DNA of 64,000 nt from an uncultured Chroococcidiopsis sp. Its GTDB lineage: Bacteria; Cyanobacteriota; Cyanobacteriia; Cyanobacteriales; Chroococcidiopsidaceae. The stretch is taken from the NCBI GenBank assembly GCA_964248365.1, contig CAXTYC010000001.1, positions 332,151-396,150 on the forward strand. The letters are read 5' to 3'. The notes beneath the pieces are model-generated. The model made no database searches and had not been told where the DNA came from. It worked only from the letters and a program-made list of their open reading frames with translations. The position numbers and the translations under genes were made by a program. Positions 1 to 64,000 of this stretch are shown in pieces (the first letter of the stretch is position 1; every line of letters begins with the position of its first letter).

Positions 1-1
1 C

Positions 2-364
2 GATCTAGCAGCAATAGATAATATACACTTACTGAGTTTAGAGCGCTCTTTCTCTCCTATTAAAGGAAACACAATTAGGTTGTATGAGGTTTCTTTAGCC
101 CACGCCGACGATATTAGTAAAAGAGAAAGTCTAAAGACTGTCAATATCAACAAGATCAAACCAGCCCAGAAAAAGCTACTACTTGACTTCAATCAGCTAA
201 AAATTCCTTTGGATAACATTGAAGGGCTAACTTTTGGGCAATGTTTACCAGATGGAAGGCGATCGCTAATCTTTGTCAGTGATAACAATTTTAGTTCAAT
301 CCAGTTTACACAAATATTAGCCTTTGCTATCAATAACAAAATAAGTCGTTGTGTGCCTGGGTAG
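2..364 (+). CDS. Esterase-like activity of phytase family protein, 3' part (5' end outside window)
   Basis: Frame open from base 2 (DLAAIDNIHLLSLERSFS...). The C-terminal motif LDNIEGLTFG..LPDGRRSLIFVSDNNF is typical of this family. Confidence 0.8.
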   Translation, partial: DLAAIDNIHLLSLERSFSPIKGNTIRLYEVSLAHADDISKRESLKTVNINKIKPAQKKLLLDFNQLKIPLDNIEGLTFGQCLPDGRRSLIFVSDNNFSSIQFTQILAFAINNKISRCVPG

Positions 365-576
365 TACCTATAACCATTGCCAATCCTAGTGTTCTAGTGG
401 GGGCGATATCCTACACTTGCTCCCCTCATGCTTTGGCTAGGTTGAAATCCACTACAACTTGGATAGTTGAACTGTGACTATAGCCAGTTAGCCACTAGCC
501 AGATTAAGCTAGTCTACTATATCACAATGTCCCCTAAGGCAGTAAAAACACTGTCACTATTCGACATTTTTCTTAA

Positions 577-963
577 ATAATTTTCACCCAGATCCTAAAC
601 ATAGAGATATTGCTACTAATTTCTTCTTTAGTATCAGCAGGATCAGCAGTAGTAATTGTAGTAATGATATATCAGATTCAAAAAAGCCTAAATTTTAGTA
701 AAACCTAGTAGGAAAAAGTGCTGAGGTTTATGGAAGCTGCTAATGAAATTAGTAAGGAAATAAGGCATATAGCCTTTGAAGAGAGTAAACAACAAATTCA
801 ATATGCCACCAGTACCAATCAACAGTTGGACAATTTAATGCAAGAAGCTGACAAGATTAAGAGTTGTTTAAATGAGTCGCTACAAGCTAACAATAGAGCA
901 AATGATAAACTCTACAGCCTTGTATCTATAAAGTTAGTTCACAGCCCGTCTTGGTTGAATTAG
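577..963 (+). pseudogene. Probable degraded single-TM coiled-coil protein
   Basis: In frame with ORF 718..963, the upstream sequence reads IEILLLISSLVSAGSAVVIVVMIYQIQKSLNFSKT followed by TAG TAG (706-711), then EKVLRFME... Confidence 0.35.
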
Positions 964-1662
964 GCTATCAAAGTGATGTATCGATTGCTGAAAACCTTTG
1001 TAAGTATACTGTGTACCCCACAAGTATCAATGTCAGAACCAAATGATACTAAAGGCGAAAACTATAAAAAGTAAGGGTTTGAGAGGTTGAGTAGTATTAG
1101 GGTATGAAGCGGGTATTTTTTCCTTTTGAGTAGCGAAGTCTTAAGTTAAAGCTTTAGTACCTGCTTACACATCCATGCTTTAGCATAATCACTTTCAAAA
1201 TTAGCATGGATTAGAGTACCTTAGTAAGGTAGCTTAAGGAATGTTACCAAGATACTTAAGCGATTGCAACTGACTAGTGGAATATTAACTTTTGTTTACC
1301 TAGCTGATGTACTAATTTATCGGTTTACGGCAATATCTCCATCTGCAAAATTAAAATACTATTTAGATGTTAAGCTACCGCTGAAATTACGTAATTATTT
1401 ATACATATATTTTTACGTAATCTACGTCTTTAGGTGGATAAGAATGAATTATAAGCAAAACCGTCAGTAGATACACTAGACTTATTTGTTCGCTATACCT
1501 GTAAGTGTAATGCTTGAAGTCTTCGCCATTTGAGGAGACACCAACAGTATTGTCTAGCTATAACTCTATTAGAATATCCAATTGCTAATTTTTCAGGCAA
1601 GGGGCAAGTGAGCAAAATTGCGATGAGCAAATTTTAGTGTGTAGTTACAGTAGCAGCAACAG

Positions 1663-2031
1663 GTGAAAAATATGTATGTTGATTTGAACCAGGGTACAGC
1701 ACAAAACAAAATTCTGCATGAAATAAAGTTAAGTGAAAACATAGATAAAGCAAAACCGGAGGGATTAAATACAACCGATTTTTTAATGCTGTTAGGTCCT
1801 TTTAGCTTTATCATGGGTTGGGCAGTTCTGTTTGTTATGCTGTCCAAAATTGGCAGGGCTGCAAGAGACGAAATCTTTGTTAGTATCAAGCATTTACATC
1901 AGATTCCCTGTAGGAACTGTCGCTTTTTTTGCAACAATCCTTATCTCAAGTGTGCGATAAACCCTTCAATTGTTTTAACTGAACAAGCGCTTGATTGCTC
2001 TGACTACGCGCCTTGTGAGAGCAATCACTAA
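1663..2031 (+). CDS. Hypothetical membrane protein with C-terminal Cys cluster
   Basis: One TM segment, then IPCRNCRFF..NPYLKCAINP...DCSDY, a pattern common in small cyanobacterial proteins. Confidence 0.7.
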   Translation: MKNMYVDLNQGTAQNKILHEIKLSENIDKAKPEGLNTTDFLMLLGPFSFIMGWAVLFVMLSKIGRAARDEIFVSIKHLHQIPCRNCRFFCNNPYLKCAINPSIVLTEQALDCSDYAPCESNH

Positions 2032-2210
2032 AGTATGCTTAATATTCTACGTTGTAGAACGTTCTCACATCTGGCGCTCAATTAGGTAGCATTTAAGGGT
2101 CATGATAGAGAGACAGAACTTAGCTTTTTTGTCCTCAGTATGACCCTGATTTACTTTAAGTCAATGTATCTGTAGGTATAACTTAGATGTCTTTTAGCTT
2201 AAGAGGGAGA

Positions 2211-2567
2211 TTAATAAGCACAAAACTCTATGGTGCTGTCTGGCACACTTGACTCAACATAGATATAATAGTTGCCTGATTTAGGTAAATAATAGTTTAT
2301 TTGGTCTGAGTCTACTTTTTCTCCTCTAACTACACCTACTGAACCTCTAACATAAATATCATATTGGGTTCCACCACCTACATTTTTACTTGTCATTTGT
2401 CCTTTAGCAAGCTTAAGAACGAATTCTTTCCCTCCCGAAAAATTGCCTGAATACACACCACAATAGCTACCTTTAGCAAATTGAATTTTTGTAGCTGCAA
2501 CAGCAGGATTAATATTTACTATTCCGGCTAATAAAATTATACTTCCTAAAATTTTCGTCGGCTTCAT
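2211..2567 (-). CDS. Secreted hypothetical protein (PPC-like beta domain)
   Basis: Signal peptide (…NPAVAA), IQFAKG, and LPKSGNYYIYV motif. Confidence 0.7.
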   Translation of the reverse strand: MKPTKILGSIILLAGIVNINPAVAATKIQFAKGSYCGVYSGNFSGGKEFVLKLAKGQMTSKNVGGGTQYDIYVRGSVGVVRGEKVDSDQINYYLPKSGNYYIYVESSVPDSTIEFCAY

Positions 2568-2784
2568 TGTGTAATTGTATTTTCCATGTAATTTTAGATT
2601 AATCTAACTTTTTGTTCCCACCTAAGGGGCTTTCACTGATAAAATTTATGTTTGTGTTGCAACGTGCTTCTGTGAATTCACTGAAAATTTAAATAATTCA
2701 GTAAGCTACAAGATTGGAATAAAGAAATTTTGGTGCGTTAGCCAAAGCGTAACGCACTATATAGAATTGATTTAGACATATTAA

Positions 2785-2839
2785 GTATGTCACCCATGCC
2801 CACCAAGTTTGATAATGGTGGTGGGCATGGGTGGCATAC
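2785..2839. repeat. REP-like inverted doublet (21-bp arms, 13-nt loop)
   Basis: gtatgtcacccatgcccacca (2785-2805) pairs with tggtgggcatgggtggcatac (2819-2839), one G-T mismatch. Same core as the repeats flanking the RAYT gene. Confidence 0.85.
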
Positions 2840-3005
2840 AAATAATGTAAATGAAGCTCTTACTTTTTTGGAAATGCTGAGTAAGACGATATATAAACTT
2901 GCTTTCTTGAAGTTTGTAGAATCATAGCTAATTCCTCCTTTTGCTAGACGAGCAGCAGGGTACATAAGTAACAAAATGTATATTGGCACTATTAGGATTG
3001 AAATT

Positions 3006-3398
3006 ATGCATGAAGTATCACAAGAGCATATAAAGTTAGCAGAGGAACACGCTATCCGCTCAAAGCAACAGGCGGAATCAACCCAAAAGTGTGGAAAGAT
3101 TTTACAAGCTATGGGAGGGAAATACAGTGAGCATGGAAAGTTAGTAGAAGAATATGGTAAGGCTGCTCAAAAGCACGCCCAGGCTTCACTGGAACACGCC
3201 AAAGCCGCACAAGAGCAAGATGCACACTCAACAGAGGAATTTTTGCAAGCTTCACAGGAACACGTAAAGCACACACAGATACTAATGATGGCATCCAAGG
3301 AGTGTAGTAAGATAGCTAAGGAGCGAATAAACGAAAATAAGAAATTCTTGAGCAAAGAACGAGTATCTAATTCAGAATCAAAGCAGAATGTGGATTAG
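3006..3398 (+). CDS. Hypothetical hydrophilic helical His/Gln/Ala-rich protein
   Basis: ORF 2976..3398; the ATG at 3006 follows an AGGA SD-like sequence. Repeated EH/KH motifs. Confidence 0.55.
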   Translation: MHEVSQEHIKLAEEHAIRSKQQAESTQKCGKILQAMGGKYSEHGKLVEEYGKAAQKHAQASLEHAKAAQEQDAHSTEEFLQASQEHVKHTQILMMASKECSKIAKERINENKKFLSKERVSNSESKQNVD

Positions 3399-3405
3399 CA
3401 AGGAA

Positions 3406-3459
3406 GGGCAAGTTTAACAAACATTTCTATGAGAAAATAGAGATTTAGAAAAACTTGCC
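3406..3459. terminator. Inverted repeat between convergent genes, possible terminator
   Basis: gggcaagttt ... aaacttgccc, 10-bp arms with a long loop. Confidence 0.35.
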
Positions 3460-3493
3460 CCTATAGAAAACCTAACCTTACAGATTAAACTAT

Positions 3494-4891
3494 TTATAAT
3501 CCCATTACTGCCCGATAGTGGGTTTCAATTTCTGCAACTGTTTTCGATTTGCGGTGGGTACTCCACTGGCTATGGTTAAATAGTTCTTGACGCAAATTAT
3601 CTACATTGATGGTTGTAATTTTGCCATCGGTAATAATTTGTTTGCCATTTACCCAAGCACTATTTACTACTTGGGTTGGACGACCAAGAATTAGTAAACC
3701 AATTGGATCTGTGCGTGGTAAAAGTGATAAACTGGTAAAATCATAAAGAACTAAATCTGCTTTTTTACCTACTGTTAAGGAACCAAGTTGTTCTGCTAAA
3801 TTGAGTCCTTTTGCACCACCTAAAGATGCCATTTCTACCGCCTGACCAGGTGTGATCCAGTGGCGATAATCAAACTCGGTGATGTTGTGTAAAATTGAGC
3901 CAATTTTTATTGCTTCTAGTAAGTCTTGGGAGTCGTTGCTGGAAGCACCATCACAGCCAAAAGTGACGTTAACTCCGGCTTGGTGATATTTTAATATAGG
4001 GGCAATGCCACTGCCTAAACGTAGGTTACTTAGAGGATTGTGAACGACTGTGGATTGGGTTTGGGCTAAAATGGCAATATCTGCATCGTCCAGCCAGACA
4101 CAATGAGCTAAGGAAGTACGATCGCTCAGATATCCAATTTGCTTTAGATGCTCAACTGCACTACAACCATACTTTTCTTGGGCAAGTTTTTGTTGGGCTT
4201 TCGTTTCGAGTAAGTGGGAGTGGCGACAAAGATTGTAGCGATCGCTTAATTCGCTACATCCCTCAAATAGTGCGTCTGAACACAGTTGAATTCCGGTTGG
4301 AGCAACTAATATACTTATGCCTTCTTCTGGGCGATGGAACTGACAAACCGCTTGTTCTATGAGTTCCAATGTTGGCTTTGTTGAGCGAAAATAAGGTTCA
4401 TGATTCAAGTCTAATTCACCTGTAGGCATTCCAGCATTAAGGGATTGATCTTGAATCAGTGGGGCGATAAAAGCACGAATTCCTACTTCTTTGTAAGCAC
4501 GTACAGCAGCGGCGATCGTTTCTATTTCCTTTTCTGGAATTAAAACTAAGTGATCGACAACACTCGTTCCCCCAGAAAGTAGAGTTTCTACTGCTGTACC
4601 CAACGCACTAAGATAAATTTGCTCTGGATTGAGAGGAGCAAAGTCATATAATTCGGCTATCCATAATTCTAGAGGAACTGGTGGAATTATCCCTCGTTGC
4701 CACATTTCGGAAGAATGGGTATGAGCATTGAAGAAACCAGGTAGGAGTAATTTGTTTTCCCCATTAATTACTACCCCGCTAGCTGGTAACTGGGTTGCAA
4801 TCGCAGCGATGCGATCGCCTTCTATTTGCACATCTACGGTATCATAACCGTTATCAATAGGAATTAATACTTTTTGAATCGTAAAGCTCAT
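3494..4891 (-). CDS. Amidohydrolase-superfamily deaminase (AtzA/TriA/guanine deaminase-like)
   Basis: PGFFNAHTH (HxH), HSHLLE (HxxE), LAHCVW, HNPLSNLRLGSG, GCDG and GKKADLVL motifs. Confidence 0.9.
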   Translation of the reverse strand: MSFTIQKVLIPIDNGYDTVDVQIEGDRIAAIATQLPASGVVINGENKLLLPGFFNAHTHSSEMWQRGIIPPVPLELWIAELYDFAPLNPEQIYLSALGTAVETLLSGGTSVVDHLVLIPEKEIETIAAAVRAYKEVGIRAFIAPLIQDQSLNAGMPTGELDLNHEPYFRSTKPTLELIEQAVCQFHRPEEGISILVAPTGIQLCSDALFEGCSELSDRYNLCRHSHLLETKAQQKLAQEKYGCSAVEHLKQIGYLSDRTSLAHCVWLDDADIAILAQTQSTVVHNPLSNLRLGSGIAPILKYHQAGVNVTFGCDGASSNDSQDLLEAIKIGSILHNITEFDYRHWITPGQAVEMASLGGAKGLNLAEQLGSLTVGKKADLVLYDFTSLSLLPRTDPIGLLILGRPTQVVNSAWVNGKQIITDGKITTINVDNLRQELFNHSQWSTHRKSKTVAEIETHYRAVMGL

Positions 4892-4952
4892 AAATATATC
4901 CTTTTATCAAGTGTGAGATTTATGCTGCAAAAAATGTGGCTACCATACCGCT

Positions 4953-5759
4953 ATGCCCCTACTTATTATTAAAATGCACCAATTTATGAGAATATTGGGA
5001 ATACCGCCGAATGCTTGGACAGTGGATGAAGCGATCGCTGATATTACTCGTCCTCCTCTAGAATCACAAATAATTACTCTAGCAACCGAAACTAAGACTT
5101 TGCGCTTAGATTTGGCAAAATCTGCCATCTTGGTGATTGATATGCAAAACGACTTTTGTCACCCAGATGGCTGGCTGGCGCATATTGGTGTAGACATCAC
5201 CTGCGCCAGAACTCCCATTTATCCCCTCAAAACACTGCTACCAACACTACGACAGGTTGGTGTGCCAGTAATTTGGCTCTCTTGGGGTAATCGTCCCGAT
5301 TTAATGAATATTAGCGCTGGTGTACATCACGTTTATAATCCTACAGGCTTAGGTGTGGGAGTTGGCGATCCTCTACCCAGCAATGGTGCTAAAGTGCTAA
5401 TGGCAGGAAGTTGGGCTGCTGCTGTTGTGGAAGAATTAGAACAATTGCCGCAAGATATCTGTGTAGATAAATATCGGATGAGTGGATTTTGGGATACTCC
5501 CCTAGATAGTATCTTGCGTAATCTGGGAAAAACTACTCTGTTCTTTGCTGGTGTTAATGCCGATCAATGTGTGATGGCAACATTGCAAGATGCAAATTTT
5601 TTAGGATATGACTGTATGTTAGTGAAAGACTGCACTGCTACGACTTCCCCCCAGTATTGCTGGCAAGCAACTTTATATAATGTTAAACAGTGCTTTGGTT
5701 TTGTTACCGATTCTCAAGCTATTTTGGAAGCAATTAACACCCCAAGCGCCATTGAATAA
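4953..5759 (+). CDS. Cysteine hydrolase, isochorismatase family (true start may be a downstream ATG)
   Basis: Catalytic D-K-C triad: VIDMQNDF, DKYRMSGFWDT, GVNADQCV. Confidence 0.9.
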   Translation: MPLLIIKMHQFMRILGIPPNAWTVDEAIADITRPPLESQIITLATETKTLRLDLAKSAILVIDMQNDFCHPDGWLAHIGVDITCARTPIYPLKTLLPTLRQVGVPVIWLSWGNRPDLMNISAGVHHVYNPTGLGVGVGDPLPSNGAKVLMAGSWAAAVVEELEQLPQDICVDKYRMSGFWDTPLDSILRNLGKTTLFFAGVNADQCVMATLQDANFLGYDCMLVKDCTATTSPQYCWQATLYNVKQCFGFVTDSQAILEAINTPSAIE

Positions 5760-5779
5760 ATTCAATGGCTAATAGCAGC

Positions 5780-5870
5780 AAGTCAGCTGAAGCTGACTAA
5801 CTAGAGGTTCACTTTTATCCAGTCCGTTTTAACGGACTTTAACTATTAGCTTTGAACTCCCTTTCAAAGC
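5780..5870. repeat. Intergenic multi-hairpin repeat element
   Basis: Short palindromes agtcagctgaagctgact, agtccgttttaacggact and gctttgaa...ttcaaagc; resembles dispersed palindromic repeats of cyanobacteria. Confidence 0.5.
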
Positions 5871-5904
5871 ATTCCCCAACACCCAACAAATAGCAGGATG
5901 CACT

Positions 5905-6360
5905 ATGGACGCTTCTCGTTGTGTAATTGCCGTTGCCAAGTCTCCTCAAGACTACCAAGCTTTTCGCATCAGTCCAAGTGCTACAAATAGATTAGCGATC
6001 GTATTTGATTCGGCAACTGCTAATATCTCTCTGACGGTTTGTGTAGAAATTTTTGATGTGGGTGGGAAAACTCCCCCTAATCGTCATCAGTTCGCAGTAG
6101 AGATGTTTTTCATCCTCAAAGGAGAAGGAAGAGCAACTTGTGATGGTAAAACTGTATCAATTGGGGCTGGAGACAGCATTTTAGTGCCTCCTACCGGAAT
6201 TCATGAGATTGAAAACACAGGTTCGAGTCGTCTATATGCTTTGTGTATTATGGTTCCGAATGAACATTTTGCCGAGTTGATTCGTAGCGGCACACCAGTC
6301 GAATTGGATGAAGAAGATATAGCCGTATTGCGTCGCTTACCTACACCTGTTTCATGTTAG
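5905..6360 (+). CDS. Cupin domain protein
   Basis: PPNRHQFAVEMFFILKGEG and GDSILVPPTGIHEIEN cupin motifs. Confidence 0.9.
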   Translation: MDASRCVIAVAKSPQDYQAFRISPSATNRLAIVFDSATANISLTVCVEIFDVGGKTPPNRHQFAVEMFFILKGEGRATCDGKTVSIGAGDSILVPPTGIHEIENTGSSRLYALCIMVPNEHFAELIRSGTPVELDEEDIAVLRRLPTPVSC

Positions 6361-6628
6361 GCAAGAGTAGGTGCTGTTGATTATGGTTTAGAAGTTTCAA
6401 CAGACCGGTTGACAGTGGTGTAGTTCAATCAGTTTGTTAAAGGGTTGGATACTGATTTGCTTGATGAACCACTAGTTTGCCTATTTGAAATGAGAGTCTA
6501 TAGGACGCACACTATTTCCATTATAAATATATCAAACCAGAAATCTGATTTTTTGTCAAGTATCTGGGCAAGTTGAATTGCTGAGCTACGTTAATTTTTG
6601 TCTGCTGTTGTGGGAACACTGATATTAA

Positions 6629-6648
6629 GGTGGGCAAGGGTGGCAAAC
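6629..6648. repeat. REP-like repeat, inverted partner of 7084-7103
   Basis: ggtgggcaagggtggcaaac is the reverse complement of gtttgccacccatgcccacc with one mismatch. Confidence 0.75.
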
Positions 6649-6667
6649 GTTATTTGGCTGCATTTAT

Positions 6668-7189
6668 ATGAATCCTAAGTTTACCCCGCTAGATTGTGAT
6701 GATGATGTCGTACTCTTGGCAACAGATACTTTTAAAGTCAGTAGATTAAAGGAGTTGTATGAGCAAGGAATTAAAGATAAATTAAATAGCCATTTTTATA
6801 AATCCAATGATTTTTTTAGTGAAAGCGAATCTGTCTACAGCTTTTTTAGTAACATCTCGCTTGGCGCTGAAAGTATTAGCTTCAGTGAAATTCAATTTAA
6901 CTCAATTAAAGATTGTCAGCTTCTCAAAATTGGCGGTAAAGCCTGGTAGAAAGGAAAGCTTAAAATTCAGATATGCGTATCACCTAATAGAAAAAACCCA
7001 GATAAAATCTGTCTAGAATTTTGTCCTGATGAACCGATTGAGCAGGAATCACCTTTAGATGACCTGCGTAAGCTAGTAGAAAAGTTTGCCACCCATGCCC
7101 ACCACATAATTAGGAAATACACCCACCAAAAAGCTAGTAGAAAAGTTTGCCACCCATGCCCACCAAAAACCATGTTCAAAAACAAGTAA
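6668..7189 (+). pseudogene. KGK-domain protein interrupted by an in-frame TAG
   Basis: Reads ...CQLLKIGGKAW*KGKLKIQI...LEFCPDEPIEQESPLDDLRK. The stop at 6947-6949 lies just before the KGK signature; the frame then runs into the REP repeats. Confidence 0.85.
7070..7165. repeat. 35-bp direct repeat containing the REP core, upstream of RAYT
   Basis: aagctagtagaaaagtttgccacccatgcccacca at 7070-7104 and 7131-7165. Confidence 0.9.
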
Positions 7190-7765
7190 ATGTCTGAATA
7201 TCGTCGCGTGTATGTGCCAGGTGGAACTTTCTTTATCACCTTGGTAACTTACCAACGTAAACCTTTATTCTCAAATCTAGAAAATATCTCAAAATTACGC
7301 TGTGCTGTAGCAACTGTTCGCTTCCAAATACCTTTTGAGATAATAGGTGCAGTCCTATTACCGGATCATATTCATTTCTTATGGACTTTACCTGCTGACG
7401 ATCAAGCTTATTCCAAGCGAGTCGGACGGTTAAAGGTTTTATTTACACAATCCTTGCGTGGCAAAGGGGCATTACTTCAAAATATATCACGTTCAAGATC
7501 CAAGCACCGTGAAAGTGATGTTTGGCAGCGTCGGTTTTGGGGACATACTATTCGTAATGAGGCTGATTTTGAAAGGCATTTAGATTATATTCATTACAAT
7601 CCGGTTAGGCATGGTTTTGTTTCATGTCCTCATCTGTGGGAGTATTCGAGTTTTGATAGGTGGGTGCAAAAAGGTATGTATAAAAATGATTGGTGCTGCA
7701 AATGTTTTGGTAAGGAATTGCTAGTACCTGAGTTTATAGGAATAGCGGAGAAAGTTGGGGAATGA
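7190..7765 (+). mobile_element. rayT: REP-associated tyrosine transposase (RAYT, IS200/IS605 Y1 superfamily)
   Basis: YRRVYVPGGTFFITLVT N-terminus, HUH motif LPDHIH, VWQRRFW.H.IR, catalytic DYIHYNPVRHG; flanked by REP-like inverted repeats. Confidence 0.92.
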
Positions 7766-7770
7766 GAAGG

Positions 7771-7843
7771 ATTATGTGGTGAGGAATTGAATTATGTGGT
7801 GGGCATGGGTGGACGATTATCTGGTGGATATTGCCTACCCTAC
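7771..7843. repeat. REP-like repeats downstream of RAYT
   Basis: attatgtggtgggcatgggtgg (7791-7812) is the exact reverse complement of 7089-7110. Degenerate copies at 7771 and 7816-7843. Confidence 0.85.
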
Positions 7844-8644
7844 CAGGTTTTGAATTTGGGTTGGGGTTAATTCTTCGACATTACTGAAAATAGTAACTGC
7901 TCCTGCTGCTTTGAGGGTATCAGCATAAGCATTACGGCGCTCTGGTGTTGTTAGGACATGGGGTGGTAAAATTCCTACACCAATCCAAAGGCGATCGCTC
8001 GCGATCGCTCTTGCCTTTGCTACTGTATACATATCAGCTACCGTATCCCCTAGGTAAATGACTGGGGCTGCTTGGTTTAACTGATGCTGCTGTTCTAGCT
8101 GTTGTACTGTTGCTAATAGTCCTGTAGGATCGGGTTTACCTGGTGCATCTTCCATAGCAATTAACACTGGTGCATTTAAACCAAGGCGTTTTTCTAAAAC
8201 GTAGGTAGCTGAGGCGCGAGTCGCCCCGCTAAAAAAGCCCCACAATATCCCTGCTGCACTAAGCTGTTCTAAATAGCTCAGGTTTAGTAGTAAGGGTTCC
8301 CCGCAGATATAACCTGTAAAATGATCAGGATCTGTCCCGCGATAACGAGATTGAAAAAAAGCGACTATTGTGTCGTAGTTTAGCTCAAGAGCGGATCTTG
8401 ATTGTCCCTGCGCTTCAAAGTAGCGATAAATTAATTCTTGGGATGCTTCCCAATCGTTGTTCCAGATGCCTTCTGACTTGAGGAAGTCAATATCTGTTTG
8501 TGTGGGACGGTAAGCTTTTGCCGTAAAATGCTCTACTGTGTCTGCGATCGCTCGTCGATAAGATCCCCCGACATCGCGGACTACACCGTCAATATCAAAA
8601 ACTGCGATCGCTTTGACTCTTGGTTGTTTAAGTTGTTCAGTCAA
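7835..8644 (-). CDS. HAD-superfamily hydrolase (TIGR01548-like)
   Basis: VFDIDGVVRDV, KPDP and YLGDTVADM HAD motifs. Confidence 0.9.
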   Translation of the reverse strand: MTEQLKQPRVKAIAVFDIDGVVRDVGGSYRRAIADTVEHFTAKAYRPTQTDIDFLKSEGIWNNDWEASQELIYRYFEAQGQSRSALELNYDTIVAFFQSRYRGTDPDHFTGYICGEPLLLNLSYLEQLSAAGILWGFFSGATRASATYVLEKRLGLNAPVLIAMEDAPGKPDPTGLLATVQQLEQQHQLNQAAPVIYLGDTVADMYTVAKARAIASDRLWIGVGILPPHVLTTPERRNAYADTLKAAGAVTIFSNVEELTPTQIQNLVG

Positions 8645-8760
8645 GTCGTCTTTATCTCCAAAATGAGCGTTGCAATGTTTATTTACCCAGCCATTAAGGG
8701 TATAATAATTGTTTGCACACTTTTTTTAATTTTGCTTGGTGTAAACGAGCGGAGGTGGGA

Positions 8761-9060
8761 TTGTCAAAGTTTATTTTAAAGGTTCTTTGGTTAGATGAGA
8801 ACGTTGCCCTTGCAGTTGATCAAGTGGTAGGCAAAGGGACAAGTCCATTAACTAAATACTTTTTTTGGCCTCGTAATGATGCTTGGGAAGAGCTAAAGAA
8901 CGAGCTAGAGGCTAAAAACTGGATCACTGAACAAGATCGGGTTGAGTTGCTCAATAAAGCCACTGAAGTGATCAACTACTGGCAAGAGGAAGGCAGACGT
9001 AGACCACTAGGTGAAGCTCAGTCGAAGTTTCCAGAAGTTGCCTTTATCGGCAGCGCCTAA
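8761..9060 (+). CDS. ycf65: 30S ribosomal protein PSRP-3 / Ycf65
   Basis: [37 protein letters not shown]; the TTG start at 8761 follows GGAGGT. Confidence 0.93.
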
Positions 9061-9161
9061 AGTCAAACCTCGTCGCCTGCTGGTTAGACAATTTACCAGA
9101 TTTTAATGCTTTTATCATTGCTTGCAGCCAGGCGCTGCGCTGCTGCGGACACACGAGTGCC

Positions 9162-9209
9162 AAAACCGCCCACCGATATGCCCTGAAAAGGTGTATTGAG
9201 GGCGGTTTT
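9162..9209 (+). terminator. Stem-loop downstream of ycf65
   Basis: aaaaccgccc ... gggcggtttt, followed by a T-rich tract. Confidence 0.55.
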
Positions 9210-9515
9210 CAATTTTTCCATTCTGGGATAATACTTTTAAAAGTTAATAAAACTCGCTGTCATGTGGGAGTATTCTTGGTTGTAGCAAGCCCAAATAATT
9301 ACCTGCCTACCCTGCTTGCTAGCAAAATTACTAGGGCAAGGACGCATCTGTGATGAAGGTGGGTGAGTGACATGATTAACTCAAGTTTATGCCCCTCGCT
9401 TGGCTAATTTATTCCTACAAGCACAAATGCCATGTTGCTAGATTAGTCCAGTAGATAAAATTTAAGGATGAGTAAATATACTGATAAGCAAATTCAAAGT
9501 TGAGTAAATCTAATA

Positions 9516-10829
9516 ATGAAAGCGATCGCCAGCCAACTAGCAACCATTGTCGGCACACAAGGAGTTTGTGAATGGGATAATATAGATGCGACGCGCACCC
9601 AGCAGATCCGACGAGCGATCGCTACTACCACTACTCCTAGTTGCATAGTTTATCCCAAAAGTCAAGCAGAATTAGCAGCAGTTATCGCCCAGGCTGATAG
9701 TAACAACTGGCGCATTTTAGCTTTTGGTAGCGGCAGTAAAATTAGTTGGGGGGGACTAGCAAAAGATGTTCAGGTGCTTGTTAGTACAGAACGGTTAAAT
9801 CAAATAATTCAACACGCTGTAGGTGATTTGACAATCACAGTAGAAGCAGGAACCGTCTTTGCTGATATTCAGACTACTTTAGCTCGTGCAGGACAATTTC
9901 TGGCTCTCGATCCAACTGCCCCAGAATTAGCCACAATAGGAGGTATCGTTGCTACAGCTGATACTAACTCTTTGCGGCAACGCTATAACAGTGTGCGCGA
10001 TCAGTTGCTGGGAATTTCCTTTGTGAGGGCAGATGGAGAAATTGCCAAAGCTGGGGGACGAGTGGTGAAAAATGTTGCAGGTTATGACTTGATGAAGTTG
10101 TTTACTGGTTCCTATGGCAGTTTGGGGATAATAACTCAAGTGACGTTTCGAGTTTATCCAATGCCGGAAGCGTCTGGGACTGTGGTTGTGACTGGAACGG
10201 GGGAGGCGATCGCCAAAGCTACATCTATCCTGCGTAGTTCGGCTTTGACACCCACCAAAGCTGATTTACTCTCAACTGGGCTAGTAGCTAATCTAGGTAT
10301 AGGTAAAGGACTAGGATTAGTGACTCGCTTTGGTAGTCTGAGCGAAAGTGTAAAGGAACAGTCTACTCGGCTGGTAGAAGTTGGGCAACTCCTCGGTTTA
10401 CAGACAGCTATCTACTCAGATGAGGATGAAACCCAATTATGGCAACAATTGTCAACACAAATCCAGAATTCTCAACCAAATCAATCAATTACTTGCAAAA
10501 TAGGAGTATTACCCTCAACGGCTGTAGCTACGCTAAATCAGCTAGATCAAATTGCGCCCCAACAGGGAATAGGTTTGATTCATGCTGGTAGTGGATTGGG
10601 GTTATTGCGGTTCGACCCAAATGTCAAAACTCATACCGTTTTGCAGATGAGAACATTTTGCCAAACTCAAGGAGGTTTTTTGACAATCTTGGATGCGCCA
10701 GTCGCGTTCAAGCAACAGTTGGATGTCTGGGGTTACAGGGGTAATGCATTGGAATTAATGCGTCGAATTAAGCAGCAGTTTGATCCGAAGAATATTTTGA
10801 GTCCTTATCGGTTTGTGGGAGGGATTTAG
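9516..10829 (+). CDS. glcE: Glycolate dehydrogenase FAD-binding subunit
   Basis: ATIGGIVAT, AGGRVVKNVAGYDLMKLFTGSYGSLG, C-terminal FDPKNILSP; adjacent to glcF. Confidence 0.88.
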   Translation: MKAIASQLATIVGTQGVCEWDNIDATRTQQIRRAIATTTTPSCIVYPKSQAELAAVIAQADSNNWRILAFGSGSKISWGGLAKDVQVLVSTERLNQIIQHAVGDLTITVEAGTVFADIQTTLARAGQFLALDPTAPELATIGGIVATADTNSLRQRYNSVRDQLLGISFVRADGEIAKAGGRVVKNVAGYDLMKLFTGSYGSLGIITQVTFRVYPMPEASGTVVVTGTGEAIAKATSILRSSALTPTKADLLSTGLVANLGIGKGLGLVTRFGSLSESVKEQSTRLVEVGQLLGLQTAIYSDEDETQLWQQLSTQIQNSQPNQSITCKIGVLPSTAVATLNQLDQIAPQQGIGLIHAGSGLGLLRFDPNVKTHTVLQMRTFCQTQGGFLTILDAPVAFKQQLDVWGYRGNALELMRRIKQQFDPKNILSPYRFVGGI

Positions 10830-10831
10830 TG

Positions 10832-10912
10832 GAGGGGCTAGGGGAGCTGTGTGCGTTGCCGCTGTTCCCTGCGTTGAGCGCAACTGGCGTGCTAGGGGCT
10901 AGGGGCTAGAGG
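10832..10912. repeat. Small dispersed repeat embedded in (ctagggg)n tandem repeats
   Basis: The reverse complement of 10844-10891 (cacgccagttgcgctcaacgcagggaacagcggca) matches the element inside the debranching gene at 36679. Confidence 0.7.
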
Positions 10913-10966
10913 AACCAAGGGCTAGTCAAACTTTCATCTGTGGTTAAAAACAAATTTAAATAACTC

Positions 10967-12337
10967 ATGCAAACTTCAGAATCTCCTTTAAATAATTTAT
11001 CGGGTGAAAAAGTAGCTACTATCAAGGATTTAAATGGGTTTGATGAGCATCATCCTCCCGATCCAAAATTGATTGATAGCTGCGTTCACTGTGGGTTTTG
11101 TTTGTCTACTTGTCCGAGTTATCGGGTGATGGGCAAGGAGATGGATTCTCCAAGGGGTCGCATTTATTTGATGGATGCGATTAATGAGGGTGAGATTGCT
11201 TTGAATACTGCCACTGTGCAGCATTTTGATTCGTGTTTGGGATGTTTAGCTTGTGTTACTACTTGTCCTTCTGGTGTGCAGTATGACAAGTTGATTTCTG
11301 CTACTCGTCCGCAGGTTGAGCGGAATTACCCGCGTGGTTTGTTAGATAGGCTTTATCGCCAAGTTATTTTTTCCTTTTTTCCCTATCCCAATCGGGTACG
11401 GTGGTTGCTAGTTCCTTTACTGGTGTATCAGACGCTGGGTTTGCAGAAGCTTGTCCGTGCTACCAAACTACTGAAGATATTTTCTCCCCGCTTGGCTGCA
11501 ATGGAATCGATTCTGCCGAAAATTACGCTCGGTTCTTTCAAAGATAGCCTTCCTACTGTGATTGGGGCAAAAGGTGAGAAGCGCTATCGGGTGGGGATGA
11601 TTTTGGGTTGTGTGCAACGGTTGTTTTTCTCCCCAGTAAATGAGGCTACGGTTAGGGTTTTAACTGGTAATGGTTGTGAGGTGGTGATTCCGAAAACTCA
11701 AGGTTGCTGTGCTGCACTACCCCATCATCAGGGACAAGAAGAACAAGCCAAGCAACTTGCCCGAAATATGATTGATAGTTTTGCAGCTACTGATGTGGAT
11801 GTTGTGATTATCAATGCGGCTGGCTGCGGTCATACTTTGAAGGAATATGGACATCTATTGCAAGATGATCCGCAATATCGGGAAAAAGCAAAGGAATTCG
11901 CGGCTAAGGTGAAGGATGTGCAGGAATTTTTGGCTACGGCTGGGTTAACAGCCGAACTTTCGCCCTTGGCGGATAAACCGCTAACTCTGGTTTATCAAGA
12001 TGCTTGTCATTTGTTGCACGGGCAAAAGATTAGTGTGCAGCCGCGTCAACTGCTCAAGCAAATACCAGGGGTGCAGCTAAGAGAACCAATCGATGCGGCT
12101 TTGTGTTGTGGTAGTGCAGGTGTTTACAATATGCTGCAACCAGATGTTGCGGATGATTTGGGTAAGCAAAAAGTTGACAATCTGCTCAATACTGGTGCTG
12201 ATTTAATTACTTCTGCTAATCCAGGTTGCACTTTGCAAATTACTAAACATTTGCGCCAGCAGGGTAAGGAAATTTCGATTATGCATCCCATTGAGTTGTT
12301 AGATTATTCGATGCGGGGAATGAAGATCGAAATGTAG
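10967..12337 (+). CDS. glcF: Glycolate dehydrogenase iron-sulfur subunit
   Basis: CVHCGFCLSTCP and CLGCLACVTTCP 4Fe-4S motifs plus two CCG-type domains. Confidence 0.93.
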   Translation: MQTSESPLNNLSGEKVATIKDLNGFDEHHPPDPKLIDSCVHCGFCLSTCPSYRVMGKEMDSPRGRIYLMDAINEGEIALNTATVQHFDSCLGCLACVTTCPSGVQYDKLISATRPQVERNYPRGLLDRLYRQVIFSFFPYPNRVRWLLVPLLVYQTLGLQKLVRATKLLKIFSPRLAAMESILPKITLGSFKDSLPTVIGAKGEKRYRVGMILGCVQRLFFSPVNEATVRVLTGNGCEVVIPKTQGCCAALPHHQGQEEQAKQLARNMIDSFAATDVDVVIINAAGCGHTLKEYGHLLQDDPQYREKAKEFAAKVKDVQEFLATAGLTAELSPLADKPLTLVYQDACHLLHGQKISVQPRQLLKQIPGVQLREPIDAALCCGSAGVYNMLQPDVADDLGKQKVDNLLNTGADLITSANPGCTLQITKHLRQQGKEISIMHPIELLDYSMRGMKIEM

Positions 12338-12356
12338 AGACTTGGATTAATTAGGG

Positions 12357-12405
12357 GGATGCAGAGCATCCGATGCCTCGTTCCCAGGCTGAGCCTGGGA
12401 ACGAG
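12357..12405. repeat. Palindromic REP-like element between convergent genes
   Basis: Perfect 14-bp arms ctcgttcccaggct-g-agcctgggaacgag, preceded by ggatgcagagcatcc. A degenerate copy lies at 21105-21149. Confidence 0.8.
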
Positions 12406-12407
12406 TT

Positions 12408-13787
12408 CTACCTCGCTTGAGTGGCTAAACTTTTAGCAGTATGAAGCCGTTTACCTGTAACAACTAAGCGTACATTAGTGGGGGCTGAAACCAAACCTCG
12501 ACGTACAGGTTTGACTGGGCGATTATCTGCTAGTTCTAATTCCAGGCTGGAAAGAATTTTTGCAAGTACTACTTTCATTTCAAATAGAGCAAATGCCATG
12601 CCAATACAGCGCCGACTACCACCCCCAAAGGGTAGATATTCATAGGGGGAAAATTGGCGTTCTAAAAAGCGCTCTGGCTTAAACTTTTCCGGCTCTGGGT
12701 ACACATCTTTCCGCCGATGAGCGAGATAAATACAGCCCATTAGTACTGTACCTGGCTCTAACTGGTAGTCCAGCAGTTGCACTGGTGTTTGTACCACGCG
12801 AGCAAAGGTAAGCATCCCAACTGGATAAATTCGCAGAGTTTCCGAGCAGACAGCATTTAGATAAGGTAGTCGGAAAATGGCGTTATTGTCTGGTTTTTCA
12901 CCCAGGCTATCGAGTTCCTGCAGCAGCTTGTCGCGCACATCAGGCAGCTTGTGAATCCAGTACAACGCCCATGTTATAGCAGTCGCCGTAGTTTCATGAC
13001 CAGCAAACAGCATTGTCATCAACTCATCACGTAATTCGTTGTCTGTCATTGGCGAACCTGCTTCATCACGCGCAGACATAAGCAATGCCAAGATGTCTGT
13101 ACGGTTGGGATCGGGTTGCTCTCGGCGTTCTTGAATTTCTGTATAGATGAGAGAATCGATTTGCTGTTTTTGGCGTAAAAAGCGTCCCCAAGGGCTCCTC
13201 GCGCCTAAATCCTTTTGTAGAATTGGAAAAAACAGCATACTGGCACTTAAGGGGGAACTCGTGACATCGATCATAGAACAGAGGAGTTCCTCTATCTTTT
13301 GGTAGCGCGAGCCTTCACTTAGCCCAAATACGGCACGTAAGATCACTCGCAGGGAGATCGCTTGCATTGACGGACGGACGGGAAAGGGTTCGCCAATTTT
13401 CCATTGGCTAATTACTTGCTCGGTAATGTCGCTAATGATTTGACCATAGGCTCGCATCCTTTCGCCATGAAAGGGAGGCATTAGCAACTGACGCTCACGC
13501 CGATGGTGTGAGCCACTGAGCATGATTACTCCAGAATCTCCCAGCAAAGGGCGAAAAATCTCGTTCATATCCCCAGGCGCATCAAACTGTTTGCTATCGC
13601 CTGTCAACATCTCCTCAATTGCCTGCGGGTTGCTCACGAATACCAAGGGGCGAAAATTACTACCTATCCGCACTGTGAAGCAGTCGCCATAGCGATCGGC
13701 ACACTTATGCATGAAGGCAAATGGGTTAGCGATCCATTGCATCATTTGCACAAGTGCTGGAGATTGTGGACCTTGAGGTAGTTTCAT
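12408..13787 (-). CDS. Cytochrome P450 (CYP110-like)
   Basis: AGHETT, ETLR, PERF and heme motif FGGGSRRCIG. Confidence 0.95.
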   Translation of the reverse strand: MKLPQGPQSPALVQMMQWIANPFAFMHKCADRYGDCFTVRIGSNFRPLVFVSNPQAIEEMLTGDSKQFDAPGDMNEIFRPLLGDSGVIMLSGSHHRRERQLLMPPFHGERMRAYGQIISDITEQVISQWKIGEPFPVRPSMQAISLRVILRAVFGLSEGSRYQKIEELLCSMIDVTSSPLSASMLFFPILQKDLGARSPWGRFLRQKQQIDSLIYTEIQERREQPDPNRTDILALLMSARDEAGSPMTDNELRDELMTMLFAGHETTATAITWALYWIHKLPDVRDKLLQELDSLGEKPDNNAIFRLPYLNAVCSETLRIYPVGMLTFARVVQTPVQLLDYQLEPGTVLMGCIYLAHRRKDVYPEPEKFKPERFLERQFSPYEYLPFGGGSRRCIGMAFALFEMKVVLAKILSSLELELADNRPVKPVRRGLVSAPTNVRLVVTGKRLHTAKSLATQAR

Positions 13788-13971
13788 AAGCGAATTTAAG
13801 AAAGTTTTCTATATATTTACAACAAGCCTAAGCTATCAAATTACGAACTTAAGCTAGCAAATATACAAATTAATGTGAACTAATTTTAATAAATCTACCG
13901 CAGGGTAATTTAGCCTCAAAGCAGAAGGGAGTAATTTATCGGAAGCGCCTTTAAATAAATTTGCGATCGCT

Positions 13972-15261
13972 ATGAATATAGACATATATATTCTTGACCT
14001 ATTGGTAATTGGTCTACTCCTTTTGATGGTTACATTAGGCTCAGGTTGGATTTCCCGTTTACCGCTTTCTTTTGCGCTGATCTACCTAGTTGTTGGTATT
14101 ATTCTAGGTCCTTATGGATTTAAGCTGATTCAATTAAAACCAGATGCCAATTTTTTAGAGCGAGCAACGGAATTAGTGGTAATTATATCGGTATTTAGCT
14201 GCGGTTTGAAAATGAACCGTCCCTTGAAATTATGGGCATGGGGAATTACAGCGCGGCTGATTGGGTTTTTAATGCCGATTTCGATTGTGGCGATCGCTGC
14301 TGTGGGACATTGGTTGTTAGGAATCAGGTGGGGTGCAGCTATTTTACTGGGAGCAATTCTCGCACCTACCGATCCAGTTTTAGCCTCAGAAGTTCAATTA
14401 TCCGATATTAATGATGATGATGAGTTGCGCTTTGGTTTAACCTCTGAAGGTGGTTTAAATGATGCCTTAGCATTTCCCTTTGTTTATTTCGGACTTTATT
14501 GGTTAAAAGATCCCAACTGGGAATCCTGGTTTAAAAAATGGGTAGGCGTACAATTAATTTGGGAAATTGCAGCTGGTATCATCATGGGAATTGTTGTAGC
14601 CAGAGCAATTGTTTGGCTCGACCGCAAAATACAAAAACGTCGTCCTGCTGATAATTTAATGGAGGATTTTGTAGCGATAGCTACAATTTTGCTCACCTAT
14701 TCTCTTACAGAAATTGTCAACGGCTACGGATTTATTGCTGTCTTTGTAGCAGGAATAGTAGTTGCCAGAGCTTACCACGATCCAGAAAAAAGACTATCTC
14801 AATTGGAATTTTTGGAGCGGATTGAAAAGCTGATGGAAGTCGGAACAATTTTGCTACTCGGTTCAATTTTGAGACTTCAGCCGATGTTAGCCTTTGCTGG
14901 TAACTCGCTTATCGTAGCAGGATTGTTGCTTTTTGTGATTCGACCTGTGGGAGCATGGATCAGTACAATTGGAGCAAATCCCCCCGTAGAAATCCGCCGC
15001 CGTATGCATCCAAAAACCCGTTTGCTACTTGGTTGGTTTGGTATTCGCGGTGTCGGCTCTATATATTATCTATGCTACGCTTTTGGAGAAGGCTTGAAGG
15101 ATCAACTTGGTGAGCAGATTGCCTGGATTACTTACACAACTATTGTAATTTCTGTAATTTTGCATGGGGTTACTTCCACCCCATTAATGAAATGGTATGA
15201 ACGTAGGGTAAAACCCAGTAGTAAAAAGGCTAATTCTGCAACCGTACCTGAGCAAACTTGA
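13972..15261 (+). CDS. Cation:proton antiporter (CPA1/NhaP family)
   Basis: Many TM segments; LAPTDPVLA, EGGLND and GWFGIRG motifs. Confidence 0.92.
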   Translation: MNIDIYILDLLVIGLLLLMVTLGSGWISRLPLSFALIYLVVGIILGPYGFKLIQLKPDANFLERATELVVIISVFSCGLKMNRPLKLWAWGITARLIGFLMPISIVAIAAVGHWLLGIRWGAAILLGAILAPTDPVLASEVQLSDINDDDELRFGLTSEGGLNDALAFPFVYFGLYWLKDPNWESWFKKWVGVQLIWEIAAGIIMGIVVARAIVWLDRKIQKRRPADNLMEDFVAIATILLTYSLTEIVNGYGFIAVFVAGIVVARAYHDPEKRLSQLEFLERIEKLMEVGTILLLGSILRLQPMLAFAGNSLIVAGLLLFVIRPVGAWISTIGANPPVEIRRRMHPKTRLLLGWFGIRGVGSIYYLCYAFGEGLKDQLGEQIAWITYTTIVISVILHGVTSTPLMKWYERRVKPSSKKANSATVPEQT

Positions 15262-15314
15262 TAAGAGCGCGCATTCGGAATTATTTTAAGAATGCCAATA
15301 CAAAAAAACAATAT

Positions 15315-15335
15315 GGTGGGCATTGCCCACCCTAC
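15315..15335 (-). repeat. GTAG-type REP (GTAGGGTGGGCAATGCCCACC)
   Basis: ggtgggcattgcccaccctac palindrome with a CTAC tail; further copies at 22273 and 34230. Confidence 0.85.
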
Positions 15336-15412
15336 GTTAATATCCGAGATTGGCAACGAAAATAATTTTTAATTCGTAATTATAATTTAAGTACGAATTA
15401 CGAATTATTTTG

Positions 15413-15778
15413 TCATTTCTTGGAGAAATTATCTTGGATTTCTGTTAAACCTGGCTGGGAATTTTTTCCTTGAGACTTGACTATGGTTTTTGTGTTAGCC
15501 TTCTCGTTTGGATCAAACAGCTCGTTTTTGTTTGCCAATTCTTGCTTAGTTTCTTCTAGCCTACCTGTTGCTTCACTCATTTCATAGGCACGCTCAATCT
15601 TTTCCTCTGGAGTTGGCTGCTCATCTCCTGGGATTAGCTTTATTTCTTCAAATGTTGCGGCATTAACAGGCAAAGAAGTGAAAATAACTAACCCTGATAA
15701 ACTCAGTAAAGTCATCAGACATAAAGCTAGAATTTTCCTAAAAAATCCTTGACTTAAGGCTAATAAAATGCTTTGCAT
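15413..15778 (-). CDS. Hypothetical secreted protein
   Basis: Signal-peptide-like N-terminus (…PVNA) and charged hydrophilic body. Confidence 0.65.
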   Translation of the reverse strand: MQSILLALSQGFFRKILALCLMTLLSLSGLVIFTSLPVNAATFEEIKLIPGDEQPTPEEKIERAYEMSEATGRLEETKQELANKNELFDPNEKANTKTIVKSQGKNSQPGLTEIQDNFSKK

Positions 15779-15997
15779 GAATCCTCCGTTGTATAATGCG
15801 TGAGTAGATATAGCTACAAAACAATTTTTATGCTGAAAGGAATCCTACGGTTTTAAGTGCATTCGTGCCTTCTGCCAAAGGACACATAGTAATTCGTAAT
15901 TCGTAAGGAAGTCAGGAGTTGTGGAGTTGTGGAGTTGTGAAGTTGTGAATTAATGATTCTCCCACTGTCCCACTCTCCCACTCTCCCAAGCCCCTAG

Positions 15998-17101
15998 TTA
16001 CAGCCATGCTTGATGAATGTGAATGCCTCGGCTTTGCATAGTTTGTTCAAATAAATTGGTGGGTAGTGCTTGTTCGACAGCCCAAACACCAGGCTTTTTG
16101 AGTTTGCCATCTAAGATCAGTTGGGCGATGCTACCAGTGCCACAACCAGAGGCGATCGCTGTATTGTCATGCACTAAAGTTGAACAATAACTTGCACTCT
16201 GACCATTTTTAAATCCAGTCACATGGGAACGAATTGCTACCCCAATGCCGCTAAAAGGATTGGTAACATCGGTCATGAAGTGGCTAACGTGGGATAAAAA
16301 CTCGATAGTAGCTTTTTGCTGCATCAAGGGTTTGGGAAACCAATGTGCCGCAATCCAGGTAAGATGATTATAAAAATCGGGAATTGAGCCAAATTTGGTA
16401 ATTACAGTTTTGACGGGAAAAGCTTCGGGTAGGGTGAAGGCTTCTGGCATATCAAACCAGTAAACATGGGATTTATTATAGGGGGCAGGAAATTGTACCT
16501 TTTCGCGATCGCTATAGGGTTTCACTTCCTTCCACTCGCCATCAATCCAAGCGGTAAACGGTTTTTGTAGTCCTAAAAACGTCGTCCGCATCACCGTTAC
16601 CCCAGCCCCACCAGAACCAGATACCAGGTAACTCAGGTGGATGCGTTCTGGCTGATCCAATTGTTCAACTCCTTGACGCACCATGCTGTTAGAAATGCCA
16701 GGGAACACGCCAGTATTAACAATTGCTGTCACTCCCGCCGACTCGGCTGCCGAATGCCAGTTTAGTGCTTTGCGGGTAAAGGATCTGTGATCGCTAACAT
16801 CCAGATAGTCGGCACCTTGTTCAATGCACATTTGGAGAACACTAGCATCGCGGTAGTGAAAGGGACCTGCACAGTGAATTACCAGATTAGAAAATGCGAT
16901 CGCTTTTTTTAATCCTTCTTTATCCGCCAAATCCAATTCTAGAAACTGCACTCTTGAACCTAGTTGTTCGCTGATTGCTATCCCAGCAGCCCGATGGCGG
17001 CTAGTAATCGTAATTTGTGCCAAGGTGTGGGTAACGAGATCTTGGGCTACACTTCTACCAATCCGCCCCCGACCGCCAAGAATTAATACCTGGTCTGTCA
17101 T
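15998..17101 (-). CDS. Saccharopine dehydrogenase-like oxidoreductase
   Basis: ILGGRGRIG Rossmann motif, HCAGPF, GVFPGISN. Confidence 0.88.
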   Translation of the reverse strand: MTDQVLILGGRGRIGRSVAQDLVTHTLAQITITSRHRAAGIAISEQLGSRVQFLELDLADKEGLKKAIAFSNLVIHCAGPFHYRDASVLQMCIEQGADYLDVSDHRSFTRKALNWHSAAESAGVTAIVNTGVFPGISNSMVRQGVEQLDQPERIHLSYLVSGSGGAGVTVMRTTFLGLQKPFTAWIDGEWKEVKPYSDREKVQFPAPYNKSHVYWFDMPEAFTLPEAFPVKTVITKFGSIPDFYNHLTWIAAHWFPKPLMQQKATIEFLSHVSHFMTDVTNPFSGIGVAIRSHVTGFKNGQSASYCSTLVHDNTAIASGCGTGSIAQLILDGKLKKPGVWAVEQALPTNLFEQTMQSRGIHIHQAWL

Positions 17102-17177
17102 TGATTCAGAACTGTGACACCATATCTATTTCAGCAAATTTAACTCCACCTGTCCCTCGGTTACAAGGATGACTTTG

Positions 17178-17470
17178 AAAGGATGAAGGTAGAAGGATGA
17201 AGGCTGAAATCAAAAATCTAATTCGGATGCAAGCATCTTTAATCGGATATTACCTGCCTCTAAAGTATGAAAGGTCGAAGGATAAAGGAAAAAGGGTGAA
17301 GGCAAAAAGGTTGAAGGATAAAGGATAAAGGTTGAAGAATAAAGGATGAAGGATGAAGGGAAAAAAGAAAAGGGAAAAGGGAAAAGGGAAGAGGGAAATA
17401 ATTAAATATTCTGATCTCCACAACTCCTGACTCCTTCACACTTCATCCTTCACACTTGGTCACTTCATCC
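17178..17470. repeat. Purine-rich STRR-like heptamer tract
   Basis: Repeated aaggatg/aagggaa units followed by complementary cttcatc/ccttcac units. Confidence 0.75.
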
Positions 17471-19156
17471 TTTGAACACAGATTGCACAGTCGATTTGAT
17501 TGAATCTCTTGCATCCTTGAGTGTCTCAGCGATGGGATGCTGTTCGTGCAAGAAAACCCTAGCACAGTTACGTCCTGGCAATCCTGAAATCGATCCGCCT
17601 GGATGCGTCCCTGCACCTGTAAGAAACAGATTCTCAATCGGGGTCTTATAATTAGCCAATTCCGGTAAGGGGCGGAAGCACAGCATTTGATCTAATGTCA
17701 TGTCGAGGTGGTAGTAGTTCCCCTTGTAAAACCCTAGACGTTGTGACAACTCGGCTGGGCTTTCCACATGACGAGCGATAATTGAGTATTTGAGATTGGG
17801 TGAATAGTGTGCTAGTTTTTCGACTACGCGATCGGCAACTTTGTTTTTCAGTTCATCCGTCCAACCCGTACCCTTCAATCCTGTGCCTTCTGCACCTGCA
17901 ATTTGATACGGTGCAAAAAACTCAATCCACGCTGTATGCTTGCCGGATGGAGCCATTGAAGGGTCAAGTCCGGTAGGCATAACCATATACATGGAGGGGT
18001 CTTCATCTGGAATTTTGCCGATTGAACAGTCGCTATGAGCCTTTTCCACATGATTGACCGAATCTGCAATCAGGATAGAGCCAATCAGGTATTCATCCTT
18101 GTGTTCGTGGTGTTCAAACCGCAACGGCTCGTTTAAAGCCAAGTCAATTTTGAGGATGCTTTCATTATTATCAAAGATGCGGCGGTCTATTCTTTCGTGC
18201 AAATTTGGATCGGCACTATCTACATCGCTTTTTTCCACCATGTTCAGGAATAAGCGCTTAGCATCGATACTTGAAATTACACCTTTGTTAGCGCGATATT
18301 CTTTACCACCAGCAACTCTCACACCGACCGCTTTACCATCATCAACTAAGACTTGTTCAACGATCTTTTCGGTGAGAATTACGCCACCTAGACTTTGTAC
18401 TGCTTTGACTAATGCTTCAGTTAGTGCGCCAGTCCCGCCGCGTGGTCGCGCCATACCTGGTTCATGACGCATAACCATCATCATCGCCCCGAAAGCCATT
18501 GCTTTTTGAGAGGGGGGAGAACTCAGTTCGGCTGAGAGTCGCGCCAAGGGTGCTTTGAGAAACTCGGAATCAAAATACTCGTTAATATTGTCTAGGGGAC
18601 TGCCTAGAATTGTACGCAGAAAATCCAAAGTATCGTTAGCACCGCCCAAAAGTGAGAAAAGGTTTTTAAGACTACTTAGATCGTAGTTTCCCGCCATTCC
18701 TACCAAATCTTTGGGCGGGGCGTTGAAAAATGGAGTAACTGATCGCACGAAACGCTGCCAAAAGTCAACATATTCGGCATATTTTTTGGCATCGCGATCG
18801 CTATATCGGGCAATCTCTGCACAAGTCTTTTCGACTGATTTATGAGCTAGGAAATACTTACCATCGGGATGGGGACAAAAGACGACTGGATCGCACTGAA
18901 GGTACTCTAAGCCGTATTTATATAGTTCTAATTCCTCTATTACAGGTCCGAGGAAAATAAATAGGTGGTTGATAGCGCAGGGGTTAAATTTGAAACCAGG
19001 CGCTTGTTGGGGCATAAGTTCTTCTGTAGTGCAACCGCCACCAGGAAGCGATCGCGCCTCCAGTAGCAAAACGCTGTATCCTGCTTTGAGTAGATAGGCT
19101 GCACACACTAGCGCATTGTGTCCTGCGCCAATAATAACGACATCGTACGCTTCCAT
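17465..19156 (-). CDS. crtO: CrtO-type beta-carotene ketolase, divergent paralogue
   Basis: IIGAGHNALV FAD motif, APGFKFN, LFLTGAGTHPGGSISG; homologous over its full length to 24997..26697. Confidence 0.75.
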   Translation of the reverse strand: MEAYDVVIIGAGHNALVCAAYLLKAGYSVLLLEARSLPGGGCTTEELMPQQAPGFKFNPCAINHLFIFLGPVIEELELYKYGLEYLQCDPVVFCPHPDGKYFLAHKSVEKTCAEIARYSDRDAKKYAEYVDFWQRFVRSVTPFFNAPPKDLVGMAGNYDLSSLKNLFSLLGGANDTLDFLRTILGSPLDNINEYFDSEFLKAPLARLSAELSSPPSQKAMAFGAMMMVMRHEPGMARPRGGTGALTEALVKAVQSLGGVILTEKIVEQVLVDDGKAVGVRVAGGKEYRANKGVISSIDAKRLFLNMVEKSDVDSADPNLHERIDRRIFDNNESILKIDLALNEPLRFEHHEHKDEYLIGSILIADSVNHVEKAHSDCSIGKIPDEDPSMYMVMPTGLDPSMAPSGKHTAWIEFFAPYQIAGAEGTGLKGTGWTDELKNKVADRVVEKLAHYSPNLKYSIIARHVESPAELSQRLGFYKGNYYHLDMTLDQMLCFRPLPELANYKTPIENLFLTGAGTHPGGSISGLPGRNCARVFLHEQHPIAETLKDARDSIKSTVQSVFKG

Positions 19157-19283
19157 GACTGAGGATTCGGGTGTATGATACTTTCTTCTTCCCCGATATT
19201 AGAAAGCGCTTAAGAATTCTAAATCTTTCGCCAGTTATAGAATCAGGACTCAGGTATTTGTGTAATTAAGCTTTTGTCCGCAC

Positions 19284-19709
19284 TTAATCAACGGGAGGAT
19301 GCCAACCACACAATTACCCAACGCCTGCGAGCAACAATTATAACTGGATTATTCATACGCAGACGCAAAGGCTGTAGCTCGACCGATAGCAGTTATACCT
19401 TCAACCCTTATGCCATCAAAACTCCAGGCAAAATGCTCAAACCATATTTGCAAGGGGATTAAACAGGGATAGAGTTTCTCCGGTCAATGGGTCTACAGCA
19501 TCAGTTGCATCACCTTTGAATTCGTTGCACGAACGACAGGCTAAACAAACATCCTCCTCGGTTGTCTCTCCACCTTTAGAAATAGGCTGAATATGATCCT
19601 ACGTCATAGGAATCCCGCTATTTGCTTCGCTAGTCAAGCAATAGCAGCAACGCGCTTGGTCGCTATTTACAATTCGATTTCGTAAACTTTCAGGAATATA
19701 TGCAGACAC
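19284..19709 (-). pseudogene. HNH endonuclease pseudogene (not in ORF track)
   Basis: Manual translation: MSAYIPESLRNRI..RCCYC..GIPMT*DHIQPISKGG...CLACRSCNEFKG..DPLTGE..LFNP / W.EHFAWS.DG..EGITAIGRAT / LRMNN..ARRRWV / GWHPP. TAG at 19599-19601 plus about three frameshifts. Confidence 0.88.
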
Positions 19710-19715
19710 TATGAA

Positions 19716-20120
19716 TCATGGAGTTAGCACACTATGTCCCCGCCAACGTAGTAATACTGCTGCTTGGGCTTTTCGTAGCATAAAACGGTCAGCCTCCTGC
19801 CGCAGTACTGCCAACTCTATGCATTGGGCTTCAGTAAGTAAACCGCTTGAGTTATCTTCAAGCAAAATGTTGTATCGTTCCATGTCTGTGGTTGTTTTTC
19901 GACTATGGAAAATCTGCCACAGGGTATTATCATCTACTTTGTCCAAGGCAGCAAGGTCAGCCTGAAATTCCTCTGGTACATCATCCCATGTTGGGGGGCT
20001 GCCTACTTGTAAAGCATGAAGCATGACTTCTTCAAGAGGGCGCTGCGTAGCGTGGGCAGTATTAACTAAGCGCCGATAGAGTATTTCTGGTATTTGGAGA
20101 GTAACAGTTTCAGCTGGCAT
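19716..20120 (-). CDS. Hypothetical protein, upstream partner of the HNH gene (antitoxin-like)
   Basis: RHH-like N-terminus VTLQIPEILYRRL and C-terminal MLRKAQAAVLLRWRG; stop lies 6 bp upstream of the HNH start. Confidence 0.75.
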   Translation of the reverse strand: MPAETVTLQIPEILYRRLVNTAHATQRPLEEVMLHALQVGSPPTWDDVPEEFQADLAALDKVDDNTLWQIFHSRKTTTDMERYNILLEDNSSGLLTEAQCIELAVLRQEADRFMLRKAQAAVLLRWRGHSVLTP

Positions 20121-20348
20121 ATTTAATCTTTACTAATAGCTAATTATTATACATTTAGTCAAGATTGAGTTGCGATTGTTTCAATTACATTTCTAATATT
20201 TACATCTAAAGATATTCTCAAGTTTGCACTGCAAATTCTTCTGGATCAATTCCCCAATTCACCCTGCGAATTGCTTCTCTTGCAGATGTTATATTAGGCG
20301 CTACTCGTAAAGCGTGAATGTATCGTGTGCTAGGGCAACGATTTTTAT

Positions 20349-21080
20349 TCAATCAATTGTTTCGGACGTTGCTCTACTATAATTAGGATACATACTATAA
20401 CCATCAGCACACTCAATAGCAGGTTTTCTTCGATCATGCTGGCGAGTTGGCTTGTAAAAAGAGAATCTGATATAACGCTCGCAAACTGCACAAGTCATTT
20501 TAAATGGGTAAATCCAACCACAATGCTTGACTATTAACTGAAATACCTCCCAATTTGTTCGATTTGTAGCACAACTTAATACTGCAATACAAAAATCTAA
20601 TAAACTGCTAGCACAAACCCATTCTTCAAGTTTAATACAGTTATCAATTTTGCTTGTTAGTTGCCTAATCAGGTTTTTCCTCAATTGTGATTGAAGCTGT
20701 CTAGTTAGTTCAAGCTTTTCTCTCAAAAGTTGTCTATATAGCTGGTTAAACAGTTGCTCGTCTAGTTGTTGGTATATCTGCAAATCCAGTTGATTTCTCA
20801 CTTGCTTCACTGGTTGTAAACGTTGTGACTTCAGTTGTTTGCTAAGTGGGTTTCCAAGGTGATGGTAAATAATTGTTTTAGCAGCGGCATAAGGACTATC
20901 ATAAAAAACTATTTCTGGCTCATTAACATAACACAAAGCATAAGCTGCTTTTATTGCATCGGCTGCTTTTTCCCGATCAATTCTCTGAGTTGAAAGTGCT
21001 ATCTTTCGCCACTCCCGATACACTGGAATTAAAGCTTCTTGTTCTGGTGTAAGGAAGGTAATAATTTTGTTTTCAGTCAT
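20349..21080 (-). CDS. DUF6745-like hypothetical protein, possibly degenerate at the C-terminus
   Basis: LTPEQEALIPVYRE.WRKIALST..IDREKA, Q/L-rich middle, CGWIYPF...C.VCER. Confidence 0.7.
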   Translation of the reverse strand: MTENKIITFLTPEQEALIPVYREWRKIALSTQRIDREKAADAIKAAYALCYVNEPEIVFYDSPYAAAKTIIYHHLGNPLSKQLKSQRLQPVKQVRNQLDLQIYQQLDEQLFNQLYRQLLREKLELTRQLQSQLRKNLIRQLTSKIDNCIKLEEWVCASSLLDFCIAVLSCATNRTNWEVFQLIVKHCGWIYPFKMTCAVCERYIRFSFYKPTRQHDRRKPAIECADGYSMYPNYSRATSETID

Positions 21081-21104
21081 CAGACGTTACTCTCGGTATA
21101 CAGG

Positions 21105-21149
21105 GAGGTAGAACCTCTAATAAAAGTATTCCCAGGCTGAACCTGGGAA
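21105..21149. repeat. Degenerate copy of the palindromic element at 12357-12405
   Basis: gaggtagaacctc ... ttcccaggctgaacctgggaa. Confidence 0.65.
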
Positions 21150-21196
21150 ATAGATAAAGCTAGATAGAAGAAAGCTCCAGTTAACCAAACATTAGC

Positions 21197-21515
21197 CTAC
21201 GCCACAGCACATCCCTTAGAGAGCCTGAACTCAGGCTCTCGAAAGCCTAAAACAATATGTTCTTTAGGAATTCCTGCTGCTGTCAAGTCGCTGGCGATAC
21301 CGTGTTCGGTTCCGTTGCATTATCCAAATTTTGCTATTAATAATGTCTATATAAACAATACAAGCATGAACTCGGCGATCGCCATCCCATCCCATATTTA
21401 CCATTAAATAGCGATCGTGTGTGTGATCAAAGACTACTTCAGTTTTAAACTTGCCGTAGGCGTAGGGAATAGCAGCATATTCAGATAAACTCTGCTCAAT
21501 AATTCTCCGAGTTGA
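21197..21515 (-). pseudogene. xisI: XisI-family protein pseudogene (5'-truncated and frameshifted; not in ORF track)
   Basis: Manual translation: RRIIEQSLSEYAAIPYAYG...VFDHTHDRYLMVNMGWDGDRRVHACIVYIDIINSKIWI.Q / GTEHGIASDLTAAGIPKEHIVLGFREPE.R...AVA*. Confidence 0.88.
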
Positions 21516-22166
21516 TTAAAACACTACTTTACGACAATGAAAGGCTTCCGCATATTTATGAGGTGAATTTGACTCAATTCCTCTCAGCCTTAATATTGAT
21601 AAAAAAGTATCTTCTGTAAACCACTGCTTTTCTTTTTGCGATTGAAAGCTATCAAGAATATACTTAACTTTATCCTGACAAATTTTTTCGTCTAGATGCA
21701 CAAAAAAATTAGGTATTCCTAAATCGCCATCGTATTTAGGAATTTCATATTCTAAAATTAAATGATTTCTAAATGTGTTCCAAGTCAAATCAGAAATTAA
21801 GCGATGATCTTGATGCAAATCATGTCGATAGTGTGTAAAAATAATATCAGGGGTAAACTCCTGCTTAAATTGTTCAAATACTTCTTTAACTTCAATTCCG
21901 TGAAAAGGGAGAAAACCATCTCTAAATTTTTTAATTAATACTTTTGCTTTTACGTCTTTTAAAAACTTATTTGCACTATGATAAGCTTCCTGCTCTCTCT
22001 GTGTATTTGCACTAAATACAACCCAATAAAATTCAATATTTGAATAATTCTTTATTAATTTTAAGATAGTGCCTCCACAGCCAATTTCTATGTCATCGCA
22101 ATGCGAACCTAGACACAGAACCTTGTAAGCTGAATCTGGCGTTTGCTCAAGTCTAAATTTAAGCAT
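21516..22166 (-). CDS. PIG-L/LmbE family deacetylase
   Basis: GSHCDDIEIGCGG and DLHQDH motifs. Confidence 0.9.
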   Translation of the reverse strand: MLKFRLEQTPDSAYKVLCLGSHCDDIEIGCGGTILKLIKNYSNIEFYWVVFSANTQREQEAYHSANKFLKDVKAKVLIKKFRDGFLPFHGIEVKEVFEQFKQEFTPDIIFTHYRHDLHQDHRLISDLTWNTFRNHLILEYEIPKYDGDLGIPNFFVHLDEKICQDKVKYILDSFQSQKEKQWFTEDTFLSILRLRGIESNSPHKYAEAFHCRKVVF

Positions 22167-22272
22167 ACTATAGAGGTTTTATTATTGATATTCGGTAAAT
22201 ATATTATTAAAGATACCCCCTTGACAAAGAAATTACAACAGATAACAGTTAAAAAAATAGTATAGGGCGTAA

Positions 22273-22293
22273 GGTGGGCAATGCCCACCCTAC
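22273..22293 (-). repeat. GTAG-type REP
   Basis: ggtgggcaatgcccaccctac. Confidence 0.85.
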
Positions 22294-22318
22294 AGTTATA
22301 ACCATCTTTATTTATTTA

Positions 22319-23161
22319 TCAGCCCAAATTTAATAGCTGAGAATCACGCCCATTCTGATAAGAATTTAGACTAACTACCTTCTCTAAACCCTTCCACACA
22401 GCCCAAGGAGCATTACCTTGAGAATACATATCATCTAGCTGTTGTTGCTCTTTAAAGGTGTCCATGCAAGCCCAGAAGCCATCATACTTATGAGCAATTA
22501 GTTGTTCTTGTTGGATTAGTCTTTCAAACGGTTCACATACCAACTCTTCTCCTGAATTGATATATTGAAATATTTCTTGTTTGAAGATAAAATATCCTCC
22601 ATTAATCCTAACACCAGCTTCTTTTACATCTTGAATGTTGTTAACTACACCATTTTCTTGCATGGTAACAAGATGAAAACTATGAGATGGTTTCACACAT
22701 ATAAAGCTAGCTATTTTATCCTGCTTGTGAAAATGTTCGATCATGTTGGGCAGATATAAATCTGTTAATCCATCACTATAGTTAGCTAAAAATACTTCTT
22801 CTCCTTCTAAATATTCTTCAACAGCTTTAAATCTTTGACCAATATTTGAATTCAAACCTGTATCGACAAAAGTAATCTTCCAATCTGCAATATCACTATT
22901 GCTAAGTTGAATTTTTTTGCCTCCTTCCATTAAAGTAAAATCGTTAGAAATGCACTCGTCATAGTTGAGAAAATAATTTTTGATTACATCTGCTTTATAA
23001 CCAAGGCACAAAATAAAATCTTTATGTCCAAAGGAAGCATAATATTTCATTACGTGCCATAATATCGGTCTGTAGCCAATATGAACCATTGGCTTAGGAA
23101 TACTTGATGAAAACTCTCTCAGCCTAGTTCCTAATCCGCCGCAAAATAAAACTACTTTCAT
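22319..23161 (-). CDS. rfbF: Glucose-1-phosphate cytidylyltransferase-like nucleotidyltransferase
   Basis: MKVVLFCGGLGTRL, PKPMV.IG, VDTG, INGGYF, GFWACMDT motifs. Confidence 0.85.
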   Translation of the reverse strand: MKVVLFCGGLGTRLREFSSSIPKPMVHIGYRPILWHVMKYYASFGHKDFILCLGYKADVIKNYFLNYDECISNDFTLMEGGKKIQLSNSDIADWKITFVDTGLNSNIGQRFKAVEEYLEGEEVFLANYSDGLTDLYLPNMIEHFHKQDKIASFICVKPSHSFHLVTMQENGVVNNIQDVKEAGVRINGGYFIFKQEIFQYINSGEELVCEPFERLIQQEQLIAHKYDGFWACMDTFKEQQQLDDMYSQGNAPWAVWKGLEKVVSLNSYQNGRDSQLLNLG

Positions 23162-23218
23162 TGCAGGTATCCTCATTTTTTGATTTGAACTGGACTTAAA
23201 TGGGGTTGAAAAGAATTG

Positions 23219-24451
23219 CTAACAAATATGAACATGGGGAATTGGTACAACAAATTGACAGCCCCACTCGCGCACATAAGACATTTGTGCCATTATCTCG
23301 TTTTTAAGATTCCAAGGTAAAATCAACAGATAATCTGGCTTGGTTTCTTTGATTTTGTCTGGGTGAAAAATTGGTATATGTGTTCCTGGTAGTAATTTAC
23401 CTTGTTTATAAGGATTGCGGTCTACAGTGTAGTCCAGAAAATCAGTTCTAATACCACAATAATTCAATAGTGTATTACCTTTACCTGGAGCGCCGTAACC
23501 AGCAATTGATTTCCCTTCGCGTTTAGCCGTAATTAAAAACTCTAAAAGTTTAAACTTTGTTTCTTCTACCTTCTTGCTGAAGGATTTGTAGTTTTCTATG
23601 TTACTAAATCCGGCAGCTTCTTCTCTAGCTTTTAGTTCCTTTACTTGCTCAGTAGTCTCTTTAGATTTATCTTCAGCATGACAAGCATAAATTCTCAAGG
23701 AACCACCATGAGTTGAGAGTTCTTCTACATCAAAAATTCTTAAACCGTGAGCAGCAAAAACCTTTTCAACTGTAATGAATGAAAAGTAACAGAAGTGTTC
23801 ATGATAAATAGTGTCAAACTGGTTTTCTTCTATCAACCGCATTAAATGCGGAAACTCCATAGTGATGATACCCTGGGGCAGAAGTAATATTTTAATACCT
23901 TTGACAAAATCGTTCAGTTCAGGTACATGAGCAAGTACATTATTACCCAGTATTAAATCAGCTTGCTTGCCCTTGGCAACCAATTCGCGTGCCGTTTTTT
24001 CTCCAAAGAACTTTACAAGTGTAGGAATACCTTTGTTTATCGCAACATCAGCTACATTTGCTGCTGGTTCTATTCCCAAAACAGGTATTTTTTGAGCAAC
24101 GAAATATTGAAGTAGATAACCATCATTGCTGGCTATTTCAACTACCTGACTTGAAGAATTCAAGCCAAAACGTGAGATCATCTTTTCAGTGTAATTCTTG
24201 GCGTGTTGTAGCCAACTGTCAGAGTAAGATGAAAAGTAAGCGTATTCGCTGAAAATTTCCCCAGGGTTTACATACTCTAGAAGTTGTACTAAAAAACAGC
24301 GATCGCACACATAAACATGAAGCGGATAAAATGGCTCCATTTGGTTTAGTTGTTCAGGAGTCAAGTAGCTTTCGCACAGCGGTGACATTCCTAAATCAAC
24401 AAAGGTGTGTTCTAATGTTGTCCCACAGAATCGACAGCAATAAGGCTTCAT
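23219..24451 (-). CDS. NDP-hexose C-methyltransferase (class I SAM-dependent, N-terminal Zn-binding)
   Basis: CRFCG, C..CFLVQL, VVEIASNDG, FDTIYHEH, THGGSLR, YGAPGKGNTLLN. Confidence 0.9.
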   Translation of the reverse strand: MKPYCCRFCGTTLEHTFVDLGMSPLCESYLTPEQLNQMEPFYPLHVYVCDRCFLVQLLEYVNPGEIFSEYAYFSSYSDSWLQHAKNYTEKMISRFGLNSSSQVVEIASNDGYLLQYFVAQKIPVLGIEPAANVADVAINKGIPTLVKFFGEKTARELVAKGKQADLILGNNVLAHVPELNDFVKGIKILLLPQGIITMEFPHLMRLIEENQFDTIYHEHFCYFSFITVEKVFAAHGLRIFDVEELSTHGGSLRIYACHAEDKSKETTEQVKELKAREEAAGFSNIENYKSFSKKVEETKFKLLEFLITAKREGKSIAGYGAPGKGNTLLNYCGIRTDFLDYTVDRNPYKQGKLLPGTHIPIFHPDKIKETKPDYLLILPWNLKNEIMAQMSYVREWGCQFVVPIPHVHIC

Positions 24452-24996
24452 TTTTGTATCCTTTTAGGTTAATTTATTAGCCCACCCGCGCATTCCTAGT
24501 TGGAAATTGCTCTACTCTTGTCTGTTCGCTACTAGTTTTTACTTTATTTAAACAGATATCTTATCCAAAAAAATAAATTATTCTGTTTGATTATCCCACT
24601 AATAATTATTTATTGGGATTACATATACTGTGAATCTATTTCTCTGCATATATTAGGTTTAGAGTTGATATCATTAGTATTAATTAAACGACAATGTACT
24701 AACTATAGCAACAACGCATAAATTGTTTTATGATTTTTTTTTTTAAATCTATGAAGATTGTATGAATTTTTTTTTAAGCTCAAATTGTTTAAACAGTATG
24801 TAAACAAGCTTTGTTTGAAATTATACGTTGATCAAATTCAATACTATCAAGCTTCAAAAAGCTAAATCCTTCAGACATGGATAAGATATGTCTAAAAAAA
24901 GTACAATTTATGACTAACTTTTTTAAATAATATTGTCATTATGAGCGAGCGCAAAGAATCCAGATTTCCCCGCTCAACAGTGCCAGATACCAGATC

Positions 24997-26697
24997 TCAG
25001 ACTCTATTGGTTTTAAAGACAGACTCGACGGTTGATTTAATCGACTCTTTAGCATCCTTAAACTTCTGCGCGATCGGATGTTGTGTCTGCAAAAATACCC
25101 TAGCGCAGTTGCGCCCTGGCATACCGGAAATTGAGCCACCTGGATGAGTCCCTGCACCTGTAAGGAACAATCTATCTATCGGAGTTTTGTAATTAGCTAT
25201 TTCTGGCAAAGGACGGAAGAATATCATTTGATCTAATGTCATGTCAATATGGTAGTAGTTCCCTTTGTAAGCACCTAACCTTTCTCCTAATTCGGCTGGA
25301 CTTTCAACACGACGAGCAATAATCGAATTTTTCAAATTAGGTGAATAATCTGCTAATTTATCAACTACCCGATCGGCTACTTGATTTTTTAATTCATCTG
25401 TCCAACCTGTACCATTTAAGCCTGTACCTTCTGCACCTGCAATTTGGTATGGTGCAAAAAACTCAATCCAAACAGTATGTTTTCCTGCGGGAGCCATTGA
25501 AGGATCAAGTCCGGTAGGCATCACCACATACATAGATGGGTTAGCATCTGGGATTTCTCCCAAGGTACATTTACTATGTGCCTGTTCAACATGACTTACT
25601 GAATCTGCAATTAAGATTGAGCCAATTAAATATTCATCTTTGTGTTCGTGATGTTCAAAACACAACGGTTTATCTATTGCCAAATCAATTTTGAGAATAG
25701 TTTCGTTATTATTAACAATACGGCGTTCTAATCTGTCTCGTAAATGTGGATCGGCATCATCAACTTCGCTGGTGTCCATCAATTGCAAAAATACTCGTTT
25801 GGCATCAATATTTGATATTACGCCTTTGTTAGCGCGGTATTCTGTACCGTCAGCTACCTGCACACCTACAGCACGACCGTTATCAATTAAGATTTTCTTA
25901 ACGTGCTGGTCTGTGAGGATGACACCGCCTTTACTTTTGACTAAATTTACCAATGCCTGCACCAATGCACCAGTACCGCCACGCGGTCTAGCCATACCTG
26001 GATTATGACGCATTGCCATCATAATCGCACCAATGGCAATTGTTTTTTGGGAGGGAGGCGCGCCGAGTTCTGAGGCTAGTCTTGCTAAGGGTGCTTTGAG
26101 AAATTCCTCGTCAAACCACTCGTTGAGGATATCCTCTGCGCTGGTTAACATAGTACGCACAAAGTCTAGGGTTTTATTTGGGGAACCGATGACGGAAAAT
26201 AAATCTTTGAATTTTTTAATGCTGTAGTTGCCAAAAATATCTATAACTGACTTGGGTGGTGCATTGAACATGGGAACCATTGCACTGATTGCCCGTTGCC
26301 AGTAGTCTGTATATTGGGCGTATTTTTTCGCGTCGCGATCGCTATATCGGGCAATTTCTGCACAAGTTTTCTCTAGTGACTTATGTCCTAAAAAGTACTT
26401 ACCATCTGGATGAGGACAGAACACAACTGGATCGCACTCTAGATACTCCAGTCCATACTTTTCTAGTTCTAATTCCTCTACCACTGGTCCTAAGTGAATA
26501 AACTCATGATCGATCGCACAAAGGTTAAATTTAAAACCAGGTGCTTCTTTTGGTAGGCATTCTTCCGTCGTTGCTGCACCGCCTGGAACTGAACGTTTCT
26601 CCAGTAGTAGGACGCTATATCCTGCTTTCAGCAGATAGGATGCACACACTAGCCCGTTATGTCCTGCTCCAATCATCACAACATCATAAGCTTGCAT
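24997..26697 (-). CDS. crtO: Beta-carotene ketolase CrtO
   Basis: IGAGHNGLV, CAIDHEFIHLGP and GAGTHPGGSISGMPGRNCA, as in cyanobacterial CrtO. Confidence 0.88.
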   Translation of the reverse strand: MQAYDVVMIGAGHNGLVCASYLLKAGYSVLLLEKRSVPGGAATTEECLPKEAPGFKFNLCAIDHEFIHLGPVVEELELEKYGLEYLECDPVVFCPHPDGKYFLGHKSLEKTCAEIARYSDRDAKKYAQYTDYWQRAISAMVPMFNAPPKSVIDIFGNYSIKKFKDLFSVIGSPNKTLDFVRTMLTSAEDILNEWFDEEFLKAPLARLASELGAPPSQKTIAIGAIMMAMRHNPGMARPRGGTGALVQALVNLVKSKGGVILTDQHVKKILIDNGRAVGVQVADGTEYRANKGVISNIDAKRVFLQLMDTSEVDDADPHLRDRLERRIVNNNETILKIDLAIDKPLCFEHHEHKDEYLIGSILIADSVSHVEQAHSKCTLGEIPDANPSMYVVMPTGLDPSMAPAGKHTVWIEFFAPYQIAGAEGTGLNGTGWTDELKNQVADRVVDKLADYSPNLKNSIIARRVESPAELGERLGAYKGNYYHIDMTLDQMIFFRPLPEIANYKTPIDRLFLTGAGTHPGGSISGMPGRNCARVFLQTQHPIAQKFKDAKESIKSTVESVFKTNRV

Positions 26698-27045
26698 TGC
26701 CTCCCCTCCCCCTATTATGCATTTTCTTGATCTTAAAAATCAGTTATAAAATATACAATCGGTCGTGAGTTAGAAAAATATTACTTTTTAGGGATGCGTT
26801 AGGGAAAAAATTTTCCCTGCTTAGTGGCGATCGCCCTTTTTCTCAAGGAAGTTAGGATTTAGTAATGTCGCGCAAAGGCGCAAAAGTTTAGATTGAAATC
26901 TCCCAGCTGGAATTTTAGGAACACGAGCGCAAACAAAATCGAGGTATCGTATAGGTTAGTTCTAAAGGCTGATGCACTAAAGAGTCTATTTGTCAAATAA
27001 TACTTATCAGTAGCAAAATTACAGTATAAAGCGAAGTGTCAGCTT

Positions 27046-27201
27046 ATGCCGTCTGAACAAGAGAAAGCGACGAAACCAAGTGATAATGTCCTTACTCCAC
27101 AGGAAAAGCCTTCTTTTCCAGTTGGTATTACTATTACTTTGCTCTTTTTAATTATTGGGTTGTTATTTGCATCTCTCTACTACGGCATTATCAACGTATA
27201 G
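27046..27201 (+). CDS. Small single-TM protein, 51 aa (below ORF-track cutoff)
   Basis: MPSEQEKATKPSDNVLTPQEKPSFPVGITITLLFLIIGLLFASLYYGIINV*. Confidence 0.65.
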   Translation: MPSEQEKATKPSDNVLTPQEKPSFPVGITITLLFLIIGLLFASLYYGIINV

Positions 27202-27556
27202 CACGTTTGTTAAAGTCAGTGGGTGTAGTAGTACCCAAAGGGACACGCTATGAATGCTAGATGGATTATTATAGCTATCCGGTGTGGCTGTCTTGTTTGA
27301 GGTAGGTTACTCACTTGCTGACGATATGCCTGGGCAACTTAATCGGGCTGCTGTTGCTAAGGAAAAATTGTCAAGTTATTATTGAGCGATCGCTCGAAAT
27401 TTTTCTGCTTTATCTTATCACTTGTAGCTTCTCCCTTTTTTAGGTGGAGTTTTGGCAATATTTACTAGTATCTCTTCCCGATGGGCGACGAGAGAAATAT
27501 TGAAATAGTGTAACACTAAATGTAGTTATTTAATAAAAAAGTCAAAAGGTATAGTC

Positions 27557-27670
27557 ATGAAAGACGACAAAAACTATTCCTTCAAAGGCAGCCCTAATGC
27601 TGGTTTAGTGCTTTCGATTTTGGCAATACTTGGTGCAATATTAGTTGTTTCTGTCGGTTTTTCAGGATAA
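27557..27670 (+). CDS. Small single-TM protein, 37 aa (below ORF-track cutoff)
   Basis: MKDDKNYSFKGSPNAGLVLSILAILGAILVVSVGFSG*, with an AAGGT SD-like sequence upstream. Confidence 0.6.
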   Translation: MKDDKNYSFKGSPNAGLVLSILAILGAILVVSVGFSG

Positions 27671-27784
27671 TTGTATATAGTTAAACCTCCAATCATCACC
27701 CAAAGAGCGGGAAGAGGAAATAACAGCCGCGATCGCATCTACCTTGGGGCAATTTATTTACTTTTTTGTCCCTGTGATCTTATG

Positions 27785-28477
27785 TTAGCGACGAATACGA
27801 GTAGAGCGATGTTTGCCCCAAACTCTCATACTCATAATACAGGCAATTAGCCACACCAGCCCCGCCGCATAACCAGCTGCTACATCAGTAGGCCAGTGAA
27901 CGCCAAGATAAAGCCGACTAAAACCGATCGCGGCAATTAAAATAATAGTACAGATAAAAATTAATTTTCGGTGTTGGGGAAATTTGGTTGCAAGTATATA
28001 GCCGATTAGACCATAAATCACCAGTGACACCATCGCATGACCACTGGGAAAACTATTGTTACCAACGTCAACTATGCGCTTCCATAGTGCAGGTCTTGCC
28101 CTACCAAATAGATGTTTGAGCCAAACGTTAAGTCCAATAGCTCCGACTACTGCTATACCCAGTGTTGCTGCTGTTGAGCGTTGTCCCTTTTTGAGTAGCC
28201 AAATTCCCATCCCCAAAGAAATTACGAACAAAACAGATGGATCGCCAATAAATGTGATTCCCATCATGGCTTGATCGAGCAGTGTTGTATGTATACGCCT
28301 GATTGCTAGCAAAATGCTTGTATCAAAAGCGTAAGTTTCTTTCTCTAAAACTTCGTCGGCAATCTGAGCGAACGCCCATAAAGAAAAGGCAGCAAGGAGT
28401 ATACCCCCGACTCTAATTCGCCAAATTAGTGAGAAAATCCGTGAATTACCTATGAGACTTTTAAGGCGCGATCGCAT
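27785..28477 (-). CDS. PAP2-family phosphatase
   Basis: K..FGRARP, SFPSGHA and SRLYLGVHWPTD motifs. Confidence 0.93.
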   Translation of the reverse strand: MRSRLKSLIGNSRIFSLIWRIRVGGILLAAFSLWAFAQIADEVLEKETYAFDTSILLAIRRIHTTLLDQAMMGITFIGDPSVLFVISLGMGIWLLKKGQRSTAATLGIAVVGAIGLNVWLKHLFGRARPALWKRIVDVGNNSFPSGHAMVSLVIYGLIGYILATKFPQHRKLIFICTIILIAAIGFSRLYLGVHWPTDVAAGYAAGLVWLIACIMSMRVWGKHRSTRIRR

Positions 28478-28509
28478 CTGAAATTATTTTTGCTGGTTAT
28501 CTTCTGTGT

Positions 28510-28743
28510 CTAGGCAAAATTTTCCCAAGCTTGAACTAATACTTCGCTCAGGATGCGGCGTTGCTGAGTATCTAACAAGCTATCGTCAGCTAGTACTTGA
28601 GCGGTTAAATGTTCTAAGGATTGACCTTGAGAACGGACTAATTTAATTACTTTGGCGATCGCCTGGGCAATTAATTCTTCATTAACTGGCTTTTGTCGCA
28701 GAGCAACAATTTCTTGGGGACTGTCTGGGATGGGATAATGCAT
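28510..28743 (-). CDS. Small hypothetical protein
   Basis: 77-aa ORF with ATG start, divergent from cruA; protein-like helical composition. Confidence 0.75.
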   Translation of the reverse strand: MHYPIPDSPQEIVALRQKPVNEELIAQAIAKVIKLVRSQGQSLEHLTAQVLADDSLLDTQQRRILSEVLVQAWENFA

Positions 28744-28903
28744 GGCGTGAGTTTACTAAGTTAGGGACTGTTTTTATTCTTCTGACCGAATTGTAAAGTT
28801 TTTTTAAAATTTCTCAGGAAACTTGTATTTGGCGAGTTTACCCTGGTCTGTGCCTTTGTCGCCTCTATCTGCATTGGTAATTAACAAAGCTAAAATCACC
28901 AAA

Positions 28904-31051
28904 ATGAAACAACTTTTGTACATCGAAATCCCTACCCCAGATACAGCCGCAGTACGTACTTGGTTACAAGCGGAATTTGTACCTCTGATGGGGAAAAAAG
29001 TGATCACCCCTGAAGGCTTCAGAGTGCAGATGTTTAAAAATACAACCTCGGCAACAACTATTTCAGATTCTTCTGAACAAAAGCTAGGGGAGATCTCCGC
29101 TTTTATTTGGTCATTGCAGCGAACAACCTATCTCAAAGTCTTTCGCTGGGCAGATAAACCCCTACCAGGGGAAAAGCAAATTCTGCAAAGTCTAACAGCT
29201 GGGTTAAGAAGTAAATTTCCCAATCACTACCCAGAACCACCAGCGATTGATTCTCAACAATCAATTTTTGACGCACTAGCTGGGTATTACCCCCTCACCG
29301 TCAAGTATTTTCAGAAAATGCCCAATGGTGAATACGATCTGAAGCGGGTTTACTGGTGGGAACAAAGGTGGCGCGAAGGTGTGCGTAATCCGCAGCAGCC
29401 TCGACAGGTAGTGTTTTCTCATTCGAGGGGGCAGGCAGAGGGGCAGAGGAGCAGAGGAGCAGAGGGGAGTGCAAACATAAATTCTCCCCAGCACCCCACT
29501 TATGACTTAATCTATGTAGGTGGAGCATTGGGGGTGATTCATGCGGCGGTGATGGCGCAGCTGGGCTATCGGGTGTTGCTGTTAGAGCGGTTACCCTTTG
29601 GACGAATGAACCGAGAGTGGAATATTTCTCGTTCGGAGTTGCACAGTTTGATTGATTTGGGTTTGTTTACTCCCCTTGAGTGTGAAAGTATCATCGCCAG
29701 AGAGTACAAAGACGGATTTAATAAATTCTTTGATGGTAATAATCCACCCCATTTGAAAGCTCCGGTTTTACATACCCCTACTGTCCTGAATGTGGGATTG
29801 GATGCGGAAAAACTGCTTTCCCTATGTGGAGAAAAACTCCGAGCGGCGGGGGGTGAAATTTGGGATGAAACCGAGTTTATTCAAGCTGATATTGATATAG
29901 CACAAGTCGTTGTTCATGTCAAGCATTTGCCTACACAAGCAGAAAAACAGGTGAGTGGGCGCTTACTTGTGGATGCGATGGGAACGGCATCGCCGATCGC
30001 TTGGCAATTGAATGGAGGACGGGCGTTTGACAGTGTTTGCCCGACGGTAGGAGCAGTGATTGAGAGTGGATTTGATCCTGGTGTGTGGGATGGGATGTAT
30101 GGTGATGTTCTCAACAGTCATGGGGATATCTCACGAGGGCGGCAGCTAATTTGGGAGTTGTTTCCAGCCGCCGGAGAGGAAATTACGATTTATTTATTTC
30201 ACTACCATCAGGTAAATCGTGATAATCCTGGTTCGTTGCTTGAGATGTACGAAGACTTTTTCGCCATTCTGCCAGAGTATCGCCGTTGTGATGTAGATAA
30301 GTTGGTATGGAAAAAACCAACTTTTGGTTATATTCCAGGGCATTTTAGTGTGAAAAGCAGCGATCGCACCGTTGCCTTAGACCGATTAATTGCGATCGGT
30401 GATGCGGCATCGCTCCAGTCTCCCCTCGTCTTTACTGGCTTTGGTTCCCTGGTGCGTAATCTAAGTCGCCTCACAACTCTTTTGGATACTGCTTTGAAAC
30501 ACGATTTGCTCAGCGCCAAAGACTTAAATCAAATTCGCGCCTATCAAAGCAATGTTGCCGTCACCTGGATGTTTTCTAAGGGCATGATGGTTCCGACTGG
30601 CAAGTTCATCCCACCAGAGCGGATTAACTGTATGCTCAACAATTTTTTTGGACTTTTAACCGATGAACCGCCAGAGGTAGCAGATAACTTTATCAAAGAT
30701 CGAGTCGATTGGCTAACTTTTAACCGACTAGCCCTCAAAGCAGCTAGGAGAAACCCCGCCTTACTTCTTTGGATTTGGGAATTAGCAGGAACTAAGGATC
30801 TTCTACGTTGGTTAGGTAGCTATTTTGACTTTGGTTTAAACGCTCTATTTAGTGCCTGTCTTAGCAGTTGGTTTCCCAGCTTACTGCGCGTGGGTCAGCC
30901 TTGGTTGGAACCGAGATCTCCCAAACTATGGCTAATGTTACTGGCACAAAGCTACGCTTTGACCGATGGTATGGGTCGTCCCCAATTAGCCATCCGCTAC
31001 CAGCAATTAGCTGCTATTGGTTCCCAAGAGAATATAGTCGCTGGCGGCTAG
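28904..31051 (+). CDS. cruA: CruA-type lycopene cyclase (FAD-dependent)
   Basis: Starts MKQLLYIEIPTPDT; YVGGALG, MNREWNIS, LLVDAMG and GDAASLQSPLVFTGFGS motifs. The length and N-terminal extension fit CruA rather than CruP. Confidence 0.8.
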   Translation: MKQLLYIEIPTPDTAAVRTWLQAEFVPLMGKKVITPEGFRVQMFKNTTSATTISDSSEQKLGEISAFIWSLQRTTYLKVFRWADKPLPGEKQILQSLTAGLRSKFPNHYPEPPAIDSQQSIFDALAGYYPLTVKYFQKMPNGEYDLKRVYWWEQRWREGVRNPQQPRQVVFSHSRGQAEGQRSRGAEGSANINSPQHPTYDLIYVGGALGVIHAAVMAQLGYRVLLLERLPFGRMNREWNISRSELHSLIDLGLFTPLECESIIAREYKDGFNKFFDGNNPPHLKAPVLHTPTVLNVGLDAEKLLSLCGEKLRAAGGEIWDETEFIQADIDIAQVVVHVKHLPTQAEKQVSGRLLVDAMGTASPIAWQLNGGRAFDSVCPTVGAVIESGFDPGVWDGMYGDVLNSHGDISRGRQLIWELFPAAGEEITIYLFHYHQVNRDNPGSLLEMYEDFFAILPEYRRCDVDKLVWKKPTFGYIPGHFSVKSSDRTVALDRLIAIGDAASLQSPLVFTGFGSLVRNLSRLTTLLDTALKHDLLSAKDLNQIRAYQSNVAVTWMFSKGMMVPTGKFIPPERINCMLNNFFGLLTDEPPEVADNFIKDRVDWLTFNRLALKAARRNPALLLWIWELAGTKDLLRWLGSYFDFGLNALFSACLSSWFPSLLRVGQPWLEPRSPKLWLMLLAQSYALTDGMGRPQLAIRYQQLAAIGSQENIVAGG

Positions 31052-31056
31052 AAGAA

Positions 31057-31195
31057 GAGGGGGAGCAGGGGGAGCACCCCTGCTCCCCCTGCTCCAGGGG
31101 AAATTACCTTTTACCTTTTACCTTTCACCTTTTCCCTTTACCCTTAACTGGTAACTGGTAACTGGTAACTGGTAACTGGTAACTGATTTCCCCTT
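31057..31195. repeat. Hairpin plus STRR tandem repeats
   Basis: gggggagcagggg...cccctgctcccc, (ttttacc)n and (ctggtaa)5. Confidence 0.8.
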
Positions 31196-32551
31196 TCATC
31201 CTTTTCTCTTTTGGGTAAAATTCGGAAGTTCAATGGCTGATAGAGATTTTCTGCCTTTGGGTGGATGTAATGGATAAACAACAGGTGAGGGCCAGTTAGA
31301 ATTTACCTGACTGGGAATGGCTTTTGTTTGAGTTGAATCCTCCCCCTGGCATTGTCTTGTTTGTGGCAGTGAGGGTTCAGAAACACATTTGCTCTGGTGG
31401 CTAGCAGCCCAATTTGATTCATCGGGTTGGCGGCGCTCTTTTAAATCTTCACTATCTAGGATTAAATCTGCCCTATTGTCAGTTTCTTCCTGATCTAGCA
31501 AGTTGAATAAATCTTGCCAGTTAGCATTCTCCTGCTGTACATCAAAATCCTTAGTAAAGAAGAAACTTTGTTCAACCGAAGAGGTGGGGGAATTAAAGAA
31601 CGCTGGTTGTCGATCATCTGTTGTTAGCCGTTCTTCGTTGTGTGTCCATTGACTACTAACAGTTGATTCTACCTTTGTAGGCTCTACATCGCTCCATGAC
31701 GATGGTTGTACTACCCAAGGTGTTATAGGCTGAGCTTTAGGAAATAAAGACGGCGCTTGCTTTGAGTAAATTGTTTGCCCATTTGTGACACTGTATAAGC
31801 AGTCGTAATCATCTTGGGATTGATAGCTGCGTACTGGTGCATCTAAACACTTTTCTAGAGCAACTTTTAATTGCATAGTGTAGCGTTGCTGTCGAATTAA
31901 GCGAGTGCGTAGTTCTTGGCAAGAATTTTCTGTTTGGCTCAGTTCCTGAAACTTTTCGTTGTAGTTAGCCTGCGCCAAAGAACACTCTCGTTCCATCTGT
32001 GCAATACGTTCCCCGCTGTTTGCTAATTGAGTTGTTAAGGTTTTAATTGAAATTTGCTGGCGCTGTACTGTTTGATGAGCAGTTTTTAATTTATCCGACA
32101 GACACTCAACTTGATCTTTGGCATCTGCAAGATCGTCAAGTTTTTGGGTGAGCATTAACTGGGCAGTATGCGATCGCTCTTTTTCTAACTGCAATTCATC
32201 CTGACAATCGGCTAATGCTTGCTCTAACTGCACTACTTTTTCTAGTAAGTTAGTGTTAGAGCAACGCATTTGGTGAATTAAGGCAACCATCGAAGCTACA
32301 TCATCGCAGGTGACTGATGGTATACTTTCGCGCTCCTCTACTCCTTCGGAAAATGTTGTCCAACTAACAAACTGAGAGTTTTCTGCTCCATACTCCGAGC
32401 CATCAAAGGGCATAGTGGCAGAATGATCGGCGATCGCCTGCTCCTCAAATAAATCCGCACTGTAAAAGTTTGCTGGCTTGGCTTGTGTTGAATTAACACA
32501 ACTATACACTTCTGGAAATGGCGAACTCGTTGATTTGTTAGTTTCACTCAT
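31196..32551 (-). CDS. Coiled-coil hypothetical protein
   Basis: Central coiled coil (ELRTRLIRQQRYTMQLKVALEKCL) and C-terminal NWPSPVVYP..PPKGRKSL.AIELP. Confidence 0.8.
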   Translation of the reverse strand: MSETNKSTSSPFPEVYSCVNSTQAKPANFYSADLFEEQAIADHSATMPFDGSEYGAENSQFVSWTTFSEGVEERESIPSVTCDDVASMVALIHQMRCSNTNLLEKVVQLEQALADCQDELQLEKERSHTAQLMLTQKLDDLADAKDQVECLSDKLKTAHQTVQRQQISIKTLTTQLANSGERIAQMERECSLAQANYNEKFQELSQTENSCQELRTRLIRQQRYTMQLKVALEKCLDAPVRSYQSQDDYDCLYSVTNGQTIYSKQAPSLFPKAQPITPWVVQPSSWSDVEPTKVESTVSSQWTHNEERLTTDDRQPAFFNSPTSSVEQSFFFTKDFDVQQENANWQDLFNLLDQEETDNRADLILDSEDLKERRQPDESNWAASHQSKCVSEPSLPQTRQCQGEDSTQTKAIPSQVNSNWPSPVVYPLHPPKGRKSLSAIELPNFTQKRKG

Positions 32552-33520
32552 TGTCTTTCACCCAGCGCTTAACAACTGTTGACTGTCTGCCGCTATAGCA
32601 TCTTTTTGCTCACAGGTCTATTTTTTAAATATTTTCTTCATTATTTAGACCTTCTTTAAAAAAAAATTAGATTTTATCTTATCGTTATACACTGCAAATT
32701 TCTTACTGTCACAGTCCATTAATATTTTTATATGTAGAAATATGAAGAAAGAGGGGAGAACTCTTGTGTCCTACCTGATTATTCATCCCACTTTTTCCCC
32801 TAAACTACCTTAATGTTATGAAAGTTAATTTATATCACAGTCAATAGCTGGGCAGCTAGAGCAGTTATACTTGTATTAACTTGTATTAAATAATATTAAG
32901 TAGCCGTGTGAACTGACTGATTAGTATAAATGTTCTATTCAAGTTTGTCTTTGTCCTTAGCTGTGCGTTAGACTGGTTGGCGCTATCTGTCAGTTACCAG
33001 TTACCAGTTACCAATATCATCCTTCGCGCCTACCCCTTCGGGATCGCTGTGCTACACACTTCGCGCCTTCGCGCCTTCCCCCAATCGCCCTTAACCTCTA
33101 ATAACCAATGACGATCAACACCTAGTATTTCATGGCTCAAATAGGATTGCTATAGTAAACTGAAACATTCTCTCATTGCCAAGCTAAGTTTAGAAATCAA
33201 TAAATTATTTGTGTTTATCTGCGATTTCGTTTCCAAGCTATCAAGACCAAATATTAATAATAAAAGCAAAAACCTCAAATAGTCTTTATCTTAAATTAAT
33301 AATTTTATCTTTCAATTAAATTTCTAGATAAGCCGATATCCTTCTAGGCAGCAGTTATTTAAAAACTGTATAAGATGAAGATTGTTCCATAACCTAAAAA
33401 TACAAGTCACCCATGCCCACATGACAAAAAATTTGTAATTGATGTAAATAAAAACTACCCAAGAAACAAATGTTATGACAATAAAAAATATATTTACATC
33501 TCAAAAAGCTTTTCACCAGA

Positions 33521-34095
33521 ATGATACTGAAATTTCTACTGCCAGTTGCCCTATCTGTCACGATTATTTCATCTTTATCTTTCTTTTCTAGTGCTGGAAT
33601 TGCACAAGAAGATCCCTTCTGCTTTATGATTAACTCATCTGGACAAGTAGTTAGCCTAAACAATTTGTGTGATGATCAAAGGCGATCTGCAAAAAAAGGC
33701 AGCTGGGGTGAAGGACCCTTTGATAAAGATGGATTTCCCATCGCCCTTTCTCCTGAATTGAATCGTCTCACAGCCGTTGTAAAAGCAAAACAGAAAAGAG
33801 GATTTAATAGCAAGGATTCAGAGGAACAATCTACTACTGAATATGAAGATCCAGAAGTTCAATCGGCATGAAAAATTTGAAGAATAGTTTGATGAACAAG
33901 ATACCTTCATTTGCTCGAATGCAATAAATTCAAAAAAAGTTATCAACTTTGTATAGCCAATCAAAAGACTTAAACCGAGAGGAAGCTGAAAAAATTGAAG
34001 CAGAATATAATAAAATTACACATGAAATGAGTAGAGATTCCTGCTATACAAACATCATGCAGGCGTTCATCAAGAAGATGGAAGAATTACGATAA
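33521..34095 (+). pseudogene. Secreted hypothetical protein, frameshifted with an internal stop
   Basis: Signal peptide plus CFMINSSGQVVSLNNLC. After a frameshift near 33868 the reading continues MKNLKNSLMNKIPSFARMQ*IQKKL...KKMEELR*. Confidence 0.6.
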
Positions 34096-34117
34096 TTCTA
34101 AGTTTGCTATTACTACT

Positions 34118-34249
34118 ACAAATGTAATTTAAGGTGGGCATTGCCCTACTAACTACTACTTTGTTGTCAGGTGGGCGAAGTGTGGTAGTACCACATTGGG
34201 TCGGGAATGTCCAACAAATATAATTTAACGTGGGCAATGCCCACCCTAC
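34118..34249. repeat. REP cluster (two GTAG-type REP copies with shared flank)
   Basis: acaaatgtaatttaaggtgggcattgccc and acaaatataatttaacgtgggcaatgcccaccctac. Confidence 0.75.
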
Positions 34250-34290
34250 GTTTACTAACTTGGAAATGAGGGTAGCCAAAAATTTATAAT

Positions 34291-34830
34291 CTAAGCGATC
34301 GCTTCTAATAGTCGCTCAACACTGGCATTATTAGACAGGAAAGAAAACAAATGTTTGTAGCGTAGTTTCCCTTGCTGATCTAATACAAATTGTGCTGGTA
34401 AAGGCGCTCCCAACGCTTGTCCTACACCATAAGCTCGAAAGATACCACAGCTAGGATCGCTTAGCAAGGGCATTTTTAATTTTAAATCATTTACTACTAT
34501 CTGACTTTGCTTTTCGTCGGTACTTGTAATCATCAAAACTTCTACATTACGACTGGTAAACTGCTCGTAGTTTTCGTTCAAAGCTTTGATGTGAGGAAAG
34601 CACAAAGGGCAATATTGCTTTTCTGTGAAGATCCGAGTAAAAGCAAGTATTACAGGTTGCTTACCTTTGTAATTTGATAGCTTGACTATTCTTCCATTAG
34701 TAATATCTGGCAGTGCAAAATCTGGAGTCGTTTTTCCCAAATTTAGACTATTGCTAGCAGGAATTGGCAAAAAATTCCGAAAAAACCGCTCATTTAGTAA
34801 GCCGCTAAAGTCATTAGAAGTTAATACCAT
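34291..34830 (-). CDS. AhpC/TSA-family peroxiredoxin-like protein
   Basis: PDFALPD, YCPLCFPH, LLSDP and PAQFVLD motifs. Confidence 0.85.
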   Translation of the reverse strand: MVLTSNDFSGLLNERFFRNFLPIPASNSLNLGKTTPDFALPDITNGRIVKLSNYKGKQPVILAFTRIFTEKQYCPLCFPHIKALNENYEQFTSRNVEVLMITSTDEKQSQIVVNDLKLKMPLLSDPSCGIFRAYGVGQALGAPLPAQFVLDQQGKLRYKHLFSFLSNNASVERLLEAIA

Positions 34831-35009
34831 AAAGGCAAGTGCTGGTAGTAGTAACTAAGGAAGTAGGGAGTGGAGTAAAGGATGAAGGGGAAAGGGGAAA
34901 GGGGAAAGGGGACAAGGGGACAAGGTGAGAATTACTTTAAGCTTCCCCCTCTCTCCAAGTCTTCCCCCTCGCCTGCGTCCTCTTCTAGCCCCTAGCCTCT
35001 AGTCCTTAT

Positions 35010-35621
35010 CTATACAGAAGCGAAGTAAACTTTCGACTTCACTGGGTCGGGTGTCATAGTTTTATCACCAGGTTGCCAACCAGCAGGACAAACTTCATCT
35101 GGATGGCTTTGGACGTACTGAATTGCTTGCAGTGTCCGCAGGGTTTCATCAACGTTGCGACCAAAGGAGAGGTTGTTAATTGTCGCGTGTTGGATAACGC
35201 CTTCTGCGTCGATGATGAATAGTCCCCGCAGGGCAACTCCTGCTTCTGGATCTAGCACGTTGTAGGCGGCGCTGATCTCTTTCTTAATATCGGAAACCAG
35301 GGGATAATTAAGGTCGCCAACACCACCTGCTTTGCGATCTGTTTGAATCCAGGCTAAGTGGGAAAACTCACTGTCAACAGAAACGCCCAAAACTTCGGTA
35401 TTGACTGCCTTGAATTCATCAAAGCGATCGCTAAATGCGATGATCTCAGTTGGACAAACAAAGGTGAAGTCTAGCGGATAGAAAAACAGGATGACATACT
35501 TACCTTTATAGTCAGATAGTTTGATAGTCTTAAATTCCTGATCTACCACAGCTGTTGCAGTAAAATCTGGAGCCGCTTGCCCAACTCTGAGGCATCCTTC
35601 TGCTGCGTAACTTAGTGGCAT
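35010..35621 (-). CDS. prxA: 2-Cys peroxiredoxin
   Basis: [15 protein letters not shown] and EVCPAGW, with a YF motif near the C-terminus. Confidence 0.95.
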
Positions 35622-35749
35622 TAACCAATTCTCCTTGGTGTGTCTACGTGAAAAAATACAGGCATTCGAGATTTACCCGTATATAGAATATTTACTTATT
35701 TACGAACTGTTACAACTATATCATAGTCATAACGATTTCTAGTTGGCAA

Positions 35750-37912
35750 ATGGGTGATTTAGATACAAGAGAATGGCTACTGACCAATGGTTTGGGTAGT
35801 TTCGCCAGTGGTACAGTTTCAGATGCCCGTACCCGCACTTATCATGGCTGGCTGATTGCTGCCTTGACTCCACCTAGCCAAAGGACGCTCTTGCTGTCAC
35901 ACATAGATGCCAGCCTGGAAGTAGCCGAAGGGGTGGTGGCGCTTTCGACGAATTTCTGGAGTATTGGCATAGTGGAACCGTTGGGCTATAAACTGTTGCG
36001 TAGTTTTGAGCTAGAGCCAGTACCAACCTGGATTTGGGGTGAGAACAACTGGCAGCTAAGCCGACAGCTAGTGATGCCACGTTTTAGGGTAGGGGAGCAA
36101 AGGGAGGCACAGGGAGAAAAACCACTCGCCACTCGCCACTCACAATCCTCGTTTTGTAATCGCATATTGATTCAGTATCGGTATGAAGGTTGTGAGGAGG
36201 CGGTGCTAAAGTTAAGACCAGTGATTGGCGATCGCAACTTTCACCACCAGCAAAAAGCGCAGGCGAATTTACAGTTTTCCCAATTAATTGGTTCACAATA
36301 CGTATGCCTACAAGCAATTAAACCAGGAATTGCGGGAACACCTTGGCAATTGCGCTGGAGCCTGGGAGAGTATCAAGCAGATGCAGTTTGGTACTGGAAT
36401 TATTTATTACCAGAAGAAACTAAGCGCGGACTGGGCGATCGCGAAGACTTGTATAGTCCTGGCTACCTAAGTGTTACCCTCAAACCAGGAGAATCTGTGA
36501 CTTTAGAAGCACAGGTAGATAATGGGATAACTCAATCTCCTTTGGATGCTACCCTCTTTGAACAAGCCGTAGAGGAAATTCGGAATTCGCAGATCGCAGA
36601 TCGCCTCTTACCTGAGTGCTCTAATCCAAAATCCAAAATCCGTCTTGGAAAGTTTGGCGGCGAGGAAATCGACACCGCCACGCCAGTTCGCTCAACGGGG
36701 GGAACAGAGGCACCCTCCAGGCTCAACTTTCCGCAAAATCCAAAATCCCAATTGTGGCAGCAACTGTTACGAGCTGGAGATCAGTTTATTGTCTATCGAC
36801 AATCAATTGCAGGACCTACCGTAATCGCTGGTTATCCTTGGTTCAATGATTGGGGAAGAGACACACTAATTGCGTTGCCAGGATTGGCACTCAAAACACA
36901 GAGATATGACCTGGCAAAAGGATTACTACAAACGTTTGGTCGTTATTGCCGTTATGGTCTAATTCCGAATGCATTTCCTGATACCGATGCCGAACCGTTC
37001 TATAACAGTATTGATGCAACGCTGTGGTGGATTGAAACTTTGGGTCTTTACCTGGAAGCTACCCAGGATTGGGATTTTTTAGCCCAACAATACCCTATTG
37101 TACAGCAAATCTACAAAGCTTTTACCACTGGCACTAAATACAATATTCAAGTTGATGCTGCCGATCAACTGGTGAGTTGGGATGCTCCCAATGTAGCGTT
37201 AACTTGGATGGACGCAGTGATTTCGGGTAAACCTGTCACCCCAAGGCGCGGCAAGCCAGTAGAAATTAATGCTTTGTGGTACTCGGTTTTATGTTGGGCT
37301 AGTAATTGGGCAGAACGTTTGAGCCACAACCCAGAAGCTAATTCGGAGCGTCTGAGCAACCAAGCGCGACGCTATGCTCAGCAAGCACAACAGGTAAAAC
37401 TATCGCTGCAAAAGTTTTGGAATCCAACTATCGGTTATTTATACGACACAATTGAGCCAGACGATCGCCCTAATACCCAAGTTCGTCCCAATGCTGTTTT
37501 GGCTTTGTCGCTGCATCATTGTGCATTTCCCAATAGTCAAGGGCAACAAATACTTCAATTAGCTAATAGCACCCTTGTTACACCCTATGGACTGCGTAGC
37601 CTCGATCCTGCCGATCAAGAGTATGTTGGTAGCTATGCCGGAACGAGCCAACACCGCGATCGCGCCTACCACCAAGGTACGGTTTGGGCTTGGTTGATTG
37701 GTCCATTTATCCGTGCGAGTAAGCGTTTTTACGGCTCTCCACCAGTTGGGTTTGATTGGCAACCCCTGCTCGATCATTTCCAGCAGCAAGCCTGTCTTGG
37801 CTCGATCTCCGAGATTTTTGATGGTGATGCCCCTCACTCACCCCAAGGAGCGATCGCCCAAGCATGGTCTGTCGCCGAATTAATCCGTCATTGGGATGAT
37901 ATTGGGAAATAG
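35750..37912 (+). CDS. Amylo-alpha-1,6-glucosidase (glycogen debranching enzyme family)
   Basis: EWLLTNGLGSFA, IAGYPWF.DWGRD, LTWMDA, YHQGTVW and QAWSVAE motifs. Confidence 0.93.
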   Translation: MGDLDTREWLLTNGLGSFASGTVSDARTRTYHGWLIAALTPPSQRTLLLSHIDASLEVAEGVVALSTNFWSIGIVEPLGYKLLRSFELEPVPTWIWGENNWQLSRQLVMPRFRVGEQREAQGEKPLATRHSQSSFCNRILIQYRYEGCEEAVLKLRPVIGDRNFHHQQKAQANLQFSQLIGSQYVCLQAIKPGIAGTPWQLRWSLGEYQADAVWYWNYLLPEETKRGLGDREDLYSPGYLSVTLKPGESVTLEAQVDNGITQSPLDATLFEQAVEEIRNSQIADRLLPECSNPKSKIRLGKFGGEEIDTATPVRSTGGTEAPSRLNFPQNPKSQLWQQLLRAGDQFIVYRQSIAGPTVIAGYPWFNDWGRDTLIALPGLALKTQRYDLAKGLLQTFGRYCRYGLIPNAFPDTDAEPFYNSIDATLWWIETLGLYLEATQDWDFLAQQYPIVQQIYKAFTTGTKYNIQVDAADQLVSWDAPNVALTWMDAVISGKPVTPRRGKPVEINALWYSVLCWASNWAERLSHNPEANSERLSNQARRYAQQAQQVKLSLQKFWNPTIGYLYDTIEPDDRPNTQVRPNAVLALSLHHCAFPNSQGQQILQLANSTLVTPYGLRSLDPADQEYVGSYAGTSQHRDRAYHQGTVWAWLIGPFIRASKRFYGSPPVGFDWQPLLDHFQQQACLGSISEIFDGDAPHSPQGAIAQAWSVAELIRHWDDIGK
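36623..36748. repeat. Nested small repeat element in frame inside the debranching gene
   Basis: Flanked by (aaaatcc)n; ggaaagtt/aactttcc inverted ends; inner segment matches 10844-10891. Confidence 0.75.
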
Positions 37913-38142
37913 GGAGTAGGGAGTAGGGGAAAGGAAACAGAAGACAAAAAACAGGAGACAAAAGACAGAATATTTAATTCTTTCATCTCCCCCCAACCCC
38001 ACTACGCGAGTGACCCCCCTGCCCCCCTATCCCCAGTTCCTTCGGAACCGGGGACACCGAGTCCCCCCAGCTCCCCTAACAGAGGTGTTGGTAATTTCCT
38101 ACAATGGTCGCAGAGTGATTTTTAAAAGAGAGCAGCGAATAA

Positions 38143-38604
38143 ATGCCTAAAACCGTTGCCGATGTTATGAGCCGCGATCCGATTGTTGTGCGCCCCCAGA
38201 CTCCATTAAAGGAAGCCATTCAGACTTTGGCAGAGCGCCGAATCAGTGGTTTGCCTGTTGTAGATGAAGGAGGCAAATTGGTAGGTATTGTCTCTGAGAC
38301 AGACTTGATGTGGCAAGAAACTGGTGTTACTCCTCCCGCCTATATCATGTTTCTTGATAGTGTCATATTCTTAAAAAACCCTGTCCAATATGAGCGCGAT
38401 CTGCATAAGGCATTGGGGCAAACCGTAGGAGAAGTGATGAGCAGCGATCCGGTGACTGTTTCACCTGACAAACCCCTAAAAGAAGCTGCACAACTGATGC
38501 ACGATCGCAGCGTTCACCGTTTACCTGTAGTTGATACCACTGGAAAAGTTATTGGCATCCTCACTAGGGGTGATATTGTACGGGCAATGGCGGCAGGTGA
38601 ATAG
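38143..38604 (+). CDS. CBS-domain pair protein
   Basis: Two CBS repeats (ISGLPVVD..GKLVGIVS; VHRLPVVD..GKVIGILT). Confidence 0.93.
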   Translation: MPKTVADVMSRDPIVVRPQTPLKEAIQTLAERRISGLPVVDEGGKLVGIVSETDLMWQETGVTPPAYIMFLDSVIFLKNPVQYERDLHKALGQTVGEVMSSDPVTVSPDKPLKEAAQLMHDRSVHRLPVVDTTGKVIGILTRGDIVRAMAAGE

Positions 38605-38753
38605 GGAAGCTGAAGGGAAAAGGGAAAAGGGAAAGGGGAAAAGGGAAAGAATTAATATTCTGATCTCCTGTCTCCTGTCTCCTGACTACTGACTAGATAT
38701 GGCATAGGTGACAGATAATTTAAATATAGTGATAACAAACAATTAACTAAAAA

Positions 38754-39425
38754 ATGAGCGTTAATCCTGAGTCGGTGAAGCAAATGCTCGGAGCGGAAGA
38801 TTTGGGCGATCGCTTACGAGCTGTAAATCAAATCCGAGAATTAGAAAATAAGGCGATCGCGTTTGAGCTTGTTCAAACAGCCATTAAAGATCCTAATGCC
38901 CGTGTCCGCTATTGTGCTGTTAGTCAAATGGATACCTTGGGTGGACAGGATTTGACCATCTCTTTGAACTTGTTGCGCGATCGTCTCCTCAACGATCCAG
39001 AACCGGATGTACAAGCAGCAGCAGCAGACTGCATCGGCGCTCTTAAATTAACTGATGCTTTTACAGACTTAGAGCAAATTTATCACAACACTTCTGAATG
39101 GTTAGTCAAGTTCAGCATCATCGCCACTTTAGGAGAATTGGGTGATCCACGTTCATTTGAGCTACTGCAACAAGCTCTCTCCTCTGACAATGATTTAGAA
39201 AGAACTGCTGCTGTTAGCTCACTAGGTGACTTAGGAAATATGCAAGCAGTTGAGCTATTACTTCCCTACGCAAGCGATCCTGATTGGCAAATTCGCTACC
39301 GAGTTGCACAAGCTCTAGCTAAACTAGGCGGTGTCCAAGCCCAATCTACTTTAAAAACTTTGGCTCACGATCAAGTAGAAGCAGTGGCTCAGGAAGCTAA
39401 AAATGGTTTGAACTCTAGCGGTTAA
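38754..39425 (+). CDS. nblB: HEAT-repeat phycobilisome degradation protein NblB
   Basis: PBS-lyase HEAT repeats (RVRYCAVSQ, DVQAAAAD, EWLVKFSI, DWQIRYRVAQAL). Confidence 0.8.
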   Translation: MSVNPESVKQMLGAEDLGDRLRAVNQIRELENKAIAFELVQTAIKDPNARVRYCAVSQMDTLGGQDLTISLNLLRDRLLNDPEPDVQAAAADCIGALKLTDAFTDLEQIYHNTSEWLVKFSIIATLGELGDPRSFELLQQALSSDNDLERTAAVSSLGDLGNMQAVELLLPYASDPDWQIRYRVAQALAKLGGVQAQSTLKTLAHDQVEAVAQEAKNGLNSSG

Positions 39426-39502
39426 AACTACTACTAACGCTGCTGTGCCTGTGTAAATACCAATTTACTTTATTTTGGTTAAAGGTAACGAATTTGGCGA
39501 CA

Positions 39503-39622
39503 AAAAATTAATCCAGCCCTGTTTTAAAGATCCCTCAACGGGGGCGAAGAATACTGGTGATGAGATGAGAGATGACGGGAGGAATAATTCCCCCCGTCAC
39601 TCTCTCGGCTGGATTAATTTTT
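39503..39622. repeat. 120-bp element with perfect 16-bp terminal inverted repeats and an internal hairpin
   Basis: aaaaattaatccagcc (39503-39518) pairs with ggctggattaattttt (39607-39622); inner gacggga-ggaataattcc-cccgtc hairpin. Confidence 0.75.
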
Positions 39623-39966
39623 CCAGCTTTGCCTCCGGTCAGCAGCTAAACATCTGTCAGTTGCGATATCTTGGGAGATTCTAGCCCATGCGATCGCCTC
39701 TGTCTGAAGACGTGCTGCTTCGCGTCTACGCAATTTTAGAAGATTAATCCTTACCTGACAGGAGGAATATTCCTGCAATCGCGCCTTTGTACCTATGCCA
39801 GCCAAGAGGGTTACAATTTGAGGCACTCAAAGCAGGATTTAAGGCGTGACACTATCAAGTGCAGACAAGATGCAACGCTCATTTTCAAGCTTTTGTTCTG
39901 TAGGGGGAAGAAAAAGTTATCATTGCAGTGGGGTTACAAAGACTGCAATGAGCAAAGCGTGGGTTT

Positions 39967-40944
39967 ATGGACAAAGAAGCTGTGCGATCGCACTCATATT
40001 CGCCCAAACCATCAATACTTCCCACAACCTTTGCCGAAAGTGTTGCTCAAATCAAAATTTTTGCGTTGCAGGAATTCGATCGAGAAATCGTTGACAAGCA
40101 GCTTTATTATCACACCCGCGATCATGTGAGCAATGTTGTGCGACGCACGAAGCAGATTTTTCAGACGGTTAGTGCCGATTGGAAAGTTGCATCCGACAAG
40201 CTTTTTCGGATGGAATTACTGCTCGATCTTTGTGCCGATGCCCATGATATGGTTCAGATATTTGTTCCCCAAACTGAGGTTCACACTTCCAGAGTGCGAA
40301 CGCCTGGAGTGAGTGAAATGGCAACTATTGAGCGATTGCTGGAGTATATTAACGGGTTAAACCAGCAATTGGAAAAATACGATCCTGACAGCCCAGCGAA
40401 ATTAACTCATGAGGATATCACAATTATCCGAGATGCGATCGCAGCAACGATTTGTGCCTACGATCCCACCGAGCAAGCAATTTATCAACCTGATCTTTAT
40501 GACCAGAATAAATCATTATCACCAATCGCTCGTATTCTTGCCCTAGCCGATATTGGTGCGTTAGGAATAGACGGGGTAAAAGTTTACAACCAGGAAGGAA
40601 GCCTAATTGTTTTAGAAGAAAACCTCGATCTAATTCCACTTCTTTTAAATGGCACAATTTACACTTTAGGTTCAGACAATTCGGAGTATCACAATATCCA
40701 CAAACGCTTACTCAAACGTTGCCGCTTTCAAGTAAACTTTGCTAAAAGTCGGCTTGCTAGGTTTGAGCGTGAAGTTGCAGACTTTTCACCAAATGCAATT
40801 TCAAAGCTCAGCTTAGAAGTATTTAAGTACTTAAATACTTCAACAATTCAAGAAATTGAAGCGACAACACCAACCGATGAAAACGCAACTCTTGAAGAAC
40901 TACTTCAGTTTTTTCAGTTTGAGCGATATATCAACATACCTTAG
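39967..40944 (+). CDS. HD-domain metal-dependent phosphohydrolase, candidate cyclic-nucleotide phosphodiesterase
   Basis: YYHTRDH, AHD, SE, I.AT and LADIG in the order expected for the HD/PDEase fold. Confidence 0.7.
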   Translation: MDKEAVRSHSYSPKPSILPTTFAESVAQIKIFALQEFDREIVDKQLYYHTRDHVSNVVRRTKQIFQTVSADWKVASDKLFRMELLLDLCADAHDMVQIFVPQTEVHTSRVRTPGVSEMATIERLLEYINGLNQQLEKYDPDSPAKLTHEDITIIRDAIAATICAYDPTEQAIYQPDLYDQNKSLSPIARILALADIGALGIDGVKVYNQEGSLIVLEENLDLIPLLLNGTIYTLGSDNSEYHNIHKRLLKRCRFQVNFAKSRLARFEREVADFSPNAISKLSLEVFKYLNTSTIQEIEATTPTDENATLEELLQFFQFERYINIP

Positions 40945-40961
40945 AAGAATGAATATTTCAT

Positions 40962-43175
40962 TTACGAAGATTGCAATAAATTCTTCAGTTCTTGCTCTCG
41001 GTGATTGAGCCTTTCTGCCAATAAATTTACAATAAACCGATGAATATTGGATGCTAGCAGGGGATTGGAGGCTTCAATCTGCTCAAACGCTTCGGTTGGT
41101 AAAAAATACACAGTGCTTGGTTTGTCCGCCACGACAGATGCCATGCGTAGCGTTTTGCGGTAAAGTCCCATTTCCCCAATCGTATTGCCAACCGTGTAGG
41201 TGCGAATGCGCTTGGTTTGCCCTTCACCTAATTCTAGCACTACGCTTACTTGCCCCGAATCTACAAAATATAGTCCATCAAACGGATCGCCTTGCCGGAA
41301 CAAATGTTCTCCTTCAGCTAGTTGACGAATTTCCAGACATTTCATCAACTGATCGACTTGTTTTGGATCGGAAAAGTCTGCTTTTAGGTATTCGGAAAGC
41401 GATCGCGCTTCTTTTTGAGTTAGATTACTCTTTTGTAGAATTTGTTGTTCGCACCACTCAAGTCCCCGATCCAAGTCAGGAAAAACATGACAGAATGGAT
41501 CGTCTGCTTCTAGGCAATCACCTTGCTTCAGGCGTTGCATCGCTTCTGATGATAAATTGGTGAATAGCAAGTGAACCTGTTTTTGTCCGGCGACTTGCTT
41601 GAGTTTGGCAAAACTAAGAACGGCTGAAGCATCTAATCCACTTACCAGACGAAAATCTAGGATCACATATCGAACTTCCTGCGATGTGGGATGAGCGATG
41701 CGATCGCGGATTTGGTTAAGCAATTTATTCGCTGTTCCAAAGAAAATTAGTCCTTGCAATTCCAGAATGTAAATTTGATCTCCTTCTGCTTGCAGGATAT
41801 CTGTCTCTTCCTCAGTTCGCATTACATTGCTGTGATGATAAGCACCAGAGCTTACCCGTTTGGTAATTGTTAACCGACTGTAATTGATCACAAATAGTAC
41901 AAACGCGGCAATCAGCCCCACTCCAATTCCCTGGAGATAGCCCAATGTAGCTGTCACTAGGACAATCAGAACGATGATTGCGTAATCTGAACGCGAAAAT
42001 TTGAACCATCCCCGATAGAGCCATTCATAAAAAAATTCTATTCCTAGCAGGAGGGGAATTCCGACCAATATGAATTTAGGAATGAACGATAGCAGCGCCG
42101 CGCCACCTACTAGCATCGCTAGGCAGATTCCAGCGACTATCCCACCCACAAGGCGACGGTTTCCCCCTAAATTGCGAACGAGTGTATTCTCTCCTGTACT
42201 TGCAAATCCGCCGATACCGCCACCGATTCCCGACACGATTGTGCCAGTTCCAAACACTTTTAACTCATGATTAAGATCCAAATCGCGCCCCGCCAGTAGC
42301 TCAATTCCGTTTGCATTTAGCAACAGCGCCATAGAATCAATTAGCCACAGTGCTGCTAAACTCGGAATTTGCCTAGAAACGATCGCCCAGTCTGCCCCAC
42401 CTAGAGACTGGAATGTAGTAAAGTTATAAAGACCTCCAGGAGCAATTTTCGCCAGTAGCAAACCCTGAGACTGTGCCTGTGCAATTGGGGTTCCCGTGAT
42501 TGCCAACCCCACATAAAACAGTATGATCGCGCTGACAATAATCCCAGGAATCACCAAAAAATGATCGATGCGGTGAGGCAGCGCAAACATCGCAACGGCA
42601 AAAATCAGACCAGGAACCCACTGAAGCAATACATTCGGTTGAAACAATGACGCAATTGTGAAGTGGTGGTGATCGATTCCACTAATTGTATGGAACGCAC
42701 CTAAAATTAACAGCGCTCCCGTTCCTGCCAAAAAGCCGCCCACGACTGGATAAGGAATAAAGCGGACGAATCCACCTAGCTTAAACTGTCCTAAAGCAAG
42801 AAAAATCGTCCCAATGATTACGGTGTTGAGAATAATCGTGGCTGTAACTGTAATCAGCTTTTGCTCAAACGGAGCGTTTGCCATCTGCTCAAAGATTTGC
42901 CGAGCCACCAGACTCAGAACCGGAATGCTAGGCTCTGATACAGTCGCAACAACGGGGGCATAGGAACTCAAACAAGTGGCGAGCGCACTCACAACCGTCG
43001 CACTAAATATAATCAGCCCAATCCCCATAGGCATAGCGGGAGAGAGTCCCCCAGAAAAAATCACTGTGCCAAACGAAGCGGCGGTGATCACGATCAACAG
43101 TCCCATTGTCGCGCCTGCGAAGGAATTCAAGACGAGACGATTTGCAGCAGGTTTGGAATGCGCTATAGTAGCCAC
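40962..43175 (-). CDS. SulP/SLC26 anion transporter with STAS and cNMP-binding domains
   Basis: RFIPYPVVGGFLAG, ELQGLIFFGTA...VILDFRLVSGLDASA (STAS), LFRQGD...GEMGL...RMASV (cNMP). Confidence 0.92.
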   Translation of the reverse strand: MATIAHSKPAANRLVLNSFAGATMGLLIVITAASFGTVIFSGGLSPAMPMGIGLIIFSATVVSALATCLSSYAPVVATVSEPSIPVLSLVARQIFEQMANAPFEQKLITVTATIILNTVIIGTIFLALGQFKLGGFVRFIPYPVVGGFLAGTGALLILGAFHTISGIDHHHFTIASLFQPNVLLQWVPGLIFAVAMFALPHRIDHFLVIPGIIVSAIILFYVGLAITGTPIAQAQSQGLLLAKIAPGGLYNFTTFQSLGGADWAIVSRQIPSLAALWLIDSMALLLNANGIELLAGRDLDLNHELKVFGTGTIVSGIGGGIGGFASTGENTLVRNLGGNRRLVGGIVAGICLAMLVGGAALLSFIPKFILVGIPLLLGIEFFYEWLYRGWFKFSRSDYAIIVLIVLVTATLGYLQGIGVGLIAAFVLFVINYSRLTITKRVSSGAYHHSNVMRTEEETDILQAEGDQIYILELQGLIFFGTANKLLNQIRDRIAHPTSQEVRYVILDFRLVSGLDASAVLSFAKLKQVAGQKQVHLLFTNLSSEAMQRLKQGDCLEADDPFCHVFPDLDRGLEWCEQQILQKSNLTQKEARSLSEYLKADFSDPKQVDQLMKCLEIRQLAEGEHLFRQGDPFDGLYFVDSGQVSVVLELGEGQTKRIRTYTVGNTIGEMGLYRKTLRMASVVADKPSTVYFLPTEAFEQIEASNPLLASNIHRFIVNLLAERLNHREQELKNLLQSS

Positions 43176-43350
43176 TTTTTATCGAATTGCAGAATGTGAT
43201 AGCATTTTTGCATAACTTTTTCATAATACAAGTATTCTGAAGCGACCCGTTCACATCAAGCTGTAACATCTTCCTTAAGACATAACCTTGAAGGCTGGGA
43301 TTGAGAATTAAGTTTATTAAGATCATGCGGGTTGATGGGAACTTCTAACT

Positions 43351-44814
43351 ATGCAATTGCAATCAGCACTCGACTGGACAATCGCGCAAGCTAAACATCT
43401 TTTTCAAGCTTTATTAAACTTCTTTAATATCAGTTTGTTTACGTTTGGCGGAGAGAAATTTTCCTTTAAATCGATTACCGAATTAATTATTCAAGCGATC
43501 GCAGTAGTGCTGATTGCAGGCGCAATTAAGCAACTGCTAAAACAACGAATTCTGCCTCGCTTTGGTTTGGAGGTTGGCACACGGGAATCACTTTCGGCAA
43601 TTACAAGCTATATCGTTACGATTATCGGTTTTTTATTTGTTCTGCAAACAGCCGGAATTAACCTGAGTACTCTTGCTGTATTTGCTGGGGCGCTGGGAAT
43701 TGGATTTGGAATTGGACTGCAAAATTTAGCTAGTAATTTCATTAGTGGTCTGACTTTACTGTTTGAACAACCGATCAAAGTGGGTGATTATGTTGAAGTT
43801 GATAATTTAGCCGGAACGGTTGAACAAATCGCCATTCGTTCTACTACGATTCGCACCATTAACGGCGTGTTTGTAATTGTGCCAAACAGTCGTTTTCTCG
43901 ACAACAATGTGGTAAACTGGAGTTACCGCGATCCGAAATGTCGGATTGTGATTCCCGTTCGGGTGACAGAAGAGAGCGACTCGCTCACAGTGATGGAAGC
44001 CTTGCTGTGCGCTGCCCGTCAAGAATCTAGAGTTTTATCGTCTCCATGCCCAGAAGTATACTTCAAAGGTCCTAAAAAAGATACTTTGAGGTTTGAACTG
44101 TTGGTTTGGATTTCCAATCCCGTAGAGATGGATTCGATCAAAAGTGCATTGCAATTTCTGATTGAGGCAGAATTCCGCGATCGCGCTATTGACACCAAAA
44201 TAGCCGAGTCACTCGTGCTGGAAAATCTGCCTTCCCTGGCGGCGTTGCTTCAACCGTCAAGTGGGGGGGCGACGAATGGAACACAGAGCAATGCGATCGC
44301 ATCAGAAAAACCGATTGGCGGCTGGATGTTGCGCGATCTGCTGCGAAAAGTCAGCTATTTTCAACAATGCGGTGATATTGAACTGCGGCAAGTGATTGAG
44401 AAGGGATACCGCAAGAAGCTAGCAAGCGGTGAAATCATTTGCCGCGAAAACGATCCTGGTGATTCATTCTATATCATCCTGTCAGGTTCGGTCGAAGTGT
44501 TTGTCGAATCAATCGCCAAACAAGTTGCGATTCGCAGATCTGGAGAGTTTATTGGGGAAATGTCGCTGCTGATGGGTACTCCCCGACTGGCAACGCTTCG
44601 GACGTTAGAAGAAACTATTTTGTTTGTAGTCGATCGTGATAACCTGCAAAGCCTGCTAAAAAATCATCACGACTTAGCAGACAAAATTGCCGAAGAATTA
44701 TCCCAACGTCAGGAAGCTTTGAAAAGCTTGGGCATTACGATTGGCACAGCAACCCCAGAAGAAACGCCGTTTACCCAAATCCGCAAACGAATTGGAGCGA
44801 TTTTCGGGATTTGA
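43351..44814 (+). CDS. MscS-family channel with C-terminal cNMP-binding domain (bCNG-like)
   Basis: GIGFGIGLQNLASNFISG, PIKVGDYV, VPNS..L...V.NW; ICRENDPGDSFYIILSG...GEMSLL.GTPRLAT. Confidence 0.92.
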   Translation: MQLQSALDWTIAQAKHLFQALLNFFNISLFTFGGEKFSFKSITELIIQAIAVVLIAGAIKQLLKQRILPRFGLEVGTRESLSAITSYIVTIIGFLFVLQTAGINLSTLAVFAGALGIGFGIGLQNLASNFISGLTLLFEQPIKVGDYVEVDNLAGTVEQIAIRSTTIRTINGVFVIVPNSRFLDNNVVNWSYRDPKCRIVIPVRVTEESDSLTVMEALLCAARQESRVLSSPCPEVYFKGPKKDTLRFELLVWISNPVEMDSIKSALQFLIEAEFRDRAIDTKIAESLVLENLPSLAALLQPSSGGATNGTQSNAIASEKPIGGWMLRDLLRKVSYFQQCGDIELRQVIEKGYRKKLASGEIICRENDPGDSFYIILSGSVEVFVESIAKQVAIRRSGEFIGEMSLLMGTPRLATLRTLEETILFVVDRDNLQSLLKNHHDLADKIAEELSQRQEALKSLGITIGTATPEETPFTQIRKRIGAIFGI

Positions 44815-44839
44815 AAAGAAAGCTGTTAGCTGGCGCGCT

Positions 44840-44990
44840 GGTAATTGGTAGTCGGTAGTTGGTAGTTGGTAATTGGTAATTGGTAAAAGGGGAAAGGGTA
44901 AAAGGGTAAAGAGGTATTGCGGTAAAGGTGAAAGGTATTTTCTCCTTCAGCTCCCTCAGCCTCCTCAGCCTCCTGATCTCCCCCTACTTT
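44840..44990. repeat. STRR tandem repeats
   Basis: (ggtaatt/ggtagtt)n, (aagggta)n and (ctcagcctc)n. Confidence 0.75.
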
Positions 44991-45104
44991 CTTCTAGCCT
45001 TGGGGAGGAAGTCAAGCAGAATCGATTGGATTTACACTTTAATTGGTATGCTTTGCCAATAGTGCCAGGTAAAGTTTTAGTCTGAGGCGATGTCACGATA
45101 AGCA

Positions 45105-45587
45105 ATGCTAATGCTACTGTTTCATGCTGGAGACAACCTTTACGCCTTAGACAGTTCTCAAGTCGTCGAGGTGCTTCCAATGGTCGTGCTCAGAAAAATT
45201 CAGCACGTTCCAGATTACGTTGCTGGAGTTTTCAACTATCGCGGCAGTATTATTCCCGTCATTGACCTGTGCTATCTGATTCAAGGAACAGCTTGCCGCC
45301 CCCGTTATAGCACCCGCATTATCATAGTCAATCATACTACAAAAGACGGCAGAGAGCATCGTTTAGGGCTGATGGCAGAACGAGTAACGGAAACCTTGAG
45401 CCGACCTGATCTTGACCGAAAAAACGTTGAACGAGTGAACAATAATGTGTCCTACCTGGGAGAAATGTTTATGGATGAAAAGGGCATGATTCAACTGGTT
45501 CACTGGGAGCATTTGATCGCGGAAGTCCAACAGGCATCTTTATTAGCCGGAGGAAACATTCAGACGAATGGTGCAAGCAGCAATTGA
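45105..45587 (+). CDS. cheW: CheW scaffold (WspB-like)
   Basis: YAL...VVEVLP, VPDYVAGVFNYRGSIIPVIDL, STRIIIV, LGLMAERVT. Confidence 0.9.
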   Translation: MLMLLFHAGDNLYALDSSQVVEVLPMVVLRKIQHVPDYVAGVFNYRGSIIPVIDLCYLIQGTACRPRYSTRIIIVNHTTKDGREHRLGLMAERVTETLSRPDLDRKNVERVNNNVSYLGEMFMDEKGMIQLVHWEHLIAEVQQASLLAGGNIQTNGASSN

Positions 45588-46782
45588 GACAATGCTGAGG
45601 CAGAAAATTGGCTTAGATGCTAACAGCATCGGTTCTAGAACGATCGCCAGAGCAGTTGAGCAAAGGCGATTAGCTTGTGCCTTGCCCAATCAAACGTCTT
45701 ACCTACATCGCTTGCAGACATCAGCTCAAGAACTGCAAGAACTGATCGAAAGCGTAGTCGTTCCAGAAACTTGGTTTTTTCGAGACAAAGAACCCTTTAT
45801 ATATCTGAGTCAGTACGTCAAAACCGAGTGGCTAAAAGCAAATTCGAGCATTCTGCGCGTTCTGAGTGTACCTTGTTCAACCGGAGAAGAACCATTATCG
45901 ATCGCCATGACGCTGTTAGATTCTGGTTTGACTGCTCGCCAGTTTTGCATAGATGCGGTTGACATTAGCAAACGTGCCTTGCTCAAAGCGCAACAAGGCA
46001 TCTATAGCAAAAGATCCTTTCGCGGCGGTGACGGTTTCAAGGCTCAAGGGCGCTACTTTCAGGAAGTTGCAGGCGGGTATCAAGTCCGCCCGATCGTCCG
46101 CGAAAGGGTAAAATTTATGCATGGTAATCTTTTAAAGCCAGACTTTTTATCCCAGAGCAAATACCACATTATTTTCTGCCGCAATCTATTGATTTACCTG
46201 GATGATGCTGCTCGGAGCCAAGCGATCCAAGCATTAGATCGCGCATTAGCTCCTGGTGGTTTATTGTTTGTGGGAGCAGCAGAAACAGCGCAAATCACCG
46301 CCAAACACTTTACACGTATTCGTCATGGGTTCGCGTTTGCTTTTTGCAAAGAAAATCGCGCCTCTGTGCCAGATGTTAAGCCAAAGGCGATCGCCCAGGC
46401 GGTTAAAGTCAACGCCCCCGAAACTCTTGCGCCCCCGAACCCTCAAATTGCTCAACCTGTTCGTACCCAATCATCGTCCAAACTTGAAATTGCTAAACAA
46501 TTAGCCGATCGCGGACAATTGGCAGAGGCAGCCACGAATTGCGAATCTTATTTAAGTGTAAACCGCACCGATGCCCCAGCATATATTTTGTTGGGCGAAA
46601 TCTATCAAGCACTCAACCAACTTGAAAGAGCAGAACAGTCCTTTCAAAGAGCGATTTATCTCAACCCCCATTCTATTGAAGCCTTAATTCATCTAGCACT
46701 GTTGAAAGAACAACGAGGCGATCGCGCTCGATCAGAAATCTTAAGGCAGCGCGTTCAACGGCTGCTCAAAATTCAGAAATAA
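45568..46782 (+). CDS. cheR: CheR methyltransferase with C-terminal TPR (WspC-like)
   Basis: VVPETWFFRD, RVLSVPCSTGEEP, IIFCRNLLIY; TPR AYILLG...FQRAIYLNP. Confidence 0.93.
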   Translation: MVQAAIETMLRQKIGLDANSIGSRTIARAVEQRRLACALPNQTSYLHRLQTSAQELQELIESVVVPETWFFRDKEPFIYLSQYVKTEWLKANSSILRVLSVPCSTGEEPLSIAMTLLDSGLTARQFCIDAVDISKRALLKAQQGIYSKRSFRGGDGFKAQGRYFQEVAGGYQVRPIVRERVKFMHGNLLKPDFLSQSKYHIIFCRNLLIYLDDAARSQAIQALDRALAPGGLLFVGAAETAQITAKHFTRIRHGFAFAFCKENRASVPDVKPKAIAQAVKVNAPETLAPPNPQIAQPVRTQSSSKLEIAKQLADRGQLAEAATNCESYLSVNRTDAPAYILLGEIYQALNQLERAEQSFQRAIYLNPHSIEALIHLALLKEQRGDRARSEILRQRVQRLLKIQK

Positions 46783-46806
46783 GCGTTTTAACAACGGTTC
46801 TTTGCG

Positions 46807-48402
46807 ATGTGGAATCGAATCACAAATCGGATTTTACTTGGCTACTCAATCCCCCTTTTGTTTCTGCTGGCATTGAGTGCAATAGTTTACTCTTCTACCG
46901 CGAATGCATTCAAATTGCAACAAGAGGCGGATCGAACCGAAGGAATCATTAGGAATACCGATGCAATGGTAGATGGAGTCAATCGGATGATTGGCGGCAC
47001 ACGCGGCTACCTAATTTTCCCCAACAATCAGTCTTACCTGGATGCTTATAACGAAGGGCGCGAAGTGTTTGTGGAAAAAAGTAAAAGTCTGGCAGCCATT
47101 TCTGATCCTCAAACACGAGAACTTGTGAATGATCTGTATCAATTGGCTGAAAATTACGATCAAATTTCGCGGAACGTTATACAGTTGGTTAATCAGAACA
47201 ACCTAGACCAAGCGAGGGTGGAAGCGAGCAAACCTCGCATCCGAGAAGTGATCGATCGCCGCGATCGGCTCGTCACCGCTCTACAAACTCAACTGAATCA
47301 AACTTCTCAAGCTGTGAGAAACTCTCAGCAGTTTTTGCTGGGGCTAATTATCTTCGGCACAGCACTAACGATTCTGGCAACGATCCTGGCTGGGTTGTGG
47401 ACTACGTTGCCCCTCAAACGGCAACTTCCCAAAGTCGTGAATGCGGCAACTGCGATCGCAGATGGAGATCTCACTCACGAAATTAGAGTTACAAGAGATA
47501 GAACTGAAGTAGGGCAATTGCTCAGAGCGTTTCAAAACATGACCAAAAATTTGAATTCTTTGATCGCTCAAGCGCAAAAGTCGGGAATTCAAATCAGTAC
47601 GTCAACGACTCAAATTGCCGCCGCCGGTAGACAGCTAGAAGCAACCGTAAATCAGCAAGCTGCCTCTATGCACGAAGTGAATGCAACCTCTCGCCAAATT
47701 GCGCTAACGGCTGGCGACTTGGTGAAGGCGATGGACGATGTAGCTCGAACGGCTCTGGCGACAACTGAAGCAGCATCAAAAAGCCAAAACAATTTAGAAA
47801 AAATTCAAGCGGCAATGCAAAATTTAGTGCTGGCAACAAACTCAATTTGCTCAAAACTGAAAATAATGGATGAAAAAGCGAACAATATCAACAACGTTGT
47901 CACTACGATTACCAAAGTAGCCGATCAAACAAATTTATTGTCTCTCAATGCGGCGATCGAAGCCGAAAAAGCAGGCGAGTACGGTGCAGGATTTGCCGTA
48001 GTAGCACGAGAAATTCGCCGTCTGGCAGATCAATCGGCGGTTGCTACCTTAGAAATTGAACAAATGGTCAAACAGATGCAATCTAGTGTATCGACAGGCG
48101 TGATGGAGGTGGATAAATTCAGCTCTGAAGTTGCACAATATGTCGAAGATGTCGGCACGATCAGTGTCCAAATCGCTGGTTTCATCCAAAATGTGCAGTC
48201 TTTGGCTCCCCAGTTTGGAGTTGTTAGCCAGAGTATGGATGAGCAATATCGTGGGGCGGAACAAATTAGTATAGCGATCGCCCAACTAAGTGAGGCTTCT
48301 GCTCAGACAGTACAATCTTTGCAGGAAACGAATAACGCGCTCTCGCAGCTTGATGATGCCGCCCAAGGCTTACAGCGAGAAATTTCCCAATTTAAGGTAT
48401 AA
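46807..48402 (+). CDS. Methyl-accepting chemotaxis protein 1 (TM-sensor-TM-HAMP-MA; WspA-like)
   Basis: Two TM segments, CHASE3-like RGYL..YL..Y, hairpin tip [34 protein letters not shown]; ends SQFKV. Confidence 0.93.
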
Positions 48403-48462
48403 ATGGAAACAATTACGCCTCATCAGGTAAATGATTGCTCAAATCACATCAGTGTAGAGAGC
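48403..48462 (+). pseudogene. Remnant of the 5' end of the WspD-like cheW
   Basis: atggaaacaa...catcaggtaaatgattgct.aatca.atc.g.gtagag matches 50340-50398; translation METITPHQVNDCSNHISVE vs METSKQHQVNDCWNQIGVE. Confidence 0.85.
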
Positions 48463-48650
48463 AGGGGGAGCAGGAGGGACAGGGGGGCTTTTGGGGAGAT
48501 GGACAAGATGAAGAATTAACTATTCTGTCTTGTGCCTTGTGTCTTCTGTCTTCTGACTCCTGACTCCTTTCCCCTTTACCGCAATACCTCTTTTCTTTTA
48601 ACTGGTAACTGGTAACTGGTAACTAGTAACTGATTTCCCTTCCTCCTTCC
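48462..48650. repeat. STRR tandem repeat tract
   Basis: (tgtcttc)n, (ctcctga)n and (ctggtaa)n. Confidence 0.75.
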
Positions 48651-48716
48651 CCAATAGGATAGATCTATACTTTGATAGATCCTCTCTACTTTAGAAATGG
48701 GTCATGGTGAGCTGGT

Positions 48717-50339
48717 TTGCATATGTTGAATCGCTGGAAAATTAGCACCCAAATTGCTGCGGGGTTTACCCTGGGCTTAGCGGTCTTTACAATAATCGGT
48801 ATTATTTCATACCGAGGTACAGAGCAGCTCATTTCAACCGCTCGTCAAGAGAAGCACACCTATCAGGTGTTGGGTGAGTTAGAAGAAATTCTTTCGTTGA
48901 TGAAAGATGCGGAAACGGGGCAACGAGGATATCTGCTGACAAGTGATAATCGCTATCTCGATCCATACAATCAAGCGCGAACTGCGATTGGGGCAAGAAT
49001 TGGCACACTCAGGGGTTTAGTCCAAGACAATCCGAATCAACAAAGCTATCTTCAAACCCTAGAACCTTTAGTCACTCAAAAACTAGCTGAACTCGATACT
49101 ACAATTCGTCTCAAACAAACTGAGGGAACAAACGCCGCGCTAAAAGTCGTCCAAACCGATCAAGGTAAGCGTTTGATGGATCAAATCCGAGATATAGTGT
49201 CCCGTATGAAAGCGGTCGAGCGGGATTTATTGCAAAGGCGATCCCAAGACGCTGAAGTTTCTGCTCGTCACACCTTGGATAGCGTGATCTACGGGATGCT
49301 GTTTGGTATTTTGCTCCTTACTCTCATCGGCATAGTTCTAAATCGTCAGATTACACAGTCGCTTAATCGCGTCTCAAAAATTGCTGCTCAGATCGCGGCT
49401 GGGGATTTAACTCAAGAAATTGAAGTTACAAAAGATACCACTGAAGTAGGGCAACTGCTGGCAGCGTTTCAAAACATGACTAAAAGTTTGAATTCTTTGA
49501 TTACTCAAGCGCAAAAGTCGGGAATTCAAATTAGTTCGTCAACGACTCACATTGCCGCCGCCGGCAGAGAGCTAGAAGCAACGGTAAATCAGCAAGCTGC
49601 TTCGATGCACGAAGTCAAAGCAACCACTCGGCAAATAGCGGCAACGGCTGGCAACTTGGCGAAAGGAATGGACGATGTAGCTCGAACGGCTCTGGCGACA
49701 ACCGCAGCAGCATCGAACAGCCAAAACAATTTAGAAAAAATTCAAGCAGCAATGCAAAATTTAGTGCTGGCAACAAACTCAATTTCCACAAAATTGAGAA
49801 TTATGGATGAAAAAGCGAACAATATCAACAACGTTGTCACCACGATTACCAAAGTAGCCGATCAAACAAATTTATTGTCTCTCAATGCGGCGATCGAAGC
49901 CGAAAAAGCAGGCGAGTACGGTGCAGGATTTGCCGTAGTAGCACGAGAAATTCGCCGTCTGGCAGATCAATCGGCGGTTGCTACCTTAGAAATTGAACAA
50001 ATGGTCAAACAGATGCAATCTAGTGTATCGACAGGCGTGATGGAGGTGGATAAATTCAGCTCTGAAGTTGCACAATATGTCGAAGATGTCGGCACGATCA
50101 GTGTCCAAATCGCTGGTTTCATCCAAAATGTGCAGTCTTTGGCTCCCCAGTTTGGAGTTGTTAGCCAGAGTATGGATGAGCAATATCGTGGGGCGGAACA
50201 AATTAGTATAGCGATCGCCCAACTAAGTGAGGCTTCTGCTCAGACAGTACAATCTTTGCAGGAAACGAATAACGCGCTCTCGCAGCTTGATGATGCCGCC
50301 CAAGGCTTACAGCGAGAAATTTCCCAATTTAAGGTATAA
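48717..50339 (+). CDS. Methyl-accepting chemotaxis protein 2 with CHASE3 sensor (WspA-like)
   Basis: HTYQVL...[12 protein letters not shown]...YLDPY, DNPNQQ and [14 protein letters not shown]3 motifs; MA domain nearly identical to MCP1. Confidence 0.93.
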
Positions 50340-51056
50340 ATGGAAACAAGCAAGCAGCATCAGGTAAATGATTGCTGGAATCAGATCGGAGTAGAGGGCG
50401 ATCGCTCTTGTGTCGAGCTAGAAAAGCTAATTCACTGCCGCAACTGTCCCGTCTATTCGACGGCGGGACGCAGTTTACTAGAACGGGAACCACCTGGCGA
50501 CTACTTAAACGAATGGACGGCTGTTTTAGCTGCTCCTGTTGCCCAACCTTCCACGCATTTAACCCCGCAAGTTGGCTTCAAAATCGGACGGGCAGAAGAC
50601 ACCTTTGGAGCGATCATTTTTCGCTTGATTGATGAGCGCTTCGCCTTACCCGTGCGAGTGCTGCAAGAAGTCACCCGTCCATCTGCTATTCATACACTGC
50701 CCCACCGCAGCAATGACTTGTTGTTGGGGTTAGTCAACATTCGCGGTGAAATTCTACTTTGTGCTTCTTTGAGTCATCTTCTGGGGCTGGAAACTCCAAC
50801 AAACTCACCGTCTAGCCACATATACCAGAATCGAATGCTTGTGGTTGGACACAAAGACAGCAAATGGGTGTTTTCGGTCGATGAAGTGTATCGAATTCAC
50901 CGCTTTCATCTGGACGAGTTAAAAGCTGCGCCTGTTGTCGTTGCCCTCGCAAATGAAACGTATACCCAAGGGGTAATTGACTGGCACAACAAAAAGGTGA
51001 ATTATCTAAATCCAGAGCTTTTGTTTGATGCCCTCGATCGTAAGATTCTTTGGTGA
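50340..51056 (+). CDS. cheW: CheW scaffold with Cys-rich N-terminus (WspD-like)
   Basis: DCWNQIGV.GDRSC..L...HCRNCPVY, then HTLPHR...LLGLVNIRGEI. Confidence 0.92.
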   Translation: METSKQHQVNDCWNQIGVEGDRSCVELEKLIHCRNCPVYSTAGRSLLEREPPGDYLNEWTAVLAAPVAQPSTHLTPQVGFKIGRAEDTFGAIIFRLIDERFALPVRVLQEVTRPSAIHTLPHRSNDLLLGLVNIRGEILLCASLSHLLGLETPTNSPSSHIYQNRMLVVGHKDSKWVFSVDEVYRIHRFHLDELKAAPVVVALANETYTQGVIDWHNKKVNYLNPELLFDALDRKILW

Positions 51057-51070
51057 GGAGGGGAGAAAGT

Positions 51071-53905
51071 ATGCGCGATTACTCCATGCTGGATCTGTTT
51101 CGTCAAGAAGTGGAAACTCAGGTGACAAACCTGAAGCAAAGCTTATCGATTCTCAAACAACAGCCGTCGTTGAACAGCGAATTAGAAAGCGCGACGCGAG
51201 CGCTCCATGCGATCGCAGGATCTGCCCAAATCGTCGAAATCGATGCCGCAGCAAAGCTAGCGTTGGCGATGAGTGCAAGCTTAATTGCCGCTTCCGAACA
51301 CTCAATCGAGTTGACACAAGCGCAAATCGATCAATTGCTATACGCACTCGATCTCCTCTTGGGAATTAGCCACGCCAGCAAAGGTGATTTAGAACACTAC
51401 CTGGTAGAACACGCCCAGAATTTGTCAAGTACCCAAACCGCGATTAGCCAGCCCATAGCCGAAGGCATAGCCCAGCCTTCGTCCCACGACATTCCGGTGA
51501 CACCTGCCGCAACAACAGAGGCTTCTAGCGATGCAACTCCAACGCCCCCAGATCCCCCAACACCGTCAAAGCGACTAATCGACGACACTTCTATGCTAGA
51601 ATTGTTTCGTTTAGAAGTCGAGGAACAGGCGACGATATTAACCAACGGTTTACTCGCGCTAGAAACTCAACCACAATCTCCTCAACAATTAGAAGCGCTG
51701 ATGCGAGCCGCTCATTCCGTTAAAGGAGCCGCCCGAATTGTTGGATTAGATGCGGCAGTTGGGCTAGCACACGTCATGGAAGATTGCTTTGTTGCGGCAC
51801 AAAACCAAATAATTACCTTGGACGCAGATCAAATCGATGTGTTGTTGCGTGGAGTCGATATACTTCAGAGCCTTAGCCAAATGAGTGATAGCGATTTAGC
51901 CGACACTTTAGCACACAACGCTTCAGAAATTGAATCGATTCGACAGGCGATCGCTGCTATGCAAACAGGGGGAGCCATACCCAAGCCACAGCAGGTTAAT
52001 CCTTTTCGCCCCTTTATACCAGAAAAACTCAATTCTGACAACAAAAATCCTTCTACACCCGTTGTTCAACCCGAATCGGTCAGTCTTGCCCCCCGTCCAC
52101 CTGTATTAATGGAAGCATCAAATGATGTGCAGCTCGAACAAAGCGCTGCTTCCCAACCTAGCGTAGCTACCTCAGATCGAGTCGTGCGAGTCAGTGCAGA
52201 AAACCTGAATCGCATGATGGGACTTGCTGGAGAATCGCTGATAGAAGCGAACTGGCTGCCGCCGTTTGCCGATTCTCTCATGCTGCTAAAATCCCGTCAG
52301 AACGAGCTTTCTAACACTCTAGAACAGTTACAACAGAATAACCTGTTAAACACTGCCCCCAGTCAGGATAGCAAAGCGCTGCTAGAGTCCGCCCGACGCA
52401 AAGAGCAAGAATGCCGCGATTTACTGGGTGAACGCTTGACCGAACTAGAAGGATTTATCCGTCGCACCGCCAACCTAAGCGATCGCTTGTATCGAGAAGT
52501 AATTACTTCCCATATGCGCCCGTTCGAGGATGGTGTACAAGGCTTTCCACGCATGGTGCGAGATATTGCCCGTCAGCTCAATAAGCAAGTCAAGCTGGAC
52601 ATTTTAGGCAAATCAACCGCAGTTGACCGCGATATTCTCAAGAAACTCGAAGCTCCCCTTACCCATATTCTGCGAAATGCCGTCGATCACGGTTTGGAAC
52701 TGCCAGAAGACCGCATCAAGGCTGGCAAACCCGAAACGGGAACTATTCGCCTAGAAGCGTTTCATCGTGGCGGTATGTTAGCAATTACGATCGCAGACGA
52801 TGGCAAAGGCATCGATCCACAGATGCTGCGTCAGCGAGTGATCGATCAGAACCTAGCAGCGCCCGAAGTAGCCGCAAAAATGACCGATGCCGAACTAATG
52901 GAGTTCTTGTTTTTACCTGGATTTTCGATGGCAAAGCAGGTAACAGAACTCTCTGGTCGGGGGGTTGGGTTAGACATTGCTAAGAGTATGGCGCAGGAAG
53001 TAGGGGGGACTGTCAGGGCAACCTCTGTCCCCCAACGCGGCACTAGTTTTTATTTCCAATTGCCCCTGACACTCTCGGTAGTTCGGACTTTGCTAGTTGA
53101 GATTTCTGGGGAAGCTTACGCTTTTCCTTTAGCACGAATAGATAGAATTGTCAATATATTCGGTTCAGAAATTGCCTTTGTGCAGAATCGTCAGTACTTG
53201 ACGCTGGATGATAAAAACATCGGACTAATTTGGGCGCATCAGGTTCTCGACTTGCCGCCGCCGCTCTCCAGTTCCTCTAGGCTTTGGGTTGTGATCCTAA
53301 GTGATTCATCCAACACCTACGGGCTTGTGGTTGATAGCTGCTTGGGAGAACGAGAGCTAGTCGTGCGTCCCCTCGATCCTCGCTTGGGCAAAGTACAAAA
53401 TATCAGTGCGGCTGCATTGATGGGCGATGGTTCGCTCGTTTTGATTGTGGATGTGTCCGACTTGGTGCGATCGCTCGACAACTTGCTCAAGACAGGACAG
53501 TTAGCCCTTGTCGGCGAAGCGGCTCACAGGCGCGATCATAAACAAGTGCTTGTCGTCGATGATTCGATTACGGTGCGGGAAATGGAACGCAAGCTGCTAC
53601 AAAACCGAGGCTATAGCGTGGATGTAGCCGTAGATGGAATGGAAGGCTGGAATGCGATTCGCTCTCATCCTTATGACTTGGTAATTAGCGATATTGATAT
53701 GCCTCGGATGAATGGAATTGAACTGCTAAAGCAAATTAAAAGCCATCCGCGCCACAAATCAATTCCCGTAATTGTGGTGTCTTACCGCGATCGTGAAGAA
53801 GACCGCATTCAAGGCTTGGAAGCTGGCGCTGATTATTATCTAACCAAAAGTAGCTTTCATGACGACACCTTGATCGAGGCTGTCGTGGATTTGATTGGTG
53901 AGTAA
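51071..53905 (+). CDS. cheA: Hybrid CheA kinase (Hpt-Hpt-dimerisation-HATPase-CheW-REC; WspE-like)
   Basis: Hpt RALHAIAG and [29 protein letters not shown]...SGRGVGLD, C-terminal VDDS...[10 protein letters not shown]. Confidence 0.93.
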
Positions 53906-53909
53906 TGTT

Positions 53910-54944
53910 ATGAAGATCGCAATTGTCAATGACATGGTAATCGCCGTCGAAGCCATTCGACGGGTTTTGTTGACTATTCCCGATTACCAAATTGCTTGGA
54001 TTGCGAAGAATGGTGCAGAAGCAGTGGCAAAATGCGCCCAAGATACCCCAGATTTAATCTTGATGGATTTAATTATGCCCGTCATGGATGGGGTGGAGGC
54101 AACACGTCTGATTATGGAACAGTCTCCTTGTGCGATTGTGATTGTCACAGCCAATGTCGGACAAAATACCGCCAAGGTGTTTGAAGCAATGGGTTATGGT
54201 GCGCTAGATGCGGTCAACACGCCGATATTAGGTAGCCAGGGAAAACCAGAAGCAGCAATGCAATTGCTGGGAAAAATTGCCACAATCCGCAAGCTAATCG
54301 GCAAATCCAGTCAAACCCCAAACTCCAAACTCCAAACTCTAAGTTCCAAACGCCACAGCCTAAATGCTACCTCACTTCCTCCCCTCGTCGCAATCGGTTC
54401 GTCTACGGGCGGACCTAAAGCCCTGTCTACTATTCTGTCTCGCTTACCCGCAAACTTTGACGCGGCGATCGCAGTCGTTCAACACGTTGATGCACAGTTC
54501 GCCCTCGGCATGATCGACTGGCTAAACGACCTCACGCCCCTAACCGTGAAGAAAGCATCCGTCGGCGATCGCCCAGAAAAAGGAACTGTCTTGGTCGCTT
54601 GCACAAACGATCACTTGTGGATGCAACCCAACCAAATGCTTAATTACACTAAAGATCCGATCGACTATCCCTACCGCCCTTCGATTGATGTGTTTTTCAA
54701 AAGTATTGCTCAGTACTGGACACCGAAAGGAATTGCTATTCTACTTACAGGTATGGGGCGAGACGGTGCAGAAGGACTTAAACTGCTCCGCACTCACGGC
54801 TGGCATACGATCGCCCAAGATAAAGAAAGCTGCGTCGTCTACGGAATGCCCAGAGCCGCCATTGAGCTAAATGCAGCCGTTGAGGTTCTCAATCCAGAGG
54901 CGATCGCCACTCGGCTGATTGGGCGTTTAGCCGTCAACCACTAG
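53910..54944 (+). CDS. cheB: CheB methylesterase (WspF-like)
   Basis: REC domain LMDLIMP; catalytic [12 protein letters not shown] and LTGMGRDGA. Confidence 0.95.
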
Positions 54945-54963
54945 CTTTCAACTCGATCTCCCA

Positions 54964-56454
54964 ATGGACGACCTGATTACTGTTCTTTTGATCGACGATC
55001 AAACCATCATCGGTGAAGCCGTGCGGCGGATGCTAGCTGCTGAACAAGACATCGTGTTTCACTATTGTAGCAACCCGACTCAAGCCCTCAAGGTTGCCAG
55101 AGAGTGTCGCCCGACAGTCATTTTGCAAGATCTGGTGATGCCGCAGATGGATGGGTTGCTATTGGTGCAATTTCTGCGATCGCGCGATGCTCCAACTTAT
55201 CAGATTCCGCTTATTGTGCTGTCGAGCAAAGAGGAACCACTGATTAAAGCACAAGCATTTGAACTGGGCGCGAATGACTACCTAGTGAAGTTGCCCGATC
55301 GCGTCGAATTGATTGCCCGTATCCGCTATCACTCTCGCGCTTATATGAACCTGCTCAAGCGCCAGGAAGCAGAAGAAAGGCTGCGTGACGAAAACTTGCG
55401 ACAAGCATTGTACATCGAGCAGGTGGGCAAATTGACCTCCGCTGCCGTTGCTGTCGAACAAGATACCTTCCAAACTGAAAGCCTAAACGATGTAGTTGAG
55501 CGCGGCGACGAGTTAGGACAACTGGCACGGGTTTTTACTCAAATGGTCAAAACGGTCAAAAACCGCGAAACCGAATTGAAGCGGTTAAATAATTCCTTTG
55601 CCCGATTTTTTCCGGCTGAATATCTGCAATTTCTCCGTAAAGACAGCGTTACCGAAGTGCAACTAGGCGATTACGTCAGCAAAACGATGGCAGTCATGTT
55701 TAGCGATATTCGCTCGTTCACTACGCTTTCAGAAACCATGACTCCTCAAGAAAACTTTAACTTTGTTAATGCCTATCTCAAACGAGTTAGCCCAGAAATT
55801 CGCAATCACTATGGAATTATTGTCAAATTCCTGGGAGATGGTATGATGGCGGTGTTTCCCGACGGTGCTGATGATGCCGTCAAAGCAGGCATTGCCAAAC
55901 AGAATCGGGTGCATGAATACAACCAGGAGCGCTCGGCTAGAGGCGGCTTGCCCATTCAGGTCGGTATTGGCGTTCATGTCGGACACATGATGCTAGGAAT
56001 GGTGGGAGACGAGAATCGCATTCAAGGAGATGCTTTTTCTGATAACGTCAATCTGACCGCACGGTTAGAAGGCTTGACTAAGTATTATGGGGTGTCGATG
56101 CTGATTTCTGGTCAAACGCTAGAGCATCTAAGCCATCCCGATCGCTATCAAATTCGCTTTTTAGATCGGGCGATCGTCAAAGGGCGAAACGAAGCGATCG
56201 CAGTCTACGAAGTACTCGATGCTGAAAGCGAAGAAGTCCGTCACCTCAAAGTGCAAACCCAACCTGATTTTGAACAAGGGATAAGTTGTTACCGCAATTG
56301 CTCGCTTAATGATGCAAAAGCCTGTTTTGAGCAAGTATTAGCCGTTAACCCTTCCGATCAGACTGCACAACTTTACCTAGAGCGAGTCGAAGGGTTGCTA
56401 GAGCATGGTATACCCGAAACCTGGAATGAGGCTTGGGCGTTCAGCGAGAAATGA
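54964..56454 (+). CDS. cya: WspR-like receiver + HAMP-like linker + class III adenylate cyclase
   Basis: REC LLIDDQTIIGEAVRR...FHYC.NP..A......PTVILQDLVMP; RGDELGQLARVF.QM; cyclase FSDIRSFT, VKFLGDG, DAFSDNVNLTARLE. Confidence 0.9.
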   Translation: MDDLITVLLIDDQTIIGEAVRRMLAAEQDIVFHYCSNPTQALKVARECRPTVILQDLVMPQMDGLLLVQFLRSRDAPTYQIPLIVLSSKEEPLIKAQAFELGANDYLVKLPDRVELIARIRYHSRAYMNLLKRQEAEERLRDENLRQALYIEQVGKLTSAAVAVEQDTFQTESLNDVVERGDELGQLARVFTQMVKTVKNRETELKRLNNSFARFFPAEYLQFLRKDSVTEVQLGDYVSKTMAVMFSDIRSFTTLSETMTPQENFNFVNAYLKRVSPEIRNHYGIIVKFLGDGMMAVFPDGADDAVKAGIAKQNRVHEYNQERSARGGLPIQVGIGVHVGHMMLGMVGDENRIQGDAFSDNVNLTARLEGLTKYYGVSMLISGQTLEHLSHPDRYQIRFLDRAIVKGRNEAIAVYEVLDAESEEVRHLKVQTQPDFEQGISCYRNCSLNDAKACFEQVLAVNPSDQTAQLYLERVEGLLEHGIPETWNEAWAFSEK

Positions 56455-56646
56455 TTTTGATGCCAATTCAATTGACCTCTTGCACTCGTCCTAATTGAGT
56501 TCTCGAATCTGATTCTTTTGGTCAGGTATATGAACATTATTTCGCTACTAGGTGAACTATACAGCGAAATGCTTGCAGCTTAAAACTTGCTTTCCTGTTT
56601 TCCTCCCTGGGCTAAAAGTCGCTTTCTTTTCCAACGAGGTTTTTCT

Positions 56647-58317
56647 ATGAGCAATAATTATTTACGCCTGACGAGTAGCATAAGCATTTTATGTGTAATT
56701 GCCCCAGCTACGACCGCGTTTGCGCAAACGTCTTTTGCTCCAGAAACTTCGGTATCGCAGCTTTCTGACGTACAACCGAGTGATTGGGAATTTCTTGCTC
56801 TCCAATCACTGATTGAGCGCTATGGCGTAAATGTTGCAGCTGACACTCCTGTGAAAAGTAGAAATTCGCAATTGGATCGAAATTGTCCTGCTTCTCCCCC
56901 TTGTCTTCCTTATCCTTTTTTGCAAGCAGAGGGAACAATAAAACTCTCGGTAGGGGGGAGAGAAGATAAACAAGAGTTTTTTGATTATCTGGGCAATCAA
57001 ACTATAACTCGTTACGAATTTGCCACTCTTCTAAATACAGTGGTGAGGCGAGTAAATAAGTTAATCAGTATTAAACCGACAGAACAAGTATCCCGCGATG
57101 ACTTGGCAACCTTGCAAAGATTACAGCAAGATTATACTGCCGAACTAACAACTTTACGAGGTCGGCTAGATACTCTCGAAGCCCGCGCCGCCCAACTAGA
57201 AGCAAATCAATTTTCTACTACTACTAAACTTAGTGGTCAAACAATCTTTGCTGTTAATGGGGGTGGTTTTAGTGGCAGTCACATTCTCGATCCCACAGGT
57301 AGAGAAATCGCCAATAATGAACCCAATCCCACTATACTCTATCGAGCTGCTTTAGATTTCAACACCAGCTTTTCTGGCACAGACTTGCTAAAAGTTCGCT
57401 TGGATACAGGTAGTAACGGTAGTTTTGATAATGCTGCCTCAGTTCTGGAACCCTTTTTCGGCAGTGTTTTGGACTATTCTATCAAACCGCCGCGAAATGG
57501 TGAGTTTGGCATTAGTCGCCTATATTATACTTTTAACCCGTTTAAAGATGTTCAGGTATCCCTTGGTCCTGCGCTCGTGCCTACAGATTTCGTTGACTTA
57601 AATAGTTACGCCAATCTGAGCTTTTTAGACTTCTCTACTCTTGCACTGGTCAACAACTATATTCTGTTTCCTATTAATGGTCTAAGCTCAGGTGCAGTGA
57701 TTAACTGGAAACCTAGCAACGGTTCTTTCACACTACGGGCTATGTATGTAGCTGCGGATGCGGCAAATCCTAGTAATCAAGGGCAGGTTGAAGGTGTGTC
57801 GCCTTTTTCTACATTATTGTATCCTAGCGGGGGTGGGAGTCTTGGTATATTTGGCGATTCTTACCAGGAAATAGTTGAATTGGAATACTCGCCAAAGCAA
57901 ACCTTTGCTCTACGTCTACAATACAGTGGCGGCAATGTGTTCGATCACCGTTTTGATGTATTTGGGGCTAATGCCCAATTAGCCTTGTCACGACGGCTAG
58001 CAATCTTCGGTCGTTACGGCATTGGCAGCTACAATGATACAAATTTCGGAGACATTAAACCCAACTATTGGATGGCTGGGGTGACATTACGCAACTTGTT
58101 TGTGCCTGGTGCTGTGGCTGGTATTGCTGCTGGTCAACCTTTTATTGAAAGTGCAGTGGGAAATGCTACACAGACAAACTTTGAAGCGTTTTATAACTTT
58201 CCCCTGAGTGAAAATATTGGCATCACGCCGTTGGTACAGGTGATCGCTAATCCTAGTAATCAGCAGGACAATAGCACAATTGTGACGGGTACTTTGCGTA
58301 CAGTCTTTTCATTTTAA
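56647..58317 (+). CDS. Cyanobacterial SLH-OprB-type porin
   Basis: Signal peptide, SVSQLSDVQP.DW..ALQSLIERYG, TRYEFA, LEANQFSTTTKL, C-terminal GTLRTVFSF. Confidence 0.92.
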   Translation: MSNNYLRLTSSISILCVIAPATTAFAQTSFAPETSVSQLSDVQPSDWEFLALQSLIERYGVNVAADTPVKSRNSQLDRNCPASPPCLPYPFLQAEGTIKLSVGGREDKQEFFDYLGNQTITRYEFATLLNTVVRRVNKLISIKPTEQVSRDDLATLQRLQQDYTAELTTLRGRLDTLEARAAQLEANQFSTTTKLSGQTIFAVNGGGFSGSHILDPTGREIANNEPNPTILYRAALDFNTSFSGTDLLKVRLDTGSNGSFDNAASVLEPFFGSVLDYSIKPPRNGEFGISRLYYTFNPFKDVQVSLGPALVPTDFVDLNSYANLSFLDFSTLALVNNYILFPINGLSSGAVINWKPSNGSFTLRAMYVAADAANPSNQGQVEGVSPFSTLLYPSGGGSLGIFGDSYQEIVELEYSPKQTFALRLQYSGGNVFDHRFDVFGANAQLALSRRLAIFGRYGIGSYNDTNFGDIKPNYWMAGVTLRNLFVPGAVAGIAAGQPFIESAVGNATQTNFEAFYNFPLSENIGITPLVQVIANPSNQQDNSTIVTGTLRTVFSF

Positions 58318-58426
58318 CCTAACTTTTAAAATTGGCGATCGCCTCAATTTTCAGTGATTTTATGACCGCAGGCGATCGCGCTTTTGTTTCTCAAGCTAAG
58401 CTAGCTACTTTATATGCAGCTTACTT

Positions 58427-58819
58427 TCAACCTTTTGATTTTTCAACTTTTGCTTGAGCCTCATCCATAGCTTCCTTTTTGTCCGCCTGATTTGAGTCAA
58501 ATGTAACAGCTGTTTGACGAGCCTTTAGGTTAAGAACTTCAGGAATCTTTTTCGGCAGTTCTTTGATGTTTTGCAAACCAGTATCACCGATTGGTCTATC
58601 AGGAGCATCACCTAGATCTTCAGCTTTTTCTTGAATTCGCTTTACAGTATCAGGAGTTACAGGATTATATTCCCCAGGATTTCTTAGCTCTTGTGCCTGC
58701 GCTTGCACAGCTACACTTTGACTCATGGCGGGAACGAGCAAAAATGTCACCGCTGCCAAAAAAACAGTAACGATTTGGCGTAGTCCAAATTTGCGTAGTC
58801 GGCTAATTATTTGTTTCAT
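58427..58819 (-). CDS. Hypothetical secreted protein
   Basis: Signal-peptide-like N-terminus (…AQA) and hydrophilic body; GGAG upstream. Confidence 0.75.
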   Translation of the reverse strand: MKQIISRLRKFGLRQIVTVFLAAVTFLLVPAMSQSVAVQAQAQELRNPGEYNPVTPDTVKRIQEKAEDLGDAPDRPIGDTGLQNIKELPKKIPEVLNLKARQTAVTFDSNQADKKEAMDEAQAKVEKSKG

Positions 58820-59091
58820 CTCAATTCTCCATTAATTCTAGATGTAGAACTTTGTAATTGACTCTGGTACAGGTTTGGCTTGCAGAAATTACCAAAAATG
58901 AAGCATTCCCTAAGCATTTGCAAGGTCAATCTTTACTTAAAGTGTGGTGACGTATCTTCTCCCCTGGGTAAGATAGTGGCTTTATTAGGGGCTAGAGGCT
59001 AGAGAAAGGGACTCGGGTAAAGGGAAGAGGTAATTCGTAATTAATCATTCTCCCCCTCTCGCACTCTCCCTAGCCCCTAGCCCCTAGCCCC

Positions 59092-59391
59092 TCATTTATC
59101 GCCGTAATAGAAAGCGACTTCTTTATCTTTAAGTGGAGCAAAGCCAGCATCAAGGAGCATTTGATTGAGTTCTGATTGGGGAATATGCTTGGCTCCGATC
59201 CGTACAATACGCGATCGCATGGTATTGGATACACCACTGCGCTGTCTACCAGCTTCCAGCCCCATCACGCGCTCATAAAGTTTTAGCTTAGCTGGAGGAA
59301 TTGGCGATCCGTCTAAATCAATTCCAGATGCGATCGCGCGATCAACAGCATCAGCACCAGTGGAAGGAGCATCTAAATTTTCAGAAGACAT
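59092..59391 (-). CDS. DUF4090-like protein
   Basis: GADAVDRAIASGIDLDGSPIP...RQRSGVSNTMRSRIVRIGAKH. Confidence 0.8.
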   Translation of the reverse strand: MSSENLDAPSTGADAVDRAIASGIDLDGSPIPPAKLKLYERVMGLEAGRQRSGVSNTMRSRIVRIGAKHIPQSELNQMLLDAGFAPLKDKEVAFYYGDK

Positions 59392-59583
59392 TGCTTGCGG
59401 TAAAATTCTACGGATGCATTTTACCAGTACGTGTTATCCACTGGATAAATACAAGAATTTAATGCTACAACTTTTTTAGCTAGATAATCTATCAAAGCCC
59501 GATCCTTCGGTGCGATCGGACACTTGTCACATCAATTTTTTTGATCTACCCTCAAGCTGTGCTATTTACTTTTGTGCGCTGCT

Positions 59584-59964
59584 ATGTCTGACTCTCCCAC
59601 TCCCAACCACAACGACCGTTCGTTACAAAGAGCGCTAACGAACAAAATTATAGATGAGTATTTCGATCACACCGAAAGTTGGTTGCGAGCCATCCTGCGG
59701 ATGTCTTTTTTTTCTCTAACGCAAATAGATGGACATCCAGCCTTTCTGATCGAATGCCCTAATCAAGCTGTAGCTAAGCGGCTTAGTCGCAAAACCTATC
59801 CACTGCAACAAGCAGCACATTGCTTTGTTGACTACTCCTCTAACCAACGAGTTCTGATTTGCTATAAACAAGCTAATCAGACTTGGCGATGTTTTGATAC
59901 CAATACCAGTACTTGGAAAACTTGGGAAAATCCTCAAACCCCAACTGCTCCAGCGGACAACTGA
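59584..59964 (+). CDS. Hypothetical protein
   Basis: Open frame with plausible composition (FLIECPNQAVAKRLSRK); ATG at 59584. Confidence 0.6.
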   Translation: MSDSPTPNHNDRSLQRALTNKIIDEYFDHTESWLRAILRMSFFSLTQIDGHPAFLIECPNQAVAKRLSRKTYPLQQAAHCFVDYSSNQRVLICYKQANQTWRCFDTNTSTWKTWENPQTPTAPADN

Positions 59965-60161
59965 AATTGAGTCTCATTCGTCATTTGTCCTTCGTCATTG
60001 GTTTAGCTAATAGACATTCAAGGATCGCACAATCAAATTCCTAAAACTTTTGTGGGATTGGCATCTTGCTGTGGAGCAGGTATGTTGCCTGCAACCATAT
60101 CCACCTTGAAAGTACATTAGCTTTTGCTACAAAGGACAAAGGACAAATAACAAAGGACAAA

Positions 60162-63100
60162 TCACCCTGTATTTCGCATTCCCGCAGCAATACCGTTAAT
60201 AGTTAACAATGCCCCGCGTAGCAATTCGCCCTTGCTGTGACGCGAGTCGATCACCCCTGGTATGGCATGATTGCTGTACTGACGCAAACGTTTGAGCAAG
60301 GATACCTGCAAAAACCCTAACGGTACGATTGTTCCGTTGCGTAACTGTACTGACTGTTGTAGAGCAGGATCGCCATCTAGTAGGCGTTTGTGACCAGTAA
60401 TACTCAATACTAATCCCCTCGTGAGATAGTACTCGTTAGCAATTTGCTCATACAAACGTTCAAACCTTTCTATATCTTGAGGTTGGGACAATTCCTGTAC
60501 GTAATGGTGGGCGATTTGGATGTCTACTTTTGATAAAGTCATCTCGACTTTGGAGACTACCATCTTAAAAAAGGGCCACTTTAAATAGAAGTAGCGCAGC
60601 AGTTTTAAGTTTTCCTCCGGTTCTTCGTTCACAAACTCCTGCAAAGCTGTGCCTACACCGTACCAGGAAGGTAGCAGAAAACGGCTTTGCGTCCAGCTGA
60701 ACACCCAAGGAATTGCTCGTAAACTAGTTAAATCTTTTTTACCACTAGAGCGACGAGCTGGACGAGAACTAATTTGTAGCTGGCTAATTTCTTCTATCGG
60801 TGTAACTTGGTGGAAGAAATCAATAAAATCAGGTTGCTCGTAGATCAGGGCGCGATAGTGCTGGCGCGATCGCGCTGATAATTCTTCCATAATCTCGTTC
60901 CAAGGTTCGATCCTATCGAACCCTGTCCGCAACAAACTAGCTTGAATTACAGCACTAGTAATCGTCTCCAGATTATATAAAGCTAACTCTGGTAACGAGT
61001 ACTTGGATGCTAATACTTCTCCCTGCTCAGTAATCTTGATTCTGCCATTAATACTGTGTCCTGGCTGAGCTAAAATCGCTTCATAGGCAGGACCACCACC
61101 ACGCCCTACCGAGCCGCCGCGTCCGTGAAAAATCCGCAAATCCACTCCAAATTGTTCTGCTATTTGCTGGAGTGCTTTTTGTGCTTTGTGAATTTCCCAA
61201 TTGCTGCTTAAGAAACCAGAGTCTTTGTTACTGTCAGAGTAGCCCAGCATCACCTCTTGTAAGTTAGGGGGAAGAGGAGCTGGGGGGCTGGGGGGCAAAA
61301 CTTCTAGAGCTTCTTTGCTCCTTGGTTTGCATCCTCCAGCTAGCATGGTGCGGTACAAAGGTAGTTCAAAGAGCTTTTGCATCACGCTGGGGGCGCGTAG
61401 CAAGTCCTCTACTGTTTCAAACAACGGTACAACTTGAATAGTAGCGATGCCAGAAGCAGGATCGTAAAGTCCCGCTTCTTTAGCAAGCAGTAACACCTCT
61501 AGCAAGTCGCTTAGTTCGCGGCTCATGCTAATAATATATGTTTGACAGATGTTGCCGCCAAACTCTTGCTGAAGCAACCGCACTACGCGAAACGTTTCAA
61601 TCAGCTCATTCGTTTTGTCCGAAAAATGCAGTTCCGCTGGAATTAGGGGACGACGGGTTTGTAGTTCCCCAGTTAGCCAACTGACTCGTTCTGCTTCCGA
61701 CAGTTCGTGATATGACTGGGGCAGAATTTGCATATATTGCAGGATTTCATTAAATGCCTCAGCATGGCGAGATGATTCTTGCCGAATGTCAAGGTGAGCC
61801 AGGTTGAAGTCATAAATTTCTACTTGGCAGATCAGGTTGTTCAACTCCTGACAGGTTAAGCCTGTCTCAGTCAAGTTCCGCTGAATTAATCGCAGTTCTG
61901 CTAAGAACTCTTCCCCAGACTTGTAAGTAGCAGTAGGATTCTTGTCTTCTGGTATTTCCTGTTTTCGGAGATTTCTGTTGTAAAGCCGCGCATTGTGAGC
62001 GCTCGTATTTTCTAGCCGCTTCAGGATATAAGACATCTTCAGCCGATACGGTTCTTGGCGGTAACGCAATGCCAGTGCTTCGTATACTTCGCTCAATTCG
62101 GCATGATCCATCTCTAAAGATTCCAGCAAGTCTGGTAATACATCACTCCAATGCAGCGATACACTCAAAAGGTCAATCAACCGCTTTACCGAGTGAATAT
62201 ACTTTTCCAAAACCAACTGACGTTGGTAACAAGCCGTTTGCCAGGTAACTTGAGGGGTAACTGAGGGGTTCCCATCCCTGTCTGAACCTACCCAAGAGCC
62301 AAACTTGCAAAAGTTATTGCCAGGTGGTTTTAATCGTGGGAAGGAGCTGGACAAGGCGTGTTTGAATCTTTGATACAGTTGGGGAATCCGATCAAACAGC
62401 ACTTCCTTAAAATAGTGAAGGGCATATTCGACTTCATCTAGCACCTCTGGCTTAAACTGGTGTAACTCATCTGTCCGCCACCACAGACGAATTTCCTCAG
62501 TTAATTGCTCGTGTAAAGCCTCTGCTTCCCAAGGGTTGACACCGTTAATGCTTCCCAATCCTTCCTCAATCTGATCTAATTGTTGCAGCAGCCCCGCCAA
62601 GCGCCGTTGCTTGTCCCTGATCGTAGAACGTACAATCTCTGTTGGGTGAGCTGTAAAGACTAACCGCACATCAAGCTGATCAATTAGTCGCTGGATTATC
62701 TGTGGCGGTACATTTATCTGGCGCAAATAGGGAAACAAAGTGTGAAATGTACTTTGTTTTTGCTCTTCGGTGTGTGTAGCTTGCCAATTTTTTTCTAGCA
62801 ACTCTGCCCCAGGATCTGTGTTGATACCATATCTTTCCTCCTGCTCTAGTGCAGATGGCTGGATTTGGGGTAAATTTGTTAGCTGCTTTGAAACGCCGTG
62901 CTGTAAAAAGCGATTAATTTGTTGGCGCTGTTCGTAGTGCTGTTCAACTATATTGATCAGCTGAAAATAGAGAGCAAAGGCGCGAGCGGCTCGAATTGCT
63001 TCGTTGAGTTCCAGTTGGGAAATCAGCTTCACTGCTTCCGCTGCTTGCTCATTAGTTGCCTGTCCTTCTGGCGAACATAAGTCACGCAATTGCGCTAAGA

Positions 63101-63245
63101 GATTGATCAATTCTTGCCCGCACTCTTGTTTGAGAACAGACTCCCATAATTCCTCCACTGTTTGGAGGCGTTGCCGTAAAAACAAATCAAATGGGGAGGG
63201 GCTGACAGTTAAAGCTTCATCAGGCGAGTGGAGGAGCGAACTCAT
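60162..63245 (-). CDS. ppc: Phosphoenolpyruvate carboxylase
   Basis: [50 protein letters not shown]-terminal MRNTG. Confidence 0.98.
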
Positions 63246-63341
63246 AGCGTCTGTTCTTAGTAATGCCAGGACTATTGAATAATTTTAGGGTTTAACACCA
63301 ACTTATTTAGTTGCCCTAGCAACAATCTTCATTTTTGGTTG

Positions 63342-63581
63342 CTACAACTTCAGCTCTTTTGGTGATTCTGTCTTTGGGAACTTGAGCAGCGGCAGGCGAT
63401 CGCCTCGAAATACTTCCTCACTTGCCCCGCCTAGCGCTTGTAATGTCTGGGCTACTGCTTTACCTCCCAACAGCCCTATTAACATAGCTCCAGTGCCTAA
63501 CGGTAATAATATCTCGCTTGGAATGGAAAATAAAATCAGATCCAATCCTTCTGTTTTGGTGGGTTTTGAGTTATTTGGCAT
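63342..63581 (-). CDS. Small hypothetical membrane protein upstream of ppc
   Basis: Hydrophobic stretch followed by SEEVFRGDRLPLL. Confidence 0.7.
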   Translation of the reverse strand: MPNNSKPTKTEGLDLILFSIPSEILLPLGTGAMLIGLLGGKAVAQTLQALGGASEEVFRGDRLPLLKFPKTESPKELKL

Positions 63582-63963
63582 CGCTAACTTGATAAATCAC
63601 TCTAACTTTAAGTTTATGTGCTGCTGACTGGAACGAATCAGCAACTTCCTAATCTTGTTGCCTCCTCCTTAAATTAACTTAATAATTTGCTTAACTTTCA
63701 AAGATGACGAGGAACCAAAAGACAAGACATAATGACGCTTTTGCAATTGCCAACATAGCAAATTGCTCCTTTGTTATAGGCTGTGCGTACTTGGCTACCG
63801 AATCTATAAGATAAACTTATTATTAATATTTGTAATAATGATGAATAAATTAATGATTTTTTGCGTGAAGTAATGTAAATTTATATTTACAGGCAAAGAA
63901 AAGATAACTGAGCCTGATTCATTCCTAAATAACTTTGTTTGTTAACCAAGCAATCATAGAACC

Positions 63964-64000
63964 ATGACAACCACATTACAACGGCGTGAAAGCGCCAGCC
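63964..64000 (+). CDS. psbA: Photosystem II D1 protein, first 12 codons
   Basis: MTTTLQRRESAS is the characteristic D1 N-terminus, preceded by an AT-rich leader. Confidence 0.9.
   Translation, partial: MTTTLQRRESAS

Follow-up and report, generated by a model that had tools for sequence, protein, structure and literature searches.

The open reading frame at 54964..56454 of the window (the window being the whole stretch of 64,000 nucleotides of Chroococcidiopsis sp. DNA analysed here) is the last gene of a Wsp/ACF operon, and its product is probably a phosphorylation-driven receiver-HAMP-cyclase that makes cAMP. Genes next to the operon are likely to supply targets and an eraser of this messenger, and the cyclase gene itself probably originated in a fusion of a cyanobacterial receiver-PP2C (REC-PP2C) gene with a HAMP-cyclase-TPR module. 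The outline of such a locus is known already; what appears to be new, judged from sequence comparison, is the PP2C-derived origin and the surrounding candidate cAMP circuit. The gene and the parts of its product are as follows.

54964..56454, plus strand: REC-linker-HAMP-class III cyclase-TPR-like tail, 496 aa, terminal response regulator (by Pfam and residues)
54982..55326, plus strand: WspR-type receiver, residues 7-121
55129-55131, plus strand: predicted phospho-acceptor D56
55336..55401, plus strand: post-receiver helix, residues 125-146, with the motif EAE..L..ENLR
55408..55578, plus strand: cytoplasmic HAMP-like segment, residues 149-205
55681..56199, plus strand: class III cyclase domain, residues 240-412, with D248, K288, D292, D356, N363, R367 and K406
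56269..56451, plus strand: TPR-like C-terminal tail

A first-pass annotation had described the protein as a WspR receiver on a Wsp chassis in which GGDEF was replaced by an intact adenylate cyclase, and all of the sequence motifs it quoted are present. Pfam places Response_reg at residues 7-121 (E 3.7e-20) and Guanylate_cyc at 240-412 (E 5.4e-19), finds no GGDEF domain in the protein, and gives HAMP at 156-197 (19.3 bits, cut-off 25) and TPR_2 at 436-465 below their cut-offs; the TPR-like tail, absent from the first-pass annotation, is typical of this cyanobacterial cyclase subfamily. There is no transmembrane segment in the protein (maximum 19-residue hydropathy 1.37). The best PDB matches of the receiver, at E about 1e-48, bear out the WspR designation: they are 3bre (E 1.9e-48) and 3i5a (E 6.4e-48), solved REC-GGDEF proteins aligned without large gaps, of which we take 3i5a to be WspR, and PleD is the next receiver in the PDB at only 1.5e-15. 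The identifier 3BRE occurs in the available text of the WspR structure paper (PMC2270323). Within the genome the next-best receiver scores only 1e-15, so that the likeness to WspR is specific. The HAMP-like segment is weak but recurrent, PF00672 being matched by all nine aligned segments of relatives (best E 5e-6), with scores of 19.3 and 24.7 bits against the curated cut-off of 25 and a HAMP label on some homologues; a search of the PDB with the segment gave no match.

The cyclase looks catalytically intact by its residues. D248, D292, N363, R367 and K406 align to the two metal Asp, the transition-state Asn and Arg and the phosphate Lys of CyaB and OaPAC, and these five, together with K288 and D356, are invariant in 120/120 of the best 120 of 7948 homologues. 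In the same set the receiver residues D11, D12, D56, S87 and K109 are unchanged wherever aligned (D11/D12 in 117 and D56 in 119 of the 120, the remainder being gaps); the named homologues are cyanobacterial. Lys plus Asp or Thr select ATP in class III cyclases. K288 corresponds to Lys in the adenylate-cyclase chimera 6fht, in CyaB and in OaPAC, and to Glu in Cya2 (2w01), which is presumably a guanylate cyclase, while D356 corresponds to Thr in 6fht, CyaB and OaPAC. The ATP-type pair proposed in the first-pass annotation is thus in place, and cAMP is the likely output. The D356 position is, we assume, Thr in the bicarbonate-sensitive enzymes, and a response to bicarbonate is therefore not expected. 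Two-residue specificity rules for these cyclases have exceptions, and specificity is read here from just such a pair, which leaves a very slim chance that the enzyme makes cGMP, is constitutive or is inactive; what speaks against this is that none of K288, D356, the catalytic residues and the receiver residues varies among the best 120 homologues, and that other Wsp-linked cyclases have Glu at the K288 position, a sign that the site varies where specificity likely differs. In the close relatives P0009, P0079 and L042:13933-15783 (617 aa) a PAS stretch is inserted between HAMP and cyclase; P0129 shares the receiver and HAMP, has two PAS domains and lacks a cyclase.

The genome is 99.97% complete and has two PF00211 genes. 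The second of these lacks equivalents of D248, N363 and R367, and since it misses three catalytic residues, 54964-56454 encodes the only intact class III cyclase found in the genome. That second gene (G000:C1:82961-83971, L123) has a small GTPase-like gene on one side and a kinase gene on the other, and weak PF00211 matches of similar size occur in 4/5 same-genus genomes.

The chassis on which the cyclase sits was correctly recognized as Wsp, and the genes that precede it are the following, all identified with Pfam.

45105..45587, plus strand: wspB-like CheW
45568..46782, plus strand: wspC-like CheR-TPR
46807..48402, plus strand: first wspA-like receptor, CHASE3-HAMP-MCP
48717..50339, plus strand: second wspA-like receptor, CHASE3-HAMP-MCP (start codon 48717 or 48723)
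50340..51056, plus strand: wspD-like CheW
51050..53905, plus strand: wspE-like CheA-REC hybrid kinase with two Hpt stretches
53895..54944, plus strand: wspF-like CheB, ending 19 bp before the cyclase gene

With the cyclase gene at the end of this complete wspB-C-A-A-D-E-F series, the eight genes form an operon in which the intergenic gaps run from -20 to 24 bp, with one exception of 314 bp. The Wsp/ACF gene set (MCP, two CheW, CheR-TPR, CheA-REC, CheB and a multi-domain regulator) is complete in the one cluster, and a WspE tree with Wsp-like loci is consistent with the assignment. The two receptor genes have near-identical signalling regions (window 47454-50339, 1937-bp spacing), indicating duplication or gene conversion. 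Intergenic tandem repeats of a TGGTAAY-type heptamer lie at window 44839-44885 and 48603-48621, and an intergenic 28-bp inverted pair at 44908/48566; both are likely to be common cyanobacterial repeats. Scans for promoters (25 vs 25.1) and terminators (19 vs 20.7) were at chance level. Contigs of related strains cover the block in four runs; the single RNA run is flat, possibly DNA, and was not counted as expression. Elsewhere in the window, two similar oxidoreductase frames (17465-19156 and 24997-26697), named by motifs, lie on either side of a group of sugar-nucleotide genes in a low-GC stretch.

A cluster of this layout was found in silico in Phormidesmis priestleyi BC1401 by Chrismas et al. 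2016 (PMC4971617), where the accessible text gives a cyclic-nucleotide-binding gene followed by wspB, C, A, D, E and F, with a class 3 adenylate cyclase standing where WspR would be; the layout is for that reason already in print. A P. priestleyi protein (P0042) is 80% identical to the one studied here over the full length. In what is available of that account, a WspR is sought elsewhere, the cyclase is not analysed for receiver, residues or origin, and no PDE-like gene, SulP-cNMP gene or island is mentioned. The Wsp systems of Pseudomonas, as described in the portions consulted of PMC2270323 and PMC8552884, share CheR-TPR, two CheW, CheA-REC and CheB, and likewise end in a regulator whose receiver is closely similar. 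They differ in output (GGDEF, where the present protein has HAMP-cyclase-TPR) and gene order, B-C-A-A-D-E-F with two CHASE3 receptors being the arrangement here, and both the receiver and WspE of the present system fall in cyanobacterial clades apart from the GGDEF systems. In Burkholderia WspH a Wsp core likewise works with a WspR-like receiver on a different output, but there, according to the same part of PMC8552884, the output is a histidine kinase. That text also describes Wsp as exclusive to beta- and gammaproteobacteria, with only WspR or WspH as output; the cyanobacterial clusters found in the present study therefore contradict this exclusivity for Wsp-like clusters, as far as the portion of the source goes. 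Multi-domain regulators with varied outputs are a feature of the ACF systems with CheR-TPR surveyed in PMC3447774, whose text and Table S2, in the part available, list one REC-mononucleotidyl cyclase, from the delta proteobacterium NaphS2, and no cyanobacterial one. The Desulfobacterota Wsp-linked cyclases found here are of another subfamily than that of 54964-56454. Further such regulators may reportedly be listed in the 2010 survey of Wuichet and Zhulin. A literature search, mostly outside subscription papers, returned no experimental study of a Wsp-linked cyclase.

The origin of the receiver-cyclase differs from that first proposed, a replacement of GGDEF amounting to a direct swap of c-di-GMP for cAMP. 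In a survey of 401 genomes of the phylum, with ten candidates scored per genome, WspR-type receivers occurred in 31 genomes (32 matches), and their outputs were histidine kinase in 11 cases, PP2C in seven, HAMP-cyclase-TPR in eight, a different cyclase in six and GGDEF in none; the eight include the present protein, and of the 31 other regulators 28 were scanned with Pfam and three assigned by BLAST. All seven other HAMP-cyclase-TPR proteins of the sample adjoin wspF, six of them within a larger Wsp operon. Among the best 150 representatives across all proteins, 41 of which were scanned with Pfam, kinases are the commonest, GGDEF accounts for 14 (12 by motif, two by Pfam), and PP2C, HD-GYP, TIR and other cyclases are also found. 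The WspR-type receiver is a module that has moved among many outputs, which include kinase, PP2C, GGDEF, HD-GYP, TIR and several cyclases. The TIR case is P0198, in which that domain is fused to a WspR-type receiver.

Trees of the receivers place the HAMP-cyclase-TPR type inside the cyanobacterial REC-PP2C group, with support of 98/93 for its union with four PP2C receivers. Two trees were made, a quick one of 118 receivers and a careful one of 46 chosen rows and 121 columns that left out the linker, near-duplicates and most unnamed representatives. The receiver phylogeny suggested in the first-pass annotation gave a divided answer: the present receiver lies within the WspR-type clade (SH-aLRT 99 against six outgroup receivers in the quick tree), but it is not sister to the GGDEF WspR proteins. 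AU tests, their groups named after the quick tree had been viewed, reject union with eight non-cyanobacterial (proteobacterial) GGDEF WspR (p 0.005), with a REC-GGDEF from Pseudanabaena (p 0.001) and with the second cyanobacterial cyclase type (p 0.0006). The linker tells the same way. A motif of EAE plus ENxR/EIxR, a pattern chosen only after the sequences had been viewed, is present in 26/26 HAMP-cyclase-TPR proteins and 10/10 cyanobacterial PP2C proteins, and its ENxR/EIxR part in 0/15 GGDEF, 0/19 other-cyclase and 0/25 locus kinase proteins. The post-receiver helix (residues 125-146) is accordingly best seen, on these sequences, as a likely fusion scar. A direct exchange, in which a WspR gave up its GGDEF for the cyclase, is highly improbable. 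The receiver is strongly like WspR, and the one GGDEF protein with such a receiver from Pseudanabaena means that GGDEF could be a deep cyanobacterial state; yet GGDEF is missing from all 32 sampled cyanobacterial regulators, both GGDEF unions are rejected, and the linker resembles that of the PP2C proteins and not that of the GGDEF ones, so that the idea is largely refuted as an immediate step. What stands of the proposed swap is a second-messenger difference from Pseudomonas Wsp, the receiver having come, it seems, from the cyanobacterial REC-PP2C lineage.

The direction of change is a separate matter. In a quick WspE tree of 49 rows, PP2C and cyclase loci are mixed in one clade (98), apart from the GGDEF systems (99), and the PP2C loci lie inside the cyclase loci; whole regulator genes have therefore been exchanged, and the chassis does not fix the direction from PP2C to cyclase. 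The receiver-cyclase might then be the older form, with REC-PP2C derived from it, or swaps might have been repeated, and in this WspE tree a Moorena cyclase locus is indeed basal to the PP2C loci and other cyclase loci surround them. This course is nevertheless improbable, for the PP2C receivers are paraphyletic to the cyclase receivers in the receiver tree, and ENLR also precedes non-Wsp PP2C domains (L132, L135, L146), which marks the motif as native to PP2C.

For the other partner in the fusion the HAMP segment gives a lead, being 51-58% identical to those of coiled-coil-HAMP proteins and 21-30% to Cache-linked HAMPs. The coiled-coil-HAMP proteins sit in clusters of PP2C, slr1658-family (SiaB-like) and slr1659-family genes, and in one genus a stand-alone coiled-coil-HAMP-cyclase-TPR gene lies between PP2C and slr1658 genes. 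The simplest reading of these sequences is that a REC(-PP2C) was fused with a coiled-coil-HAMP-cyclase-TPR-like module. A named donor gene was dropped: the cyclase-domain tree did not decide between coiled-coil-HAMP, Cache-HAMP and kinase-receiver cyclases as the source, and the reading was limited to the HAMP link.

Several other Wsp-type arrangements came to light. Downstream of cyanobacterial Wsp regulators with PP2C output (L013, L018, L045, L088, L017, L019-L021, L023) stand slr1658- and slr1659-family genes, which make up a SiaABC-like partner switch, and in L021 the gene after these is a SiaD-like GGDEF. An independent cyanobacterial fusion joins the WspR-type receiver to a different cyclase subfamily with Lys/Asp residues and no HAMP (L025-L028, L030, L031, L054-L056, L108, L111, L113, L119); no cNMP or PDE-like neighbours were seen within 4 kb of these loci. 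A third Wsp-linked type, from Nostoc favosum, Desulfobacterota and relatives (L062:14088-15581, L095:10162-11703, L097, L098, L100, L103; P0153, P0170, P0255), carries Glu where the present protein has K288, as does Cya2, and some Wsp systems may thus have cGMP as output. Several of these third-type cyclases are followed by a second WspR-type regulator, with PP2C where typed.

Upstream of the operon lie genes that may belong to the same circuit.

39441..56650, no strand: block of about 17 kb, between HEAT-repeat gene and oprB, ends approximate, absent at the syntenic site of G405
39967..40944, plus strand: 325-aa HD-superfamily protein, candidate cAMP eraser, its model resembling class I cyclic-nucleotide phosphodiesterases
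40962..43175, minus strand: SulP-STAS-cNMP-binding anion transporter, candidate cAMP target
43351..44814, plus strand: MscS channel with C-terminal cNMP-binding domain, bCNG-type architecture, candidate cAMP target

In the same-genus genome G405, oprB directly follows the HEAT-repeat gene and the block has no counterpart; MscS-cNMP, SulP-cNMP, the HD gene and the Wsp operon are absent there together, as one unit. WspE was not found in any of the five same-genus genomes searched for it, and the regulator was found in 0/6 same-genus and 1/18 same-family genomes. No terminal repeats or mobility genes mark the block, and either gain or loss could account for its presence here and absence at the G405 site; the GC3 of the Wsp genes (0.42-0.50 vs a genome median of 0.39) is a weak hint of gain. 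The MscS-cNMP protein has a GE..R motif and resembles the bCNG channels, described in the available part of the review PMC13591265 as MscS-like with a C-terminal cNMP-binding domain and mostly cyanobacterial; membership is by architecture only, and the physiological role of these channels is, in that text, not understood.

Neither Pfam nor NCBIfam gives a match for the HD protein, and its likeness to class I phosphodiesterases comes from an alignment-based model (pLDDT 93.7; 38 for a single-sequence model). In VIA, class I PDEs take up the whole of the top 17 rows (Z 13.4-15.4, rmsd 4.1-6.7 A, 219-246 residues covered at 11-17% identity), and generic HD hydrolases rank below them at Z 10.8 or less. 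Foldseek gave nothing below E 0.001 for the model, with PDEs listed only at E above 0.1, and a single meaningless match was all that came of searching the PDB with a profile made from the HD alignment. Pfam HD is matched by 10/96 members of the family and PROSITE PS00126 by 0/96, and PDEase_I is absent from the 25 Pfam families listed, out of 57, for the 96 members. H49, H53, H93, D94, E117, D195, Q255 and F258 are invariant in all 96, so that, as in class I PDEs, HxxxH, HD, E, D and QxxF stand in the expected order. By motif spacing the first six fill 6/8 positions of the class I metal pocket (residue list from the accessible text of PMC5617230), with Gln97 and Thr120 in place of two His of this eight-residue pocket; Q255 and F258 would, by their order, correspond to the purine-scanning Gln and clamp Phe. 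The two His replacements and the missing PROSITE match set the protein apart from class I PDEs as presented in the parts consulted of PMC5617230 and PMC8115329, the latter describing the class as eukaryotic. Going by the model, the protein likely works like a class I PDE, and it was not filed as a member. No experimental study of a bacterial class I-fold PDE was found in the literature searched, mostly outside subscription papers.

Linkage of such genes to the cyclase recurs. A cNMP-binding or PDE-like gene lies within 4 kb at 11/25 HAMP-cyclase-TPR loci vs 0/64 loci with other outputs, counts that overstate the case as some genomes entered twice and kin are not independent. The flanks ranged from 0 to 16 kb, and one other-cyclase locus has such a gene at 6.4 kb. 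Linked genes occur upstream, downstream and inverted, and the other 14/25 loci have no such neighbour within the fetched flanks. The PDE-like gene is present in 7/401 genomes: 4/8 with HAMP-cyclase-TPR, 0/23 with other WspR-type regulators and 3/370 without any, and in one of these three it adjoins another cyclase. Metagenomic loci of the PDE-like gene, many of them short contigs and one resembling a palindromic artefact, have a Wsp (12), cNMP-type (14) or cyclase (6) neighbour in 23/43 cases, three with a non-Wsp cyclase. Since 14/25 loci are without such a neighbour and the PDE-like gene is missing in 4/8 genomes, the cAMP circuit is not obligatory. At L154:9112-11152 (G086), two tandem PDE-like copies lie 7-9 kb downstream of a Wsp cyclase, beyond a double-cNMP gene and a transporter-like cluster.

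It is conceivable that the enzyme is a true adenylate cyclase but its neighbours form no dedicated circuit, the cAMP going to global receptors (CRP-like and others) and the HD protein hydrolysing something else. The genome has 17 PF00027 matches, 14 of them above the cut-off, more than half of the related loci lack the neighbours, and the HD protein has no Foldseek match under E 0.001, fails PS00126 in 96/96 members and superposes in VIA at an rmsd of 4-7 A. We regard this as unlikely, given that the linkage is specific to the HAMP-cyclase-TPR type (11/25 vs 0/64), that the four gene types are jointly present or absent at the G405 site, and that the 17 best matches of the fold are class I PDEs without exception, the other HD hydrolases following at a distance.

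Under the preferred reading, that of a Wsp-driven cyclase with its targets and eraser alongside, the two CHASE3 receptors would set the activity of WspE, with WspC and WspF providing adaptation, as the complete gene set suggests. WspE would phosphorylate D56, to judge from the type of receiver and its operon position, and the change in the receiver would reach a homodimeric cyclase by way of the linker helix and HAMP, with an effect that may be of either sign. WspR is regulated partly without phosphorylation, as reported in the portion seen of PMC2270323, and phosphorylation of D56 may accordingly have a strong or a weak effect on the cyclase. The cyclase, with its ATP-type residues, is predicted to convert ATP to cAMP, which, from linkage and fold, would have the MscS-cNMP channel and the SulP-cNMP transporter next door as its targets and the PDE-like protein as its eraser. 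The regulator would have been assembled from the N-terminal part of a cyanobacterial REC-PP2C and a HAMP-cyclase-TPR module such as those of slr1658/slr1659 partner-switch clusters. A bolder version, in which the block is a portable and complete cAMP circuit of receptor array, phospho-gated cyclase, class I-fold PDEs and two cAMP-gated transporters, and the fusion short-circuited a relay from Wsp through PP2C and partner switch to cyclase, is tentative and, in our view, somewhat doubtful.

Pseudomonas Wsp drives c-di-GMP and biofilm formation, and a cAMP version has been listed from genomes. The locus described here suits testing, as it carries the sole intact class III cyclase found in its genome with candidate targets and a candidate eraser alongside. 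The evolutionary picture is also corrected, with a receiver that seems to be PP2C-derived in place of a GGDEF replacement, and in cyanobacteria the WspR-type receiver emerges as a plug-in, joined now to kinases, now to phosphatases and now to cyclases of at least two unrelated kinds. If cAMP proves to be a substrate of the HD protein, a bacterial family would have the fold of class I, which the available text of PMC8115329 calls eukaryotic. Should the portable circuit prove true, it would provide the first upstream signal for bCNG channels and SulP-cNMP transporters, and a eukaryote-type cAMP eraser for bacteria.
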